64,000 bases of DNA from an uncultured Chloroflexia bacterium (GCA_963813335.1 CAWEYL010000001.1:544001-608000); one strand, 5' to 3'; shown: positions 1 through 64,000, counted from the stretch's first letter. Notes: generated by a model from the sequence alone, not told the origin. A program made the numbers and translations.

Positions 1-2
1 CG

Positions 3-674
3 GCGACCCCCGACCGCATCTGGCCGTGGCTCGTGCAGATGGGCTTCGGCAAGGCCGGCTGGTACAGCTACGACCAGCTCGACCAGCGCGGCGCGAGCTC
101 GGACGAGATCGTCCCGGCGTGGGGCGAGCTCAAGCTCGGCGACATCATGCCGACCCATCCGGGCGGCGGGTTCGAGGTCGTGGAGTTCCAGCCCGACCGG
201 GCGCTGGTCCTGCGCTCGGACACCGCCCTCGTGCAGGCGCAGGCCCAGGCCTGGGCGGCGCGGACCGGCAGCGAGCCGGTCGAGACGTCGACCCGGGGCG
301 TCGCGGCCTCGGGCGCGATCCTGAACCAGACCCCCCAGCAGTTCTCGGCCAGCTGGGCGTTCGTCATCGAGCCGCTCGAGGGCGGGCGGTCGCGCCTGAT
401 CGAGCGCTTCCGCGTCTGGTACGGCGAGTCGGGCATGGCGTCGCACGTGGTGATGCCGGTCGTCGGCTTCGGGGTCTTCGTGATGATGCAGCGTCAGATG
501 ACCGGCATCCGCACCCGTGCGGAGCGCCTGGCCCGGACCCGCGTGACGCCGCCGGCGCCGATCCACCCAGAGATCCCGGCCGAGCCACGGCCGGCCGGGG
601 AGCCGATGGCACCAGCGAAGCCGTCGGCCAAGGGTCCGAGCGGCCCCGAGCTTGTCACCGCGCCCGCCGACTGA
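3..674 (+). CDS. SRPBCC-like protein, 5' partial
   Basis: Frame open from the window edge (ATPDRIWPWLVQMGFGKAGWYSYD); the WPWLxQxGxxRAGWYSYD-type motif is typical of this family; stop at 672-674. Confidence 0.6.
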   Translation, partial: ATPDRIWPWLVQMGFGKAGWYSYDQLDQRGASSDEIVPAWGELKLGDIMPTHPGGGFEVVEFQPDRALVLRSDTALVQAQAQAWAARTGSEPVETSTRGVAASGAILNQTPQQFSASWAFVIEPLEGGRSRLIERFRVWYGESGMASHVVMPVVGFGVFVMMQRQMTGIRTRAERLARTRVTPPAPIHPEIPAEPRPAGEPMAPAKPSAKGPSGPELVTAPAD

Positions 675-761
675 CGACGGGCGCCGATCGGGGAGCGCGC
701 CGGCGGCCGCGAGCCGCCGGCGCGCGGTGGGGCGCCCGGATGCCGTAGGCTCAGGGGCGTC

Positions 762-1958
762 ATGACGACCGACCGCCTCGTGCCTCTTGCGGAGCGTGCG
801 CTGGCCCAGCGCGTGCTGGACGTGCCGCCGTCCGGGATCCGCCGGTTCTTCGACATCCTCGCGACCATGGACGACGTCATCAGCCTCGGCGTCGGCGAGC
901 CCGACTTCGACACGCCACGCGCGATCGTCGAGGCCGGCGTCGAGTCGCTCCGCGAGGGGCGCACGCACTACACCTCGAACTACGGCACCCTGGAGCTGCG
1001 GCGGGCGCTCTCCGAGCACCTCGAGCGGCGCTACGGCGTCCGCTACGACCCGGCGACGGAGATCCTCATCACGGTCGGGGCGTCGGAGGCGGTCGACCTC
1101 GCCCTGCGAGCGACGTGCGACCCGGGCGACGAGGTGATCCTCCACGAGCCCTCCTACGTGGCCTACGTCCCGGCGATCGTCTTCGCCGGCGGGACCGTCC
1201 GCCACGTGGCGACACGCTTCGAGGACGACTTCGCGCTGGACCCGGCGGCCGTCGAGGCCGCGATCACGCCGCGCACCAAGGCGCTCTTCCTCGGCTATCC
1301 GTGCAACCCGACCGGGGCCGTCCTGCCGCCGGCCATCCAGGACGCCCTGGCCGACATCGCGGTCCGTCACGACCTCCTCGTCTACAGCGACGAGATCTAC
1401 GACCGGCTGGCCTACGGGACCTACACCCATCGCGCGATGAGCGCGCTGCCGGGGATGCGCGAGCGGACGATCCTGATGGGCGGCTTCTCGAAGGCGTACG
1501 CGATGACCGGCTGGCGCGTCGGCTACGTGGCGGCGCCCGCGTCGATCCTCGAGGGCATCGTCAAGGTCCACCAGTACGGGATCATGTCGGCGCCGACGAT
1601 GGCCCAGGACGCCGCGCTGGTGGCCGTCATCGAGGGCGAGCCGGACGTCGAGCGGATGCGTGCCGAGTACGACCGCCGCCGCCGGCTGATCGTGGACGGG
1701 CTGAACGCGCTCGGCCTCGAGACGTTCGAGCCGCGCGGCGCCTTCTACGCGTTCCCGCGGATCACCTCGACCGGGCTGACCGACGAGGCCTTCACCGAGG
1801 GCCTTCTCACGCAGGAGCGCGTCGCGGTCGTGCCGGGCAGCGCCTTCGGGCCATCCGGGGCCGGCCACGTGCGCATGTGCTACGCGACGTCGTACGAGCG
1901 GCTCGAGGAGGCGCTCCGCCGGATCGGCCGGTTCGTCGAGCGGACGCGAGCCGCCTGA
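762..1958 (+). CDS. PLP-dependent aminotransferase class I/II
   Basis: GEPDF, NPTG, DEIY and SKAYAMTGWRVG (PLP lysine) motifs. Confidence 0.95.
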   Translation: MTTDRLVPLAERALAQRVLDVPPSGIRRFFDILATMDDVISLGVGEPDFDTPRAIVEAGVESLREGRTHYTSNYGTLELRRALSEHLERRYGVRYDPATEILITVGASEAVDLALRATCDPGDEVILHEPSYVAYVPAIVFAGGTVRHVATRFEDDFALDPAAVEAAITPRTKALFLGYPCNPTGAVLPPAIQDALADIAVRHDLLVYSDEIYDRLAYGTYTHRAMSALPGMRERTILMGGFSKAYAMTGWRVGYVAAPASILEGIVKVHQYGIMSAPTMAQDAALVAVIEGEPDVERMRAEYDRRRRLIVDGLNALGLETFEPRGAFYAFPRITSTGLTDEAFTEGLLTQERVAVVPGSAFGPSGAGHVRMCYATSYERLEEALRRIGRFVERTRAA

Positions 1959-1988
1959 CCCGAGGGCGGGCCGGACCGCCCGGACCGC

Positions 1989-3356
1989 TCAGGCCAGCGT
2001 TTCGTCGTAGTCGATCGCGCGGCTGCCGGGCGAGATCGCGCATCCACCACCCGCTGTCCTTGACGACCCGTCGGAGGTCGTCCTCGACGTCCACCCACGC
2101 GATCCCGAAGCGCTGCGTGTAGCCGGCCGCCCACTCGAAGTTGTCCAGCAGGGACCAGGCGAAGTAGCCGCGGACGTCGCAGCCGTCGTCGATCGCCCGG
2201 GCGAGCTGGCCGACGTGGCCGGCCAGGTAGTCGACGCGGTCGGCATCGTGCACGCGCCCGTCGGCGCCCGGGCCGGTCGGCTCCGCGCACCCGTTCTCGG
2301 TGATGTAGATCGGCTTGCCGTAGTCGCGGTGCATCCGCATGACGATGCGGTGGAGCGCCGCCGGCCAGACCTCCCAGTCCATGGTCGTGCGCGGCCCGGT
2401 GCCCGGGATCGCGCCGGAAGGCGGAAGGGCCGCCCTCCGGGTCGTGGGCGACGATGACACGGGAGTACATGTTGAGGCCGATGAAGTCGAGCTCGGTCGC
2501 CATGGCCGCCATGTCGCCGGGGCGGATGTCCATCGACTCGAGGGCCGCATCCTGGTCGACGAACGCGCCTGGGTACGAGCCCTTCAGGACGGGGTCAAGG
2601 AACCAGGCGTTGCGTTGCGCGTGGAAGCGCTCCCCGGCGGCCAGGTCGAGCGGGTCGCTTGAGGCCGGGTACACCGCCTCGACGTCGACCGCCGTCCCGA
2701 TCCGCGTGCCGCCCGGCGCCGCGGCGCGTGCCGCCCGGACGCCCTCCGCGAGGGCCAGGTTCGCGATATGGCTCGACCCGCATCGCGAGCGCCGGTTCAC
2801 GGAGCCCGGGCGCATGGGTGCCGAGCTGGTGGCCCAGGAACACGAAGATCCACGGTTCATTGAGCACCATCCAGGTTCGGACCCGGTCACCGAGCGCCCC
2901 GACGACCGTCTCCGCGTACCGCGCGAGCTCGCCGATGACCTGGCGGTCCCCCCAGCCGCCCCGATCCTGGATCCATGTCGGTAGGTCCCAGTGGTACAGG
3001 GTCGGATAGGGCTCGACGCCGTTCGCGAGCAACTCGTCGACGAGCCGCCGGTAGTAGTCGAGGCCGCGCTGGTTCACGGCGCCCCCGGGCTCCGGGAAGA
3101 TCCGCGGCCACGCGATGCTGAAGCGGTACCCGCTGAGGCCGAGCTCCCGCAGGATCGCCACGTCCTCGGGGTAGCGGTGGTACTGGTCGCACGCCACGTC
3201 GCCCGTGGACCCGTCGACGATGTTGCCGGCGGCGTGGGTGAACCGGTCCCAGATCGACTCGCCCTTCCCGTCGGCCTGCCAGGCGCCCTCGACCTGGTAG
3301 GCCGAGGTCGCCGCGCCCCAGACGAAGCCGGACGGGAACGTCCCCTGCCTCACCAT
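1989..3356 (-). CDS. GH1 beta-glucosidase (frameshifted in assembly)
   Basis: FVWGAATSAYQVEG, YRFSIAWPR, TLYHWDLP, NEP acid/base, ITENG nucleophile and DNFEWAAGY motifs spread over several frames. Confidence 0.9.
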
Positions 3357-4277
3357 GGCGCGGGCTCGTCGATCCGCCGTGACAGCGCCTCTCGCCAGCG
3401 CAGCGGGTCGTCCGAGGGGATGTCGCGGACCTCCCAGCGCTCGTCCAGGGTCGTCGAAGCGCCTGGCGCCAGGACGGCCAGCGGGCCGAGGACCTCCAGC
3501 TCGATGAAGCGCGAGCCGCAGTAGGTCTCCACGTTGCATCCGAGGTCCGGGTGCGGCGCACCCGGGACGGGCTCGAAGCGGCGCACGATGGCGACCCCGT
3601 CCCGGACGTAGGCGACCCAGCCGGAGTCGTCCAGGCAGCCCACCTTGAGGTCGGTCCCGGCGATGGCGTCCACGGTCACCAGCCCGTCGTGGATATGGAG
3701 GCGGGGGTCGTCCAACGACGAGTACGGCCACAGCACGAGGGCGCGGTTCGGCCGCGTCTCGTGCCCGGCGACCGCCCAGCGCAGCGGCAGCAGCGCCTCG
3801 CCCGCCGAGGGGCAGCTGCGTGATCGACCAGGGTGCCAGCTCGAGCGGGTGCGACCCGAGATTGTCGACCCGGTGGAGGATGGACAGCGACGGCAGGACC
3901 GGGTCGAGCCGAACCTCCATCGAGCGGACGCAGCCGGTCGGGGACTCCTCGGCCCCGGTCAGCCGCACGCCGTCGGCGAGGAGCTCGACCGCAAGCCCCT
4001 CGGAGTCCGGGACGGCCGCCCGCTCGGAGTCCTCGGGCGCCAGCCACAACCGGTGTCCGCCGAGGAGCTCGTAGCGCCCGAGCGCCGTCTCCCAGCCGAG
4101 GTCCGGCGTCTCGGCGAGGAGATTGGCCGGGGAGCCGTGGCGCCGCAGGCCGACGATCCGGGGCCCCGCGGCGGCGAGCATCTCGATGACGATCGCGCCG
4201 TTGGCGATGCGCAGGGTCGGGCGCCCGTGGAAGTCCCCGGGCGTGGTCCGGACGCCGATGTCGTCCGACTCGATCAT
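3350..4277 (-). CDS. Hypothetical mutarotase-fold/DUF4380-like protein (frameshift near 3790)
   Basis: GPRIV, GGHRLWLAPE, LAPWSITQL, ETY...IELEVLGP segments in two frames; overlaps both neighbouring genes. Confidence 0.6.
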
Positions 4278-6775
4278 GTGACCAGGACCTCGACGCGGAC
4301 GCCGGGCGTGCCGGGTGCCGCGAGCGGGATCAGCGTGCCCTCGATCGGCCGCCCGTCGACGAGGACCGACACCTCGGCGGGAGGTTCAGCGGCGGGGCCG
4401 TCGGATCCCGCGGCGGGCAGCGCGCGGCGGTCCTGGCGCACGGCGATGTCGTAGGTCGTGCCGCGGAACCGCCGGCTCGCCCGGAACGACGTCCACGATC
4501 GGGGGATCACGGGCTCGATCCGCAGCCCGTGGTGCTCGGGCCGGATGCCCAGGATCCACTGGCTGATCGCGACCATGTTCCAGGCCGCCGTCCCGGTCAG
4601 CCACGAGTTCTTCGCCTCGCCCGTGCGTCGGCGGCGTCGCGCCCGGCGATCATCTGCGCGTAGACGTACGGCTCGCAGCGGTGCACGTCCGAGATCGCCT
4701 CGCGGGCCGACGGGTTGATGCGCAGGTAGTAGTCGAGCGCGCCGTCGCCGTTGCCCGTGATCGCCTCGGCGATCATCAGCCACGGGTTCGTGTGGCAGAA
4801 GACGCCGGCGTTCTCCTTGTAGCCCGGCGGGTACGACGAGATCTCGCCGAGCTCGAGGTGGTAGGTCGCGTAGGCCGGCTGCTGGAGCACGATCCCGTGG
4901 GGCGTCGCGAGCCGCTCGCGGACGGATGCGATCGCGGTCCGCGTGCGCCCGTCGTCGAGGCCGACACCCGCCATCGCCATCAGCCCCTGCGGCTCGATGA
5001 AGATCTGGCCCTCCTCGTTCTCGGCCGACCCCACCGACGTTCCCGACGTGGTCGTACGCCCGTCGGTACCAGGCCCCGTCCCAGCCGTACGCCTCGATCG
5101 ACGCGGTCATCGCCGCCGCCGCCGCGCCGCAGCGGGCCGCCTCGCGCCTCGTCGCCGCGCAGCCGGGCGATCGCCTCCGCCTCGCGCGCGGCGAGCACGA
5201 AGAGGCCGGCGATGAACACGGACTCGGCGACGCCGCCGGGCCGGTTCGGCGCCGTCTGGAAGGACTCGCCGGGTCGGTCGGAGAAGACGTTGAGGTTGAG
5301 GCAGTCGTTCCAGTCGGCCCGCCCGATGAGCGGCAGGCCGTGCGGCCCGAGCTCGCTCGAGCGTGAAGTCGATGCACCGCCGCAGGTGGTCGTGGAGCGG
5401 CGTCTCCGAGCCCTCCTGCGTTGTCCCACGGCACGGGCTCGTCGAGGATCGCCAGGTCGCCGGTCTCCTTGAGGTAGGCCGCGACGCCCAGCACGAGCCA
5501 CGCCGGGTCGTCGTTGAACCCGGAGCCGACGTCGTGGTTGCCGCGCTTCGTGAGCGGCTGGTACTGGTGGTAGGCGCCGCCGTCGGGCAGCTGGGTCGCG
5601 GCGATGTCCAGGATGCGCGCCCGGGCCCGCTCCGGGACCATGTGGACGAAGCCGAGCAGGTCCTGGTTGGAGTCCCGGAACCCCATGCCCCGCCCGATGC
5701 CCGACTCGAACATCGACGCCGAGCGCGACAGGTTGAACGTGACCATGCACTGGTAGGGGTTCCAGGTGTTGACCATGCGGTCGACGTGCGGGTCGCCGGT
5801 GGCCACCTGGAGGGCGCCGAGACGATCCGTCCAGGTCGCGCGCAGGCGCGGCGAGGTCGTCGTCGACCTGCCCCTCGCCGCCGGTAGCGGTCGATCACCG
5901 CCCGGGCCCGCGTCGTGTCCGGCCGGCCGGAGCCGGGCGGGTCGAACTTGGCCGTCGGCCGGGTTCTCCGTGTAGCCCAGCACGAAGGTCACGTCGCGCG
6001 ACTCACCCGGTTCGAGCACCAGCGTCGCCTGGAGCGCCCCGACCGGCTGCCAGCCGTGGGCGATCGAGCCGGCCATCGCGCCGCGTCTCCACGGCGACCG
6101 GCCGGTCCCAGCCCCGGTAGGCGCCGAGGAACGCCTCTCGCGACGTGTCGAACCCGGCCACCGGCGCCGAGCACGCGAACCAGGCGAAGTGGTCGCGGCG
6201 CTCGCGGTACTCGGTCACGTGGTAGACGACGCCGTCCTCGACGAGGACCTCGCCGGTGGACAGGTTGCGCTGGAAGTTCGTGGCGTCGTCCTGGGCGTCC
6301 CAGAGGCAGAACTCGACGGCGCCGAACGAGCGACAGCGCGCGCCGGCGTCCGGCCGCTCGTTGGTCACGCGCGTCCGCCAGACCTCGAGCGTCTCCCCGG
6401 GCGGCACGAGGTAGGTGGTCTCGGCGCGGATGCCGCCGCGCACGCCGGTGATGACCGTGTACCCGAGGCCGTGGCGGCAGGCTGTAGGCGTCGAGCTCGC
6501 GCTGCGTCGGCTGCCAGCCCGGGTTCCAGTAGTCGCCGGTGTCGTCGTCGCGCAGGTAGAGGAAGCGGCCGCCCACGTCGAGCGGGGCGTTGTTGTAGCG
6601 GTAGCGGATCAGCCGTCGCAGCCGTGCATCGCGGAAGAAGGAGTACCCGCCGGCGGTGTTGGAGACGAGCGCGAAGTAGTCCTCGCTGCCCGAGGTAGTT
6701 GATCCACGGCAGCGGCGTGTCCGGGCGGGTGATGACGTATTCCCGCCGCTCGTCGTCGAAGTGGCCGAAGCGCAA
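4274..6775 (-). CDS. GH94 cellobiose phosphorylase-like glycoside phosphorylase (multiple frameshifts)
   Basis: [81 protein letters not shown]; AAGGAG RBS before TTG start. Confidence 0.9.
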
Positions 6776-6838
6776 CCGAGATCTCCTTCGTCCGGATGTC
6801 AGGGACCCGGTTCCGTGCTGGCGCTCGGCGGCCCGAGC

Positions 6839-7927
6839 CTACTTGTCGACGCCGGTGACGACGACGCCGCGCATGAACGCCCGCTGGGCGAGCAGGAAGA
6901 CCACGATCGGGACGACCATCGTCATGAACGCAGCCGCCTGGATCAGCGTGGGCTGCGTGGCGTACAGCGCGTTGTACTGCTGGATCCCGAGTCGACAGCG
7001 GCTGCAGGTCGGGCTTGCTGGCCAGATAGAGCAGCGGCACGAAGAAGTCGTTCCAGGCGAAGAAGAAGTGGAACAGGCAGACGGCGGTGATGGCCGCGAC
7101 GGACTGCGGGACGATGATCGAGCGCAGGATCCGGAACGGGCCGGCCCCGTCGATCATCGCGGCCTCGTCGAGCTCGCGCGGGATCGACATGAAGTACTGG
7201 CGCAGCAGGAAGACGTTGTAGGCGTTCGCGAAGAAGTGCGGGATGATCAGCGGGCAGCCACGTTCCGTTCCAGCCGAGCCAGGTGAAGATCACGTAGGTC
7301 GGCAGCAGCGTTACCTGGAACGGCAGGATGATCGTGGCGATCAGGATGATGAAGAAGGCGTTGCGCCCCGGGAACCGGAACCGGGCGAAGCCGTAGGCCA
7401 CCAGGATGGACGAGAAGATCGCGCCGATCGTGCTCAGGACGGCGATCCCGACGGTGTTCCGCAGCAGGAGCGGGAAGTTCATCTGGTTCCACGCCTGGGT
7501 GTAGTTCTCGACGAGCGGGTCGAACTTCCAGGCCTGCTCCAGGGTCCGCCAGCGGCCGACCCATTCGAATGCCGTCGCCGTCGGGTCGTTCGGGTCGACG
7601 ACGATGCTCGACTCGCGACCCTTCTCGACCAGCATGAGCTGTTTCGTGGTGCCGTCCGGGAGCGGGACCGCGTAGATCGGGAACTGCTCGCCCTGGTAGG
7701 TGCCGGTCAGGGGCGATGCCGGATAGATCGGCGCGCCCGGCGTGGCGACTCTGGCCCGGCTGCTGCAGCGAGGTCGTGAGCATGTACAGCATCGGCAGCA
7801 GGAGCGTCGAGATGATGAGCAGGGCGAACATCGTGATCGACGCCTTGCCCAGGAACTTGCGGTAGCTCTTGGCGACCGGGCTGCGGTCCGCGAAGGCTCG
7901 CTGCGGGAGCGCGGCGGTCTTGCTCAC
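6839..7927 (-). CDS. Carbohydrate ABC transporter permease, MalG-like (frameshifted)
   Basis: AYGFARFRFPGR, IPRELDEAAMIDGA (EAA loop), FAWNDF. Confidence 0.9.
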
Positions 7928-8889
7928 CGCTCGCCCCCGGCGTAGTAGACGCGGTTCCGGGCGAACGCGAAGAGCAGCAGCGTCAGGCCCAGCACGATCA
8001 CGAAGAGCAGCCACGCGATCGCCGCGCCGTAGCCCATGTGGCCGAAGGCGAAGGCCTCGTTGTAGAGCAGCAGGTTCACGAACAGCGTGGCGTTGTTCGG
8101 GTCGCCCCGCCCGTTCGACAGCACGTAGATCTGGGTGAAGTACTGGAACGTGCCGATCATGCAGATCACGAGGTTGTAGAGCAGGACCGGCGACATCAGC
8201 GGGATCGTGATCCGGCGGAAGGAGGTCCAGAACCCGGCGCCATCCATGCGCGCCGCCTCATACAGCTCCGTCGGGACGGACTGGAGGCCGGCGATGTTGA
8301 TGAGCATGAAGTTGCCGATGCCCCACAGGCCGATGATCGACAGCGCTGGGTAGATCCAGACCTCGCTGTTGATCCAGTCGGGACCGGGGAGGCCGAACGC
8401 CTTGAGGATGGCGTTCATCCAGCCGGTGTCGGTGTTCAGGAAGCCGATCCAGACCAGGGTCGAGGCGACCAGCGGGATCATGATCGGCATGTACACGAGG
8501 GCCCGCATCGGGCCGCGCCACGCGAGTCTCGGGCTATTGAGCAGGAGGGCGAACCCGAGGCTCGCGATCATCGTCACCGGGATCGAGATCAGGGCGAACC
8601 GGAAGGTGGCGCCCAGCGACCGCGCGACCATCGGGTCGTCGAGCATCCGCGTGTAGTTGTCGATGCCGATGAACTTGGTCGACTCCGGGTGGACCAGGTC
8701 GAAGTTCGTGAACGACATGAGCAGCGAGGCGATCATCGGCCCCGCGGTGAAGAGCAGGAGCCCGAGGAGCCAGGGGCCGATGAAGACGTAGCCCCACATG
8801 GCCTCGCGGACCCTCGGCTGGCGGAACCAGCCTGAGAAGCCGGGTCGGAGCGGTGTCGTCACGGGCAGCGCCTGGGTGGACTCGGTCAT
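7924..8889 (-). CDS. Carbohydrate ABC transporter permease, MalF-like
   Basis: GLQSVPTELYEAARMDGA EAA motif; six TM segments. Confidence 0.95.
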   Translation of the reverse strand: MTESTQALPVTTPLRPGFSGWFRQPRVREAMWGYVFIGPWLLGLLLFTAGPMIASLLMSFTNFDLVHPESTKFIGIDNYTRMLDDPMVARSLGATFRFALISIPVTMIASLGFALLLNSPRLAWRGPMRALVYMPIMIPLVASTLVWIGFLNTDTGWMNAILKAFGLPGPDWINSEVWIYPALSIIGLWGIGNFMLINIAGLQSVPTELYEAARMDGAGFWTSFRRITIPLMSPVLLYNLVICMIGTFQYFTQIYVLSNGRGDPNNATLFVNLLLYNEAFAFGHMGYGAAIAWLLFVIVLGLTLLLFAFARNRVYYAGGER

Positions 8890-8941
8890 GACGTGTCCGG
8901 GCTCCGGTGGTGGTGGGGACCGATGGTACGGGAGTGGAACG

Positions 8942-8974
8942 CCTCCCGGGCGGGCGGGACACCCGCCCGGGAGG
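8942..8974 (-). terminator. 13-bp GC hairpin after the substrate-binding protein gene (mRNA stabiliser or attenuator)
   Basis: CCTCCCGGGCGGG-N7-CCCGCCCGGGAGG perfect inverted repeat; no U-tract. Confidence 0.6.
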
Positions 8975-8988
8975 GTGAGGAGGAGGAG

Positions 8989-10503
8989 CTACTGCGCCGC
9001 GTCGAAGATCCCCTGCAGGGTGGTCTTCAGGGTGTCGAGCTCAGCGTCGATATCGACCCCGGTCGACGTGCGGTACTTGTTCTGGAATGCCTGCCAGCGC
9101 CTTCTTGGACTTGGCATAGTCGGGCACCCAGGCCTGGTGGTTGGGAACGTCCGGATACGACAGCATCGCCTTCGGCACGTCCCAGTTGAGCGTGATGCCC
9201 GGGAACTGCTTGTTGATGGTGTCGATGAACGGCTGCTGCAGGGCCGGGTCCGCCGGCAGGGCGCCGTAGACGGCGAGCAGCTCAGGCGAGTTCACGAAGG
9301 CGGTCAGGGCCGCGAACGCCTCGTCCGGGTGCTTGGTGGTCTTGAGGATGCTGAACGTGTCGGCGTGCAGCTTGGCGGTGGTCTTCGCCGTTGTACGCCG
9401 GGGCGACGGCCCAACCGAAGTCCGTGACGATCGGCTTGGCAGGCGCGGCCGGGGCCGTGCAGCAGGTGAACCACGTGTGGGTCTCGTTCATCGCGAGGTT
9501 GCCGGAGGCGAACTCGCTGCCCTTGGCGAGCAGATCGCTGTTGATCTGGTTCGCGTTCGGGATGAAGTGATCCTTCCAGACGCCGTCGTTGAACCACTTC
9601 TCGCCCACGCGGACCGGATCGCCGATCTGCGCGGTCTTGCCGTCAGCCGCAACGAACGAGCTCGCCCCGAAGAGCGACGCCTCGGCCAGCGGGCTGTTGT
9701 CGGCGTACTGCATGTCGAAGCCCCACTGCTCGACGCTCGCGGGGTCGAACGAGGCGCTGGTGGCGTCGTTGCCGTTCTTGTCGACGGTGAGCTTCATGCC
9801 CAGGGTGCGGACCGCGTCCATGTCCCAGGGCTTGCCCTCGTACAGGTCGCCGACCTTGGTGGGCGGCAGCGGGAGCTTGGCTTCCTTGAACAGCCTTCGT
9901 GTTGTACCAGAGCATCGACGGGTAGGTCGCGAACGGCACACCGATGGTGGCGCCGCCCTCGCCCAGCTTGAAGAAGTCCACCAGCGCCGGGTCGTACTTG
10001 CTGGTGTCGAACCCGCTCTTGGTGATGAGCGGCGCCAGGTCGAGCAGCTGGTCGCGGAAGATGTTCAGGCCTTCCACGCCGACCGGCCCGATGATGTCGG
10101 GCGCGTTGCCGGCGGCGATCTGCGTCGCCAGCAGGCTGGCCGCGACGTTGTTGTTGTAGATCTCGAGCGAGATGTAGACCTTGTTCTTGGCTTCGGCCGA
10201 GTCGTTGAACTTCTGGACGAACGCCTGCTCGGCAGCGAACTGCTGCGGCTGGCCGCCCGCGCCGAGGCCGACGAACCAGCGGACGACGACGCCGCCGTTG
10301 GGACCGGGCTGATCGGCGGGGAGCGGGACCGGCGTGACCGCCGGGGGCGGGGTGGGGCTTGCGGTGGCCGCCGCGCTGGCCGCAGCCTGGCTGGCGGCAG
10401 TCGTGGCGGATGGCGACGTGCTCGCCGTGCCGCACGCGGTCGCCAGGATGGCGACGACGCCGGCGAAGGCGATCAGGGCGCGCGGGCCGGATCTGGTTCT
10501 CAT
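8989..10503 (-). CDS. Sugar ABC transporter substrate-binding lipoprotein (frameshifted)
   Basis: Lipobox LATAC, IAAGNAPDIIGP, LLDLAPLI, GVPF..YP..LWYN; AGGAGGAG RBS. Confidence 0.9.
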
Positions 10504-10614
10504 CGCGATCAACTCCTCCTTGCGAGATCCTGTTCGATCTCTACCTCGGATTGAGGCCGAAAGTGGGGTGGGCTCCGACCCGGGTGGGCCGGGGCACGCC
10601 GGTCGCCGGCCGGC

Positions 10615-11668
10615 TCAGGGCATGCGCCTCCCGGCGCTCGAGGCGCGACGAATGAGTTCGGTGGCCAGGATCACGCGCCGTGGCACGGGATCCGAACCCT
10701 CGATGAGGTCGATCAGCAGGCGGGCCGTTTCATGGCCCATCTCCTCGATCGGTTGGCGGACGCTCGTGAGCTGCGGGCGCACGGTCGTCGCGACGGGAGA
10801 GTCGTCATAGCCGACCACCGCGACGTCCTCGGGCACCCGGCGCCCGGCGGCGGCGAGGACCGCGATCGCGCCAGCGGCCATGAGGTCGGAGGCGACGAAG
10901 ACCGCGTCGATGTCGGGCCGGGCGGCAAGGAGCTGTTCCATCGCCGCGGCCCCGCCATCCTGGGTGAAATCGGCATTCGCCTGGAGGCTGGGGTCCGGCC
11001 CCAGGTCGGCCTCGGCGAGGGCGTCACGATAGCCCGAAAGGCGATCCAGTGCCGCCACCATGTCCGACGGCCCGGCGATCGTGGCGATCGTCCGCCGCCC
11101 GCCGGAGATCAGGTGGTCCGACGGCGCTGCGCGCGCCACCGCGGTTGTCCACGTCGACGTAGCTGGCGGCCGTGCCGCGCGGAGGCCGGCCGACCACGAC
11201 CATCGGGATGCCGGCCGCCGCGATCCGCCCGGGGAGGGGGTCGTCGCGATGGAGGCTGACCAGCAGCGCGCCGTCGACGTGGCCCGCGGTCAGGTAGTCC
11301 GCGGTCCGGTGGGCATCGCCGCTCGAGGCGGGCATCAGCAGGACGAGCTGGAGGTCGCGGGCCGAGAGCGACGCGCTGATGCCCCGGAGGAGGCGGGGGA
11401 AGAACGGGTCGGTGAACAGTCGGCCGGCCGGCTCGGTGATGACGACGCCGATGGAGCCGCTGCGGCGGGTGACCAGGCTCCGGGCGGCGCGGTTGGGGAC
11501 GTACCCGAGCTCGACGATCGCGGCCTCGACGCCGCGCCGGATCTCCGGGCTGACCTTGGGGGAGCCGTTGACGACACGCGAGACGGTGGCTCGAGAGACG
11601 CCCGCCCGGGAGGCGACCTCCTCGAGTGTCGTTCCGTTGCGGCGATCCCGAGTGATCGAGTTTGCCAC
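10615..11668 (-). CDS. LacI-family transcriptional regulator (frameshift near 11135)
   Basis: HTH TLEEVASRAGVSRATVSRVVN, YVPNRAARSL hinge, VPEDVAVVGYDD, LTSVRQP. Confidence 0.92.
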
Positions 11669-11685
11669 CGAAACTCCCTGGCTCT

Positions 11686-11701
11686 GTGAGAGCGCTCTCA
11701 C
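11686..11701. promoter_or_regulatory. LacI-type operator 1 (GTGAGAGCGCTCTCAC)
   Basis: Perfect 16-bp palindrome with central CG just upstream of the LacI gene. Confidence 0.85.
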
Positions 11702-11726
11702 GCTCAGTACGCACCATATCACCCCC

Positions 11727-11745
11727 TGTCAAGAGAGCGCTCTCA
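11727..11745 (-). promoter_or_regulatory. LacI-type operator 2 (AGAGAGCGCTCTCA) abutting a TTGACA -35 element
   Basis: Second copy of the palindrome at 11732-11745; minus-strand TTGACA at 11732-11727. Confidence 0.75.
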
Positions 11746-11831
11746 CGCTGTTTCCGTATCGTCTCGGTACGGTTCGGTGACGAGCCGGCCGCCCCGTCCG
11801 GCGGTCCGCCGTCGTATGCGAAACTAGCCGC

Positions 11832-13325
<1,494 letters not shown>

Positions 13326-13330
13326 CCAGG

Positions 13331-13603
13331 ATGGGGCCGATCAACATCGTCCTGTGGGTGGGCGGGGTCGTCCTGATCGCCGTGGGCTATACGCGGGCGA
13401 AGGCCCCGTGGACGCGCTACCAGGCGCTCAAGGAGCAGGACGCCAACGTCGCGCGCTACGAGGCGTGGCGCGGCGGGGTGCGCGACGACGGCAAGACCGG
13501 CGCCTCGGTGGCGATGGCCGTCCTCCGCCGCCAGGCGCAGATGGGCGGGCTCATCGCGATCGCCGGCGTCGTGCTGCTGTTCTTCGGCTTCCTCATCAAG
13601 TAG
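13331..13603 (+). CDS. Small two-TM membrane protein
   Basis: 90-aa ORF with host-like codon usage 5 nt after gatB; hydrophobic ends. Confidence 0.7.
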   Translation: MGPINIVLWVGGVVLIAVGYTRAKAPWTRYQALKEQDANVARYEAWRGGVRDDGKTGASVAMAVLRRQAQMGGLIAIAGVVLLFFGFLIK

Positions 13604-13656
13604 CAGCCACCCGGCTGACGCGGGCTGCACGGCGCCGGGGCGGTCCGTCGCGCCCG

Positions 13657-14179
13657 CTACGCCGGCAGCCGGGCCCACTCGATCGCGGTGCAGCGGTCCA
13701 TCACGACCGACAGGCCCGCCTCGTGCGCGATCCGCGCCGCCTCCCAGTCGACGACGCCCAGCTGCAGCCACAGGCAGCGTGCTCCGGCTGGCGACCGCCT
13801 CGCGAGCGTGCGGGACGCACAGCTCGGACCGGCGGAAGACGTCGACGATGTCGAACGGACCCGTCGCGTCCGCGGCGTCGGCTAGCGTCGCGAAGGCGGG
13901 CACGCCGTGGACCGCGGCCACGTTCGGGTTGATCGGCACGCAGTCGAGGCCGCGCGCCAGCAGCGTCCGCATGACCCCGAACGACGGCCGCCAGGGGTCG
14001 GCCGACGCCCCGATGATCGCGATCCGGCGGGTCGACGACAACAGCGCCGCGATCCCTTCATCGTCGAGGACCGGGACCGGCCCGCGGCCCTCGTCGAGGT
14101 CGATGATGGCCCGCGTGCGCTCGCGGTCGGCGCGGCGCTCCGCGGCCGCCCGGGCGGCGGCCTCGTCCTCGGCGGTCAG
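13657..14179 (-). CDS. CoA-binding protein (frameshift near 13790; start uncertain)
   Basis: IAIIGAS, PINP, DIVDVFRR, then LWLQLG and VVMDRC in a shifted frame. Confidence 0.85.
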
Positions 14180-15300
14180 CCGCGCGCCTCCTTGTCGTAC
14201 GGGATCCCGTCGGCGGCGGGCGGGATGGCGCGCCCCACGACGCCGGCTAGGACGACGATCGTGAAGATGTAGGGCAGCATCCCGAAGATCTGCGGTGGGA
14301 TGGTCGAGATCACTTGCCCGAGGTCGCCCGCGGGCGGTGAGATGCGGACCGCCAGCTGCATCGACTGGACGGTCCCGAACAGGAGCGCCGCGCCGTACGC
14401 GCCGAGCGGCGTCCAGCGGCCGAAGATCATCGCGGCCAGGCCGATGAAGCCGACACCGCCGGTCATGTTGTCCTGGAACGAGTTGAACTGCTCGAGGGTC
14501 AGGTAGGCGCCGGCCAGCCCGGCGAAGACGCCGCCGAGGATGACGCTCCGGTAGCGGGTCCGGATGACGTCGATGCCGACCGTGTCGGCGGCCTTGGGAT
14601 GCTCGCCGACGGCCCGCGTGCGCAGGCCCCAGCGCGACCGGAAGAGCAGGATCTGCAGGCCGATGACGAAGACGATCAGGCTCATCGCGATCGGGCCCTG
14701 GTTGAAGAGCCCATTGATGATCGGGCCGATCAGCGGGATGTGCGCGATCTCGTCGGGGACCGTGAACCGCGGCAGGGTGGCGGTGCCGGACAGCCCCGAG
14801 GTCGAGACCAGCAGCTGGTTGAAGTAGGCCGTGCCGCCGAGGGCCAGGATGTTGATGACCGTGCCGCTGATGATCTGGTCGGCCTTGATGGTGATCGATA
14901 GCCAGGCGTGGAGCAGCGACAGGAGCATCGCCGAGATGATCGCGATGCCGATGGCCAGGATCGCCGCGGTCGGCGCGCCCACGACCGGGTCGAGGTAGGC
15001 GCCGCTCAGGAACGCCACGAAGGCCGCCGTCAGGATCATGCCCTCGATACCGATGTTGGTGACCCCGGAGCGCTCGCACATGACGCCGCACAGGGCGCCG
15101 AAGGCGATCGGCACGGCGTACTGGACGATGAGGTAGCTCAGCGGCGGGACCCGGTTCACCAGCCAGTCGACGAAGCTGCCGAGGTAGGGGATGTCGAGGT
15201 AGAGGGCGAGGGCCGCGAGCAGGACGACCGCCAGGAAGCCGCCGATCCACATGACCCGGGGATCGCGGCGGGAGACGGGCGGGAGGGCGACGGCGGTCAT
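14176..15300 (-). CDS. Nucleoside/simple-sugar ABC permease
   Basis: ERSGVTNIGIEG, GLRTRAVGEHP, GFIGLAAMIFGRW. Confidence 0.93.
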   Translation of the reverse strand: MTAVALPPVSRRDPRVMWIGGFLAVVLLAALALYLDIPYLGSFVDWLVNRVPPLSYLIVQYAVPIAFGALCGVMCERSGVTNIGIEGMILTAAFVAFLSGAYLDPVVGAPTAAILAIGIAIISAMLLSLLHAWLSITIKADQIISGTVINILALGGTAYFNQLLVSTSGLSGTATLPRFTVPDEIAHIPLIGPIINGLFNQGPIAMSLIVFVIGLQILLFRSRWGLRTRAVGEHPKAADTVGIDVIRTRYRSVILGGVFAGLAGAYLTLEQFNSFQDNMTGGVGFIGLAAMIFGRWTPLGAYGAALLFGTVQSMQLAVRISPPAGDLGQVISTIPPQIFGMLPYIFTIVVLAGVVGRAIPPAADGIPYDKEARG

Positions 15301-15309
15301 CTCGTCCTC

Positions 15310-16467
15310 CTACGCCGCGACCGCAGCGGCCGGCTGCGCGGGGCGGCGGCGGGAGCGCCACCGCGGCAGGGCGTGGTCGATGACGACCTGGGCCGCCACG
15401 AAGAGCAGGATCATGCCCTGCACGATGCCGATGATGTCGACCGGGATCTCGGTCGCGCGCTGCATCGCGCCCGCGCCGGCGCGCATGATGCCGAAGAGGA
15501 GGGCGGCGCCGACGACGCCGAACGGGTGCGCCCGCCCGAGCAGGGCGACGGCGATGCCGTCGAAGCCGTAGTTGACGATGTACTCGGCCGGGTAGTTCTT
15601 GGTGATCCCCAGGATCTCGACGCTGCCGCCGAGGCCGGCCAGGCCGCCCGCGATGCTCATGGTCAGGATCGTGATGAACGCCGGCCGGATGCCGGCGTAG
15701 CGGGCGGCGCTCGAGTTCGAGCCGACCGTCCGGATCTCGAAGCCGAGCGTCGTCTTGTAGATCAGGAACCAGATGAAGACCGCGGTGAGCAGCGCGATGA
15801 CGATCCCGAGGTGCAGTCGGGTGTCCGCGAGGATGATCGGGAGGGCGGCCTCGGGCGTGATGTCCGGCGTCCGCGGGAACGTCGCGTTCGGGTCCTTGAA
15901 GATCGTGCTGGCCACGAGGTTCAGGAACAGGTAGGCGATGCTGTTGAGCATGATCGTGGTGACCACCTCGTGGGCACCGCGCCAGGCCTTGAGGGCACCC
16001 GGGATGAAGCCGTACGCGGCCCCGCCGAGCGCCCCGGCCGCGAGCGCCAGGATCATCGCGATCGGGAACGGGATGCCGGCGATGGTGCCGACGATCGCGG
16101 CGCAGAACCCGCCGATCAGCAGCTGGCCGTTGGCCCCGATATTGAACAGGCCGGCCTTGAAGCCGATCGCCACCGACAGGCCGGTGAAGATGAGCGGTGT
16201 CGCGGCATTCAGGGTGTTGGCGATCGCCTTGGGGCTGCCCAGGGCGCCTTCCAGCATCGCGCGGTAGGCGGTGAACGGCAGCGTCAGGTCGAGCGTGTGG
16301 CTGGGTCCGATGAGGCCCGAGATGACGATCAGGATCGCCCCGGCGAGCAGCCCGAGCAGGATGGCGATGACCGTCACCACCAGCTGGCGCCCCAGGGTGC
16401 CACCCTGGCCGAGGCTGGTCGGGTCGACGTTCATGCCGGTCGCCCCGGGGTTCACGGCCTCGGTCAT
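15310..16467 (-). CDS. Nucleoside/simple-sugar ABC permease
   Basis: GLFNIGANGQ, HEVVTTIMLN, GFDGIAVALLG. Confidence 0.93.
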   Translation of the reverse strand: MTEAVNPGATGMNVDPTSLGQGGTLGRQLVVTVIAILLGLLAGAILIVISGLIGPSHTLDLTLPFTAYRAMLEGALGSPKAIANTLNAATPLIFTGLSVAIGFKAGLFNIGANGQLLIGGFCAAIVGTIAGIPFPIAMILALAAGALGGAAYGFIPGALKAWRGAHEVVTTIMLNSIAYLFLNLVASTIFKDPNATFPRTPDITPEAALPIILADTRLHLGIVIALLTAVFIWFLIYKTTLGFEIRTVGSNSSAARYAGIRPAFITILTMSIAGGLAGLGGSVEILGITKNYPAEYIVNYGFDGIAVALLGRAHPFGVVGAALLFGIMRAGAGAMQRATEIPVDIIGIVQGMILLFVAAQVVIDHALPRWRSRRRPAQPAAAVAA

Positions 16468-18149
16468 GCCGGCATCCCCGCGGGGCCTGCGGCATCCGCC
16501 GCGGCCGTGGGCTCCGCCTGGCCGGTGGCCATCATCAGGCCGACCTGCTCCTTGACGGCCGTCTCCCCGTCGAGGATCGCGACGAGCCGGCCGCGGTACA
16601 TCACGCCGATCCGGTCACTCAGCTCGAGGACCTCGTCGAGCTCGGCGGAGACCAGCAGGACGGCCGTGCCCGCGTCGCGCTTGGCGACGATCTGGTTGTG
16701 GATGAACTCGATCGACCCGACGTCGATCCCGCGGGTCGGCTGGTCGGCGATCAGCAGCGTGAGCGGGCGGCTGAACTCGCGTGCCACGATCAGCTTCTGC
16801 TGGTTGCCGCCGGACAGGGTGTTGGTCGGGACCGCACCGGACGGGGTGCGGATGTCGAACTCGGGGATGAGCTCGCCCGCGCGCTTGGTGATCGCGCCCT
16901 CGTTGATGACCCCGTAGCGCGAGTACGGCGCGTCGTGGAAATCGGTCAGGACGAGGTTGTCCTCGATCGGGAAGGCCAGGACCAGGCCGTAGCGGTGCCG
17001 GTCACCCGGGACATAGGCCACGCCGCGCCCGGACAGGTCGCGCGGGGAGTGGTTGATGACGTCCTCGCCGGCCAGCTTCACGACGCCGGACAACGCCTTG
17101 CGCAGGCCCATCAGGGCCTCGACGAGCTCGGCCTGTCCGTTGCCGGCGACACCGGCGATCCCGAAGATCTCGCCGGCACGCACCTCGAAGCTGAGGCCGT
17201 CGACGACGGTCGTGCCGCGGTCGTCCGCGACGGAGATGTCGGCGACGTCGAGCACGACCTCCCCGGGCGACGCCGGGCCTTTCTCGACGACCAGCGACAC
17301 CTCGCGCCCGACCATCATCTCCGCGAGGTCCTCCTCGGTCGCCGTCTTCGGGTCGGCCTGGCCGACCACCTTGCCGCGCCGGATGACGGTGATCGTGTCG
17401 GCGATCTCGAGCACCTCGTACAGCTTGTGGCTGATGAACACGATGCTGGTGCCCTCGGAGGCCAGCCGCCGGAAGACGAGGAAGATCTCGGCGGTCTCCT
17501 GCGGGGTCAGCACGGCCGTGGGCTCGTCGAGGATGAGGACCTTGGCCCCGCGATAGAGGGCCTTCAGGATCTCGATGCGCTGCTGGATGCCGACCGACAG
17601 GTCGCCGACCAGGGCGTTCGGGTCGATCTCGAACCCAAGCTGGTGCGCGAGGTCGCGGATACGGCCGTCCGCCTTCCGGGTGTCGAGGAAGACCGGGTTC
17701 GCCATGGTCTCGTTGCCGAGCACGATGTTCTCGGCCACGGTGAAGACCGGGACGAGCATGAAGTGCTGGTGGACCATGCCGATCCCGCGGGCGATGGCGT
17801 CGGACGGGCCGGCGATGGCCGTCGGCGCGCCGTCGAGCAGGATCTCGCCCGCGTCCGGGGTGAGCAGCCCGTACAGGATGTTCATCAGGGTGCTCTTGCC
17901 GGCGCCGTTCTCGCCGAGCAGGGCGTGGATCTCGCCGGGCTTGATCTGCAGGTCGATCCCGTCGTTGGCGACGACACCGGGGAAGCGCTTGGTGATGCCG
18001 CGCATCTCGAGGCTGGGTGCCGCGCCGGCCAGGACCTGCGGGTCGATGGTGATCCCGCCGCGCGCCCGCTCGGCGGCGACCTGGGCGGGGGTCGGCTCGG
18101 CTGCCGTGATCGAGCCTTCGGGGTGCGGGACGGGCGGGACCTCGGCCAC
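16464..18149 (-). CDS. Nucleoside ABC transporter ATP-binding protein (two ATPase halves)
   Basis: GENGAGKST, ILDEPT, LSGGNQQK, QPTRGIDVG. Confidence 0.95.
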   Translation of the reverse strand: MAEVPPVPHPEGSITAAEPTPAQVAAERARGGITIDPQVLAGAAPSLEMRGITKRFPGVVANDGIDLQIKPGEIHALLGENGAGKSTLMNILYGLLTPDAGEILLDGAPTAIAGPSDAIARGIGMVHQHFMLVPVFTVAENIVLGNETMANPVFLDTRKADGRIRDLAHQLGFEIDPNALVGDLSVGIQQRIEILKALYRGAKVLILDEPTAVLTPQETAEIFLVFRRLASEGTSIVFISHKLYEVLEIADTITVIRRGKVVGQADPKTATEEDLAEMMVGREVSLVVEKGPASPGEVVLDVADISVADDRGTTVVDGLSFEVRAGEIFGIAGVAGNGQAELVEALMGLRKALSGVVKLAGEDVINHSPRDLSGRGVAYVPGDRHRYGLVLAFPIEDNLVLTDFHDAPYSRYGVINEGAITKRAGELIPEFDIRTPSGAVPTNTLSGGNQQKLIVAREFSRPLTLLIADQPTRGIDVGSIEFIHNQIVAKRDAGTAVLLVSAELDEVLELSDRIGVMYRGRLVAILDGETAVKEQVGLMMATGQAEPTAAADAAGPAGMPA

Positions 18150-18192
18150 AGGCGCCTCCAGACGATGCCTCGGTCAGCGAAGGATAACGAGA

Positions 18193-18220
18193 GCGGCGGG
18201 GCCCCGGAAGGCCCCGCCGC
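18193..18220 (-). terminator. 11-bp GC hairpin after the BMP gene
   Basis: GCGGCGGGGCC-CCGGAA-GGCCCCGCCGC; same position as the hairpin in the sugar operon. Confidence 0.6.
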
Positions 18221-18247
18221 GACGGTCGTGCGTGGTGCGACGACGAG

Positions 18248-19399
18248 TTACTTGGGCTGCTGGTCGACCACGACGTTGGTCTTGATGGACCCGTCGGCGA
18301 GGCCGGCATAGGTCTTGTCAAGCAGCGCCTGGATGTCCGGCGTGATGAGCGCCGCCTGGTCGTGGAACGGGGCGAGCTTGATGCCGCCGGTCGAGGCGTC
18401 ATCGGTGTGGAACCCGGCCTTGAACTGGCCGGCCGCGATGCGGATCAGCGAGGCCTGGACGGCGCCCAGGACGTTCTTGGTCGCGGAGCTGACGATGCAC
18501 TTGGAGACGCTCGGCAGGGTCAGGAACTGGTCGGTGTCGACACCGATCGCCCAGGTGCCGGGCTTCTTGCACGCCGCCTCGAGGGCGCCGTTGCCGGTCA
18601 GGCCGCCGGCGCCGAAGATGATATCGGCACCCTTGTCGATCATCTGCGTGGCCGCGTTGCTGCCCTGGGGCGGATCGGTGAACGACGTCGTGTAGACGTG
18701 GTCGACCGTGATGTCCGCCTTGACGGACTTCGCACCGGCCTCGTAGCCCTCGACGAACCGCTCGACCGGCGGGACGACCAGCAGGCCGCCGACGACGCCG
18801 ATGTGGTTCGACTTGGTGAGCGAGGCGGCGAGGACGCCGGCCATCCAGCCGGACTGGTCCTCGGCGAAGAACAGCGACTCGCCGTTCGTGGCCCAGCTCT
18901 CGTCGTGGCCCTTGCTGGGCACGCCGTCGACCGAGATGAACTTGACCTTCGGGTTGAGCTTCGCGGCGTCGCCCAGGGCGTCGCCGAGGAGGAACCCGAC
19001 GCCGATCACGATGTCCGAACCGGCATCTGTGAATTCGGCGATGTTCTTCGCATAGTCGCTCTGGCTCTGGGTCTCGATGTACTTCGTGTCGAAGCACGTC
19101 GGGGCCACGGCCAGGGCGGCCTGCATGCCCTCGTAGGCAGACTGGTTGAAGCCCTTGTCATTGATGCGGCCCACGTCGGTGACGAGGCCCACCTTCAGCT
19201 TGGTCGTGCAGGTCGCGGCCGCCGGCGATTCCGACGGGGCGACGCTGGCCGGCGCGCTCGCCGAGGGGGCGACCGATGCCGGCGCGCTCGCCGAGGGGGC
19301 GACCGATGCCGCCGGGCTCGCGGAGCTGCCGCCGCTGGAACACGCCGAGACGAAGATGGCGAGACCCGCGAACAGGGTCAAGCCGAGGCGCTTGTGCAT
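18248..19399 (-). CDS. BMP-family nucleoside-binding lipoprotein
   Basis: GGAGGA RBS, lipobox VSAC, VTDVGRINDKGFNQ, GADIIF, IGVDTDQ; ASVAPS(ASAP) linker repeats. Confidence 0.93.
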   Translation of the reverse strand: MHKRLGLTLFAGLAIFVSACSSGGSSASPAASVAPSASAPASVAPSASAPASVAPSESPAAATCTTKLKVGLVTDVGRINDKGFNQSAYEGMQAALAVAPTCFDTKYIETQSQSDYAKNIAEFTDAGSDIVIGVGFLLGDALGDAAKLNPKVKFISVDGVPSKGHDESWATNGESLFFAEDQSGWMAGVLAASLTKSNHIGVVGGLLVVPPVERFVEGYEAGAKSVKADITVDHVYTTSFTDPPQGSNAATQMIDKGADIIFGAGGLTGNGALEAACKKPGTWAIGVDTDQFLTLPSVSKCIVSSATKNVLGAVQASLIRIAAGQFKAGFHTDDASTGGIKLAPFHDQAALITPDIQALLDKTYAGLADGSIKTNVVVDQQPK

Positions 19400-19535
19400 G
19401 TGTCCTCCTCCAGACCCTCGAGCCCCGGCCGAGTCGCGCCGGTGGCCGCGAGGGATTCCGAGCCGACCGCGAGTCCCGGGTCGGCGCCGATAGGCCATCC
19501 TACCGCACCGCAGGGGACTTGGGCATACTCCTTCG

Positions 19536-20498
19536 ATGACCGAACGGATCCCGTTCATCCTCGACTGCGATCCCGGGCACGACGACGCCCTGGCCATGAT
19601 CCTGGGGATCGCCCGTCCGGAGCTCGAGCTGCTGGCGGTCACGACCGTCGGCGGCAACGCCCCGCTGGCGGCCACCACCGACAACGCGCTGCGGGTCCTC
19701 ACGCTGGCCGGCCGGACCGACATCCCGGTCGCGGCCGGTGCCGCCGGTCCGCTCATGCGACCGCTCCACGTGGCGAGCGATGTCCACGGCGGATCCGGTC
19801 TCGGCGGCGCCGACCTGCCGGATCCGACGGTCGGCGTCCGCCCGGAAGGGGCGATCGAGCTGCTGCGGGCGACGCTCGAGCGGGCCGACCGGCCGGTCAC
19901 GATCGCCGCCGTCGGCCCACTCACGAACATCGCGCTGCTGCTGCGGACGCATCCGCACCTTGCGGAGCGCATCGCCAGCCTGCGGATCATGGGCGGCGCG
20001 ATCACCGAGGGGAACACCACGGCGTCCGCCGAGTTCAACATCTGGCAGGACCCGGAAGCGGCCAGGATCGTCTTCGAGTGCGGCCGGCCGATCACGATGA
20101 TGCCGCTCGATGTCACCCACCAGGCGCTCTTCACCGACGCCGATGTGGAACGCCTGCTCGCCGTCGGCACGCGGCCGGCGCGCATCTTCGCCGACCTGCT
20201 CCGGTTCTTCGCGCGGTTCCACCGTCAGCGCTACGGCTGGGACGGCTCGCCGATCCACGACGCGGTGACCGTCGGCCATCTCGCGGTGCCCGACCTCGTC
20301 GAGACCGTCGCCTACCGCGTGGACATCGAGACGGTCGGCGAGCTGACCCGCGGCCGCACCGTGGTCGACCTGCACGGCCTCACCGGCCGGCCGCCGAACG
20401 CCGAGGTCGGCGTCGCGATCGACCGACCCCGGTTCATCGACATGCTCATCGCGGCGGTCGCCTCGATCGAGGATCGAGCGGGGCCTGCAGGAACGTGA
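19536..20498 (+). CDS. Inosine/uridine-preferring nucleoside hydrolase
   Basis: DCDPGHDD, GPLTN, MGG, AEFNIWQDPEAA, IHDA. Confidence 0.95.
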   Translation: MTERIPFILDCDPGHDDALAMILGIARPELELLAVTTVGGNAPLAATTDNALRVLTLAGRTDIPVAAGAAGPLMRPLHVASDVHGGSGLGGADLPDPTVGVRPEGAIELLRATLERADRPVTIAAVGPLTNIALLLRTHPHLAERIASLRIMGGAITEGNTTASAEFNIWQDPEAARIVFECGRPITMMPLDVTHQALFTDADVERLLAVGTRPARIFADLLRFFARFHRQRYGWDGSPIHDAVTVGHLAVPDLVETVAYRVDIETVGELTRGRTVVDLHGLTGRPPNAEVGVAIDRPRFIDMLIAAVASIEDRAGPAGT

Positions 20499-21121
20499 GC
20501 CGGCTGGCCGCCGACGGACGCGTGCTCCGCTACGTCGCGCTGGGCGACTCCTACACCATCGGCACCTCCGTGGCCGCCGACGAGCGCTGGCCCGACCAGC
20601 TGGTCGCCGCGCTCGGATCCGGCCGGCCCCGGCTCGACCTGGTCGCGAACCTCGGCGTGAACGGGTATACGTCCGCCGACGTGATCCGCGACGAACTGCC
20701 GCCCCTGGCCGGCCTGCGACCGGACCTCGTGAGCGTGCTGATCGGCGTCAACGACGTCGTCCAGGGCGTCCCGGCGGATGTGTACGAACGGAACGTCGTG
20801 CGGATCCTGGACGCGGTCCTGGAGCTCGTGCCGGCCCGCCGGATCCTGACCGTGGCGGTCCCCGACTACACCGTGACCCCGGCCGGTGCCGACTACGGCG
20901 AGCCGACCGCGCGGCGGGCCTCGATCGTCGAGCGCAACGCGACGATGGCGGTACTCGCCACCGGGCGGGGGATCGCCTTCGTCGACATCTTCGACCTGTC
21001 GTCGCGCGCCGCCGTGGACCGCTCGCTGGTCGCCGCGGACGGCCTCCATCCCTCGGCCGCCCAATACGCGCTCTGGGTCGAGCGGATCCGCCCGGTCGTC
21101 GAGGGCCTGCTGGCCAGCTAG
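20495..21121 (+). CDS. SGNH/GDSL hydrolase
   Basis: YVALGDS, IGVND, DGLHP blocks; GTGA overlap with the upstream gene. Confidence 0.9.
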   Translation: MSRLAADGRVLRYVALGDSYTIGTSVAADERWPDQLVAALGSGRPRLDLVANLGVNGYTSADVIRDELPPLAGLRPDLVSVLIGVNDVVQGVPADVYERNVVRILDAVLELVPARRILTVAVPDYTVTPAGADYGEPTARRASIVERNATMAVLATGRGIAFVDIFDLSSRAAVDRSLVAADGLHPSAAQYALWVERIRPVVEGLLAS

Positions 21122-21504
21122 CCCCGGCGCCCGTCCTGCAGCTCGTGGAGCCGTGCGTCGCTGATCCCGAAATGGTGGGCGATCTCGTGGTGGACGGTAT
21201 CGGTCACGCCGGCCGCGAGCGCGTCGGGCGTCCGGTACGCGCGCAGCAGGGGACCACGGAAGATCGTGATCTTGCTGGGGACGGCTACCTGGTCGGCGCC
21301 GTAGGCGGTCCGCGGGATGCCGTAGTACAGCCCGAAGAGCCCACGCGCCCCGACCGAGGCGAGCTGGTCGGCGGTCGGCTCCTCCTCGATGACGATCGCG
21401 ACGCTCCCGAGTCGCTCGGCGAACGCCGGCGGCAGCGCCTCGAGCGCGTCGATGACCAGTCCCTCGAGGTCGGGCTCGGGCTCGGGCGCCAGGTCGGATG
21501 TCAT
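21118..21504 (-). CDS. Zincin-like metallopeptidase (Zincin_1 type)
   Basis: LFGLYYGIP, ITIFRGP, HEIAHHFG. Confidence 0.88.
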   Translation of the reverse strand: MTSDLAPEPEPDLEGLVIDALEALPPAFAERLGSVAIVIEEEPTADQLASVGARGLFGLYYGIPRTAYGADQVAVPSKITIFRGPLLRAYRTPDALAAGVTDTVHHEIAHHFGISDARLHELQDGRRG

Positions 21505-21582
21505 GGTCGGCGCCATGGTACGGGCGATCCGCGACCCGGTCGTCGCACGCTGTCCAGGCCCGGGGCGGCCTGCTGGTCCGGT

Positions 21583-22494
21583 TCAGCTCGCGTCGAGGAT
21601 CTCCAGCACGGGCGCCATCGCCTCGAGCGCGGCCGGCGTCTGCGGCCAGAGCATGCACTCGACCCGGGTGAACCCGGCGGCATGGAACGTCAGGAGCGCG
21701 TCGGCGATCGCCTCGGCGCTCCCGTCGATGGCGCCGCTCGACGCGTCGGACCCGCCGCTGGCCACGAGCGGGGCGACCTCCACGCCGGCCGAACGACCGA
21801 TGGTCGCCGGGTCCCGCCCGACGTCCGCGCACGCGGCCAAGAGGGCCTGGAGCCGCGGGCCGAGTTCCGTGACATCGCTCTGACGCTCGGCGTAGCAGCT
21901 CCAGATGTCCGCCAGCAGGGCAGCATGGCGGACGCCCTTCGGCCCATGGCCGGCCAGCATGATCGGGATCCGGCCCGGGCGAGGCCCGACCGGACGTTGG
22001 TCGAGGTGGGCGGCGAAGTACGGACCGTCATGATCGGCGCGACCGCCGCGGAGCAGCGGCACGATGACCTGGAGCGATTCCTCGAACCGCTCGTAGACGT
22101 GGTCTTCGGGCAGCCCGAACGCGTGCGCCTGGCCGGGCCAGGCGTGTCCGGCCCCGAGACCGAAGATGAAGCGGCCCCCGCTGATCTCGTCCAGTGTCTC
22201 GACGGCCTTGGCCGTGATACCCGGATTGCGGTGCAGGGCGGCGGTCACCCAGGTCCCGACCTCGATCCGCGAGGTCACGGCCGCGACCGCGCCGGCCATC
22301 GCGACGCCTTCCCAGAAGCCCTGGGCCGGCTTGTCCTCGCGGAGCCACAGCAGCTCGTCGGGCGTCCAGACGGTGTCGAAGCCCATCGCCTCGGCACGAA
22401 GCGCGAGGTCGCGGATCTCGGCCCAGCGGGCGACCCGCCGCGGTTCGTCGATCTCGCCCGTGATGAGCGTGACGCCGACCTTGAACGGGCGCAT
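21583..22494 (-). CDS. LLM-class flavin-dependent oxidoreductase
   Basis: AEAMGFDTVW, TLDEISGGRFIFGLGAG. Confidence 0.9.
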   Translation of the reverse strand: MRPFKVGVTLITGEIDEPRRVARWAEIRDLALRAEAMGFDTVWTPDELLWLREDKPAQGFWEGVAMAGAVAAVTSRIEVGTWVTAALHRNPGITAKAVETLDEISGGRFIFGLGAGHAWPGQAHAFGLPEDHVYERFEESLQVIVPLLRGGRADHDGPYFAAHLDQRPVGPRPGRIPIMLAGHGPKGVRHAALLADIWSCYAERQSDVTELGPRLQALLAACADVGRDPATIGRSAGVEVAPLVASGGSDASSGAIDGSAEAIADALLTFHAAGFTRVECMLWPQTPAALEAMAPVLEILDAS

Positions 22495-22641
22495 GGGAAC
22501 CTCGGGTAACGAGACGGACGCGACGGAGTCTAGCGACCGGCCGGCTCACCGGGATGGTCGACACGCTTGCCGTCGTGCGATGAGCGCCGGCGGCTCGGTG
22601 TGAACAGGCGGCCAGGCCGCCCGGCCGAAGCCTGATGGGCC

Positions 22642-22668
22642 TGTAACAGCACCCCCGTCGATCGCGTC
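22642..22668 (+). promoter_or_regulatory. Putative ECF-sigma promoter TGTAAC-N17-CGTC
   Basis: AAC -35 / CGTC -10 architecture 21 nt before the ATG at 22690. Confidence 0.45.
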
Positions 22669-22689
22669 ATCTGGTTGCGCGAGGTGACC

Positions 22690-23952
22690 ATGTCGCGACG
22701 ACGAGCGCGGAGCCTGATGACGCAGCTTCTGCTGCCGGTCGTCGCCATCGTGTCGATCGTCCTGACGGGGGCCGCCTGCGGAACGGCCACCTCCTCGGCC
22801 GTACCGTCACGATCGCCGGCCATCGAGCCCACGGCACAGCCATCGGCGGCCACGACGATCACGCCAGCACCGACGCTGGCTGACGACTGGCGGCCCGTCC
22901 CGGAGCAGGCGTCGGTCCAGGGTGTCCAGTTCCACCACGTCGTCTGGACGGGAACCAGGTTCGTCGCCACGGGTGGCGCCCTCGACGGTGACGGCGCGTT
23001 CCTCGACTCCGCCGATGGCCTCGTCTGGCATCGGCAGCCGGGTTCCACGGCGGCTGCATTCCCAGACGCGCTTGCGGTCGGGCCGACCGGCGTCGTCGCG
23101 GTGGGGACGATCGACGACCATCCGGCCAGCTGGTTCTCGCCCGACGGTCTGACCTGGAACGTCAAGGCGGATGCCTTCCCGATGCCTCACCTCGGCACCG
23201 ACACGGCGAGCGTGACCAGTGTCGCGTCAACCCCGGCAGGCTGGTTGGCGGTCGGGGTCCAGGATCCCATGTGTCACGTCAACTGCGGGCTGACGCCGGT
23301 CCGGGCGCTGGTCTGGACCTCGAGTGACGGACTCCAGTGGGTCCGGGTCGCGGACCAGGCATCGTTCGACGGAGCGGGCATGAGTTCGGTCGTCGAGGGG
23401 GGACCGGGGTTCGTGGCGGCTGGCTCCAGCGCCGGGCACGCCGCGATCTGGACGTCCGCGGACGGCTCGACGTGGTCTCGTGTCGCCGACGATCCGATGT
23501 TCCACGCGCGGCACGGCACGGACCCGTCGTACTCGACCGCCGTCAGCGGGCTGGCGACCGGCCACGGGTTGAACGTCGCGGTAGGCATGGACGCTGCCGC
23601 GGGTGGTGGCGAGGGCGGGGCGGTTCGCGCCTGGTGGTCCGCCGACGGACGGACGTGGGCGGAGGCGACCGGGGACCGCTTCCAGTCGGGTCAGGTGTTC
23701 AGCGTCGCGACGACGCCAGAGGGATTCCTGGCGACCGGTCCGTCGGGTGAGCAGAGTTGCCTTGGGGGCATCTGGGCCTCGAGCGACGGGCGCGATTGGT
23801 CGTGCGTGGCCTCAGACTCGATGTTCGCTGGCTTCGGTCCATATGCGGCGGCCGCATCGTCGTCGTGCGAGGTCGCGGTCGGCCTCGAGTCCCTGGCGGA
23901 TCCACCGCCGGCCGGACTGCCAGGTGCCGTCTGGCAGCGAACGCTCCCATGA
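22690..23952 (+). CDS. Lipoprotein with six Asp-box/BNR-like repeats (probable beta-propeller)
   Basis: GAGGTG RBS, signal peptide with Cys (GAAC); SADGLVW, SPDGLTW, SSDGLQW, SADGSTW, SADGRTW, SSDGRDW. Confidence 0.75.
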   Translation: MSRRRARSLMTQLLLPVVAIVSIVLTGAACGTATSSAVPSRSPAIEPTAQPSAATTITPAPTLADDWRPVPEQASVQGVQFHHVVWTGTRFVATGGALDGDGAFLDSADGLVWHRQPGSTAAAFPDALAVGPTGVVAVGTIDDHPASWFSPDGLTWNVKADAFPMPHLGTDTASVTSVASTPAGWLAVGVQDPMCHVNCGLTPVRALVWTSSDGLQWVRVADQASFDGAGMSSVVEGGPGFVAAGSSAGHAAIWTSADGSTWSRVADDPMFHARHGTDPSYSTAVSGLATGHGLNVAVGMDAAAGGGEGGAVRAWWSADGRTWAEATGDRFQSGQVFSVATTPEGFLATGPSGEQSCLGGIWASSDGRDWSCVASDSMFAGFGPYAAAASSSCEVAVGLESLADPPPAGLPGAVWQRTLP

Positions 23953-24078
23953 CGCTCGGTGGGACCGCCCTGCCCGGCCACCGCTGAAAGCTCCCAGGCT
24001 CGAGGCTCACGCGTGGTCGTCGGGCCCTGCCGGCGGCTCTGGGGCTATCCTCAGTCGTCAGACCAGCTCGACGCGAAG

Positions 24079-25302
24079 ATGAGGCGAGCCATCGACAGGG
24101 GACCTTCGCTCCGGCAACGCCTCCAGATCGCCGTGACGCGGCTGATCTCGATCGCCGACCTGTCGACGGATGACGACGACGCTCGTCTCCGAAAGCGCGC
24201 CGGTGTGGTCGCCGGATACGCCACGATCGTCGCCCCGCTCGCCCTGCCGCTCGAAGGAGGGCTCGTCGGCATGGCGCTTGGCGTCGGGTTCTCGCTGTTC
24301 AGCGTCGGCAACCTGGTGGTCCTGGCCCGAACGAAGCGCTTCGATCGGTACGTCATCGCCTTCCTCGCACTCGGGCCGGCGTTCGTCCTGGCGGCGAACG
24401 TCCTCGCCGGCGGGGTCACGACGAACAGCGGCAGCCTCGTCTGGGCGTTCCTCGCGCCGGCCTACGCCCTGCTCGCACTCGGACCCCGACGCGCGAGGCC
24501 GTGGTTCGTCGTCTTCCTCGCAGCCCTGCTGGTCGCGGTCGTGACGGACCCGCTCGTCCGCGGTCTCTTCGCGCCACCGCCATACGTCATCCAGCTGATC
24601 TTCTACGCGCAGAACATCGGCGTCCCGCTGACGATCACCTTCCTCCTCCTGCTCTACACCGACCTGCGACGACGCGCGGCCGAGGCGCGCTCCGACGAGC
24701 TCCTGACGAACGCCATCCCGGCATCGATCGCGACCCGCCTCAAGCACGGCGAGGACAGCATCGCCGAGACCTACCCCGCGACGACCGTGGTCTTCACGGA
24801 TATCGTCGGCTTCACGCCATGGGCGCAGCGGACCGGCCCGGCGCGCATCGTGGCGCTCCTCGACGACCTCTTCAGCCGATTCGACACGGTCGCGGCCGAG
24901 CTCGGCATCGAGAAGATCAAGACCGTCGGCGACGCGTACATGGCCGCCGCCGGCGCCCCGCAGGCCCGCGCGGACCACGCACAGGCCGCGGTCGCCTTCG
25001 GGCGGGCGGTCCTCGCCGAGGTCGCCGCCTGGCGATCGGCCAATGACCTGGCGCTCGAGGTGCGGGTCGGCGTGGCCAGTGGCCCGGTCGTCGGCGGCGT
25101 CATCGGTCAGCGGCGGATCGTCTTCGACCTCTGGGGCGACACGGTGAACACGGCAGCGCGGATGGAGTCGTCGGGCGTCCCCGGGCGGATCCACCTCGCC
25201 GCCGCGACGCGGGATCTCCTGGGTGGCGACGGATTCGAAGCGCGACAGGTCGACGTCAAGGGCTTGGGGATGATGACGACCTACCTCGTGGCCGACGCGT
25301 AG
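24079..25302 (+). CDS. Membrane-bound class III adenylate cyclase (start uncertain)
   Basis: About six TM segments; FTDIVGFT, EKIKTVGDAYM, FDLWGDTVNTAARME; K and D residues consistent with ATP specificity. Confidence 0.9.
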   Translation: MRRAIDRGPSLRQRLQIAVTRLISIADLSTDDDDARLRKRAGVVAGYATIVAPLALPLEGGLVGMALGVGFSLFSVGNLVVLARTKRFDRYVIAFLALGPAFVLAANVLAGGVTTNSGSLVWAFLAPAYALLALGPRRARPWFVVFLAALLVAVVTDPLVRGLFAPPPYVIQLIFYAQNIGVPLTITFLLLLYTDLRRRAAEARSDELLTNAIPASIATRLKHGEDSIAETYPATTVVFTDIVGFTPWAQRTGPARIVALLDDLFSRFDTVAAELGIEKIKTVGDAYMAAAGAPQARADHAQAAVAFGRAVLAEVAAWRSANDLALEVRVGVASGPVVGGVIGQRRIVFDLWGDTVNTAARMESSGVPGRIHLAAATRDLLGGDGFEARQVDVKGLGMMTTYLVADA

Positions 25303-25323
25303 CGTTTCGCGTAGCGTTGCCGC

Positions 25324-25725
25324 ATGAGCCGGGAAGCCGAGGAGATGAACCGCCACCTCCTTCGCGCGCGCGACGCCATGGACCGCGCCTACGCCGAGCC
25401 GCTCGACGTCCGCGCCGTGGCCGCGGTGGCCTGCGTCTCCGAGGCCCATTTCAGCCGCAGCTTCCGGGCGGTGTTCGGCGAGACGCCGCACCGCTACCTC
25501 CAGCGGCGGCGGGTCGAGCGCTCGATGTTCCTGCTGCGCGAGACCGACCGGAGCGTCACCGACATCTGCCTCGACGTCGGCTTCACCAGCCTCGGGACGT
25601 TCAGCCGGACGTTCCACGAGATCGTCGGCGAGACGCCGTCCGGCTACCGGATGGGCCATGGCCCGATCGTCGCGCCCAACTGCGTCCAGCTGGCGGCCAT
25701 GCGACCGCAAGGCCGGTCGGGCTGA
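25324..25725 (+). CDS. AraC-type HTH regulator (short form)
   Basis: HFSRSFRAVFGETPH, SVTDICLDVGFTSLGTFSRTF. Confidence 0.92.
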   Translation: MSREAEEMNRHLLRARDAMDRAYAEPLDVRAVAAVACVSEAHFSRSFRAVFGETPHRYLQRRRVERSMFLLRETDRSVTDICLDVGFTSLGTFSRTFHEIVGETPSGYRMGHGPIVAPNCVQLAAMRPQGRSG

Positions 25726-25819
25726 GGATGCGATCGAGCAGGTTCGGAGAAGCCGCGACCGAGGCGGCTGCCTAGGATCAGCGTCACGCCGATCGAATTC
25801 GCACCGGACAGGAGATGCC

Positions 25820-26251
25820 GTGATCACCAGGCTGAACGTCGCGTCGATCTACGTCCTCGACAAGGAGGAGGCGCTCGACTTCTACGTCAACAAGCTCGGA
25901 CTCGAGGTGGGCAACGACATCCGGCAGGGTGACTACCGCTGGCTGACGGTCCGCGTCCCCGGCGAGCGCGCGACCGAGATCTCCCTCGAACAACCAGGCC
26001 CGCCGCTGCACGACGAGGCGACCGGCGCGCAGCTCCGCGAGCTGATCACCAAGGGCGCCCTGGGTGGGCTCGTCTTCATCACGGACGACGCCCGAGGCCT
26101 GTACGAGACCCTCAAGGCACGCGGCGTCACCGACTTCACCCAGGAGCCCACCGAGCACTTCTACGGCACCGACATGGGCCTGCGCGATCCCTTCGGCAAC
26201 GCGATCCGAATCCTGCAGCAGGGGAAGGTCGCGCAGCGCACGACCGCCTGA
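25820..26251 (+). CDS. VOC/glyoxalase-family protein
   Basis: AGGAG RBS, ALDFYVNKLG, RWLTV, LRDPFGN. Confidence 0.9.
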   Translation: MITRLNVASIYVLDKEEALDFYVNKLGLEVGNDIRQGDYRWLTVRVPGERATEISLEQPGPPLHDEATGAQLRELITKGALGGLVFITDDARGLYETLKARGVTDFTQEPTEHFYGTDMGLRDPFGNAIRILQQGKVAQRTTA

Positions 26252-26306
26252 CGGATCCCGGACAGGCGCCACGACAGACGGACGCGAGGCACCAGGTTCG
26301 AGTCCG

Positions 26307-27036
26307 TCACGGATCGCCTGGACCCACGGCGAGCTGCGCGAGATCGGGCGCCACCAAGGCCAGGAGCTCGATCGCATCCTGTCGGACGGCCTCGCGGATC
26401 TCGTCTGGTCGCTCGCAAGGGTCATTCGCGATGGTCGCGACCAGTGTCTGGATCGCCTTGCGGGTGGCCGGACCGTCGAGCACCAACAGGTCCTCGGTCG
26501 ACGACCATTCCTCGATCCAGCCGAGTGGATCGTCCTCAGACCGCACGGTCTTCAGCCGGACGCCGTCCGGGGTCCGCCACCAGGTTGCCGGTGACTGGAT
26601 CGGGCCGCGGACCACTCGCCCGAGGTCGAGCGCGAGGTCCTTCGGGGTCGGGGTGCGGCAGGTCTGCCGCCACCTGACGAGCCTGCTCCAGACCCCGACG
26701 CGTGTATGTATCGACGGCCTCCGCCATCCGCTCATCAAGGAGCCGGCGCGCAGCGGATGCCACCTCCTCGAGCGCCGCCGTCCCCTGGGGAGTGGGCCGG
26801 ACGACTCGGTCCTTGTCGATCGCGACGAGGGCAGACCCAGGGTAGTGCGGATCCTCTCCGAACCAGTCGCCGGTGTCCGGGTCCTCGAGGACCGAAACGC
26901 AGACCACCTCAGCGCCCTGAAGGGCCAGCTCCGGGACGAGCACGACGATGTCTCGGCGGACGAGCCCGTGGCCGGTGGGCTCGATCCGGATCGGCGGGCG
27001 TCGCCGGGGAGCGGGTAGGTCACCCCAGCTCTTCAT
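26307..27036 (-). CDS. Hypothetical protein (frameshift near 26645)
   Basis: Two overlapping protein-like minus-strand ORFs join into about 243 aa; no motif recognised. Confidence 0.5.
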
Positions 27037-27070
27037 GCGCTCGACCGTCCTTTGCCCGTGCTACGCGGTG

Positions 27071-27541
27071 TCATCGATACGGCCGCGGCATCGGCGGGTC
27101 CTGCGCTCCATCGAAGAGGAGGCGGCCGCGCAGGGGAACGGCGAGGTAGACGTCGATCCACTCCACGTCGAAGGAGTAGCTCTGGAACCGGCTCGAGCTC
27201 GTTCCGGAGGCCGGCCAGCACCTGTCGCGGTCGAATGTCGGGCCGGCCGGGAGCGAGATGGTCACCGACGTCGGCGTGTCGATGACTTCGGGGGCGAGGT
27301 GCCAGACCCGGCTGTCCCAGTGGAACGAGCTCGTGCAGTAGGGCTCGCTGGCATAGATGCGGATGACCGACGCGGACGGGTCGGTGGGATGCTGGTCGTC
27401 GAGACCCCACATGATCAGGTGCGACCGATCCGTCGGCGTGATCGACCCTGGCGCGCTGGAGCCGAGTCGGCCAAGGAGCAGAACGCCAGCCAGGACCAAG
27501 AGCACGACGCCGGTCCCGATGAAGATGCGCGACTGCTGCAT
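27071..27541 (-). CDS. Hypothetical exported protein
   Basis: N-terminal hydrophobic anchor (IFIGTGVVLLVLAGVLLLG), two Cys, C-terminal LxxPLxGRxLxDG. Confidence 0.55.
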   Translation of the reverse strand: MQQSRIFIGTGVVLLVLAGVLLLGRLGSSAPGSITPTDRSHLIMWGLDDQHPTDPSASVIRIYASEPYCTSSFHWDSRVWHLAPEVIDTPTSVTISLPAGPTFDRDRCWPASGTSSSRFQSYSFDVEWIDVYLAVPLRGRLLFDGAQDPPMPRPYR

Positions 27542-27664
27542 GCGCCATCGATCACACACGCATGGCCGCAGCGCAAGGACTCGAAGGTCGTGCACCAAGC
27601 GGAAGGTTGACCAGGCGCACCGGCGGCGTGTCGTCGTTTCGCTGACGTCGGACGGTTGGTCGGC

Positions 27665-28210
27665 TCAGTCGTCGGCTGGCTGACTAATCCCTTTGGCCGC
27701 GTGGACCGGATGGCCGGCGAGCCGGGCGCGGTACCGGGCGTCGTCGGCGACGATGGCGGCATCCATCGGATCGCCCGACACAGCGACGACGCAGATGCCG
27801 ATGGTCGAATCCACGGCTGGGAGGCCGTCGTCAAGTTCCCAAACGACGGCATCCAAGAGGGTCCGCTGCGCCTCCTCCCGCCCGACGTGCCCGGGTATCT
27901 CGATCGCGAACTCGTCGCCGCCGAACCGAAATACACGCCAGGGCGAGAGGACCTTGATGAGATGAGCGGCGCAGGCTCGGAGTACTTGATCGCCGATGTC
28001 ATGCCCGTGCAGCTCGTTGACTGCCCGGAAGTCGTTGAGATCGACCACCGCCACCAAGGATCCGGACTGGATGTGGCGGATCGAGTCGTGACTGAACGCC
28101 CCGGTGAGCGGATCCTTCGCGAGAGGGTGGTCAACGTGCATGTCTGATCCTGACGGGCTTCCCGGTTCAGGCGCAAGGCGGATGACGTGCTCGTTCGGGT
28201 CCGTGCTCAT
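27665..28210 (-). CDS. Stand-alone GGDEF domain protein (putative diguanylate cyclase)
   Basis: DPLTG, DLNDFRAVNELHGHDIGD, FRFGGDEF. Confidence 0.8.
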   Translation of the reverse strand: MSTDPNEHVIRLAPEPGSPSGSDMHVDHPLAKDPLTGAFSHDSIRHIQSGSLVAVVDLNDFRAVNELHGHDIGDQVLRACAAHLIKVLSPWRVFRFGGDEFAIEIPGHVGREEAQRTLLDAVVWELDDGLPAVDSTIGICVVAVSGDPMDAAIVADDARYRARLAGHPVHAAKGISQPADD

Positions 28211-28668
28211 GGTGTCGGCAGTCCAAGCGAGGGACCGACCGGTGGTCGCGCCGGACGCACTGCTGGGAGCGCAGGACGCCTTGACCGTGGTTGATTTCCA
28301 CCGAATGGCCCTCACCAGACGCAGGCATCGAAGCCGACATGCGTCCCGAGGATCAGGTGCTCCGTCGGCGACCTCGGGCCACCCGTACGCGAAGAAGCCG
28401 TAGTCCCACGGGGCGCGGCGCAGATCCGCTGCTCCCGGCCGAAGACTCGACGACATCGCGGCCAGGGCCACCCGGCCGTGCTCGCACCCTCGAGGGAGGT
28501 ACCGGTACCGCGTTCACGGCGACGGGGTCGCCTCACATTTCGTGACGACCATCGCCCCGGACGACTTCACGCAGCGCGACCGTGATGGCCGGGCCGACCC
28601 TGAGCCGAGCGTAAGGCTGCGTCGACCTGACCAAGACGCTCGGCCGGGACCATCGTCGGATACACCGG

Positions 28669-30552
28669 TTGGGGACCGGAACCATACCCTTGGCGCATGC
28701 GCCCGCTGCCGCGAGGAGACCTCACTTGACCTGGGTCGGGACGAACCTGGAGGGTCTACCGGCCTGGCCGCGCCAAATCCCGCTATTCACTGGTGAAACG
28801 GAGCTCGCGGCTTATCGCACCGAGTGTGCGCGTGTCGGTGGCGTGTGGTTGATGGACGTCACGGAGGTTCGAGTCCTCGGGCGTCCTGGCCTTCGTCTCG
28901 GCGTAAGGCCCAATGGAGGTCCGGTCGAGACCCTGTGGCTTGTCGCCAGCACCGTGGACGACCCATGTCGATCCGATCTCCGCCCGAGCTACCTGTTCAT
29001 GCGGGATCACGCCGATGCCGTGCTGCCCACGCGCTTCGCCCAGCGAACGGCCGTGGCGATGCGAATCGAAGACAGGCCAAATCAATACCGATCAGGAGAT
29101 CGACCCGACCGAGGCCGTCGCCTTACCGCGGAATACCGCTTCACGGACCCGTACAGACTCGCTGCCACCTACTGGTACCCGGTCGACGCATCCATCACCC
29201 GACTGACCAAGGATCATCCCTCAGGCCGAAGTCATACGACACCAAACCCGCCGGAGGAGATCCCGACAGTATTCGCCGAGCTCGTGCGACGGACAGGTGT
29301 GGGACACCTTGAGACGAGCGCTTGGGCGCACGGCCCGTTCCGCGGGGTTCGAGCACGGTTCCCGGTTCGCGGTGAGCTGTCCCAAGACCACCCTGCCGTC
29401 ACGGTTTGGGTGGGCTGGGCTCCCTCGGACCACGCGATGGTGACCTTCGACTGGGAGGACGGCGAATCACCCACGGCGTTCGCGTGGCGTCATGCGCAGA
29501 GCCGCACCTCGCACAAACAAACGTCGATCCTAGAACTCTGGAAGGACCTGGGTCCGATCGTGCAGGCGATCGCCCCACCCTGGGCGGACTGTGACACCGA
29601 GTGGCTGTTGGGCCAGCTCGGCGAGGCATCGCAGCCGGACGCGATTCGCCCGCTGCAATCGGAACTCGAGCGGCTCGGCTCAGATCGCCTGTTCGGCAGC
29701 TTGCGCACCTTGGCCCCCGTCGAGGAGCAGTGGATGTCGCTGCTGCACTCCTCTTACCGGCCGCCTGTTTACCGGCCGCCTGTTCCGATCGTCGCACTCT
29801 CTCATGGGCGTGGGGCTCTTGACCGACTGCGCGTTCCCCTTCTGCCTCGCCATACGCGTGACCTGATCGATCCTCGTGACCTGGTCGAGGAGCCGCTCCT
29901 GACCGAGCTCGCCCGCACCGCGCACGAGTCCGTTATCCGTGTGACGGGTTGTCGATCAATCTGGGGTCCCTCGGGGCGCCTCACGGCGCGGGTCATCGCC
30001 GGCTTTGTGGGCGCGCTTGTGCCTGCAGCCTCGCCGGGCGCGGATCTCTGGGCGGGGCTCGTTCGTGAAGCGGATCGGGCACCGAGCGGCGCCCGCGCCG
30101 ACCGGGCCTTTGATCGCGACGCCGTCTCCCGCGCCGTCGAGGCCTGGGCGAGCGACTCGCGGTGGCCATTGCCGTTGGGTCAGGAGGGGCGCGATCTGCT
30201 CGCGCGTGCCTACTCGGTCGACTTCCAGATGGCGGGCTGGCTCAATGAGGCGTTCGACGATACATACGATCTCGCCGGGCCCGAATCAGAGCTCCGTTAC
30301 GATGTCGCCGTCGAAATCGGTCTTGAGCCCGGCTCCTGGGGGAAGCCGATGCGCAAGGCGCTCGTAGCGCGGGACGGCTCCCGCACCGACCTGTGGGGAG
30401 TGCCGCACTGGGCACTTGAGAACGCGGTCGTAGCCACGATGCCGGGGCTCGATCCGGCGATCCGGGAGCGCCTGGCCAAGCCCTGGCGAACCTACGAGCG
30501 ATGGATCGGCATCTGGCGGCGGCGTGGTCCGGACTGGTACCGCCAGCCGTGA
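28669..30552 (+). CDS. Large hypothetical protein (about 620 aa; start uncertain)
   Basis: Long ORF with normal amino-acid composition and atypical codon usage; no motif recognised. Confidence 0.6.
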   Translation: MGTGTIPLAHAPAAARRPHLTWVGTNLEGLPAWPRQIPLFTGETELAAYRTECARVGGVWLMDVTEVRVLGRPGLRLGVRPNGGPVETLWLVASTVDDPCRSDLRPSYLFMRDHADAVLPTRFAQRTAVAMRIEDRPNQYRSGDRPDRGRRLTAEYRFTDPYRLAATYWYPVDASITRLTKDHPSGRSHTTPNPPEEIPTVFAELVRRTGVGHLETSAWAHGPFRGVRARFPVRGELSQDHPAVTVWVGWAPSDHAMVTFDWEDGESPTAFAWRHAQSRTSHKQTSILELWKDLGPIVQAIAPPWADCDTEWLLGQLGEASQPDAIRPLQSELERLGSDRLFGSLRTLAPVEEQWMSLLHSSYRPPVYRPPVPIVALSHGRGALDRLRVPLLPRHTRDLIDPRDLVEEPLLTELARTAHESVIRVTGCRSIWGPSGRLTARVIAGFVGALVPAASPGADLWAGLVREADRAPSGARADRAFDRDAVSRAVEAWASDSRWPLPLGQEGRDLLARAYSVDFQMAGWLNEAFDDTYDLAGPESELRYDVAVEIGLEPGSWGKPMRKALVARDGSRTDLWGVPHWALENAVVATMPGLDPAIRERLAKPWRTYERWIGIWRRRGPDWYRQP

Positions 30553-30735
30553 CGAGTTCGGGCGAACGCGTCGCGGCGTATCGAAGCTGGTCGTGACTGC
30601 GACCACGAAGGCGAGGTCATACGGGCCTTGGGACAAGATGACAGGTGATTCGCCGAACCACTTGACCACACGGGACCGCTACTCTTCGGATTCGGCGGTA
30701 CGCCTCGACTGGACGGCAGTCTCGAGGTTTCGGGG

Positions 30736-33418
30736 ATGAGCTTCCTGCGAAGGATCGCGGGTCGCGACGCTGATGGCGCTCCCGAGTGGTGCGCCCCGCT
30801 GGGCGGCGACGGATACCGGCTTATGGTCGAGATCGTCGCGCGCCAGCTCGGCAGCCGCGACATGCAGGGCACGCCCGCCGAAGTGTGGTGGCCGCGCGAG
30901 GCAGCGGAGACGCTCGCCTTGCCCAAGCTCGCTGCCGGGCTGGCGAGCCTGCCCCGGGCGCAGTGGGAGCCCGCGATCCGGGCGTTCTTCGGCCCGAGGG
31001 TGGCCCAGCGCGAGGCGGGCGACCGCGCCGAAGCTGCTGCGCGAACGCTCGACCTCGCCAGTCCCATGCTTCGGTTGATCATGATGCCTGACGCGTCCGC
31101 GCCCCCCGGCGACGTCCGGTTTCCCGGTCCGCTGCCCGGGACGGTCGTGGTGCTTGCCCTCGACGCGAAGACGTCAGACCGGTACGTCAGTGAACGGCTC
31201 GCTGTCAGTTGGGGCGAGTCGCTCGAGCGCATCCACGAGGTGGCAGAGGCCCAGGTGCTGGCATTGCCGATCGACGAGGCCGATCGCGCCCACGCCGGTC
31301 GGCCCGCGGTCCGCAGCTACTCCCTCGAGCGCCACGGCGCGTACATCGGGCCGGTGATCGGCCACCTCGCCGAGCGGCTGCCGGATGCCATGGGGCCGTT
31401 CGGGGCGTACGTGGGCGTGCCGACCCCAGGTGGGCTCATCGTCCGCCCGCTCGCCGAAGGGCTCGATCTGCGTGGCGACCTCGGCGAGGTGGCCCTCCTG
31501 TGTCAGACCGTGTGGGAGAAGGCGGCAACGCGCATCGAGCGGGTGCCGTTCTGGGTGCGGCCGGACGGCAAGATCGTGCCCGGGCCGCTGTCCTTCGACA
31601 GCGCCGGCGCGACCGGATCATCGATGCCCGGCCTCGCCGGCGTCCTGTCCGCTCTCGACCCCCGCGAGCTTCTGCCGGTCGCCGGTTGGGCACAGGGCAA
31701 GCTGACGCCGGATCAGTACGTCCGGTTCGCGGGGTGCGTCTCCGCCGAGCTCGGGTATGCGGCGCCTGAGGAGGTCGCGAAGCTCGGATCGGGGCTCGGC
31801 CTCGCCTCGCTCGCGGAGGCCTGCGGGTCGGCCCCGTTTTCGGCGTGGCTCGGCACGATCCGAGAGCACCTCCGCCGAGAGAAGGTCGGGGCCGCCGACG
31901 TGCGGGGACTGGCCACCGGCGAGGTCGATGACCGCGAGTCCGCCCTGGCCGCGCTCGTGACCTGGATCGACGCGCCGGCCGCAGACTCCACCGCCGAGGT
32001 TACACAGCCGGTTGGCGACACCGGCTTCGTGGAAGTCCTCGGCATGATGGCGAACGGCCTTGCACGGGTCGTCAAGCCGACGGCCGCGGCGGCGCTGGGG
32101 TCGGTCGACGCCCTGTTCGACCGGGGCCGCGAAGCGATCCGCGCGTCGCTCTCGGTCGCTCCGTCTCCCGCGGAGCACCTATCCGGAGCGGCGACCCGCG
32201 TCAGCGGCCACCCGTCGCCGACTGCCGCCATCCCGCACCTCATGACCTGGCTGCCGGACACCGTCGGGCCGTACGGAGCGCTGGTGGCCGTCGGCGATGC
32301 CTGGTCGCTCGAGGTCCTCCCGATCTACGACGCGTCGGCCGTCCTCGACCTGCCGGAGCTGCTGGGTCACGCAGCCGGCGCAACCGCGATCGCGGAGTGG
32401 CCGGTGCCGCCGTCGGTGTTCTGGGTACGACCCGATGGGCTCGACGTCCTGCGCGTCGAGGTCGAGGACGGGGTCCTCACCGGCGTGACCTCGTCGGCGG
32501 ACCTCGCCGCGCTGGTCGCCCGCCTCCCGGCGGGTCCGCGCCGCCTGCCGCCCGGCCTGGCCGAGATCCTGGGCGAAGAGGGCGGGCGTCGGTTCTACGG
32601 TGTGCTCCATGCCGCGGTCGTCGAACGCCTCGGCACCGACCCGGCCGGCCTCGCCGAGCTCGGGGTCCCGAGGATCCGCGGGATCGCCGGCCGATGCCGG
32701 GCCGCTCCCGCCGGCGGACTGGGCGGCGCTGATCCGGGCGTGGATGGACGAGATGGCCGCGCCGCGCCGCGAGCTCGACCGGATGACGCAGGCTACGGAC
32801 TACTCCGAGGTGGAGCCGGCCCTGTGTCTCAGGGTGGCGCGCCGTGACAACTCGGGCTCCCGGCTCGCGCGCGACGCGGGTGGCGGGCTGGTCGTCTTCC
32901 CCGTGATCGGGGCCGCGGGACGCTACCGGCGGGTGACCCACGCGATGCTCGAACGTTGGGGCGTGGACGATGAGCGATGCCACCACGATGCCGCGGTCCG
33001 CACGGCGCTGGCCCCGGACCTCGTCGACGAGCCGATGTACCCGGACCAGCCGTCGGTCCGTCAGGTGTACGGGCGGGAGCTCGAGCGCGAGGCGGCCGGT
33101 CTCTGCCTGCACCTGCGGTACCCGGGCACTCGGCGTGGGTTCGTCGTCTCGATCACCCACGGCAGCCGCGCTCACTACGTCCGCCTGGACGACCCGGGAG
33201 CCATGGCGCTGCTGCCAGTCTTCGCACACGTGATCGCCGGGATCTACGCTAACGCCGAAGCCGCAGCCGACGCGCACAGCCCGTGGCTGATCTGGCTGAC
33301 ACCAGACGGGCGCGTGATCGATCTGTTCGACGTCACGAAGCCGCTCCCGCCGCCGGACCGGCTGCCCGATGACCTTCGCGCGATGATGGACGCGGCCACG
33401 ACGACCCGACTCAATTGA
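30736..33418 (+). CDS. Hypothetical protein of three tandem 290-aa repeats (frameshift near 32710)
   Basis: FWVRPDG at 31549 and 32419 and IWLTPDG at 33290, spaced 870 and 871 nt. Confidence 0.7.
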
Positions 33419-33530
33419 ACGGCGTGACGGACCATCGAAGGATTGCCCCGCGGAGCTCGCCGGCGAGCCGTCGGCCTGTGGAAGGCCGCGACCCGAGGCT
33501 GCCGGCGCTTATCGACCACGCAGCGATGTC

Positions 33531-34094
33531 GTGATGCAGCCTGAGCCTGACTCCACCATGGCGCGGCCGACCGTCGCTCGTCCTCTATCCGAGGCGATCG
33601 ATCGCGCCCGCCGGCTGACGGCCGAGGAGATCACTGCCCTCGACGGGGTCTTTCGCGACACCGCCGCCATCGGGCCAGCCTGGTCGTGGGCGTATGGCGG
33701 TTGGGTGAAGCATGCGAACAACTATGACTTTGAGGCCCTTTGGAACGGGATCGACGCGTTGAATTCCGACCTAGACGAGGCTCGCGCAGCCGTCTTTGCC
33801 GCCGCAGTGGTGGCCCATGTTCCCGGCAGCGACGATCCCAGACACGCGGAACTCACGCGCCGATGGACGAGCGTGCGACTCAACGCGACCCCGGCACGTT
33901 GGTCTGAGGCGGCTGCCGTAGTCCTGGCCGCGCCTGGTCCGACTTGGGGTGCGGCGTTGGCCGTCGAGGCGGCAGTCCTCGCCTTTGCCGGCGGGCATCT
34001 CGATCCTGACCGTGCCCTGATCCGGCCGTGGGAACTGGTGATCGAACCACTCCCCACATGGCTGCCGCAGTCCTTCTGGCCGTGGTCCTGGTGA
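33531..34094 (+). CDS. Hypothetical Trp-rich protein
   Basis: 187-aa ORF with protein-like composition. Confidence 0.5.
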   Translation: MMQPEPDSTMARPTVARPLSEAIDRARRLTAEEITALDGVFRDTAAIGPAWSWAYGGWVKHANNYDFEALWNGIDALNSDLDEARAAVFAAAVVAHVPGSDDPRHAELTRRWTSVRLNATPARWSEAAAVVLAAPGPTWGAALAVEAAVLAFAGGHLDPDRALIRPWELVIEPLPTWLPQSFWPWSW

Positions 34095-34120
34095 CGGTCG
34101 CCCGGCCTGCCGGCCGGACG

Positions 34121-34450
34121 CTATCTGTCCCGCGGGTCTGGAACCGGGTGATCGATGGCCTCGAAATGTGGGTGTTCCGCGATGAGCGGGCCATGGTCGT
34201 CGTGGACCGTCCCGTGAGTGACCTCGATGATCATGTCGGCTCTGGCTGAATCCAGAACCTGATACCGCCCGACCGAGGAGAGGAACGGACCAGCGCAGGT
34301 CCACTCGAGGTACTGGGCGAGCTCGAGACGACGGAGCAACGTCCCGATTTCGAGCGTGACACCAGCGGGGTACGTCTCGCTGCCAGAGACCCGGCGGCGA
34401 ACACGATGCGTTGGTCGAGAGAGGTTGTCGTCGCGAGGGGCCGCTTCCAT
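34121..34450 (-). CDS. Small hypothetical protein, probably leaderless
   Basis: 109-aa ORF; TACGTT -10-like hexamer 6 nt before the ATG. Confidence 0.45.
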   Translation of the reverse strand: MEAAPRDDNLSRPTHRVRRRVSGSETYPAGVTLEIGTLLRRLELAQYLEWTCAGPFLSSVGRYQVLDSARADMIIEVTHGTVHDDHGPLIAEHPHFEAIDHPVPDPRDR

Positions 34451-34560
34451 GTGAGGAACGTATGCAGTCCACGCGCCCGGCGCCAGATGACAGACGTCCT
34501 CCTCGCGGGCAGGTGGCCATCGCGTCGCGGTGCCCATCCTCGGGCTACCATTGACCTCCC

Positions 34561-37500
34561 GTGACGACCCTCGCCCCGAACGACTTCACGCACCTCCACG
34601 TGCACTCCGAGTTCAGCCTGCTCGACGGGCTGGGGCGGATCACGGACCTGGTCGACGCGGCGGCCCACCAGGGCATGGATTCGATGGCGCTGACCGACCA
34701 CGGGGCGCTCTACGGCGCCGTCGCGTTCTACCAGGCGGCGAAGACCAAGGGCATCAAGCCGATCATCGGCATCGAGACCTACGTCGCCCGCCGCTCGATG
34801 ACCGACAAGGAGGGCAAGGCCGACAGCCAGCCCTTCCACCTGATCCTCCTCGCCCAGGACTGGCAGGGCTACCAGAACCTCTGCCGGCTCGCGACCGACG
34901 CCCACCTCGACGGCTACTACTACAAGCCGCGCATCGACCGCGACCATCTCGCCAAGCACAGCGCCGGACTGATCGGGCTGTCGGCCTGCCTGAGCGGCGA
35001 GGTCGCCAAGGCCCTCGAGGTCGATGACTGGGAGCTCGCCCGGACCGTCGCGGGCCAGTACGGCGACATCTTCGGCAAGGACCGCTTCTTCCTCGAGCTC
35101 CAGGACCACGGCCTGCCCGAGCAGCGGCGGCTCAACGAGCAGCTGCTCCGACTCGCCCCCGAGGCCGGGCTGCCGCTGGTCGTCACCAACGACCTCCACT
35201 ACGTCCGCCAGGACCAGTCCGAGGCGCACGACGTGCTGCTCTGCGTGGGCACCGGCAACAACCTCGACACGCCCAACCGCATGAAGTTCGACAGCGCCGA
35301 GTTCTACGTGAAGTCGGCGGCGCAGATGGCGGCGCTCTTCCCGGACCACCTCGACGCGATCCGCAACAGCCGGCGCATCGCCGAGATGACCGACCTCTCG
35401 CTGCCGCTCGGCCAGTTGCGCATCCCGCACTTCCCGGTGCCTGACGGGTTCACCACCGAGACCTGGCTTCGCGCCGAGTGCCAGCGCGGCCTCGAGCGCC
35501 GCTACGGGACGGTCACGCCGGCGCTCCAGGAGCGGCTCGACTACGAGCTGGGCGTGATCCTCTCGATGGGCTACGCCGGCTACTTCCTCATCGTGGCCGA
35601 CTTCATCGCGTTCGCCCGCGAGCAGGGGATCCAGACGACCTGCCGGGGCAGCGCGCCGGGCAGCATCGTGACCTACACGCTCGGCATCACGCCGGTGGAC
35701 CCGATCCTCTACCAGCTGCCGTTCGAGCGCTTCCTCAACCCGGACCGCGTGACGATGCCCGACATCGACGTGGACTTCGAGGACGGCCGCCGCGATGAGG
35801 TCATCGCCTACGTCGGGCGCAAGTACGGCCAGGACCACGTCGCCCAGATCATCACGTTCGGCACGATGCTGGCCCGGGCCGCCATCCGCGACGTCGGCCG
35901 CGTCCTCGGGCAACACCTACGGCGAGGTGGACCGGATCGCCAAGGCGATCCCGAACCAGCTCGGCATCCGGCTCGACGAGGCGCTCGCAGGTCGCGCCCG
36001 CGCTGCGCGAGCAGGTCGATGCCGACCCGGGGGTCAAGCGGATCATCGACTTCGCCCGCCAGCTCGAGGGCGTGGCGCGGAACGCCTCGACCCATGCCGC
36101 CGGCGTCGTCATCAGCCGCGAGCCGCTGACCGAGCTGATGCCGCTCCAGAAGGCGACCAACTCGGACGGGCTGATGACCCAGTACGAGATGCACGCGATC
36201 GAGGCGCTCGGGCTGCTCAAGTTCGACTTCCTCGGGCTCTCGAACCTGACGATCCTGCGCCAGGCGGTCGACATCGTCCGCGCCGAGCGCGGCACCGTCA
36301 TCGACCTCGACGAGATCCCGCTCGACGACGCGACGACCTTCGAGCTGCTCGCCTCCGGCGAGACGACCGGCATCTTCCAGCTGGAGTCGGCGGGGATGCG
36401 CCGCTACATCCGCGAGCTCCGGCCGACGTCGGTCTACGACCTGGCCGCCATGGTCGCGCTCTACCGGCCCGGCCCGATGGACAACATCCCCGCCTACATC
36501 CGGCGCAAGCACGGGCAGGAGCCGGTGACCTACCTCCACCCGCTCCTCGAGCCGTACCTGGAGAAGACCTACGGGATCTTCGTCTACCAGGAGGACATCA
36601 TGTCCGCGGCCATGGCCCTCGGCGGGTTCACCGGCCCGGAGGCGGACACGCTCGGCTACGCGATCCGCAAGAAGAAGTCCGCGGTGCTGCGCGCCCAGAA
36701 GGAGAAGTTCGTCACCCAGGCCGCCGAGCGGGGGGTCGCGCCGGCGGTGATCGACGCGGTCTTCACCGCCTTCGAGCCGTTCGAGCGCTACGGGTTCAAC
36801 AAGGCGCACGCCACCTGCTACGGCCTGATCGCCTACCAGACGGCGTACCTCAAGGCGAACTACACGGTCGAGTACATGACGGCGGTCCTCACCGCATTCC
36901 GCTCGAACGAGGAGAAGGTGGCCGCCGCGGTCGCCGAATGCCGGCGGATGGGCATCGAGGTCCTGCCGCCCGACGTCGTGACCAGCCATCTCGAGTTCAC
37001 GGTCGAGGGCGACGCGATCCGCTTCGGCCTGCTGGCGGTCAAGAACGTCGGCCAGGGCGCCATCGAATCGATCATCGCGGCGCGCGAGGAGGGCGGGCCG
37101 TTCCGCTCGCTGACCGACTTCTGCACCCGCATCGACCTGCGGCTGTGCAACCGCAAGGTGCTCGAGGCGCTGATCAAGGTCGGCGCGCTCGACTCGATGG
37201 GCCACGCGGCCCAGCTCCTGCTCGGGCTCGACGACGCGATCGGCGCGGCCCAGGCGACCCAGCGCGACCGGATCACCGGCCAGACGTCCCTCTTCGACAT
37301 GACGGTGGCCGACGCCGAGGTCTTCGAGCGGCCGCTGCCCGTCGCCACCGAGGTCCCGATGCGGGAGCGGCTGCGCTGGGAGAAGGAGCTCCTCGGGCTG
37401 TACCTCTCGGAGCACCCGATGGGCGAGGTCGCCGAGCAGGTCGGGCGGTACGTCAACGCCTACTCGGGCGACCTCAAGGACGAGTCGCTCGACGGCCAGC

Positions 37501-38419
37501 GGATCGTCGTCGGCGGGATCGTCACCGGCGTCCGGACGGTCGTCACCAAGCGCAACGACACGATGGCGATCGTGACCATCGAGGACCTCCAGGGGACGAT
37601 CGAGGTGGTCGTCTTCCCGCGCCTCTACGAGACCAGCCGCGCCGACCTGGCGCGACGGCGCGATCCTGCTCATCGCCGGCCGCGTCGACCATCGCGGCGA
37701 GGAGGCCTCGGTGCTCGCGGACCTCGTGCAGGACTGGGACGAGGCGGTCACGCTGGGTCCCGAGGCGTTCGCCCGGGACGTCGCCGCGGGCGACCGTGGC
37801 TCGCGTGGCCGGGCCGGCCAACGGCCGAAACGGGAACGGGAACGGCAACGGCGCGCCACGGCCCATGGTGGCCGTCGGCCCTGGCGCCGCGGCGGTGCCG
37901 GTCGTCGCCGGCGTCGGCGTGGAGCCGCCCGCCGTCGCGTTCGTCTCGCCGCTCCGGGTCGACATGGCGCCGCCGATGTCAGGGGCGTCCGGGATCTCCG
38001 CGCTGCCGCCGATCGCCCCGGCCGAACCGGTCTCCGCCTACGTCGAGGCCGACAGTGTCGCGGCGCTCGCCCCCGACCGCGACCAGGAGCCCGCGGTGCC
38101 CGACGAGGCCCGCGAGCGCATCGTGGCCGCCGCGACCGACGACGCGCCGCTCGACGCCGGTCCGGACTCGATCCTGCACGTGCGGTTCGCGGGGTCGGCC
38201 GGCTCGGAGCGCGTGGTCTCCGCGATGGAGCTGGTCAAGACGCTGTTGCGCGACCGACCCGGTGCCACGCGCGTGGTGATCCACGTTCCGGCGAGCGGGG
38301 CGGGGGAGGCCCTCCCCATGGAGCTGCGGCGGGGCGTCGCCTACGACGCCGAGCTGCTCGCGGAAGTGCACCGCCGCCTGGGCGACGGCCTGGTGGAGCT
38401 GCGCCTGGCCCAGGCCTGA
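34561..38419 (+). CDS. dnaE: DNA polymerase III alpha subunit (several frameshifts)
   Basis: PHP HLHVHSEFSLLDG, RGSAPGS, MPDIDVDF, HAAGVVI, LLKFDFLGL, YGFNKAH, OB fold. Confidence 0.96.
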
Positions 38420-38434
38420 CGGCCCGGACTCCGC

Positions 38435-39007
38435 CTACTGGGTCCCGGCGACCCGCCGGACTTCCTGGACCGCCGAGAGGTTCTCGTGGTAGTCGGCGCG
38501 GACCGCGTTGACGGTCGCCGGGTCGAGGTCGAGCTCGCGGGCGATCTCGTTGAGGACCACGTTCTCCTCCGCGGAGATCGTGTCGTTGACGGCGGTGATC
38601 GCGAAGCACGCCCGCAGGACGGCGATCCGCTGCGGCTCGGTGGCAAGGTTGCGGAACTCGCGGGTCACGACGTAGTCCTCGGTGCTCCCGACGGTCCTCG
38701 CCTGGAGCTTGGCCATCTCGGCCACCAGGATCGAGGTCGGCTCGTCGATGGCGTCGTGCGCCTGGAGCTCGGCCTCGATCGCCGCGGTCTCCTCGTCGCT
38801 GATCACGAGGTCGGCGTTCGCGGCGCGGGCCAGCGTGTACGCCGCCGACGCGACGAGGCGGGCCTGGTCCGCGGGCATCGCCTCGAGGCGGGCGACGATG
38901 CGGCGCACGGTCTCGGTCTCGCCGGCCGTCGTCGGGGCGCTCTGGAGCGCCGTCTCGGCCTGCACGGCCGCCTGCGCCTTGTCGGCGCCGAAGATGCGTC
39001 GGAACAT
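38435..39007 (-). CDS. TerB-family protein
   Basis: Two ARAANADLVISDEE / AITAVNDTISAEE TerB-like motifs. Confidence 0.75.
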   Translation of the reverse strand: MFRRIFGADKAQAAVQAETALQSAPTTAGETETVRRIVARLEAMPADQARLVASAAYTLARAANADLVISDEETAAIEAELQAHDAIDEPTSILVAEMAKLQARTVGSTEDYVVTREFRNLATEPQRIAVLRACFAITAVNDTISAEENVVLNEIARELDLDPATVNAVRADYHENLSAVQEVRRVAGTQ

Positions 39008-39083
39008 GGATCCCTCGGGTCGGATGGGTGTTGGCTGTCGAGGGGAGGATGTCACAGGTGGCGCGGCGTGTCCCGCCGACGCC

Positions 39084-39531
39084 CTACCGCTTCAGGATGT
39101 CGGACACGTCGGGCTCCGGACCGCGCCAGCGGACCACCTCCTCGGTCGCGAAGCGCCCGTAGTAGTTGACGAAGTGCGCCTCGTGGCGCTCGAGGATCGG
39201 ACTGCGCGGCCGCCTTGGGCGCGTCGCCGCGCACGCGGACCATGACGACCGCCCGGCCGTCGCGCAGCGCCCACTCGTACCAGGCGAAATCGACGAGCTG
39301 GTCCATCAAGGTGAATTCCAGCGCCCGCCGGAGGCGGCCGATCAGGCCGGACACGCTGCCGGTCCCGTCCATCCGGTCCGCGCCCGCCTCGCCTCGCAGC
39401 ACCTCGAGGTCCTTCGTCGCGATCCCGCTCGCCTTCAGCTCGGCCATCGCCGCGGCGGCCGCGGTCGGATCGTCGATGACGGCGAGCAGGCGGTTCGTGG
39501 GGTAGTCGATCGAGCGTCCGGTGGACGTCAC
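39084..39531 (-). CDS. Hypothetical protein (frameshift near 39200)
   Basis: YPTNRLLAVIDDP...ALRDGRAVVMV, then ILERHEAHFVNYYGRFATEE in a shifted frame. Confidence 0.65.
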
Positions 39532-39558
39532 GGGTGGATCCTCGGGTGCCGGCGGGCG

Positions 39559-39645
39559 TGGTCCCGGAGGAGGGAGTCGAACCCTCATGCCCTTGCGGGC
39601 GGCCGATTTTGAGTCGGCTGCGTATGCCATTCCGCCACTCCGGGC
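39559..39645 (-). tRNA. tRNA-Leu(CAA)
   Basis: GCCCGGAGTGGCGGAATGGCATACGCA-GCCGA-CTCAAAA-TCGGC, long variable arm, GGTTCGACTCC, CCA end; TACACT -10 upstream; acceptor 3' strand appears one base short. Confidence 0.93.
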
Positions 39646-39676
39646 TGGCCCGCAGTGTAGGCGAGCGGCCGCCGTC

Positions 39677-39702
39677 GGAACCCCGGATGCGAGCGACGCG
39701 TC
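39677..39702 (+). promoter_or_regulatory. Putative ECF autoregulatory promoter GGAAC-N17-CGTC
   Basis: Typical ECF motif directly upstream of the ECF sigma gene. Confidence 0.5.
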
Positions 39703-39765
39703 TCGCCCGGGACCGATGCTAGACTCGCCCAGCCTCAGAATCGCCGTCCGGAGGGACCCCCCGAT

Positions 39766-40375
39766 CGTGGAGGACCTTCGCTCGACCACGGTCTCCGACG
39801 ACCCCGTCCAGCGCCGCGACCTCATCCTGCTCGAGCAAGCCCGCGACGGGAACCTCGACGCGTTCAACGACCTCGTCACGCTCTACCAGGACCAGCTGTT
39901 CGCGCTCGTCGTGCGGATGGTGCCCGACCGCGACCAGGCCTCCGACTGCGTCCAGGAGGCGTTCTTCTCGGCCTTCCGCAACCTGCGCTCGTTCCGCGGC
40001 GGCAGCGTGAAGTCGTGGCTGAACCGGATCTGCGTCAACGCGGCGATGGACACGCAGCGGGCGCGCAAGCGCCGGCCGGTCCAGCCCTATCCGGAGCTCG
40101 ACGACGAGAGCTGGCAGCCCCCGACCGGTCCTGACGCCGATCCCGAGCGGACCGCCGTCGGCGCCGAGCGGACCCGGGCGCTGTCCGCGGCCCTCGCCAG
40201 CATCACCGACGACCAGCGGACGGCCATCGTGCTGTTCGACGTCGAGGGCTACGACTACGCCGAGATCGCCGCGATGACCAACGTGTCATTGGGCACGGTC
40301 AAGTCGCGCATCCACCGGGGCCGGCTGGCGCTGCGCGACCTGCTCGAGGACCGGATGGAGCTCTTCCGTGGTTGA
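39766..40375 (+). CDS. ECF sigma-70 factor
   Basis: DCVQEAF, FRGGSVKSWLNRI, EGYDYAEIA, GTVKSRIHRGR. Confidence 0.93.
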
Positions 40376-41444
40376 CGGCCACGCGGGCCACGACCTCGAG
40401 CTCGTCGCCAGCCTGCTCGACGGCGACCTCCGCCCCGAGGACCGCGCCCGCGCCGCCCGCCAGGTCGCGAGCTGCGCCGACTGCGCGGCGATCCAGCGGG
40501 ACCTCCTGGCGCTGTCCGCGGCCACGCAGGCGCTGCCGGCACCGGCCCGGACCCGCGACTTCCGGCTCACCGCCGCCGATGCGGCCCGCCTCGCGGCGGC
40601 GCCGCCGGAACCGGCCCCGTCGTCCGCCCGTCCTGTCGGTGACATGACAACGACCGACCACGCCACCCACGACCTCGAGCGGCTCTCCGCCGCCGTCGAC
40701 GGCACCCTCCCGGCCGCCGACCTCCCTGCCATCGACGCCCAGCTCGCGTCGTGCGCCGAATGCGCCGACCTCCACGCCGACCTCCTCGCGATCGTCGCGG
40801 CGAACCGCGCGCTCGCGACGCCACCCCGGCCGCGCGACTACCGGCTGACCGACGCCGACGCGAAGCGCCTCCAGCCCGGCGGGCTGCGTGGCTGGCTCGC
40901 CCGGGTCGGATCGCCGAAGGACCGCGTTTCGCGCCCGCTGGCCATCGGCCTGACGACGCTCGGGCTGGTCGGGGTGCTGGTGGGGACGGCGCCATCGCTG
41001 CTGCTGTTCGGCAGTGCCTCGTCGTCCGGTGCGTCGGCGGGCGCACCCACCCGCGACAACGCCGCTCAGGCCGGTGGCGACGTGGCCAGTGCCGCGCCGA
41101 GCGCCGCCGCCAGTGCGGCCGCGGCGGCCCCGGTTCCCGAAGGCGCATCGGAGCCGCCGGCCGCCGCCGTGGCGTCGTCCGCGCCGGTCAAGGTCCAGGT
41201 CGACGGCGCGTCCCCGGGTCAGCGCGATCCGAACGCGAGCGTCGGCAGCGACGCCCAGGCCGGCGCCGGGCAGCCGGACCTCGCCGCCCCGCCGGCCGGC
41301 AGCCCCACGTTCGAGACCCTGACCGCCGATCGGGCCAGCGACACCGGCCCGTCACTCGTCCTCGTGGCGTCGCTCGCGGCGCTGCTCGCCGGGATCGCCC
41401 TCTTCGTCCTCCGGCTCGGGGCGCGACGCGGCCGCGGCGTCTGA
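40368..41444 (+). CDS. Anti-sigma factor with duplicated zf-HC2-like domain and two TM segments
   Basis: Overlaps the sigma gene; two HDLE..S...DG.L...CxxC...RDF/YRLT units. Confidence 0.8.
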   Translation: MVDGHAGHDLELVASLLDGDLRPEDRARAARQVASCADCAAIQRDLLALSAATQALPAPARTRDFRLTAADAARLAAAPPEPAPSSARPVGDMTTTDHATHDLERLSAAVDGTLPAADLPAIDAQLASCAECADLHADLLAIVAANRALATPPRPRDYRLTDADAKRLQPGGLRGWLARVGSPKDRVSRPLAIGLTTLGLVGVLVGTAPSLLLFGSASSSGASAGAPTRDNAAQAGGDVASAAPSAAASAAAAAPVPEGASEPPAAAVASSAPVKVQVDGASPGQRDPNASVGSDAQAGAGQPDLAAPPAGSPTFETLTADRASDTGPSLVLVASLAALLAGIALFVLRLGARRGRGV

Positions 41445-41538
41445 TCGCCGGGCGACCGGGACGTCGCCCCGCTCGCGGCCACGGGTACACTGGACTCCCA
41501 CACCCTCGTCCCGTTCGGACCGACCCCGAGGCCTGCCG

Positions 41539-44498
41539 ATGGACCGCCTGATGCTGCTCGACGGCAACGGGCTCATCTACCGCGGATATTTCGCGCTCCC
41601 GCCGCTGACGACGTCGAAGGGCGAGCTCGTGAACGCGGTCTTCGGGTTCTGCAGCATCGTCCTGCGCGGGATCCAGGACATCCGCCCGGACTACGTCGCG
41701 GTCGCCTTCGACCTGCCCGGCCCGACCTTCCGCCACGAGCAGTACGCCGAGTACAAGGCCACCCGCCAGCGCATGCCGGACGACCTGCGCGACCAGTTCC
41801 CCAAGGTCCGCGAGGTCGTCAAGGCCCTGCGCATCCCGGTCTACGAGCTGGCCGGCTACGAGGCCGATGACGTCATCGGGACGATCACCGTCGACGCGGA
41901 ACGGCGCGGCCTCGACACGACGATCGTGACCGGCGACCTCGACATGCTCCAGCTGGTCACGGACCACACGCGCCTGATGACGACCCGGTCCGGCGTCGAG
42001 AACACGATCCTCTACGACCCGGCGAAGATCTTCGACCGCTTCGAGCTGGTGCCCGGGCCAGATGATCGACTACAAGGCCCTCAAGGGCGACCCGACCGAC
42101 AACATCCCGGGCGTGCCCGGCGTCGGCGAGAAGACCGCGGCGAAGCTGATCCGCGAGTTCGGCACGCTCGACGCGCTGTACGAGCGGATCGACGAGGTCA
42201 AGCCCGACAAGCTGCGCGAGAAGCTCGTCGAGCACCGCGAGTCGGTGTTCATGGGCCGCGACCTCTCGACGATCGTCCGCGACCTGCCCGGTCGAGTTCG
42301 ACCTCGAGGCGGCCCGCCTCGGCGACTACGACCGCGAGACCGTCATCCGGCTCTTCCGCGAGTACGAGTTCCGCTCGCTGATCGAGCGCCTGCCGGCGAT
42401 GACCGGCGAGACGGCCGGCGACGCGGCCGAGGCGCTGCGCAGCGTGGCATCCGACGGCTCGGTCCCGGCGGCCCGGGTCGCCGGCGCGGCCCGTCCCGCC
42501 GGCTGGGGTTCGGCCCGCCCGGTCGCGCCGCCGTCGGAAGGCGGCGGACTCCAGCTCTCGCTCGATTTCGATGCCGTCGCGCGGCCCGCCGCGCCCGCGG
42601 CTCCCGCGGTCGATGCCGCGGCCGAGGTCGCCGCCCAGCCGGCCCGCCCCGCCGTCGAGGTCGACCCGGGCGACCTGCCCACCGCGCTGGCCGCGGCGAT
42701 CGCCGACCCGAGCCGGATCGAGGTCCACGCGGGGCGAGGGGATCGCCGCCCTGGAGCCGTGGCTGGCCGCCCAGCCGGCCGTCGGCGTCGGGCTGCTGCT
42801 CGACGACCCGCGACCGCGGCGCGGCGCGCCGGTCGCCCTCGCGCTCGCGGGCGCGGACGGCCGGACGATCGCGGTGGAAGGCCCGGCGGACGCCGCGGCG
42901 CTGCGGCTCGCTGCTCGAACGGCTGGCCATCCCCGTCGTCGCCCACGAGGTCAAGCCGCTGCTCGTGGCCCGGATCGGCGACGACCTCGACGCGCCCGCC
43001 GACCCCGGTCGCGTTCGACACCCAGATCGCGGCGTACATCCTCAATGCGTCGCTGCGGAGCCAGTCCATCTCGGACGTCGTCGCGGAGCAGCTCGACCTG
43101 ATCCTGCCGCCGGTCGCGGAGCTCGACAACCTGGCCCGGGCCGGTCTCGAGGCGCTCTCCGCGATCGCCGTCCGCGAGCCGCTGGAGCGGCGCCTCCGCG
43201 ACGAGGGCCTCGACCGCCTGTACGCGGAGATCGAGCTGCCGCTGATCGCCGTCCTCGCGCGGATGGAGGCGACCGGCGTCGCACTCGACCTCGACGCGCT
43301 CGCATTGCTCGCCACGGAGTTCGGTGCCGAGATCTCCCGACTCGAGGCCGAGATCTACGCGGACGTCGGCCACGAGTTCAACCTCGGCAGCCCCAAGCAG
43401 CTCGAGCAGATCCTCTTCTACGAGCTGAACCTGCCGAAGGGCAAGCGGACGAAGACCGGGTACTCGACGGACGCCTCGGTGCTCGAGGACCTGCGCCCCG
43501 CCCACCCGATGATCGACAAGCTGCTCGAGTGGCGGACCTACACGAAGCTGCGCTCGACCTACGTCGAGGCGCTGCCGTCGCTGCTCGCGTCGGACGGGCG
43601 GCTGCACACGACCTTCCACCAGGCCGTGGCCGCCACCGGGCGGCTGTCCTCGTCGGATCCGAACCTCCAGAACATCCCGATCCGGACGCCGCTCGGGCGG
43701 CGCATCCGCCGGGCGTTCGTGGCCGGCGCGCCGGACCTCACGCTCGTGGCCGCCGACTACAGCCAGATCGAGCTGCGGATCCTCGCCCACGTGTCGGGAG
43801 ACGAGCACCTGCGCGACGCGTTCGCGCGTGGCGCCGACATCCACCGCGAGACGGCGGCCCGCGTGCTCCACAAGGACCCTGCGGACGTGACGCTCGGCGA
43901 GCGCTCGATGGCCAAGATGGTCAACTTCGGCATCGCCTACGGGATGAGCGACTTCGGGCTGTCGAGCCGGGCCAACATCCCGCGCGCCGAGGCGCAGGAC
44001 TTCATCAACACCTATTTCGCGACCTATTCCGGGATCTCCTACTACATGCTCGCGATCAAGGAGCAGGCGCGGACCCAGGGCTACGTCACGACGCTGCTCG
44101 GACGCAAGCGCCACATCCCCGAGCTGGCGGCGCGCAACCCGACGCTGCGCGCGGCGGGGGAGCGGATGGCCATCAACATGCCGATCCAGGGGACCGCGGC
44201 CGACATCGTCAAGATCGCGATGATCCGCCTCGACGAGCGACTGCGCGACGGCGGGTTCCGGGCGCGGCCGCTGCTCCAGGTCCACGACGAGCTGCTGCTC
44301 GAGGTGCCACGGGCCGAGGTCGACCGGCTCGTGCCGGTCCTCCGCGAGACGATGGAGAGCGCCCTCCCGCTCGACGTCCCGCTGACCGTCGACGTGAAGG
44401 TCGGCGACGACTGGGATTCGATGACGCCGCTGACGCGTGCCGACGCGATCGCGGCCGAGGCGGCCGAGGCGCCCGACATCGCGCTCCCGATCGCCTGA
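41539..44498 (+). CDS. polA: DNA polymerase I (several frameshifts)
   Basis: 5'-3' exonuclease LLDGNGLIYR, YEADD, DNIPGVPGVGEKTA; TGRLSSSDPNLQNIP, DYSQIELR, AKMVNFGIAYG, LQVHDEL. Confidence 0.97.
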
Positions 44499-44516
44499 CG
44501 CCGCGGATCGTCAGGG

Positions 44517-45565
44517 ATGCCCGAACTCCCGGAGGTCGAGACCGTCGTCCGCGACCTGCGACCCCACCTGGTCGGCGCCACGATCACCGGTGCCCGCAGC
44601 TCCTGGGGGCGGACGCTCAAGACGCATGACGGCGACGCATTCGCCGCGGCGATCGACGGGACGGCGCGTCGAAGGCGGTCAGCCGGCGCGCGAAGCAGAT
44701 CGTCGTCGAGCTGTCGGGCGACGCCGCGATGACCATCCATCTCAAGATGACCGGCCAGCTGTTCGTGGTGCCGGCCGGCGCCGCGGAGGACCCGTACATC
44801 CGGCTGGTCCTGGAGCTGGCCGACGGGCGCGAGCTGCGGTTCCGCGACATCCGCAAGTTCGGGAAGATCGGGCTGTACGGGCGCGACCCCGTCACCGGCG
44901 AGCTGGTCACGGAGGTCGGCGGTGCCGCGCTGTTCGCGCAGATCGGCCCGGAGCCGCTGGACCCGGCGTTCACGCTGCGCGACTTCCGGCGGCGCATCCG
45001 ACGCCGCTCCGGGCGGCTCAAGCCACTCCTCCTCGACCAGTCGTTCATCGCGGGCGTCGGCAACATCTACGCCGACGAGGCGCTGTGGCAGGCGCGGCTC
45101 CATCCGCTCCGCACGGCCCCGACCCTCCGGCCAGCGGACGAGCGGCACCTGTTCGACGCCGTCCGCTCGATCCTGACCGAGGCGGTCGAGCGCCGCGGCT
45201 CCTCGATCGACGACTACACGGCGCCGGACGGCGACGGCTCGATGCAGGAGCACCTCAACGTCTACCAGCGGACCGGCGAGCCGTGCCCGCGCTGCGGCCG
45301 GCCGATCAAGCGCATCGTCATCGGGGCGCGGAGCACCCACTTCTGCTCGTGGTGCCAGCGGCTGCCGGCGAGCGATCGCGCCGGCGCCAGGGCGATCCTG
45401 CGCGGGATGACCGGCGGCGTGCGGCGGACCGGCCCGCGCTGGTCGGACCTGACGGATCGGACGAAGCAGGCCGCGGCCACGCGGCGAGCGGCGGCACGGC
45501 GAGCGGCCGGATCCGCGCCGGGACTCTGCGGTCCCGCCGGTGCCCGCGACGGCTGGAAACCGCTG

Positions 45566-45566
<1 letters not shown>
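44517..45566 (+). CDS. mutM: Formamidopyrimidine-DNA glycosylase (frameshifted)
   Basis: MPELPEVE, HLKMTG, GVGNIYADE, zinc finger CPRC...CSWCQ. Confidence 0.95.
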
Positions 45567-47612
<2,046 letters not shown>

Positions 47613-47689
47613 CCGTCTCGCCGGGTGCGCCGGAGAACCGTCGGTACCAGTGGATCCTGCCGTTCGGGGGATGTCCGGGCGCCGCGCGA

Positions 47690-47705
47690 TAGTCCTACGG
47701 TCCTA
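47690..47705. promoter_or_regulatory. Imperfect palindrome TAGTCC-TACG-GTCCTA (putative transcription-factor site)
   Basis: 10 of 12 arm positions match the palindrome at 50474-50489; upstream of the GGDEF-EAL gene. Confidence 0.45.
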
Positions 47706-47768
47706 GTCGACCTGCCCGTGCGCGCTGATGCCGGGATCGGTCCGCTCGAATGGGGCGCTGGAAAGCCA

Positions 47769-50421
47769 CGTGCGTGCAGCTCGACTCGCCGCGATCGTCC
47801 GGCCCGTGAGATCGCGATCCCAGCAGTTCGTCGCCGGGACATCCGGCTCGACGAGGGTCTGGCTCTTCACGGCGTTCCTCGCTGCGATCGCGGCTGCGCT
47901 CGCGGTGCGGTTCGTCCCGTCCGAGCCTCCCCTCGACATTCCCATCGAGATCCCAGTGTGGCTGCTCGCCGGCGGGTTCTACCTGGCCGAGGCGAAGGTC
48001 ATCCACCTCCACATCGGGCGCAGCGCGCACTCGTTCTCGATGAGCGAGTTGCCGCTTGTCGCCGGACTCTTCCTCATCTCCCCACCGGCGTTCATCGTCG
48101 CGCGCGTCGTCGGTTCCGGCCTGGCACTCGCCTTCCACCGCCGCCAGCGCTCGGTCAAGCTCGCCTTCAACCTCGTCCAGTTCAGCCTGGCCTCGGTGGT
48201 CTCGGTCGCGATCATCCACCTCGCGATCGCACCGGACGCCGTGTTCGGGCCGGCGGTCTGGCTCGCCGTCCTGATGGTGGCGCTCGTCGAGAACGTCATC
48301 GGCGTCCTGGCGGTCAGCACCGCGATCTCCCTGGCCGAGGGAACGGCCCAGTACCGACGGATCCCCGAGATGCTCAAGATCGGGATCGTCGTCTCGCTGA
48401 CGAACGCGAGCATCGGCCTGATGGGCCTTACGGTGATCCTGTCGAACCCGGAGTCGGTCTGGCTCTTCGTCCTGCCGACGGTGACCGCGACCCTGGCGTA
48501 CCGCGCCTACATCTCCGAACGGCAACAGCACGAGAGCATCGAGCTGCTCTACGAGTCGACCCGCATCCTCCAGCGCAGCCCGCAGCTGGACACCGCCCTC
48601 GTCTCGCTGCTCGACCACGCCCGGAAGATGTTCCGGGCGGACGTCGCCGAGATCCGCCTCCTGCCGCGACACGAGGGCGACGACATCCTTCGGTGCCAGG
48701 TCGGACCGGGCGAAGCGGTGGAGGTGATGCAGCCGGTCAGGCCGGCGCTCGACGATGCCGTCCTCGAGCGCGCCGTCACCGAACGACATGGGCGCATCGT
48801 CGATCTGCCGGTCGACGCGGAGATCGACGGGGCAGGACGCCGGCGCGTCCGGAAGGCCCTCGTCGCCCCACTGCTGGGAGAGTCGACGCTCATCGGCACG
48901 CTACTGATCTCCGACCCCCTCAACGACATCAGCACGTTCGAGGCGGAGGATCTCAAGCTCTTCGAGACGCTGGCGAATCACACCGCGATCGCGCTCGAGA
49001 ACGGACAGCTGGAGCAGTCGCTCGAACAGCTCGGCCGGCTCAAGGAAGAGCTGCACCATCAGGCATCGCACGACCCGCTCACGGGGTTGGCGAACCGGTC
49101 GCTCTTCACCCAGGTCGTCGCCTCGCGCCTCGAGGCGCGGGACCCCGGCGGCACGGTGCCGATCGTCCTGTTCGTGGACCTCGACGACTTCAAGCTGGTC
49201 AACGACAGCCTCGGGCATGCCGCGGGCGACGCACTCCTGGTCGCGGTCGGCGACCGCCTTCACTCCGTGCTGCGCACCACCGACATGGCGGCCCGCCTCG
49301 GCGGTGACGAGTTCGCCGTGCTCCTGCGCGACACGCCGGACATGAAGGCGTCGATGCGCGTGGCGAACCGGCTGACGGCCGCCATGGGCCCACTCTTCGA
49401 GATCGAAGGTCGCGACGTCAACGTGCGGGCGAGCGTCGGCGTGGCGGCGGGCCGGCCGGGCGTCGAGACCGCGGGCGACCTGTTGCGCAACGCCGACGTC
49501 GCGATGTACTCGGCGAAGGCTCGCGGCAAGGGTCGCGTCGTCGTCTTCGAGCCGTCGATGCATGACGCGGTGATGGCGCGCGCCCAGCTGTCGGCAGACC
49601 TCGAACATGCGATCGCCGCCCGCGAGTTCGTGCTCCAATACCAACCCATCGTCGAGATCGCGACGGGTCGCATGGTCGGCGTCGAGGCGCTCGTGCGCTG
49701 GGAGCACCCGGAACGCGGCAGGATCGGCCCCGACGACTTCATCCGGGTGGCCGAGGAATCCGACTCGATCCTCGAGATCGGGCGCTGGGTGCTGAGCCAG
49801 GCGTGCCAGCAGCGGCATGCCTGGCAGCGAACCGTCGGTTCGGAGCCATTCACCGTGAGCGTGAACATCTCTGCCAGACAGCTGGTGCAGCCCGATTTCG
49901 TCGACGAGGTGCTGACGATCATCCGCGAGGCCGGCGTCGAACCGACGGACATCGTCCTGGAGATGACGGAGACGTCGATGCTCCAGGACAGCGCGGCGAC
50001 TCGCTCGAAGCTGCAGGACCTCCGCGATGTCGGGGTCGGTGTCTCGATCGACGACTTCGGCACCGGCTACTCGTCGCTGAGCTACCTCCAGCGATTCCCG
50101 GTGACGACGCTCAAGATCGCCCGGGACTTCGTCGACGTCGACGGCGTCGAGGCGGACGCCTGGGAGCTCGCCAATGCGATCGTGGCGCTGGGCCGCGCCC
50201 TCCGGCTGTCGGTCATCGCCGAGGGCGTGGAGCAGTGGTCGCAGCTCGGCCGGCTCCGGACGCTCGGCTGCGAGTTCGCCCAGGGCTTCTACTTCGCTCG
50301 ACCGCTCGACCCAGCCTCGATCGAATCGCTGCTCGTTCATGGCAGGGTCCTGAGCGGAGACCCGGACATCGACCCGGCGTTGCCCGTCCGGGCACCGGGT
50401 CGCGCCGTCGAGGCCGGCTGA
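47769..50421 (+). CDS. Multi-TM sensor-GAF-GGDEF-EAL bifunctional diguanylate cyclase/phosphodiesterase (start uncertain)
   Basis: About 7-8 TM segments, GAF-like segment, HDPLTGLANR, RTTD I-site, GGDEF, EAL, DDFGTGYSS, EGVE. Confidence 0.95.
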
Positions 50422-50471
50422 CCGCCGGCCCGAGACTCGCCCGCCGGCAACTCCGGTTCCGGCGGGCACCG

Positions 50472-50491
50472 AATAGGACCATCGTCCTATT
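50472..50491. promoter_or_regulatory. Perfect inverted repeat AATAGGAC-CATC-GTCCTATT (putative transcription-factor site)
   Basis: 8-bp AT-rich arms in GC-rich DNA, about 65 nt upstream of the extended -10 TGGTACGGT (50552-50560). Confidence 0.65.
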
Positions 50492-50565
50492 GGCCCGTGG
50501 GCCGCCGTCTCGCATCGTCGCGGCAGATGACGGCATCCGCATGGGTGCCGCTGGTACGGTCTGCA

Positions 50566-50648
50566 AACTCGGCAAACCCGTCGAGAGGCGGGGACGCAAA
50601 GCCAGGGATCTTCCGGAGACCGCCTCCGAAGACCGCCCGGTTGCCAGG
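50566..50648 (+). ncRNA. c-di-GMP-I (GEMM) riboswitch
   Basis: GGCAAA-CCCGTC-GAGA-GGCGGGG-ACGCAAAG-CC...P3...GGTTGCC matches the GEMM consensus including the GNRA tetraloop; lies in the 5' UTR of the protease. Confidence 0.9.
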
Positions 50649-50682
50649 CACCGCACATCGACCCGACCAGAGGGTGGTATCG

Positions 50683-52276
50683 ATGATGCAGGTGGATCGT
50701 CCCGATGGGGGCAGCGCCTCCCCGACGCGCCCTCGCGCAGACCGCGGCTGGAGCCTCGATCTCACAGCGTCAGGTCGCCTCGCCGCGTCCCTCGCCGCTG
50801 TCCTCGTCGCCGCGGCCATCGCGCCCGTCGCCGCCCTCGCGTCCGGCTACGACCCGGCCGACGACGCGAACTCGATGTACAACACGACCGCGTACACCGG
50901 TGCCACGGCGTGGTGGAACGCCGGCTACACCGGCGCGGGCGTCGACGTCGCCCTCATCGACACCGGGGTCAGCCCGGTCCAGGGTCTCGCGACGCCGGGC
51001 AAGATCATCTACGGCCCGGACCTGTCACTCGAGTCCCAGTCGCCGGAGCTGAAGAACCTCGACACGAACGGCCACGGGACGTTCATGGCCGGGCTCATCG
51101 CCGGCAAGGACGGCGACCTCACGGAGCCGTATGCCGGACGCCCCGGCGTCGGCCTACCGGGGGATGGCTCCAGATGCCCGGATCGTGTCGGTCAAGGTCG
51201 GCGTCGCCGACGGTGGGACGGACGTCAGCCAGGTCATCGCCGCGATCGACTGGGTCGTCCAGCACAAGGACGACAACGGCCTGAACATCCGGGTCATCAA
51301 CCTGTCGTACGGGACGAACACGCACGCAGGCCTCCGCGGTCGACCCGCTCGCGTACGCCGCCGAGCAGGCCTGGAAGGCCGGCATCTTCGTCGTCGCCGC
51401 CGGCGGCAACAACGGCTACCAGAGCCGCAGGAGCCAGGCCCCGGCCCTGGCGAACCCGGCCATGGACCGCTACCTCATGGCGGTCGGCTCGTCGGACTCG
51501 ATGGGAACCACCACCGTGGAGGACGACCGGGTGCCGGCGTTCTCGCCCTGGCCGAGGCGCGGGACCGCGCGGAGCGTCGACCTCGTCGCCCCGGGGGTGC
51601 ACATCCAGGGGCTGCGCGTCCCGAACAGCTTCATCGACATGAACCACTCGGGGGGCCAGCTCGACGGACCGCTACTTCCGCGGCAGCGGGACGTCCGAGT
51701 CGGCGGCGATCGTCTCGGGTGCCGCGGCGTTGCTCCTCCAGAAGTACCCGACCGCCACACCCGACCGGATCAAGGCACTGCTCTCGCGCACCGCCTACGA
51801 CATCAACGGGCCGTCGCAGGCCATCGGCGGCGGCGAGCTGCAACTCGGGGAGGCCCTGACCACGGCCCTTCCGCACTCGACCCAGACCTGGCCCTCCTCG
51901 ACCGGCACGGGCTCGCTCGAAGCCGCCCGCGGCGATGATCACCTGACGCTCGACGGCGTCGTGCTGACCGGCGAGCAGGACATCTTCGGAGCGGCGTTCG
52001 ACTCGGAGGCGATGGCCCAGCTCGAGGCTGACGGCAGCAGCTGGTCCGGTGGGACGTGGAACGGCAACTCCTGGTCTGGCAGCAGCTGGTCGGGCAGCTC
52101 GTGGAGCGGCAGTTCCTGGTCTGGCAGCAGCTGGTCGGGCAGCTCGTGGTCCGGTTCGAGCTGGTCCGGCGAACTCCTGGTCCGGTTCGAGCTGGAGCGG
52201 CAGCTCCTGGTCGGGCAGCAGCTGGAGCGGAAGCTCCTGGTCGGGCGACAGCTGGTCCGGGGCGGACTGGGAGTAG
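50683..52276 (+). CDS. Secreted S8 subtilase with C-terminal GSSWS repeats (several frameshifts)
   Basis: Signal peptide; triad VALIDTG, NGHGTFMAG, GSGTSESAA; oxyanion AAGGN. Confidence 0.9.
52033..52273 (+). repeat. 16 x 15-bp coding repeat (G-x-x-W-x, mostly GSSWS)
   Basis: Counted directly; one extra base in unit 10; synonymous codons vary between units. Confidence 0.95.
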
Positions 52277-52336
52277 CAAAGAGGTCCACCTGCGGGACGA
52301 GGTTCACCTGCGCTCGGGGGCCGTACACTCCGAGGC

Positions 52337-52966
52337 GTGACCCGGAGTGCCGCGAACCGCCGCGCTGGACCGCTCCGCCTCGGACTGACAGGACCGATCG
52401 GCTGCGGGAAGTCGACGTGGCCGGATGGCTCGGCGAGCGACCCGGGTGTCGTCGTCATCGACGCGGACGACGTCGTGCGCGGCATCGTCGAGCCGGGTAC
52501 CCCGACGCTCGACGACATCGTCAAGCGATTCGGTCGGGAGGCGCTGGCCGAGGATGGGACGCTCGACCGGGCGAGGCTCGGTCGGATCGTCTTCGGCGAT
52601 GCCACGGCGCTGGCCGACCTCGAGGCGATCACCGGACCGCCGGCACGGGCGCGGATCATGCGGGCGATCGAGGACGCCGAGTCGCACGGCGCCACTGGCG
52701 TGGTCATCGAAGCGATCCGATTGCTCGATGGCGGGTTGGCGACCGCCTGCGACGAGGTCTGGCTCGTCACCTGCGATCCATGGGTCCAGGTCGAGCGCCT
52801 GGCAGGACGGGGGACCGACCCGGAAGACGCTGCCCGCCGCATCGAGGCGCAAGCCGGACTGGTGGAACGGGTCCGGCCGGCTGCCACGCGGGTCATCGAC
52901 ACCTCGGGATCGGTCGAAGCGACGAGGGCCGACGTCGACGCCGCGTTCGATGCGGCCGTTCGCTGA
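52337..52966 (+). CDS. coaE: Dephospho-CoA kinase
   Basis: GLTGPIGCGKST, IDAD, LDRARLGRIVF; probable short compensating frameshift after the P-loop. Confidence 0.93.
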   Translation: MTRSAANRRAGPLRLGLTGPIGCGKSTWPDGSASDPGVVVIDADDVVRGIVEPGTPTLDDIVKRFGREALAEDGTLDRARLGRIVFGDATALADLEAITGPPARARIMRAIEDAESHGATGVVIEAIRLLDGGLATACDEVWLVTCDPWVQVERLAGRGTDPEDAARRIEAQAGLVERVRPAATRVIDTSGSVEATRADVDAAFDAAVR

Positions 52967-53174
52967 GACTTCGCTGTCAGTGAACGGATGCAGGCTGTGG
53001 GCGGCGATGGACCCGCCCCGAGCGTCGATCGGTCGGATTCGTTCGCCGTGGATGAAGCGAATCAACCTCAAGGCGGTCTGAATCGCCCAACGGAGCGCTT
53101 CGGCCTGCTTTCGTTCGCCCGCAGTGAAGTCGTCGACCGTCCGCTCCCCGCGAGGCCGCAACGAAAACCAATAA

Positions 53175-53188
53175 CGAACACTTGTTCG
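53175..53188. promoter_or_regulatory. LexA (SOS) box CGAACACTTGTTCG upstream of uvrB
   Basis: GAAC-N4-GTTC over the -35 region; TATCCT -10 at 53205-53210. Confidence 0.85.
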
Positions 53189-53219
53189 CACGGGTCCAAC
53201 GGCGTATCCTGAGCACCCC

Positions 53220-55604
53220 ATGCCCGACTTCAAGTTCGTCGCCCCCTTCGAGCCCACGGGTGACCAGCCGGCCGCGATCGAGCGCCTGAGCGACGGCCTC
53301 GCCAAGGGCGTCCGGCACCAGACGCTGCTCGGCGCGACCGGCACCGGCAAGACCGCGACCCTCGCCTGGACCATCGCCCGGCACAACAAGCCGACCCTGG
53401 TCCTCGCCCACAACAAAACGCTCGCGGCACAGCTGTACGCGGAGTTCCGCGAGTTCTTCCCGGAGAACGCGGTCGAGTACTTCGTCAGCTACTTCGACTA
53501 CTACCAGCCGGAGGCGTACCTCCCGCGCTCGGACACGTACATCGAGAAGGACTCGTCCCGCAACGACGAGATCGACCGGCTCCGCCATGCGGCGACCCAC
53601 GCGCTCTTCGAGCGGCGCGACGTGATCATCGTGGCCAGCGTCAGCTGCATCTACGGCCTCGGCGCCCCGGTCGACTACGGGGCCACCGTCCTGAAGCTCC
53701 GCGTCGGTGGCCAGTACCGGCGCGACGCGGTCCTCCGCCACCTCGTCGACCTCCAGTACCAGCGCAACGACCAGGCGCTCACGCGCGCCCGGTTCCGCGT
53801 CCGAGGCGACACGCTCGAGCTCCAGCCGGCCTCGGAGGAGACGCTGATCCGCGTCGAGTTCTTCGGCGACGAGGTCGAGCGCATCACCGAGCTGGACCCG
53901 CTGACCGGCGAGCTGCTCGCCGAGCGCAAGGAGACCAACATCTATCCGGCGACCCACTACGTGACGCCGCAGGACAAGCTCAAGGAAGCGATCGTCGACA
54001 TCGAGGCCGAGATGGAGCTCCGCGTCGGCCAGCTGGAGGCGGAAGGCCGGGCGCTGGAGGGCGCGCGCCTCCGCCAGCGGACGACGTTCGACCTCGAGAT
54101 GATGCGCGAGCTCGGCTACTGCACCGGCATCGAGAACTACTCGCGCCACCTGTCCCGCCGCGAGGCCGGCTCGCGGCCGTGGACGCTCCTCGACTACTTC
54201 CCGCCCGACTGGCTGCTGGTCGTCGACGAGTCGCACATGACCATCCCGCAGGTCGTGGGCATGTACAAGAACGACCGGACGCGCAAGGAGATCCTCGTCG
54301 ACTTCGGGTTCCGGCTGCCGTCGGCGCTGGACAACCGGCCACTGACCTTCGAGGAGTTCGAGGCGACCGTCCACCAGGCGGTCTACATGAGCGCGACGCC
54401 CGGCCCGTACGAGCTCGAGCGCAGCGAGCGGGTCGTCCAGCAGCTCATCCGTCCGACCGGCGTCGTCGACCCCGGCATCACGATCCGCCCGACCGAGGGC
54501 CAGATCGACGACCTCCTCGAGGAGATCCGGGTCCGGGCCGAACGAGGCGAGCGGGCGCTGATCACGACCCTCACCAAGAAGATGGCCGAGGACCTGACCG
54601 ACTACCTCAAGGAGCTCGGGATCAAGGTCCAGTACCTCCACAGCGAGGTCGACACGCTGGAGCGGGTCGCGATCCTGCGCGACCTCCGGCTCGGCGTGTT
54701 CGACGTCCTCGTCGGCATCAACCTGCTGCGCGAGGGCATCGACCTGCCGGAGGTGACGCTCGTCGCGATCCTCGACGCCGACAAGGAGGGGTTCCTGCGC
54801 TCCGCCTGGTCGCTGATCCAGATGATCGGCCGGGCGGCCCGGAACATCGGCGGCGAGGTGATCATGTATGCCGACCGGGTCACCGAATCGATGCAGGTCG
54901 CCCTCGACGAGACCGACCGCCGGCGGACCATCCAGGTGGCCTACAACGTCGAGCACGGCATCGAGCCGACGACGATCGTCAAGGGCATCCACGACATCAA
55001 CCAGCGGCTGCGCGCGGTCGCCGAGTCGACGCAGGTCTACACGTCGGAGAAGGGTGGCGAGCTGACAGAGGCGGACCGCCGCAAGGTCGAGGCACTGGTG
55101 GCGCGGATGGAGGCGGAGATGAAGGCGGCCGCCAAGCAGCTCGAGTTCGAGCGGGCGGCGGCGCTGCGCGACGAGATCCAGCAGATCCGCTTGCGCGTCC
55201 TCGAGCAGGACGCGTCGATCACGGTCGGACGGGCCGCCGAGCGGGCCGCCCGCGAGGACCACAGCCTGACCGGCGCCGCCGACCGGGCCCGTGGCCGTCG
55301 GGCGGCCGATGCCGCGTCGCTGGCCCCGGTGATGGAGGTCACGAGCGTCACCGTCCTGCCCGCCGACGAGGAGCCGGCTGCGAACCTGGACGGCGAGCCC
55401 GGCGAGCCCGGCATCGACGAGAACACGATCGCCGACTGGCTGCCGGGCATCCGCGACGAGCACGACGACGACCCCGGCACCCGGGGCCGCTGGCAGGACC
55501 GCCCGACCTGGGACCGCAGCGTGACACCCAACGTCCGCAAGCGGACCGGCCAGCGCCAGGGCGCGTCGCTTCTGCGTCTGGATCAGCGCCCGGTCCTCGG
55601 GTGA
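53220..55604 (+). CDS. uvrB: Excinuclease ABC subunit B
   Basis: [52 protein letters not shown]. Confidence 0.98.
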
Positions 55605-56057
55605 CATTGCCGCGAATCGCCGCCGGCGGCCCTGTAGCAGTACCAGGGTGCCGATGATGAGCGTCGCCGCGCAGACCAATAGCGCGATCAGGATGGTGTG
55701 CTGGTCGAACTGGCGGCCGACGACCCTGAACGTGCCCCACACGACGGCCGAGACGATCCCGAACCCAGCCATCGGCGCGAGCCAGACGCGCCGCAGCGAC
55801 TTGCTGACACCGGGGCTGAACGGCGAGATCCGGGACGCCTCGGCGTACGCAGCGGCGGCTTCCGCGTGGCGGCCCTGCGCCTCGAGGGCGCGGCCGAGGG
55901 CCAGGCGGGCGGGGACGTAAGAGGGGTCGCGCGCGGTCGCGGTGCGTGCCATCGTTTCGGCGTCGCCTGGTCGCTTGGCCTTGAGGGCACTGTCGGACCG
56001 GCGCACGAGGTCGGTGGTCGCGGGGTCGGAGGCGGCGTGCTGGTGTTCGACGAGCAT
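55560..56057 (-). CDS. TPR-containing membrane protein (3' end unresolved)
   Basis: TPR-like helices ([26 protein letters not shown]) then two TM segments; no in-frame stop before uvrB. Confidence 0.65.
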
Positions 56058-56153
56058 CCGGTCCCCCTGTCTCCGCGGTCGGTCGCATCCTACGGCTGGC
56101 GACCGCCTCGCGCTTCCCGTACGGCCGTACTAGTCGAGCCTGGGGTCCGGTGC

Positions 56154-56855
56154 CTAGGTCCCCGTGCTGCCGATGACCGACAGGCAGAAGCCGATCGCGG
56201 TCGCGACGCCGGCGAGGGTCTTCCCGCGATCGAACGCGAACGGCATCAGCGAGTTCGTCAGCATCGCCAGCAGCCCGCCGGCCGCCAGGGCTGCGGCGCG
56301 GTCGCCGGTGACGTCCGGGGCGAGGTTCGTGGCGATGTAGCCCAGGGCCGCCGCCACGCCGCAGGCGAGGACGACGATGCCCCACAACTGGGCGAGCCGG
56401 CGCGGCCCCCAGCCGCTCGCGGCGAGGTCGGCCGACGGCGCGATGGCCTGGGGGACGTTGGAGACCATGACGGCGGCGAGGAAGCTCGGGCTGATCGCCA
56501 GGCCGGTCCCGATCTGGATGCCGAAGATGACCGACTCGGGGACGCCGTCGACGACCGAGCCGACGACGATGCCCATCGCCCCGCCGGCGCCCTCGCTGCC
56601 GAACCGCTGCTCCACGACCCAGTCGCCGGCGATGAAGAGGGCGACGCCGACGAGCATCCAGGTGGCGAACTCGGCGGCCGGCAGCGCCTCGGCCTGGAGC
56701 ACGAGGTCGAAGGCGATCGCCGCGATCATCGCGCCGGCCCCGAAGCCGGCGAGGACGCCGACGACGCGGGCGGGCACCTTGACCCAGCAGACGATCAGGC
56801 CGGCGACGAGTAGCGACGACTGGGCGACCAGCCCCAGGGCGAACGCTTCTAGCAA
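56154..56855 (-). CDS. ZIP-family metal transporter
   Basis: GFGAG, DGVPES, SNVPQ, AAGGLLAML. Confidence 0.85.
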   Translation of the reverse strand: MLEAFALGLVAQSSLLVAGLIVCWVKVPARVVGVLAGFGAGAMIAAIAFDLVLQAEALPAAEFATWMLVGVALFIAGDWVVEQRFGSEGAGGAMGIVVGSVVDGVPESVIFGIQIGTGLAISPSFLAAVMVSNVPQAIAPSADLAASGWGPRRLAQLWGIVVLACGVAAALGYIATNLAPDVTGDRAAALAAGGLLAMLTNSLMPFAFDRGKTLAGVATAIGFCLSVIGSTGT

Positions 56856-57014
56856 GCCCGTCCCCCGTCGCTACGGCTACGACCGACGATGCACGGTAGC
56901 ACGGCGTCGAACGCCGGAGCGGCCGGTCCCGACCCGCATGAACTGGTGCGTCGGCGCGCCACGAACCGGGTGCGGACTGCTGCGGACGGGAGCGGTCTGC
57001 CCTAGATTCGAGTA

Positions 57015-57416
57015 GTGATGGCCGGAGTGGTATCGGTGCTCGCCGCTCAGTCGCTCGACCTCGTCGGCCTGGTCGCGGCGGTCTGTCTCCGTGTCGCATC
57101 CGTCGGCTTCCTGCGGTTGGCGACGCTGGCCCTGGCCCAGGCGATCGACCTCGCGACGTTCAGCGTGATGGTGACCCGCCACGGTGCCGTCGCCGAGGCG
57201 AACCCGATCGTCAGCAACCTCTTCGTCACCCTGGGATTGCCGGCGGTCGCGCTCGCCAAGCTGGCGCTGGTGGTGCTCGTGGGCGCGCTGTTCCTGGCGT
57301 CGGCGGCCCGCGGGGGGCGTGGCGTCTGGTCCCTGATCGGCGGGCTGCCCCTGGCCCTGGCGATCGCGGCCGGGATCATCGGCGGCATCACGAACACCGC
57401 GGTGCTGCTGGGCTGA
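57015..57416 (+). CDS. Small membrane protein (DUF5658-like)
   Basis: AQAIDLATF...EANP motif; hydrophobic helices; TAGATT -10 six nt before GTG. Confidence 0.6.
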   Translation: MMAGVVSVLAAQSLDLVGLVAAVCLRVASVGFLRLATLALAQAIDLATFSVMVTRHGAVAEANPIVSNLFVTLGLPAVALAKLALVVLVGALFLASAARGGRGVWSLIGGLPLALAIAAGIIGGITNTAVLLG

Positions 57417-57420
57417 CCGC

Positions 57421-57646
57421 TCAGTAGGCCGGCGGCGGGACCTCGAGGCTGGGCGATGGCTTGCCGAGCCCGTCGGACGGGCCGGCGATGGGGTTCTCGA
57501 CGGTGGGTGCGGGGTTCTGGTCCGAAGGACTCGTCGGCCCGATCGGCGTCGTCGGCACGGGGCTCGCGCCGGTGGTCGGCCCCATGCAGCCGGCCAGCAG
57601 CCGGCGAGGCGACCAGAGGCACGGCCGCGAGCTTCAGGCTGCGCAT
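57421..57646 (-). CDS. Small Pro/Thr-rich lipoprotein (one frameshift near 57600)
   Basis: MRSLKLAAVPLV.. then LLAGC-MGPTTGASPVPTTP...PPPAY stop in a shifted frame; TAGGCT six nt before the ATG. Confidence 0.55.
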
Positions 57647-57665
57647 GGACCCAGCCTACTCCCAT

Positions 57666-57698
57666 GAAGAAAGCCCGCCGGTCTCCCGGCGGGCTTTC
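57666..57698 (-). terminator. Rho-independent terminator of the M6 protease gene
   Basis: GAAAGCCCGCCGG-GAGA-CCGGCGGGCTTTCTT on the minus strand. Confidence 0.8.
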
Positions 57699-57733
57699 CG
57701 TTGCGGCCAAGGTGGCGGAGCCACCACGGCGTC

Positions 57734-60022
57734 CTAGTGCTTGAACTTGACCTCGACGGTCATCCAGTTGCCCTGCTGGGCGAGGACCCGGATGGTCGTC
57801 CCGGTGTTCGGCACCGGCACGCTGGACCACCCGAAGTTGCCGATCGCGGCATTCGGGGCGACCCAGTAGCTCACGCTGTCGTCGAAGACGGGGTTGGCCG
57901 GGAGCCCCCCGTAGGTCTTGGCCACGCTGTTGAGGTGCAGCGTGATCTTGTCGGTCTTCTGCAGCCCGAACGTCGAGTCGTAGGACTGGATGCGCGGGCG
58001 CCAGACCTTGCCATCCGGGCGGATGAGCAGGTTCGGGTGGGCATCCACCGGCAGGAAGAACCCACCGCAGTTGCCCGCAAGGCAGTAGTCGCCGACGTTG
58101 TTGTCGGGATGCGAGTAGTCGAGGTACCAGACGAGGAGCCCGTTCTGGTAGGGGAAGTGCTCGACCCAGTTGCCCAGGGCGGGGTTGTCGAGGAAGCCGA
58201 AGTTGTACGGGCCGGTCTTCAGGGACTGGTCGTAGCCCCAGTAGACGCGGTTCTCCGCGATGTAGTAGTTCTCGTAGGCCTGGGTGATCGACTGGGTGAC
58301 ATTGGCGAACCCATCGAAGGTCCACGCCGGGGCGCCCGCTTCGGCGCCATCGGTGGGATTGCCGGTGATGGCGATGTCGTCGATCAGCGCGCCCTTGGGG
58401 GCGACGCCGCCGTCGGTGATGTACTCGAAGGCGAGACTGACCGTCTGGCCGGCGTAGGCGCTCAGGTCCGCGTGGAGCGGGACGTAGACGCCGCCGCTCG
58501 TGTCCGTGATCCCTTCATTGAAGCCGGGGTCGGACAGGTTGGTGTGGACCGGGGTGCCGTTGACGGTCAGGTACAGGTAGTCGTAGCCCGTCTCGATGTC
58601 GTAGTTGATGAACGCATCCAGGCTGACCGTGCCAGCGGGGAGCGTCACGGACCTCGTCATCGAGTTGTCGAGGTTGTTCCCCGACCCGGAGTAGTACTGG
58701 TGCGTGCCGCTATGCGGTGCGCCGATGTCGGTCGTCACCTCCTTCGGCGGAAGCGTGACCACCAGCTGCTGGGTCTTGGTGGTGTTGTACTCGGCCGGGC
58801 CCATGTGGACCCGGGTCTTCGGTGCGCCGTAGCCGACGATCTCGTAGTTCGACCAGCCGAGGAAGAGCTTTTCGTAGGCGCTCATGTGGACCGGCTCGGT
58901 GCCGATGCCGTCCTTGGGCTTGCCGCTCGAGCCGTACGAGCCGCTCGAGTACAGGGTCCAGAAGCCGGTCGAGTTCTCGGCACCACCGGTGTTGCCGCTG
59001 GTGTCGTAGAGGTCCGGCAGGCCGAGGTCGTGGCCGAACTCATGCGAGAAGACGCCGACGCCGCCGTCCTCGGGCTCGACGGTGTAGTCGCCGATCCATA
59101 CGTTCGAGTCGCCGATCTTGACGCCACCGAGCAGGTTGCCGGCCGGACCGGCGGACCCGATGAGGTTGTAGAAGGCGTACCAGCGGTGGCTCCAGATGGC
59201 GTCCTCGCCCTGGGCGCCGCCGCCGGTCTCCTCGCCGGAGCCGGCGTGGATGGCCTGGAAGTGGTCGATGTAGCCGTCAGGCTCGTTGAAGTTGCCGTCG
59301 CCGTCGTAGTCGTACCGATCCCACTTGTCGAACTGCGACAGGTAGGCGGCGATCTCGGCCGGCGTCTTGCCGGCGGCCACCTGGCCGGCGTACCAGGCGT
59401 TGACCTCGTCCTGGACGAAGCGCCAGACGGTGGAGCAGACGATGTCGCCGCACGCGTTGGTCCCGTAGCGGGCCTCGTTGTACGGGACGGTGACCCAGTC
59501 CTCTACGGTGCCGTTCACCGTGTAGCGGCCGGACGACTGCTCGAGGTAGAAGTCGCGCATCGAGACGGCGTTCTTCTTGTTGCTGAACAGCAGGCTCGTG
59601 TAGTAGGCCTGGTTGAAGTCGGACGCCCAGATGCTGGTGTTGTCGACCGAGCGGTCCGGGGCCGGGATCTGGTTGTGCACCGGGCCGGTCGTGCCGCCGT
59701 AGGACGGGTGGACCGTGTCGCCGAACTGGCCAAGGACCGTCCAGATCGTGTCTTCGCCCTGGCGATCGAGTTCCACGAACTTGCCGCGGCGGACCTGGAC
59801 GACTCCGTTGTGTCCGTGCTTGTCGAGGTGGCCGGACAGGTAGCCCTGCAGGCCCTGTGCGCGAAGCGCGGACTGCTCGGATCCGAGCGGATGGGGCATG
59901 TCGTCGACCGGCATCGAATCCGGCGTGGCCGGCGGAGCCTTGGGCTTGGCCGCGAAGGCGGTGCCAGCCGTGAGCGAGAGCAGCATGGTTAGGGTCGTCA
60001 CGACGACCAGGAGTTTCCTCAA
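57734..60022 (-). CDS. Secreted M6-family (immune inhibitor A-like) metalloprotease
   Basis: GAGGAGG RBS with TTG, signal peptide, DGYIDHF, IWSHRW, HEFGHDLGLPDLYD. Confidence 0.93.
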   Translation of the reverse strand: MRKLLVVVTTLTMLLSLTAGTAFAAKPKAPPATPDSMPVDDMPHPLGSEQSALRAQGLQGYLSGHLDKHGHNGVVQVRRGKFVELDRQGEDTIWTVLGQFGDTVHPSYGGTTGPVHNQIPAPDRSVDNTSIWASDFNQAYYTSLLFSNKKNAVSMRDFYLEQSSGRYTVNGTVEDWVTVPYNEARYGTNACGDIVCSTVWRFVQDEVNAWYAGQVAAGKTPAEIAAYLSQFDKWDRYDYDGDGNFNEPDGYIDHFQAIHAGSGEETGGGAQGEDAIWSHRWYAFYNLIGSAGPAGNLLGGVKIGDSNVWIGDYTVEPEDGGVGVFSHEFGHDLGLPDLYDTSGNTGGAENSTGFWTLYSSGSYGSSGKPKDGIGTEPVHMSAYEKLFLGWSNYEIVGYGAPKTRVHMGPAEYNTTKTQQLVVTLPPKEVTTDIGAPHSGTHQYYSGSGNNLDNSMTRSVTLPAGTVSLDAFINYDIETGYDYLYLTVNGTPVHTNLSDPGFNEGITDTSGGVYVPLHADLSAYAGQTVSLAFEYITDGGVAPKGALIDDIAITGNPTDGAEAGAPAWTFDGFANVTQSITQAYENYYIAENRVYWGYDQSLKTGPYNFGFLDNPALGNWVEHFPYQNGLLVWYLDYSHPDNNVGDYCLAGNCGGFFLPVDAHPNLLIRPDGKVWRPRIQSYDSTFGLQKTDKITLHLNSVAKTYGGLPANPVFDDSVSYWVAPNAAIGNFGWSSVPVPNTGTTIRVLAQQGNWMTVEVKFKH

Positions 60023-60283
60023 GACCGATCCCTCCTCAATGGGCATGTCGAGGCTGATGGGCGCGGGCGTGAGACAGCCAGAGACACCTCCTTCGGCGGC
60101 TGTCGGAGCCTGGGGCAAAGGGGTTGCGAGCACTCTCCCGTGTGCTGCGCGCTGGGCGCCAACCATAGCCCGGCCGCAGGCCGCCTCGCAACCCGGCGAC
60201 GGAGCGTCTGGCTTCGGAGCGTTGCCCGGACGCACCGGACTTCTGGCCCCGGGCCGCAGAACCCCACCGGTCGCCGCCGTCAA

Positions 60284-60295
60284 GAACACCTGTTC
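60284..60295. promoter_or_regulatory. LexA (SOS) box GAACACCTGTTC upstream of uvrA
   Basis: GAAC-N4-GTTC; TACACT -10 at 60314-60319. Confidence 0.85.
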
Positions 60296-60325
60296 CATAT
60301 GACGGCAGTCCGCTACACTGGGGCC

Positions 60326-63397
<3,072 letters not shown>

Positions 63398-63427
63398 GCG
63401 CCCGGCACCGGCGTACCATCACGGGCC

Positions 63428-63877
63428 ATGCCGGAGATCGATTTCGCGTTCCTGGCCGACGCCGCGGAGACGATCCCCGGCCAGAAGTTCCACGTGCTCG
63501 GCGGCGGGGTCGCGCGGATCGGTGGCCGTCGCTTCCCGCTGCGCCACCCGCACCTGGCCCTCGTGATCGGCCTGCAGGTGACGGCGCCGGAGACCGAGCG
63601 TGAGCACGAGATCCGCTTCGTGCTGCTCGACCCCGACGGTGCCGAGGTGGCCGGCGCGACCGGCAGCGTGGTGGCCCGCAGCCAGCGCGACGGCCGGGAC
63701 GCCATCCTGACGTTCTCGATCGACCTCTGGAACCTGACCTTCCCCGCACCCGGCGACTACTCGTTCCGGATCCTCGTCAACGGATCGGAGCGCAAGCGCC
63801 TGCCGCTCGTGCTGCTCAAGCCCAGCGACGGCAACGGCGAGTCCGGCACGGCGGGCGCGCGCTCGCCGGATGACTGA
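63428..63877 (+). CDS. DUF6941-like protein
   Basis: DFAFLADAA...KFHVLGGG and [17 protein letters not shown]. Confidence 0.7.
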
Positions 63878-64000
63878 GCCGGGGGTCGCCTGGACCCTGC
63901 CGTCGCCGGGCCGCCACGAGCGTCCGGTCATCGACGCGGCCGGCCTGGAGGCGGCGCGCCACGCCGACCGCCTGCTGGCCGCCGCGCGCGACCTGGGCCT
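63870..64000 (+). CDS. Hypothetical protein, 3' partial
   Basis: ATG overlapping the end of the previous gene; frame open to the window end. Confidence 0.5.
   Translation, partial: MTEPGVAWTLPSPGRHERPVIDAAGLEAARHADRLLAAARDLG

What the first reader, a model, noticed from the sequence alone, without database searches (positions are those of the whole stretch)
52033..52276. (GSSWS)n tail conserved at the protein level: possible beta-solenoid, functional amyloid or peptide precursor
Seen: 16 pentapeptides (GSSWS, GGTWN, GNSWS, GSSWS x6, GNSWS, GSSWS x4, GDSWS, GADWE-stop) with Trp invariant at position 4. Ser codons switch among AGC, TCC, TCG, TCT and AGT, so this is not a recent slippage expansion. 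The last two units are acidic and cap-like. Inference: strict 5-residue periodicity suits a Trp-ladder beta-helix or cross-beta self-assembly, or it could yield identical peptides on autoproteolysis.
Basis: partly seen in the sequence, partly recalled or inferred. Interest (0 to 1): 0.75.

Follow-up and report, generated by a model that had tools for sequence, protein, structure and literature searches.

The report
Tryptophan-every-fifth tail on a secreted subtilase
The repeat is the real, widely conserved but undescribed C-terminal tail of a secreted soil-bacterial protease, and the protease gene almost always sits beside a membrane sensor gene, which hints at a protease-sensor signalling pair.

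Summary
They form the C-terminal tail of a Peptidase_S8 gene (about 50683-52276, + strand). That gene is read in five frame pieces. Many other genes of the window, including dnaE, polA and uvrA, are also split across frames, so the breaks look like assembly errors.

The tail is a conserved protein module. It is present in 78 of 79 related loci. In 187 of 197 homologues the protein ends exactly one residue after the last Trp, and the unit number peaks at 16. Pfam, NCBIfam, PDB and the literature searches describe nothing like it in bacteria. Two AlphaFold runs give it no confident fold.

New context: a 7-TM, weakly MASE9-like sensor lies next to the protease gene in 67 of 79 loci. It is fused to GAF-GGDEF-EAL, or in 10 loci to a PAS-histidine kinase.

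Best reading (confidence 0.4): a multivalent Trp "sticker" tail that keeps the exported protease cell-associated near that sensor. The beta-solenoid reading is not supported. The peptide or tethered-ligand reading stays open.

The parts
50683..52276 (+). Peptidase_S8 (subtilase) gene carrying the tail. It is read in five frame pieces: about 50683-51150 in frame 1, 51137-51322 in frame 2, 51312-51668 in frame 3, 51670-52170 in frame 1, and 52172-52273 in frame 2, followed by TAG.
   Evidence: Pfam PF00082 profile positions 1-68, 75-123, 133-212 and 231-288 fall on successive pieces. tblastn with intact homologues P0002, P0005 and P0008 shows four frame changes, all in the same direction. D, H, S and the oxyanion N are invariant in the family alignment.
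50683..50841 (+). N-terminal export signal-like region: a charged stretch, then about 21 hydrophobic residues ending A-L-A before SGYDP.
   Evidence: Translation. The homologous region of P0002 is a helix at residues 32-52, followed at once by the confident catalytic domain. The assignment as a Sec signal or anchor is an inference; no signal-peptide predictor was available.
51880..52032 (+). Conserved post-catalytic linker domain of about 50 aa (T-G-T-G-S-L-E..R-G..D-G-V.L.G-E.D-I-F-G) that leads into the tail.
   Evidence: Translation; conservation. AlphaFold2 pLDDT is 74-93 for the homologous residues of P0002, including the first two tail units. No PDB chain covers it; matches stop near residue 389.
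52033..52276 (+). The finding: 16 pentads G-x-S-W-S plus the stop codon. The protein ends one residue after the last Trp.
52168..52174 (+). Frame change inside unit 10 of the tail.
   Evidence: It is probably an assembly error, because Pfam domains of dnaE, polA, uvrA, GH1, GH94, a LacI regulator and an ABC-F gene are also split across frames in this window.
47728..50421 (+). Upstream neighbour on the same strand: a membrane sensor protein of 897 aa. It has a domain of about 290 aa with about 7 TM helices and short loops (47728-48597), then GAF, GGDEF and EAL.
   Evidence: Pfam GAF, GGDEF and EAL. Hydropathy, with intact GGDEF (residue 525) and EAL (residue 653) motifs. The membrane domain lies next to the S8-tail gene in 67 of 79 related loci. 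MASE9 (PF20972) matches in relatives are weak: 24.1, 21.9 and 16.1 bits against a cut-off of 24.3. The window's own copy gives none.

Best explanation
The region encodes the C-terminal tail of an exported subtilase whose nearest curated family is mycosin. The tail is 16 pentads with one Trp each, in a polar Ser/Gly/Asn chain. It is a conserved, length-restricted module of this protease clade in uncultured soil Actinomycetota and Chloroflexota. The frame break inside it is most likely an assembly error. On its own the tail has no confidently predictable fold. I think it most likely works as a multivalent tryptophan 'sticker'. After Sec export it emerges last at the membrane surface. Its evenly spaced indoles partition into the membrane interface or envelope, or associate with one another as the every-fifth-Trp repeat of NANOG does. 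The active protease would then stay cell-associated, doing the job that a C-terminal transmembrane helix does in mycosins. That would place it beside the 7-TM sensor encoded next to it (GAF-GGDEF-EAL here, PAS-histidine kinase in other lineages), so protease and sensor would act as one module. Shown: the anatomy, the conservation, the register and length statistics, the specificity for S8 and the gene pairing. Inferred: export, the sticker mechanism, cell retention and any contact with the sensor.
For: Real and conserved: 2740 homologues at E<=1e-3 among 8000 scored, and all 120 listed carry PF00082 and W-pentads. Of 79 loci fetched with a tail-free query, 78 show the tail; L002 is cut by its contig end. 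Trp occupies position 4 in 99.3% of units, Gly position 1 in 87%, Ser or Thr position 3 in 85%. In 187 of 197 proteins the end is W-x-COOH, and the unit number peaks at 16 (89 of 197), then 17 (33), 14 (20) and 18 (20).
Specific to S8: every ORF with at least 4 Trp at spacing 5 in the 79 loci plus the window is an S8 gene or a frame piece of one. A tail-only search of 1.84 billion representatives gave 714 hits. Among 30 checked with Pfam, 17 were Peptidase_S8, with units as different as GISWD, GNSWT, GVRWT and GAAWN, so only G and W are constant.
No fold: tail pLDDT 26-40 and mean 46.
Sticker physics: on the Wimley-White interfacial scale (values recalled), tails sum to -19.1 +/- 5.1 kcal/mol (n=190). 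The 80-aa windows from the rest of the same proteins give +13.2 +/- 4.6, minimum -0.6 (n=1773).
[quoted passage not shown] It limits solubility and becomes beta-rich and ThT-positive (passages).
Pairing: the sensor's membrane domain is adjacent in 67 of 79 loci. In 48 it follows the S8 gene on the same strand, a median of 65 bp after the S8 stop; in 11 it precedes on the same strand, as here; in 8 it is divergent. Other neighbours differ between loci.
Nearest curated family: mycosin, 130 bits against a cut-off of 278.75.
Against: There is no direct evidence for membrane, wall or self binding. Low pLDDT is not proof of disorder. The sharp peak at 16 units, the fixed W-x end, the conserved first two units and the lineage-specific last two units would also fit a defined fold. 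Unit number does not compensate for unit polarity: Spearman -0.18 in one set and +0.35 (not significant) in the other. The interfacial scale was recalled and applies to unfolded peptides on POPC, not to a walled cell. In 11 of 79 loci the sensor domain was not found next to the gene; 3 of these show partial evidence at a contig end and several others are cut short. All loci examined carry the tail, so the pairing cannot be pinned on the tail rather than on the catalytic domain.
Confidence: 0.4

Rival explanations
1. The tail folds into a Trp-centred beta-solenoid related in geometry to pentapeptide-repeat (Rfr) proteins. There would be four pentads per coil, so 16 units make four coils. The linker domain would cap it at the N-terminal end and the acidic last units at the C-terminal end. 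It would act as a rigid stalk or binding surface.
For: The pattern (small or hydrophobic)-(polar)-W-(polar)-G resembles the recalled PRP consensus A(D/N)LXX. Genuine Pentapeptide-family proteins with AAFSG units mixed with AAWSG units turned up in the tail search (P0208, P0225). The unit number peaks at 16, the protein ends in register, and the first and last units are conserved. The first two units are modelled as strands packed on the linker domain, pLDDT 74-89. The best tail-only model has continuous strand-type DSSP at residues 84-116 with pLDDT 57-65.
Against: No Pentapeptide HMM hit at E<=10 on five full homologues or on the window piece. Two AlphaFold2 runs give no confident fold, although PRPs are usually modelled well (recalled). 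Foldseek finds nothing: best E 4.8, TM about 0.1. Position 2, the inward-facing i-2 site, is N in 28% and K in 6% of units. Common unit numbers such as 14, 17 and 18 are not multiples of four. Four Trp per coil may be too bulky for an Rfr core (inference).
Confidence: 0.2
2. The tail is the ligand of the neighbouring 7-TM sensor. Either it is a tethered Trp-rich ligand at the membrane surface, or it is a polyprotein that the protease cuts into Trp pentapeptides which the sensor detects. The pair would then be a self-contained extracytoplasmic signalling module.
For: The same membrane domain is adjacent whether its output is GAF-GGDEF-EAL (61 of 79 loci have a tblastn match to that part; 15 confirmed by Pfam) or PAS-HisKA-HATPase (10 loci). 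This points to outside-in sensing by that domain. Its loops are short. The paper that defined MASE9 argues that ligand binding occurs within the membrane (passage). Subtilases prefer large hydrophobic P1 residues (recalled). Polytopic kinases that sense small, partly Trp-based peptides exist, such as AgrC and ComP (recalled).
Against: Nothing shows cleavage. Units within one tail are often heterogeneous at position 2. A conserved copy number of 16 is not expected of a peptide precursor. No response regulator was found among 38 neighbouring ORFs of 8 kinase-type loci. Gene pairing alone does not show contact.
Confidence: 0.15
3. The tail is a functional amyloid or gel-forming segment that builds or decorates an extracellular matrix, and the protease rides along with it.
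For: The composition (Trp plus Ser, Asn and Gly) resembles the NANOG WR, which forms ThT-positive, fibril-like gels (passages). The neighbour is a c-di-GMP enzyme, a class that commonly governs matrix production (general knowledge).
Against: No amyloid-system genes were seen among the neighbours scanned. An active protease fused to a matrix fibre has no precedent known to me. There is no experimental or predictive support here.
Confidence: 0.1
4. The tail is a passive low-complexity spacer or an evolutionary leftover with no function of its own. In this window it may simply be part of a dead gene.
For: Prediction confidence is low. The gene has four frame breaks.
Against: Trp is 99.3% invariant at position 4, the end is fixed in 187 of 197 proteins, the unit number is peaked, and the tail persists across phylum-level labels. 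Synonymous codon diversity points to selection on the protein. Frame breaks also hit dnaE and polA, so they are probably errors.
Confidence: 0.05

Closest known systems
NANOG tryptophan repeat (WR) of vertebrates
   Same: Trp at every fifth residue in a polar spacer. Trp number sets the strength of self- and hetero-association. The domain is poorly soluble and turns beta-rich and ThT-positive (abstract; passages).
   Different: It belongs to a nuclear eukaryotic transcription factor. It has about 8-10 units and no Gly-x-Ser frame. No homology is implied, and the bacterial tail is extracytoplasmic and C-terminal on an enzyme.
Pentapeptide repeat proteins (Rfr fold; Pfam PF00805, PF13599, PF13576)
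   Same: Strict 5-residue period with a polar residue and then Gly after the central residue. Some true members carry AAWSG units.
   Different: The central residue is Trp rather than Leu or Phe. There is no HMM match, no predicted quadrilateral helix, and position i-2 is often Asn or Lys.
Mycosins (MycP, TIGR03921), the S8 proteases of type VII secretion
   Same: Best-scoring curated family for the catalytic domain. Exported S8 with an N-terminal signal and a C-terminal element that is not part of the catalytic fold.
   Different: The score of 130 bits is far below the cut-off of 278.75. The C-terminus is a Trp-pentad tail rather than a transmembrane helix. No ESX genes were found among the window ORFs scanned.
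LapD-LapG (c-di-GMP receptor plus periplasmic protease) of Proteobacteria
   Same: A membrane GGDEF-EAL protein encoded with an extracytoplasmic protease (search listing and abstract starts: PMC3032545, PMC3032553, PMC4359373).
   Different: LapG is not a subtilase, and LapD has a periplasmic domain and degenerate GGDEF and EAL domains (recalled). Here the motifs are intact and the loops short. In 10 loci the same sensor domain drives a histidine kinase, which argues for outside-in rather than inside-out signalling.
MASE9 membrane sensor domain (for the neighbouring gene)
   Same: A polytopic membrane domain with short loops, fused to varied outputs including GGDEF-EAL (passage). Pfam matches are weak.
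   Different: Scores are at or below the gathering cut-off: 24.1, 21.9 and 16.1 bits against 24.3. The window's own copy has no match. An association with a protease is not mentioned in the passages read.
Non-covalent surface-retention repeats of Gram-positive proteins (GW modules, choline-binding repeats); recalled, not tested
   Same: C-terminal aromatic-rich repeats that hold secreted enzymes on the cell surface.
   Different: Those are folded repeats of 20-80 residues with known ligands. The 5-residue unit here is far shorter and has no known ligand.

Membership tests
Peptidase_S8 (subtilase, PF00082) | Profile match above the gathering score | tested here: met
   The window pieces cover profile positions 1-288 in order. 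Three of the four pieces are individually above 21.8 bits. Intact homologues score 115-138 bits.
Peptidase_S8 (subtilase, PF00082) | Catalytic Asp, His and Ser plus the oxyanion Asn | tested here: met
   D92, H130, S336 and N241 (P0002 numbering) are invariant in 70 sequences. The corresponding motifs are present in the window translations.
Mycosin (TIGR03921) | Score at or above the curated cut-off of 278.75 bits | tested here: not met
   127-146 bits for five homologues.
Mycosin (TIGR03921) | C-terminal transmembrane anchor and an ESX/type VII locus | tested here: not met
   The C-terminus is the polar Trp-pentad tail. No type VII families were found among 59 window ORFs scanned.
Pentapeptide repeat proteins (PF00805, PF13599, PF13576) | HMM match to a Pentapeptide family | tested here: not met
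   None at E<=10 for P0002, P0005, P0018, P0023, P0052 or the window piece.
Pentapeptide repeat proteins (PF00805, PF13599, PF13576) | Right-handed quadrilateral beta-helix | tested here: inconclusive
   AlphaFold2 gives tail pLDDT 26-40 and a mean of 46 with a weak strand-like stretch. Foldseek finds no match.
Pentapeptide repeat proteins (PF00805, PF13599, PF13576) | Central Leu or Phe, with a small or hydrophobic residue at i-2 (recalled consensus) | tested here: not met
   The centre is Trp in 99.3% of units. Position i-2 is S 32%, N 28%, G 10%, A 6%, K 6%, L 5%.
NANOG-type tryptophan repeat (analogy only) | Trp at every fifth residue in polar spacers | tested here: met
   Definition taken from the abstract read.
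NANOG-type tryptophan repeat (analogy only) | Trp-dependent self-association | not testable with these tools
   Needs AUC, SEC-MALS or ThT on purified tail.
MASE9 (PF20972), for the neighbouring sensor | Score at or above the gathering cut-off of 24.3 bits | tested here: inconclusive
   L004 24.1, L023 21.9 and L010 16.1 bits. The window copy has no MASE9 hit at E<=10.
LapD/LapG-type inside-out system | LapG-type protease, and a receptor with a periplasmic domain and degenerate GGDEF-EAL (recalled) | tested here: not met
   The protease is S8. The GGDEF and EAL motifs are intact and the loops short. Ten loci have histidine-kinase variants of the same sensor.

The most novel reading that the evidence does not exclude
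The Trp-pentad tail is the cognate ligand of the adjacent 7-TM sensor. It could be tethered at the membrane interface, or released as Trp pentapeptides by the protease's own activity. Monoderm soil bacteria would then carry a widespread, undescribed protease-coupled signalling module that sets c-di-GMP levels or, in some lineages, a phosphorelay.
Probability: 0.15. Interest if true: 0.8.

Novelty: new variant of a known kind. Interest (0 to 1): 0.55.

Why it matters
Subtilases are among the best-studied enzymes. Yet a large clade from uncultured soil Actinomycetota and Chloroflexota carries a strictly periodic Trp tail that no domain library or searchable paper describes. The same clade is linked to a polytopic membrane sensor that drives c-di-GMP turnover or a histidine kinase.

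If the tail is a retention or ligand element, it would define a new way for monoderm bacteria to keep a secreted enzyme at the cell surface, or to couple extracellular proteolysis to second-messenger signalling. It would also give MASE-type sensors, whose ligands are almost all unknown, a testable candidate input. Finally, it offers a simple natural model for how evenly spaced Trp residues drive association, next to NANOG.

Tried and rejected
- Complex prediction of the sensor membrane domain (alignment A3) with linker plus tail (A4): no verdict. The score was 0.00 against a mark of 0.32 and the controls were not run. This is not evidence either way.
- ESM Atlas look-alikes for the tail, with S8 clusters skipped: feature scores up to 0.89 and TM up to 0.43, so nothing usable.
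- Foldseek of the tail-only model against PDB: best E 4.8. The full model matches only subtilisins.
- PDB sequence search: matches end near residue 389, so no solved structure covers the linker or the tail.
- Lenient Pfam (E<=10) and NCBIfam: nothing on the tail.
- Literature string searches for the repeat (GSSWS, GNSWS, SWSGS, WSGSSW and others): only unrelated hits. Searches on tryptophan-rich subtilases and on subtilisin with c-di-GMP enzymes found nothing relevant.
- Idea that unit number compensates for unit polarity, giving a constant total interfacial energy: not seen.
- Idea that the kinase-type partners come with a response regulator: none among 38 ORFs in 8 loci.
- Flat Trp-zipper beta-meander: rejected on geometry (my reasoning). 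Three-residue strands joined by two-residue turns cannot keep a consistent hydrogen-bond register.
- LapD-like inside-out model: disfavoured by the kinase variants.

Full report
**Observation.** Frame 1 gives nine pentads (GSSWS, GGTWN, GNSWS, then GSSWS six times) up to 52167. The frame changes between 52168 and 52174. Frame 2 then gives the rest of unit 10 and units 11-16, ending GDSWS-GADWE-TAG. Trp is at position 4 in 16 of 16 units. Ser is encoded by AGC 18, TCC 10, TCG 8, TCT 2 and AGT 1, and 15 of the 16 DNA units differ. Tandem Repeats Finder reports periods of 15, 30 and 45 nt, the 45-nt period at 88% matches over 52033-52149. The array therefore carries some higher-order duplication history, but it is not a fresh slippage product.

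**The gene.** The tail belongs to a Peptidase_S8 gene at about 50683-52276 on the + strand.
- Pfam places profile positions 1-68, 75-123, 133-212 and 231-288 on four successive pieces in different frames.
- tblastn with intact homologues shows four frame changes, near 51137-51162, 51312-51322, 51665-51670 and 52168-52174. All four go in the same direction.
- This is not peculiar to this gene. Pfam domains of a GH1 gene (three pieces), GH94, a LacI regulator, dnaE, polA, an ABC-F gene and uvrA are also split across frames in the window.
- Because dnaE and polA are affected, I read the breaks as assembly indel errors rather than gene decay (confidence about 0.8). Reads were not available.
- Syntenic relatives (ABC-F, sensor, S8, uvrB in L003) carry intact S8 genes.
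- The N-terminus has a charged stretch, about 21 hydrophobic residues and A-L-A before the mature domain. Export by Sec is inferred, not tested.

**Relatives.** A search with the last catalytic piece plus nine tail units found 2740 proteins at E<=1e-3 among 8000 scored. All 120 listed carry PF00082, and their C-termini show the same pentads. Some sources name them 'serine protease AprX'.

It returned 79 loci from soil MAGs labelled Chloroflexia, Thermomicrobiales, Limnocylindria, Actinomycetota, Acidimicrobiia, Gaiellaceae and others, at best 79% identity. Of these, 78 show the tail; L002 is cut by the contig end.

Statistics over 201 homologues, of which 197 had a tail scorable by my algorithm:

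| Feature | Value |
|---|---|
| Position 1 | G 87% |
| Position 2 (variable) | S 32%, N 28%, G 10%, A 6%, K 6%, L 5% |
| Position 3 | S 70%, T 15% |
| Position 4 | W 99.3% |
| Position 5 | S 80% |
| End of protein | exactly one residue after the last Trp in 187 of 197 |
| Unit number | 16 (89 of 197), 17 (33), 14 (20), 18 (20), 15 (13) |
| Net charge | centred on 0 |

The first two units (SWSGG-x-WNG) and the last two units are conserved within lineages.

**Specificity.**
- In about 0.9 Mb of fetched loci plus the window, every ORF with at least 4 Trp at spacing 5 is an S8 gene or a frame piece of one. Six loci have tandem S8-tail paralogues.
- A tail-only phmmer search of 1.84 billion representatives gave 714 hits at E<=1e-3.
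- Of the best 150, 48 carry S8 motifs. Many more are short C-terminal fragments.
- Of 30 checked with Pfam, 17 are Peptidase_S8. Their units are as different as GISWD, GNSWT, GMSWD, GVRWT and GAAWN, and they usually end W-x. Only Gly and Trp at a 5-residue period are constant.
- Non-S8 exceptions: true Pentapeptide-family proteins mixing AAFSG and AAWSG units; a small family without Pfam match that has N-terminal acidic W-pentads; one animal GPCR; and many hits that look like translated satellite DNA, which I set aside.

**Known families.**
- Pfam at E<=10 and NCBIfam find nothing on the tail.
- The best curated family for the catalytic domain is mycosin, at 127-146 bits against a cut-off of 278.75, so the protein is not a member.
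- PDB sequence matches (best 9UES and 3AFG) stop near residue 389. Foldseek of the full model returns only subtilisins.
- Full-text searches for the repeat strings found nothing relevant.

**Structure.** Two AlphaFold2 runs were made.
- P0002 (82% identical to the window query; 76-92% across the window pieces) with 70 sequences. The catalytic domain and the roughly 50-residue linker domain are confident: pLDDT 74-99 up to about residue 460, including the first two units as short strands. Residues 463-528 have pLDDT 26-40.
- A tail-focused run on 23 tails of exactly 16 units. Mean pLDDT is 46 and pTM 0.30, with a weak strand-like stretch at pLDDT 57-65. Foldseek finds nothing: best E 4.8, TM about 0.1.

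The beta-solenoid reading is therefore not supported, though low confidence does not prove disorder. The pattern does resemble the recalled pentapeptide-repeat consensus. The peak at 16 units and the fixed ends keep that reading alive at about 0.2.

**Context.** The upstream gene (47728-50421) encodes a membrane domain of about 7 TM helices with short loops, followed by GAF, GGDEF and EAL with intact motifs.
- An iterated local profile of that membrane domain finds it in 68 of 79 loci, and in 67 over at least 150 profile positions.
- In 48 loci it follows the S8 gene on the same strand, a median of 65 bp after the S8 stop. In 11 it precedes on the same strand, as here. In 8 it is divergent.
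- Three further loci have partial evidence at contig ends.
- The output is GAF-GGDEF-EAL in most: 61 loci by tblastn and 15 confirmed by Pfam.
- In 10 loci the same membrane domain is fused to PAS-HisKA-HATPase.
- All other neighbours differ between loci. No response regulator was seen among 38 ORFs near the kinase-type genes.
- The domain matches MASE9 only weakly (24.1, 21.9 and 16.1 bits against a cut-off of 24.3). The paper defining MASE9 argues for ligand binding within the membrane (passage).
- The pair, rather than the wider locus, is the conserved unit. Shared descent inflates the count, but the changing gene order and flanks argue for selection on the linkage.

[quoted passage not shown] Its Trp number sets the strength of homo- and heterodimerisation (abstract). 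It limits solubility and becomes beta-rich, ThT-positive and gel-forming (passages).

On the Wimley-White interfacial scale (values recalled), the tails sum to -19.1 +/- 5.1 kcal/mol (n=190). The 80-residue windows from the rest of the same proteins give +13.2 +/- 4.6.

I therefore commit, at 0.4, to a multivalent Trp sticker tail that keeps the exported protease cell-associated. It would do so by interfacial partitioning, by self-association, or by both, next to its partner sensor. This would be functionally like the transmembrane anchor of mycosins.

Because the same sensor domain drives either c-di-GMP enzymes or a kinase, signalling is more likely outside-in than LapD-like inside-out (LapD-LapG: listing and abstract starts). 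That leaves open, at about 0.15, that the tail itself is the sensor's input, whether tethered or cleaved. A complex prediction gave no verdict.

**Verdict.** The protease is ordinary, but its tail is a widespread and undescribed module, and the conserved protease-sensor pairing is the most interesting result. Interest 0.55.

Noticed in passing
window 1810-4385(-), 4277-6608(-), 10618-11728(-), 34555-38416(+), 41323-44495(+), 44434-47442(+), 59993-62803(+): Pfam domains of GH1 (three pieces), GH94, a LacI regulator, dnaE, polA, an ABC-F gene and uvrA are split across reading frames. Frame breaks are pervasive in this window and hit essential genes, which is typical of an error-prone assembly.
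   Followed up: partly
window 47728-50421(+) and loci L001-L079: A gene for a 7-TM sensor that matches MASE9 only weakly lies next to the S8-tail gene in 67 of 79 related loci. It is fused to GAF-GGDEF-EAL, or in 10 loci to PAS-histidine kinase. Gene order varies and the flanks are unrelated between loci.
   Followed up: yes
L013, L015, L030, L033, L051, L074: Two S8-tail genes lie in tandem beside one sensor gene.
   Followed up: no
proteins P0131, P0160, P0186, P0245, P0267; also P0247: A separate set of proteins of 415-510 aa with no Pfam match has acidic W-pentads near the N-terminus. In one S8 protein (P0247) the pentads lie N-terminal to the catalytic domain.
   Followed up: partly
window 52033-52170: A 45-nt (three-unit) DNA super-period at 81-88% matches overlies the 15-nt period, which hints at duplication in blocks of three units.
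   Followed up: no
window 57737-60466(-): An intact 910-aa M6 'immune inhibitor A'-type metallopeptidase with MAM-like and VEG domains is a second large secreted protease near the S8 gene.
   Followed up: no
window 23953-25299(+), 27668-28471(-): The window holds further nucleotide-signalling genes: an adenylate/guanylate cyclase domain protein and a second GGDEF protein.
   Followed up: no
L003 7320-9693(+): In this syntenic relative the uvrB gene is also split into two frames, so related MAG assemblies carry frame breaks too.
   Followed up: no
one search hit list (for example units MEWNG, GVVWC, GLVWS): Many top hits of the tail-only search look like translations of simple pentanucleotide or 15-nt satellite DNA rather than real proteins. 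One hit (P0122) is an animal adhesion GPCR with 93 W-pentads. These were set aside.
   Followed up: no
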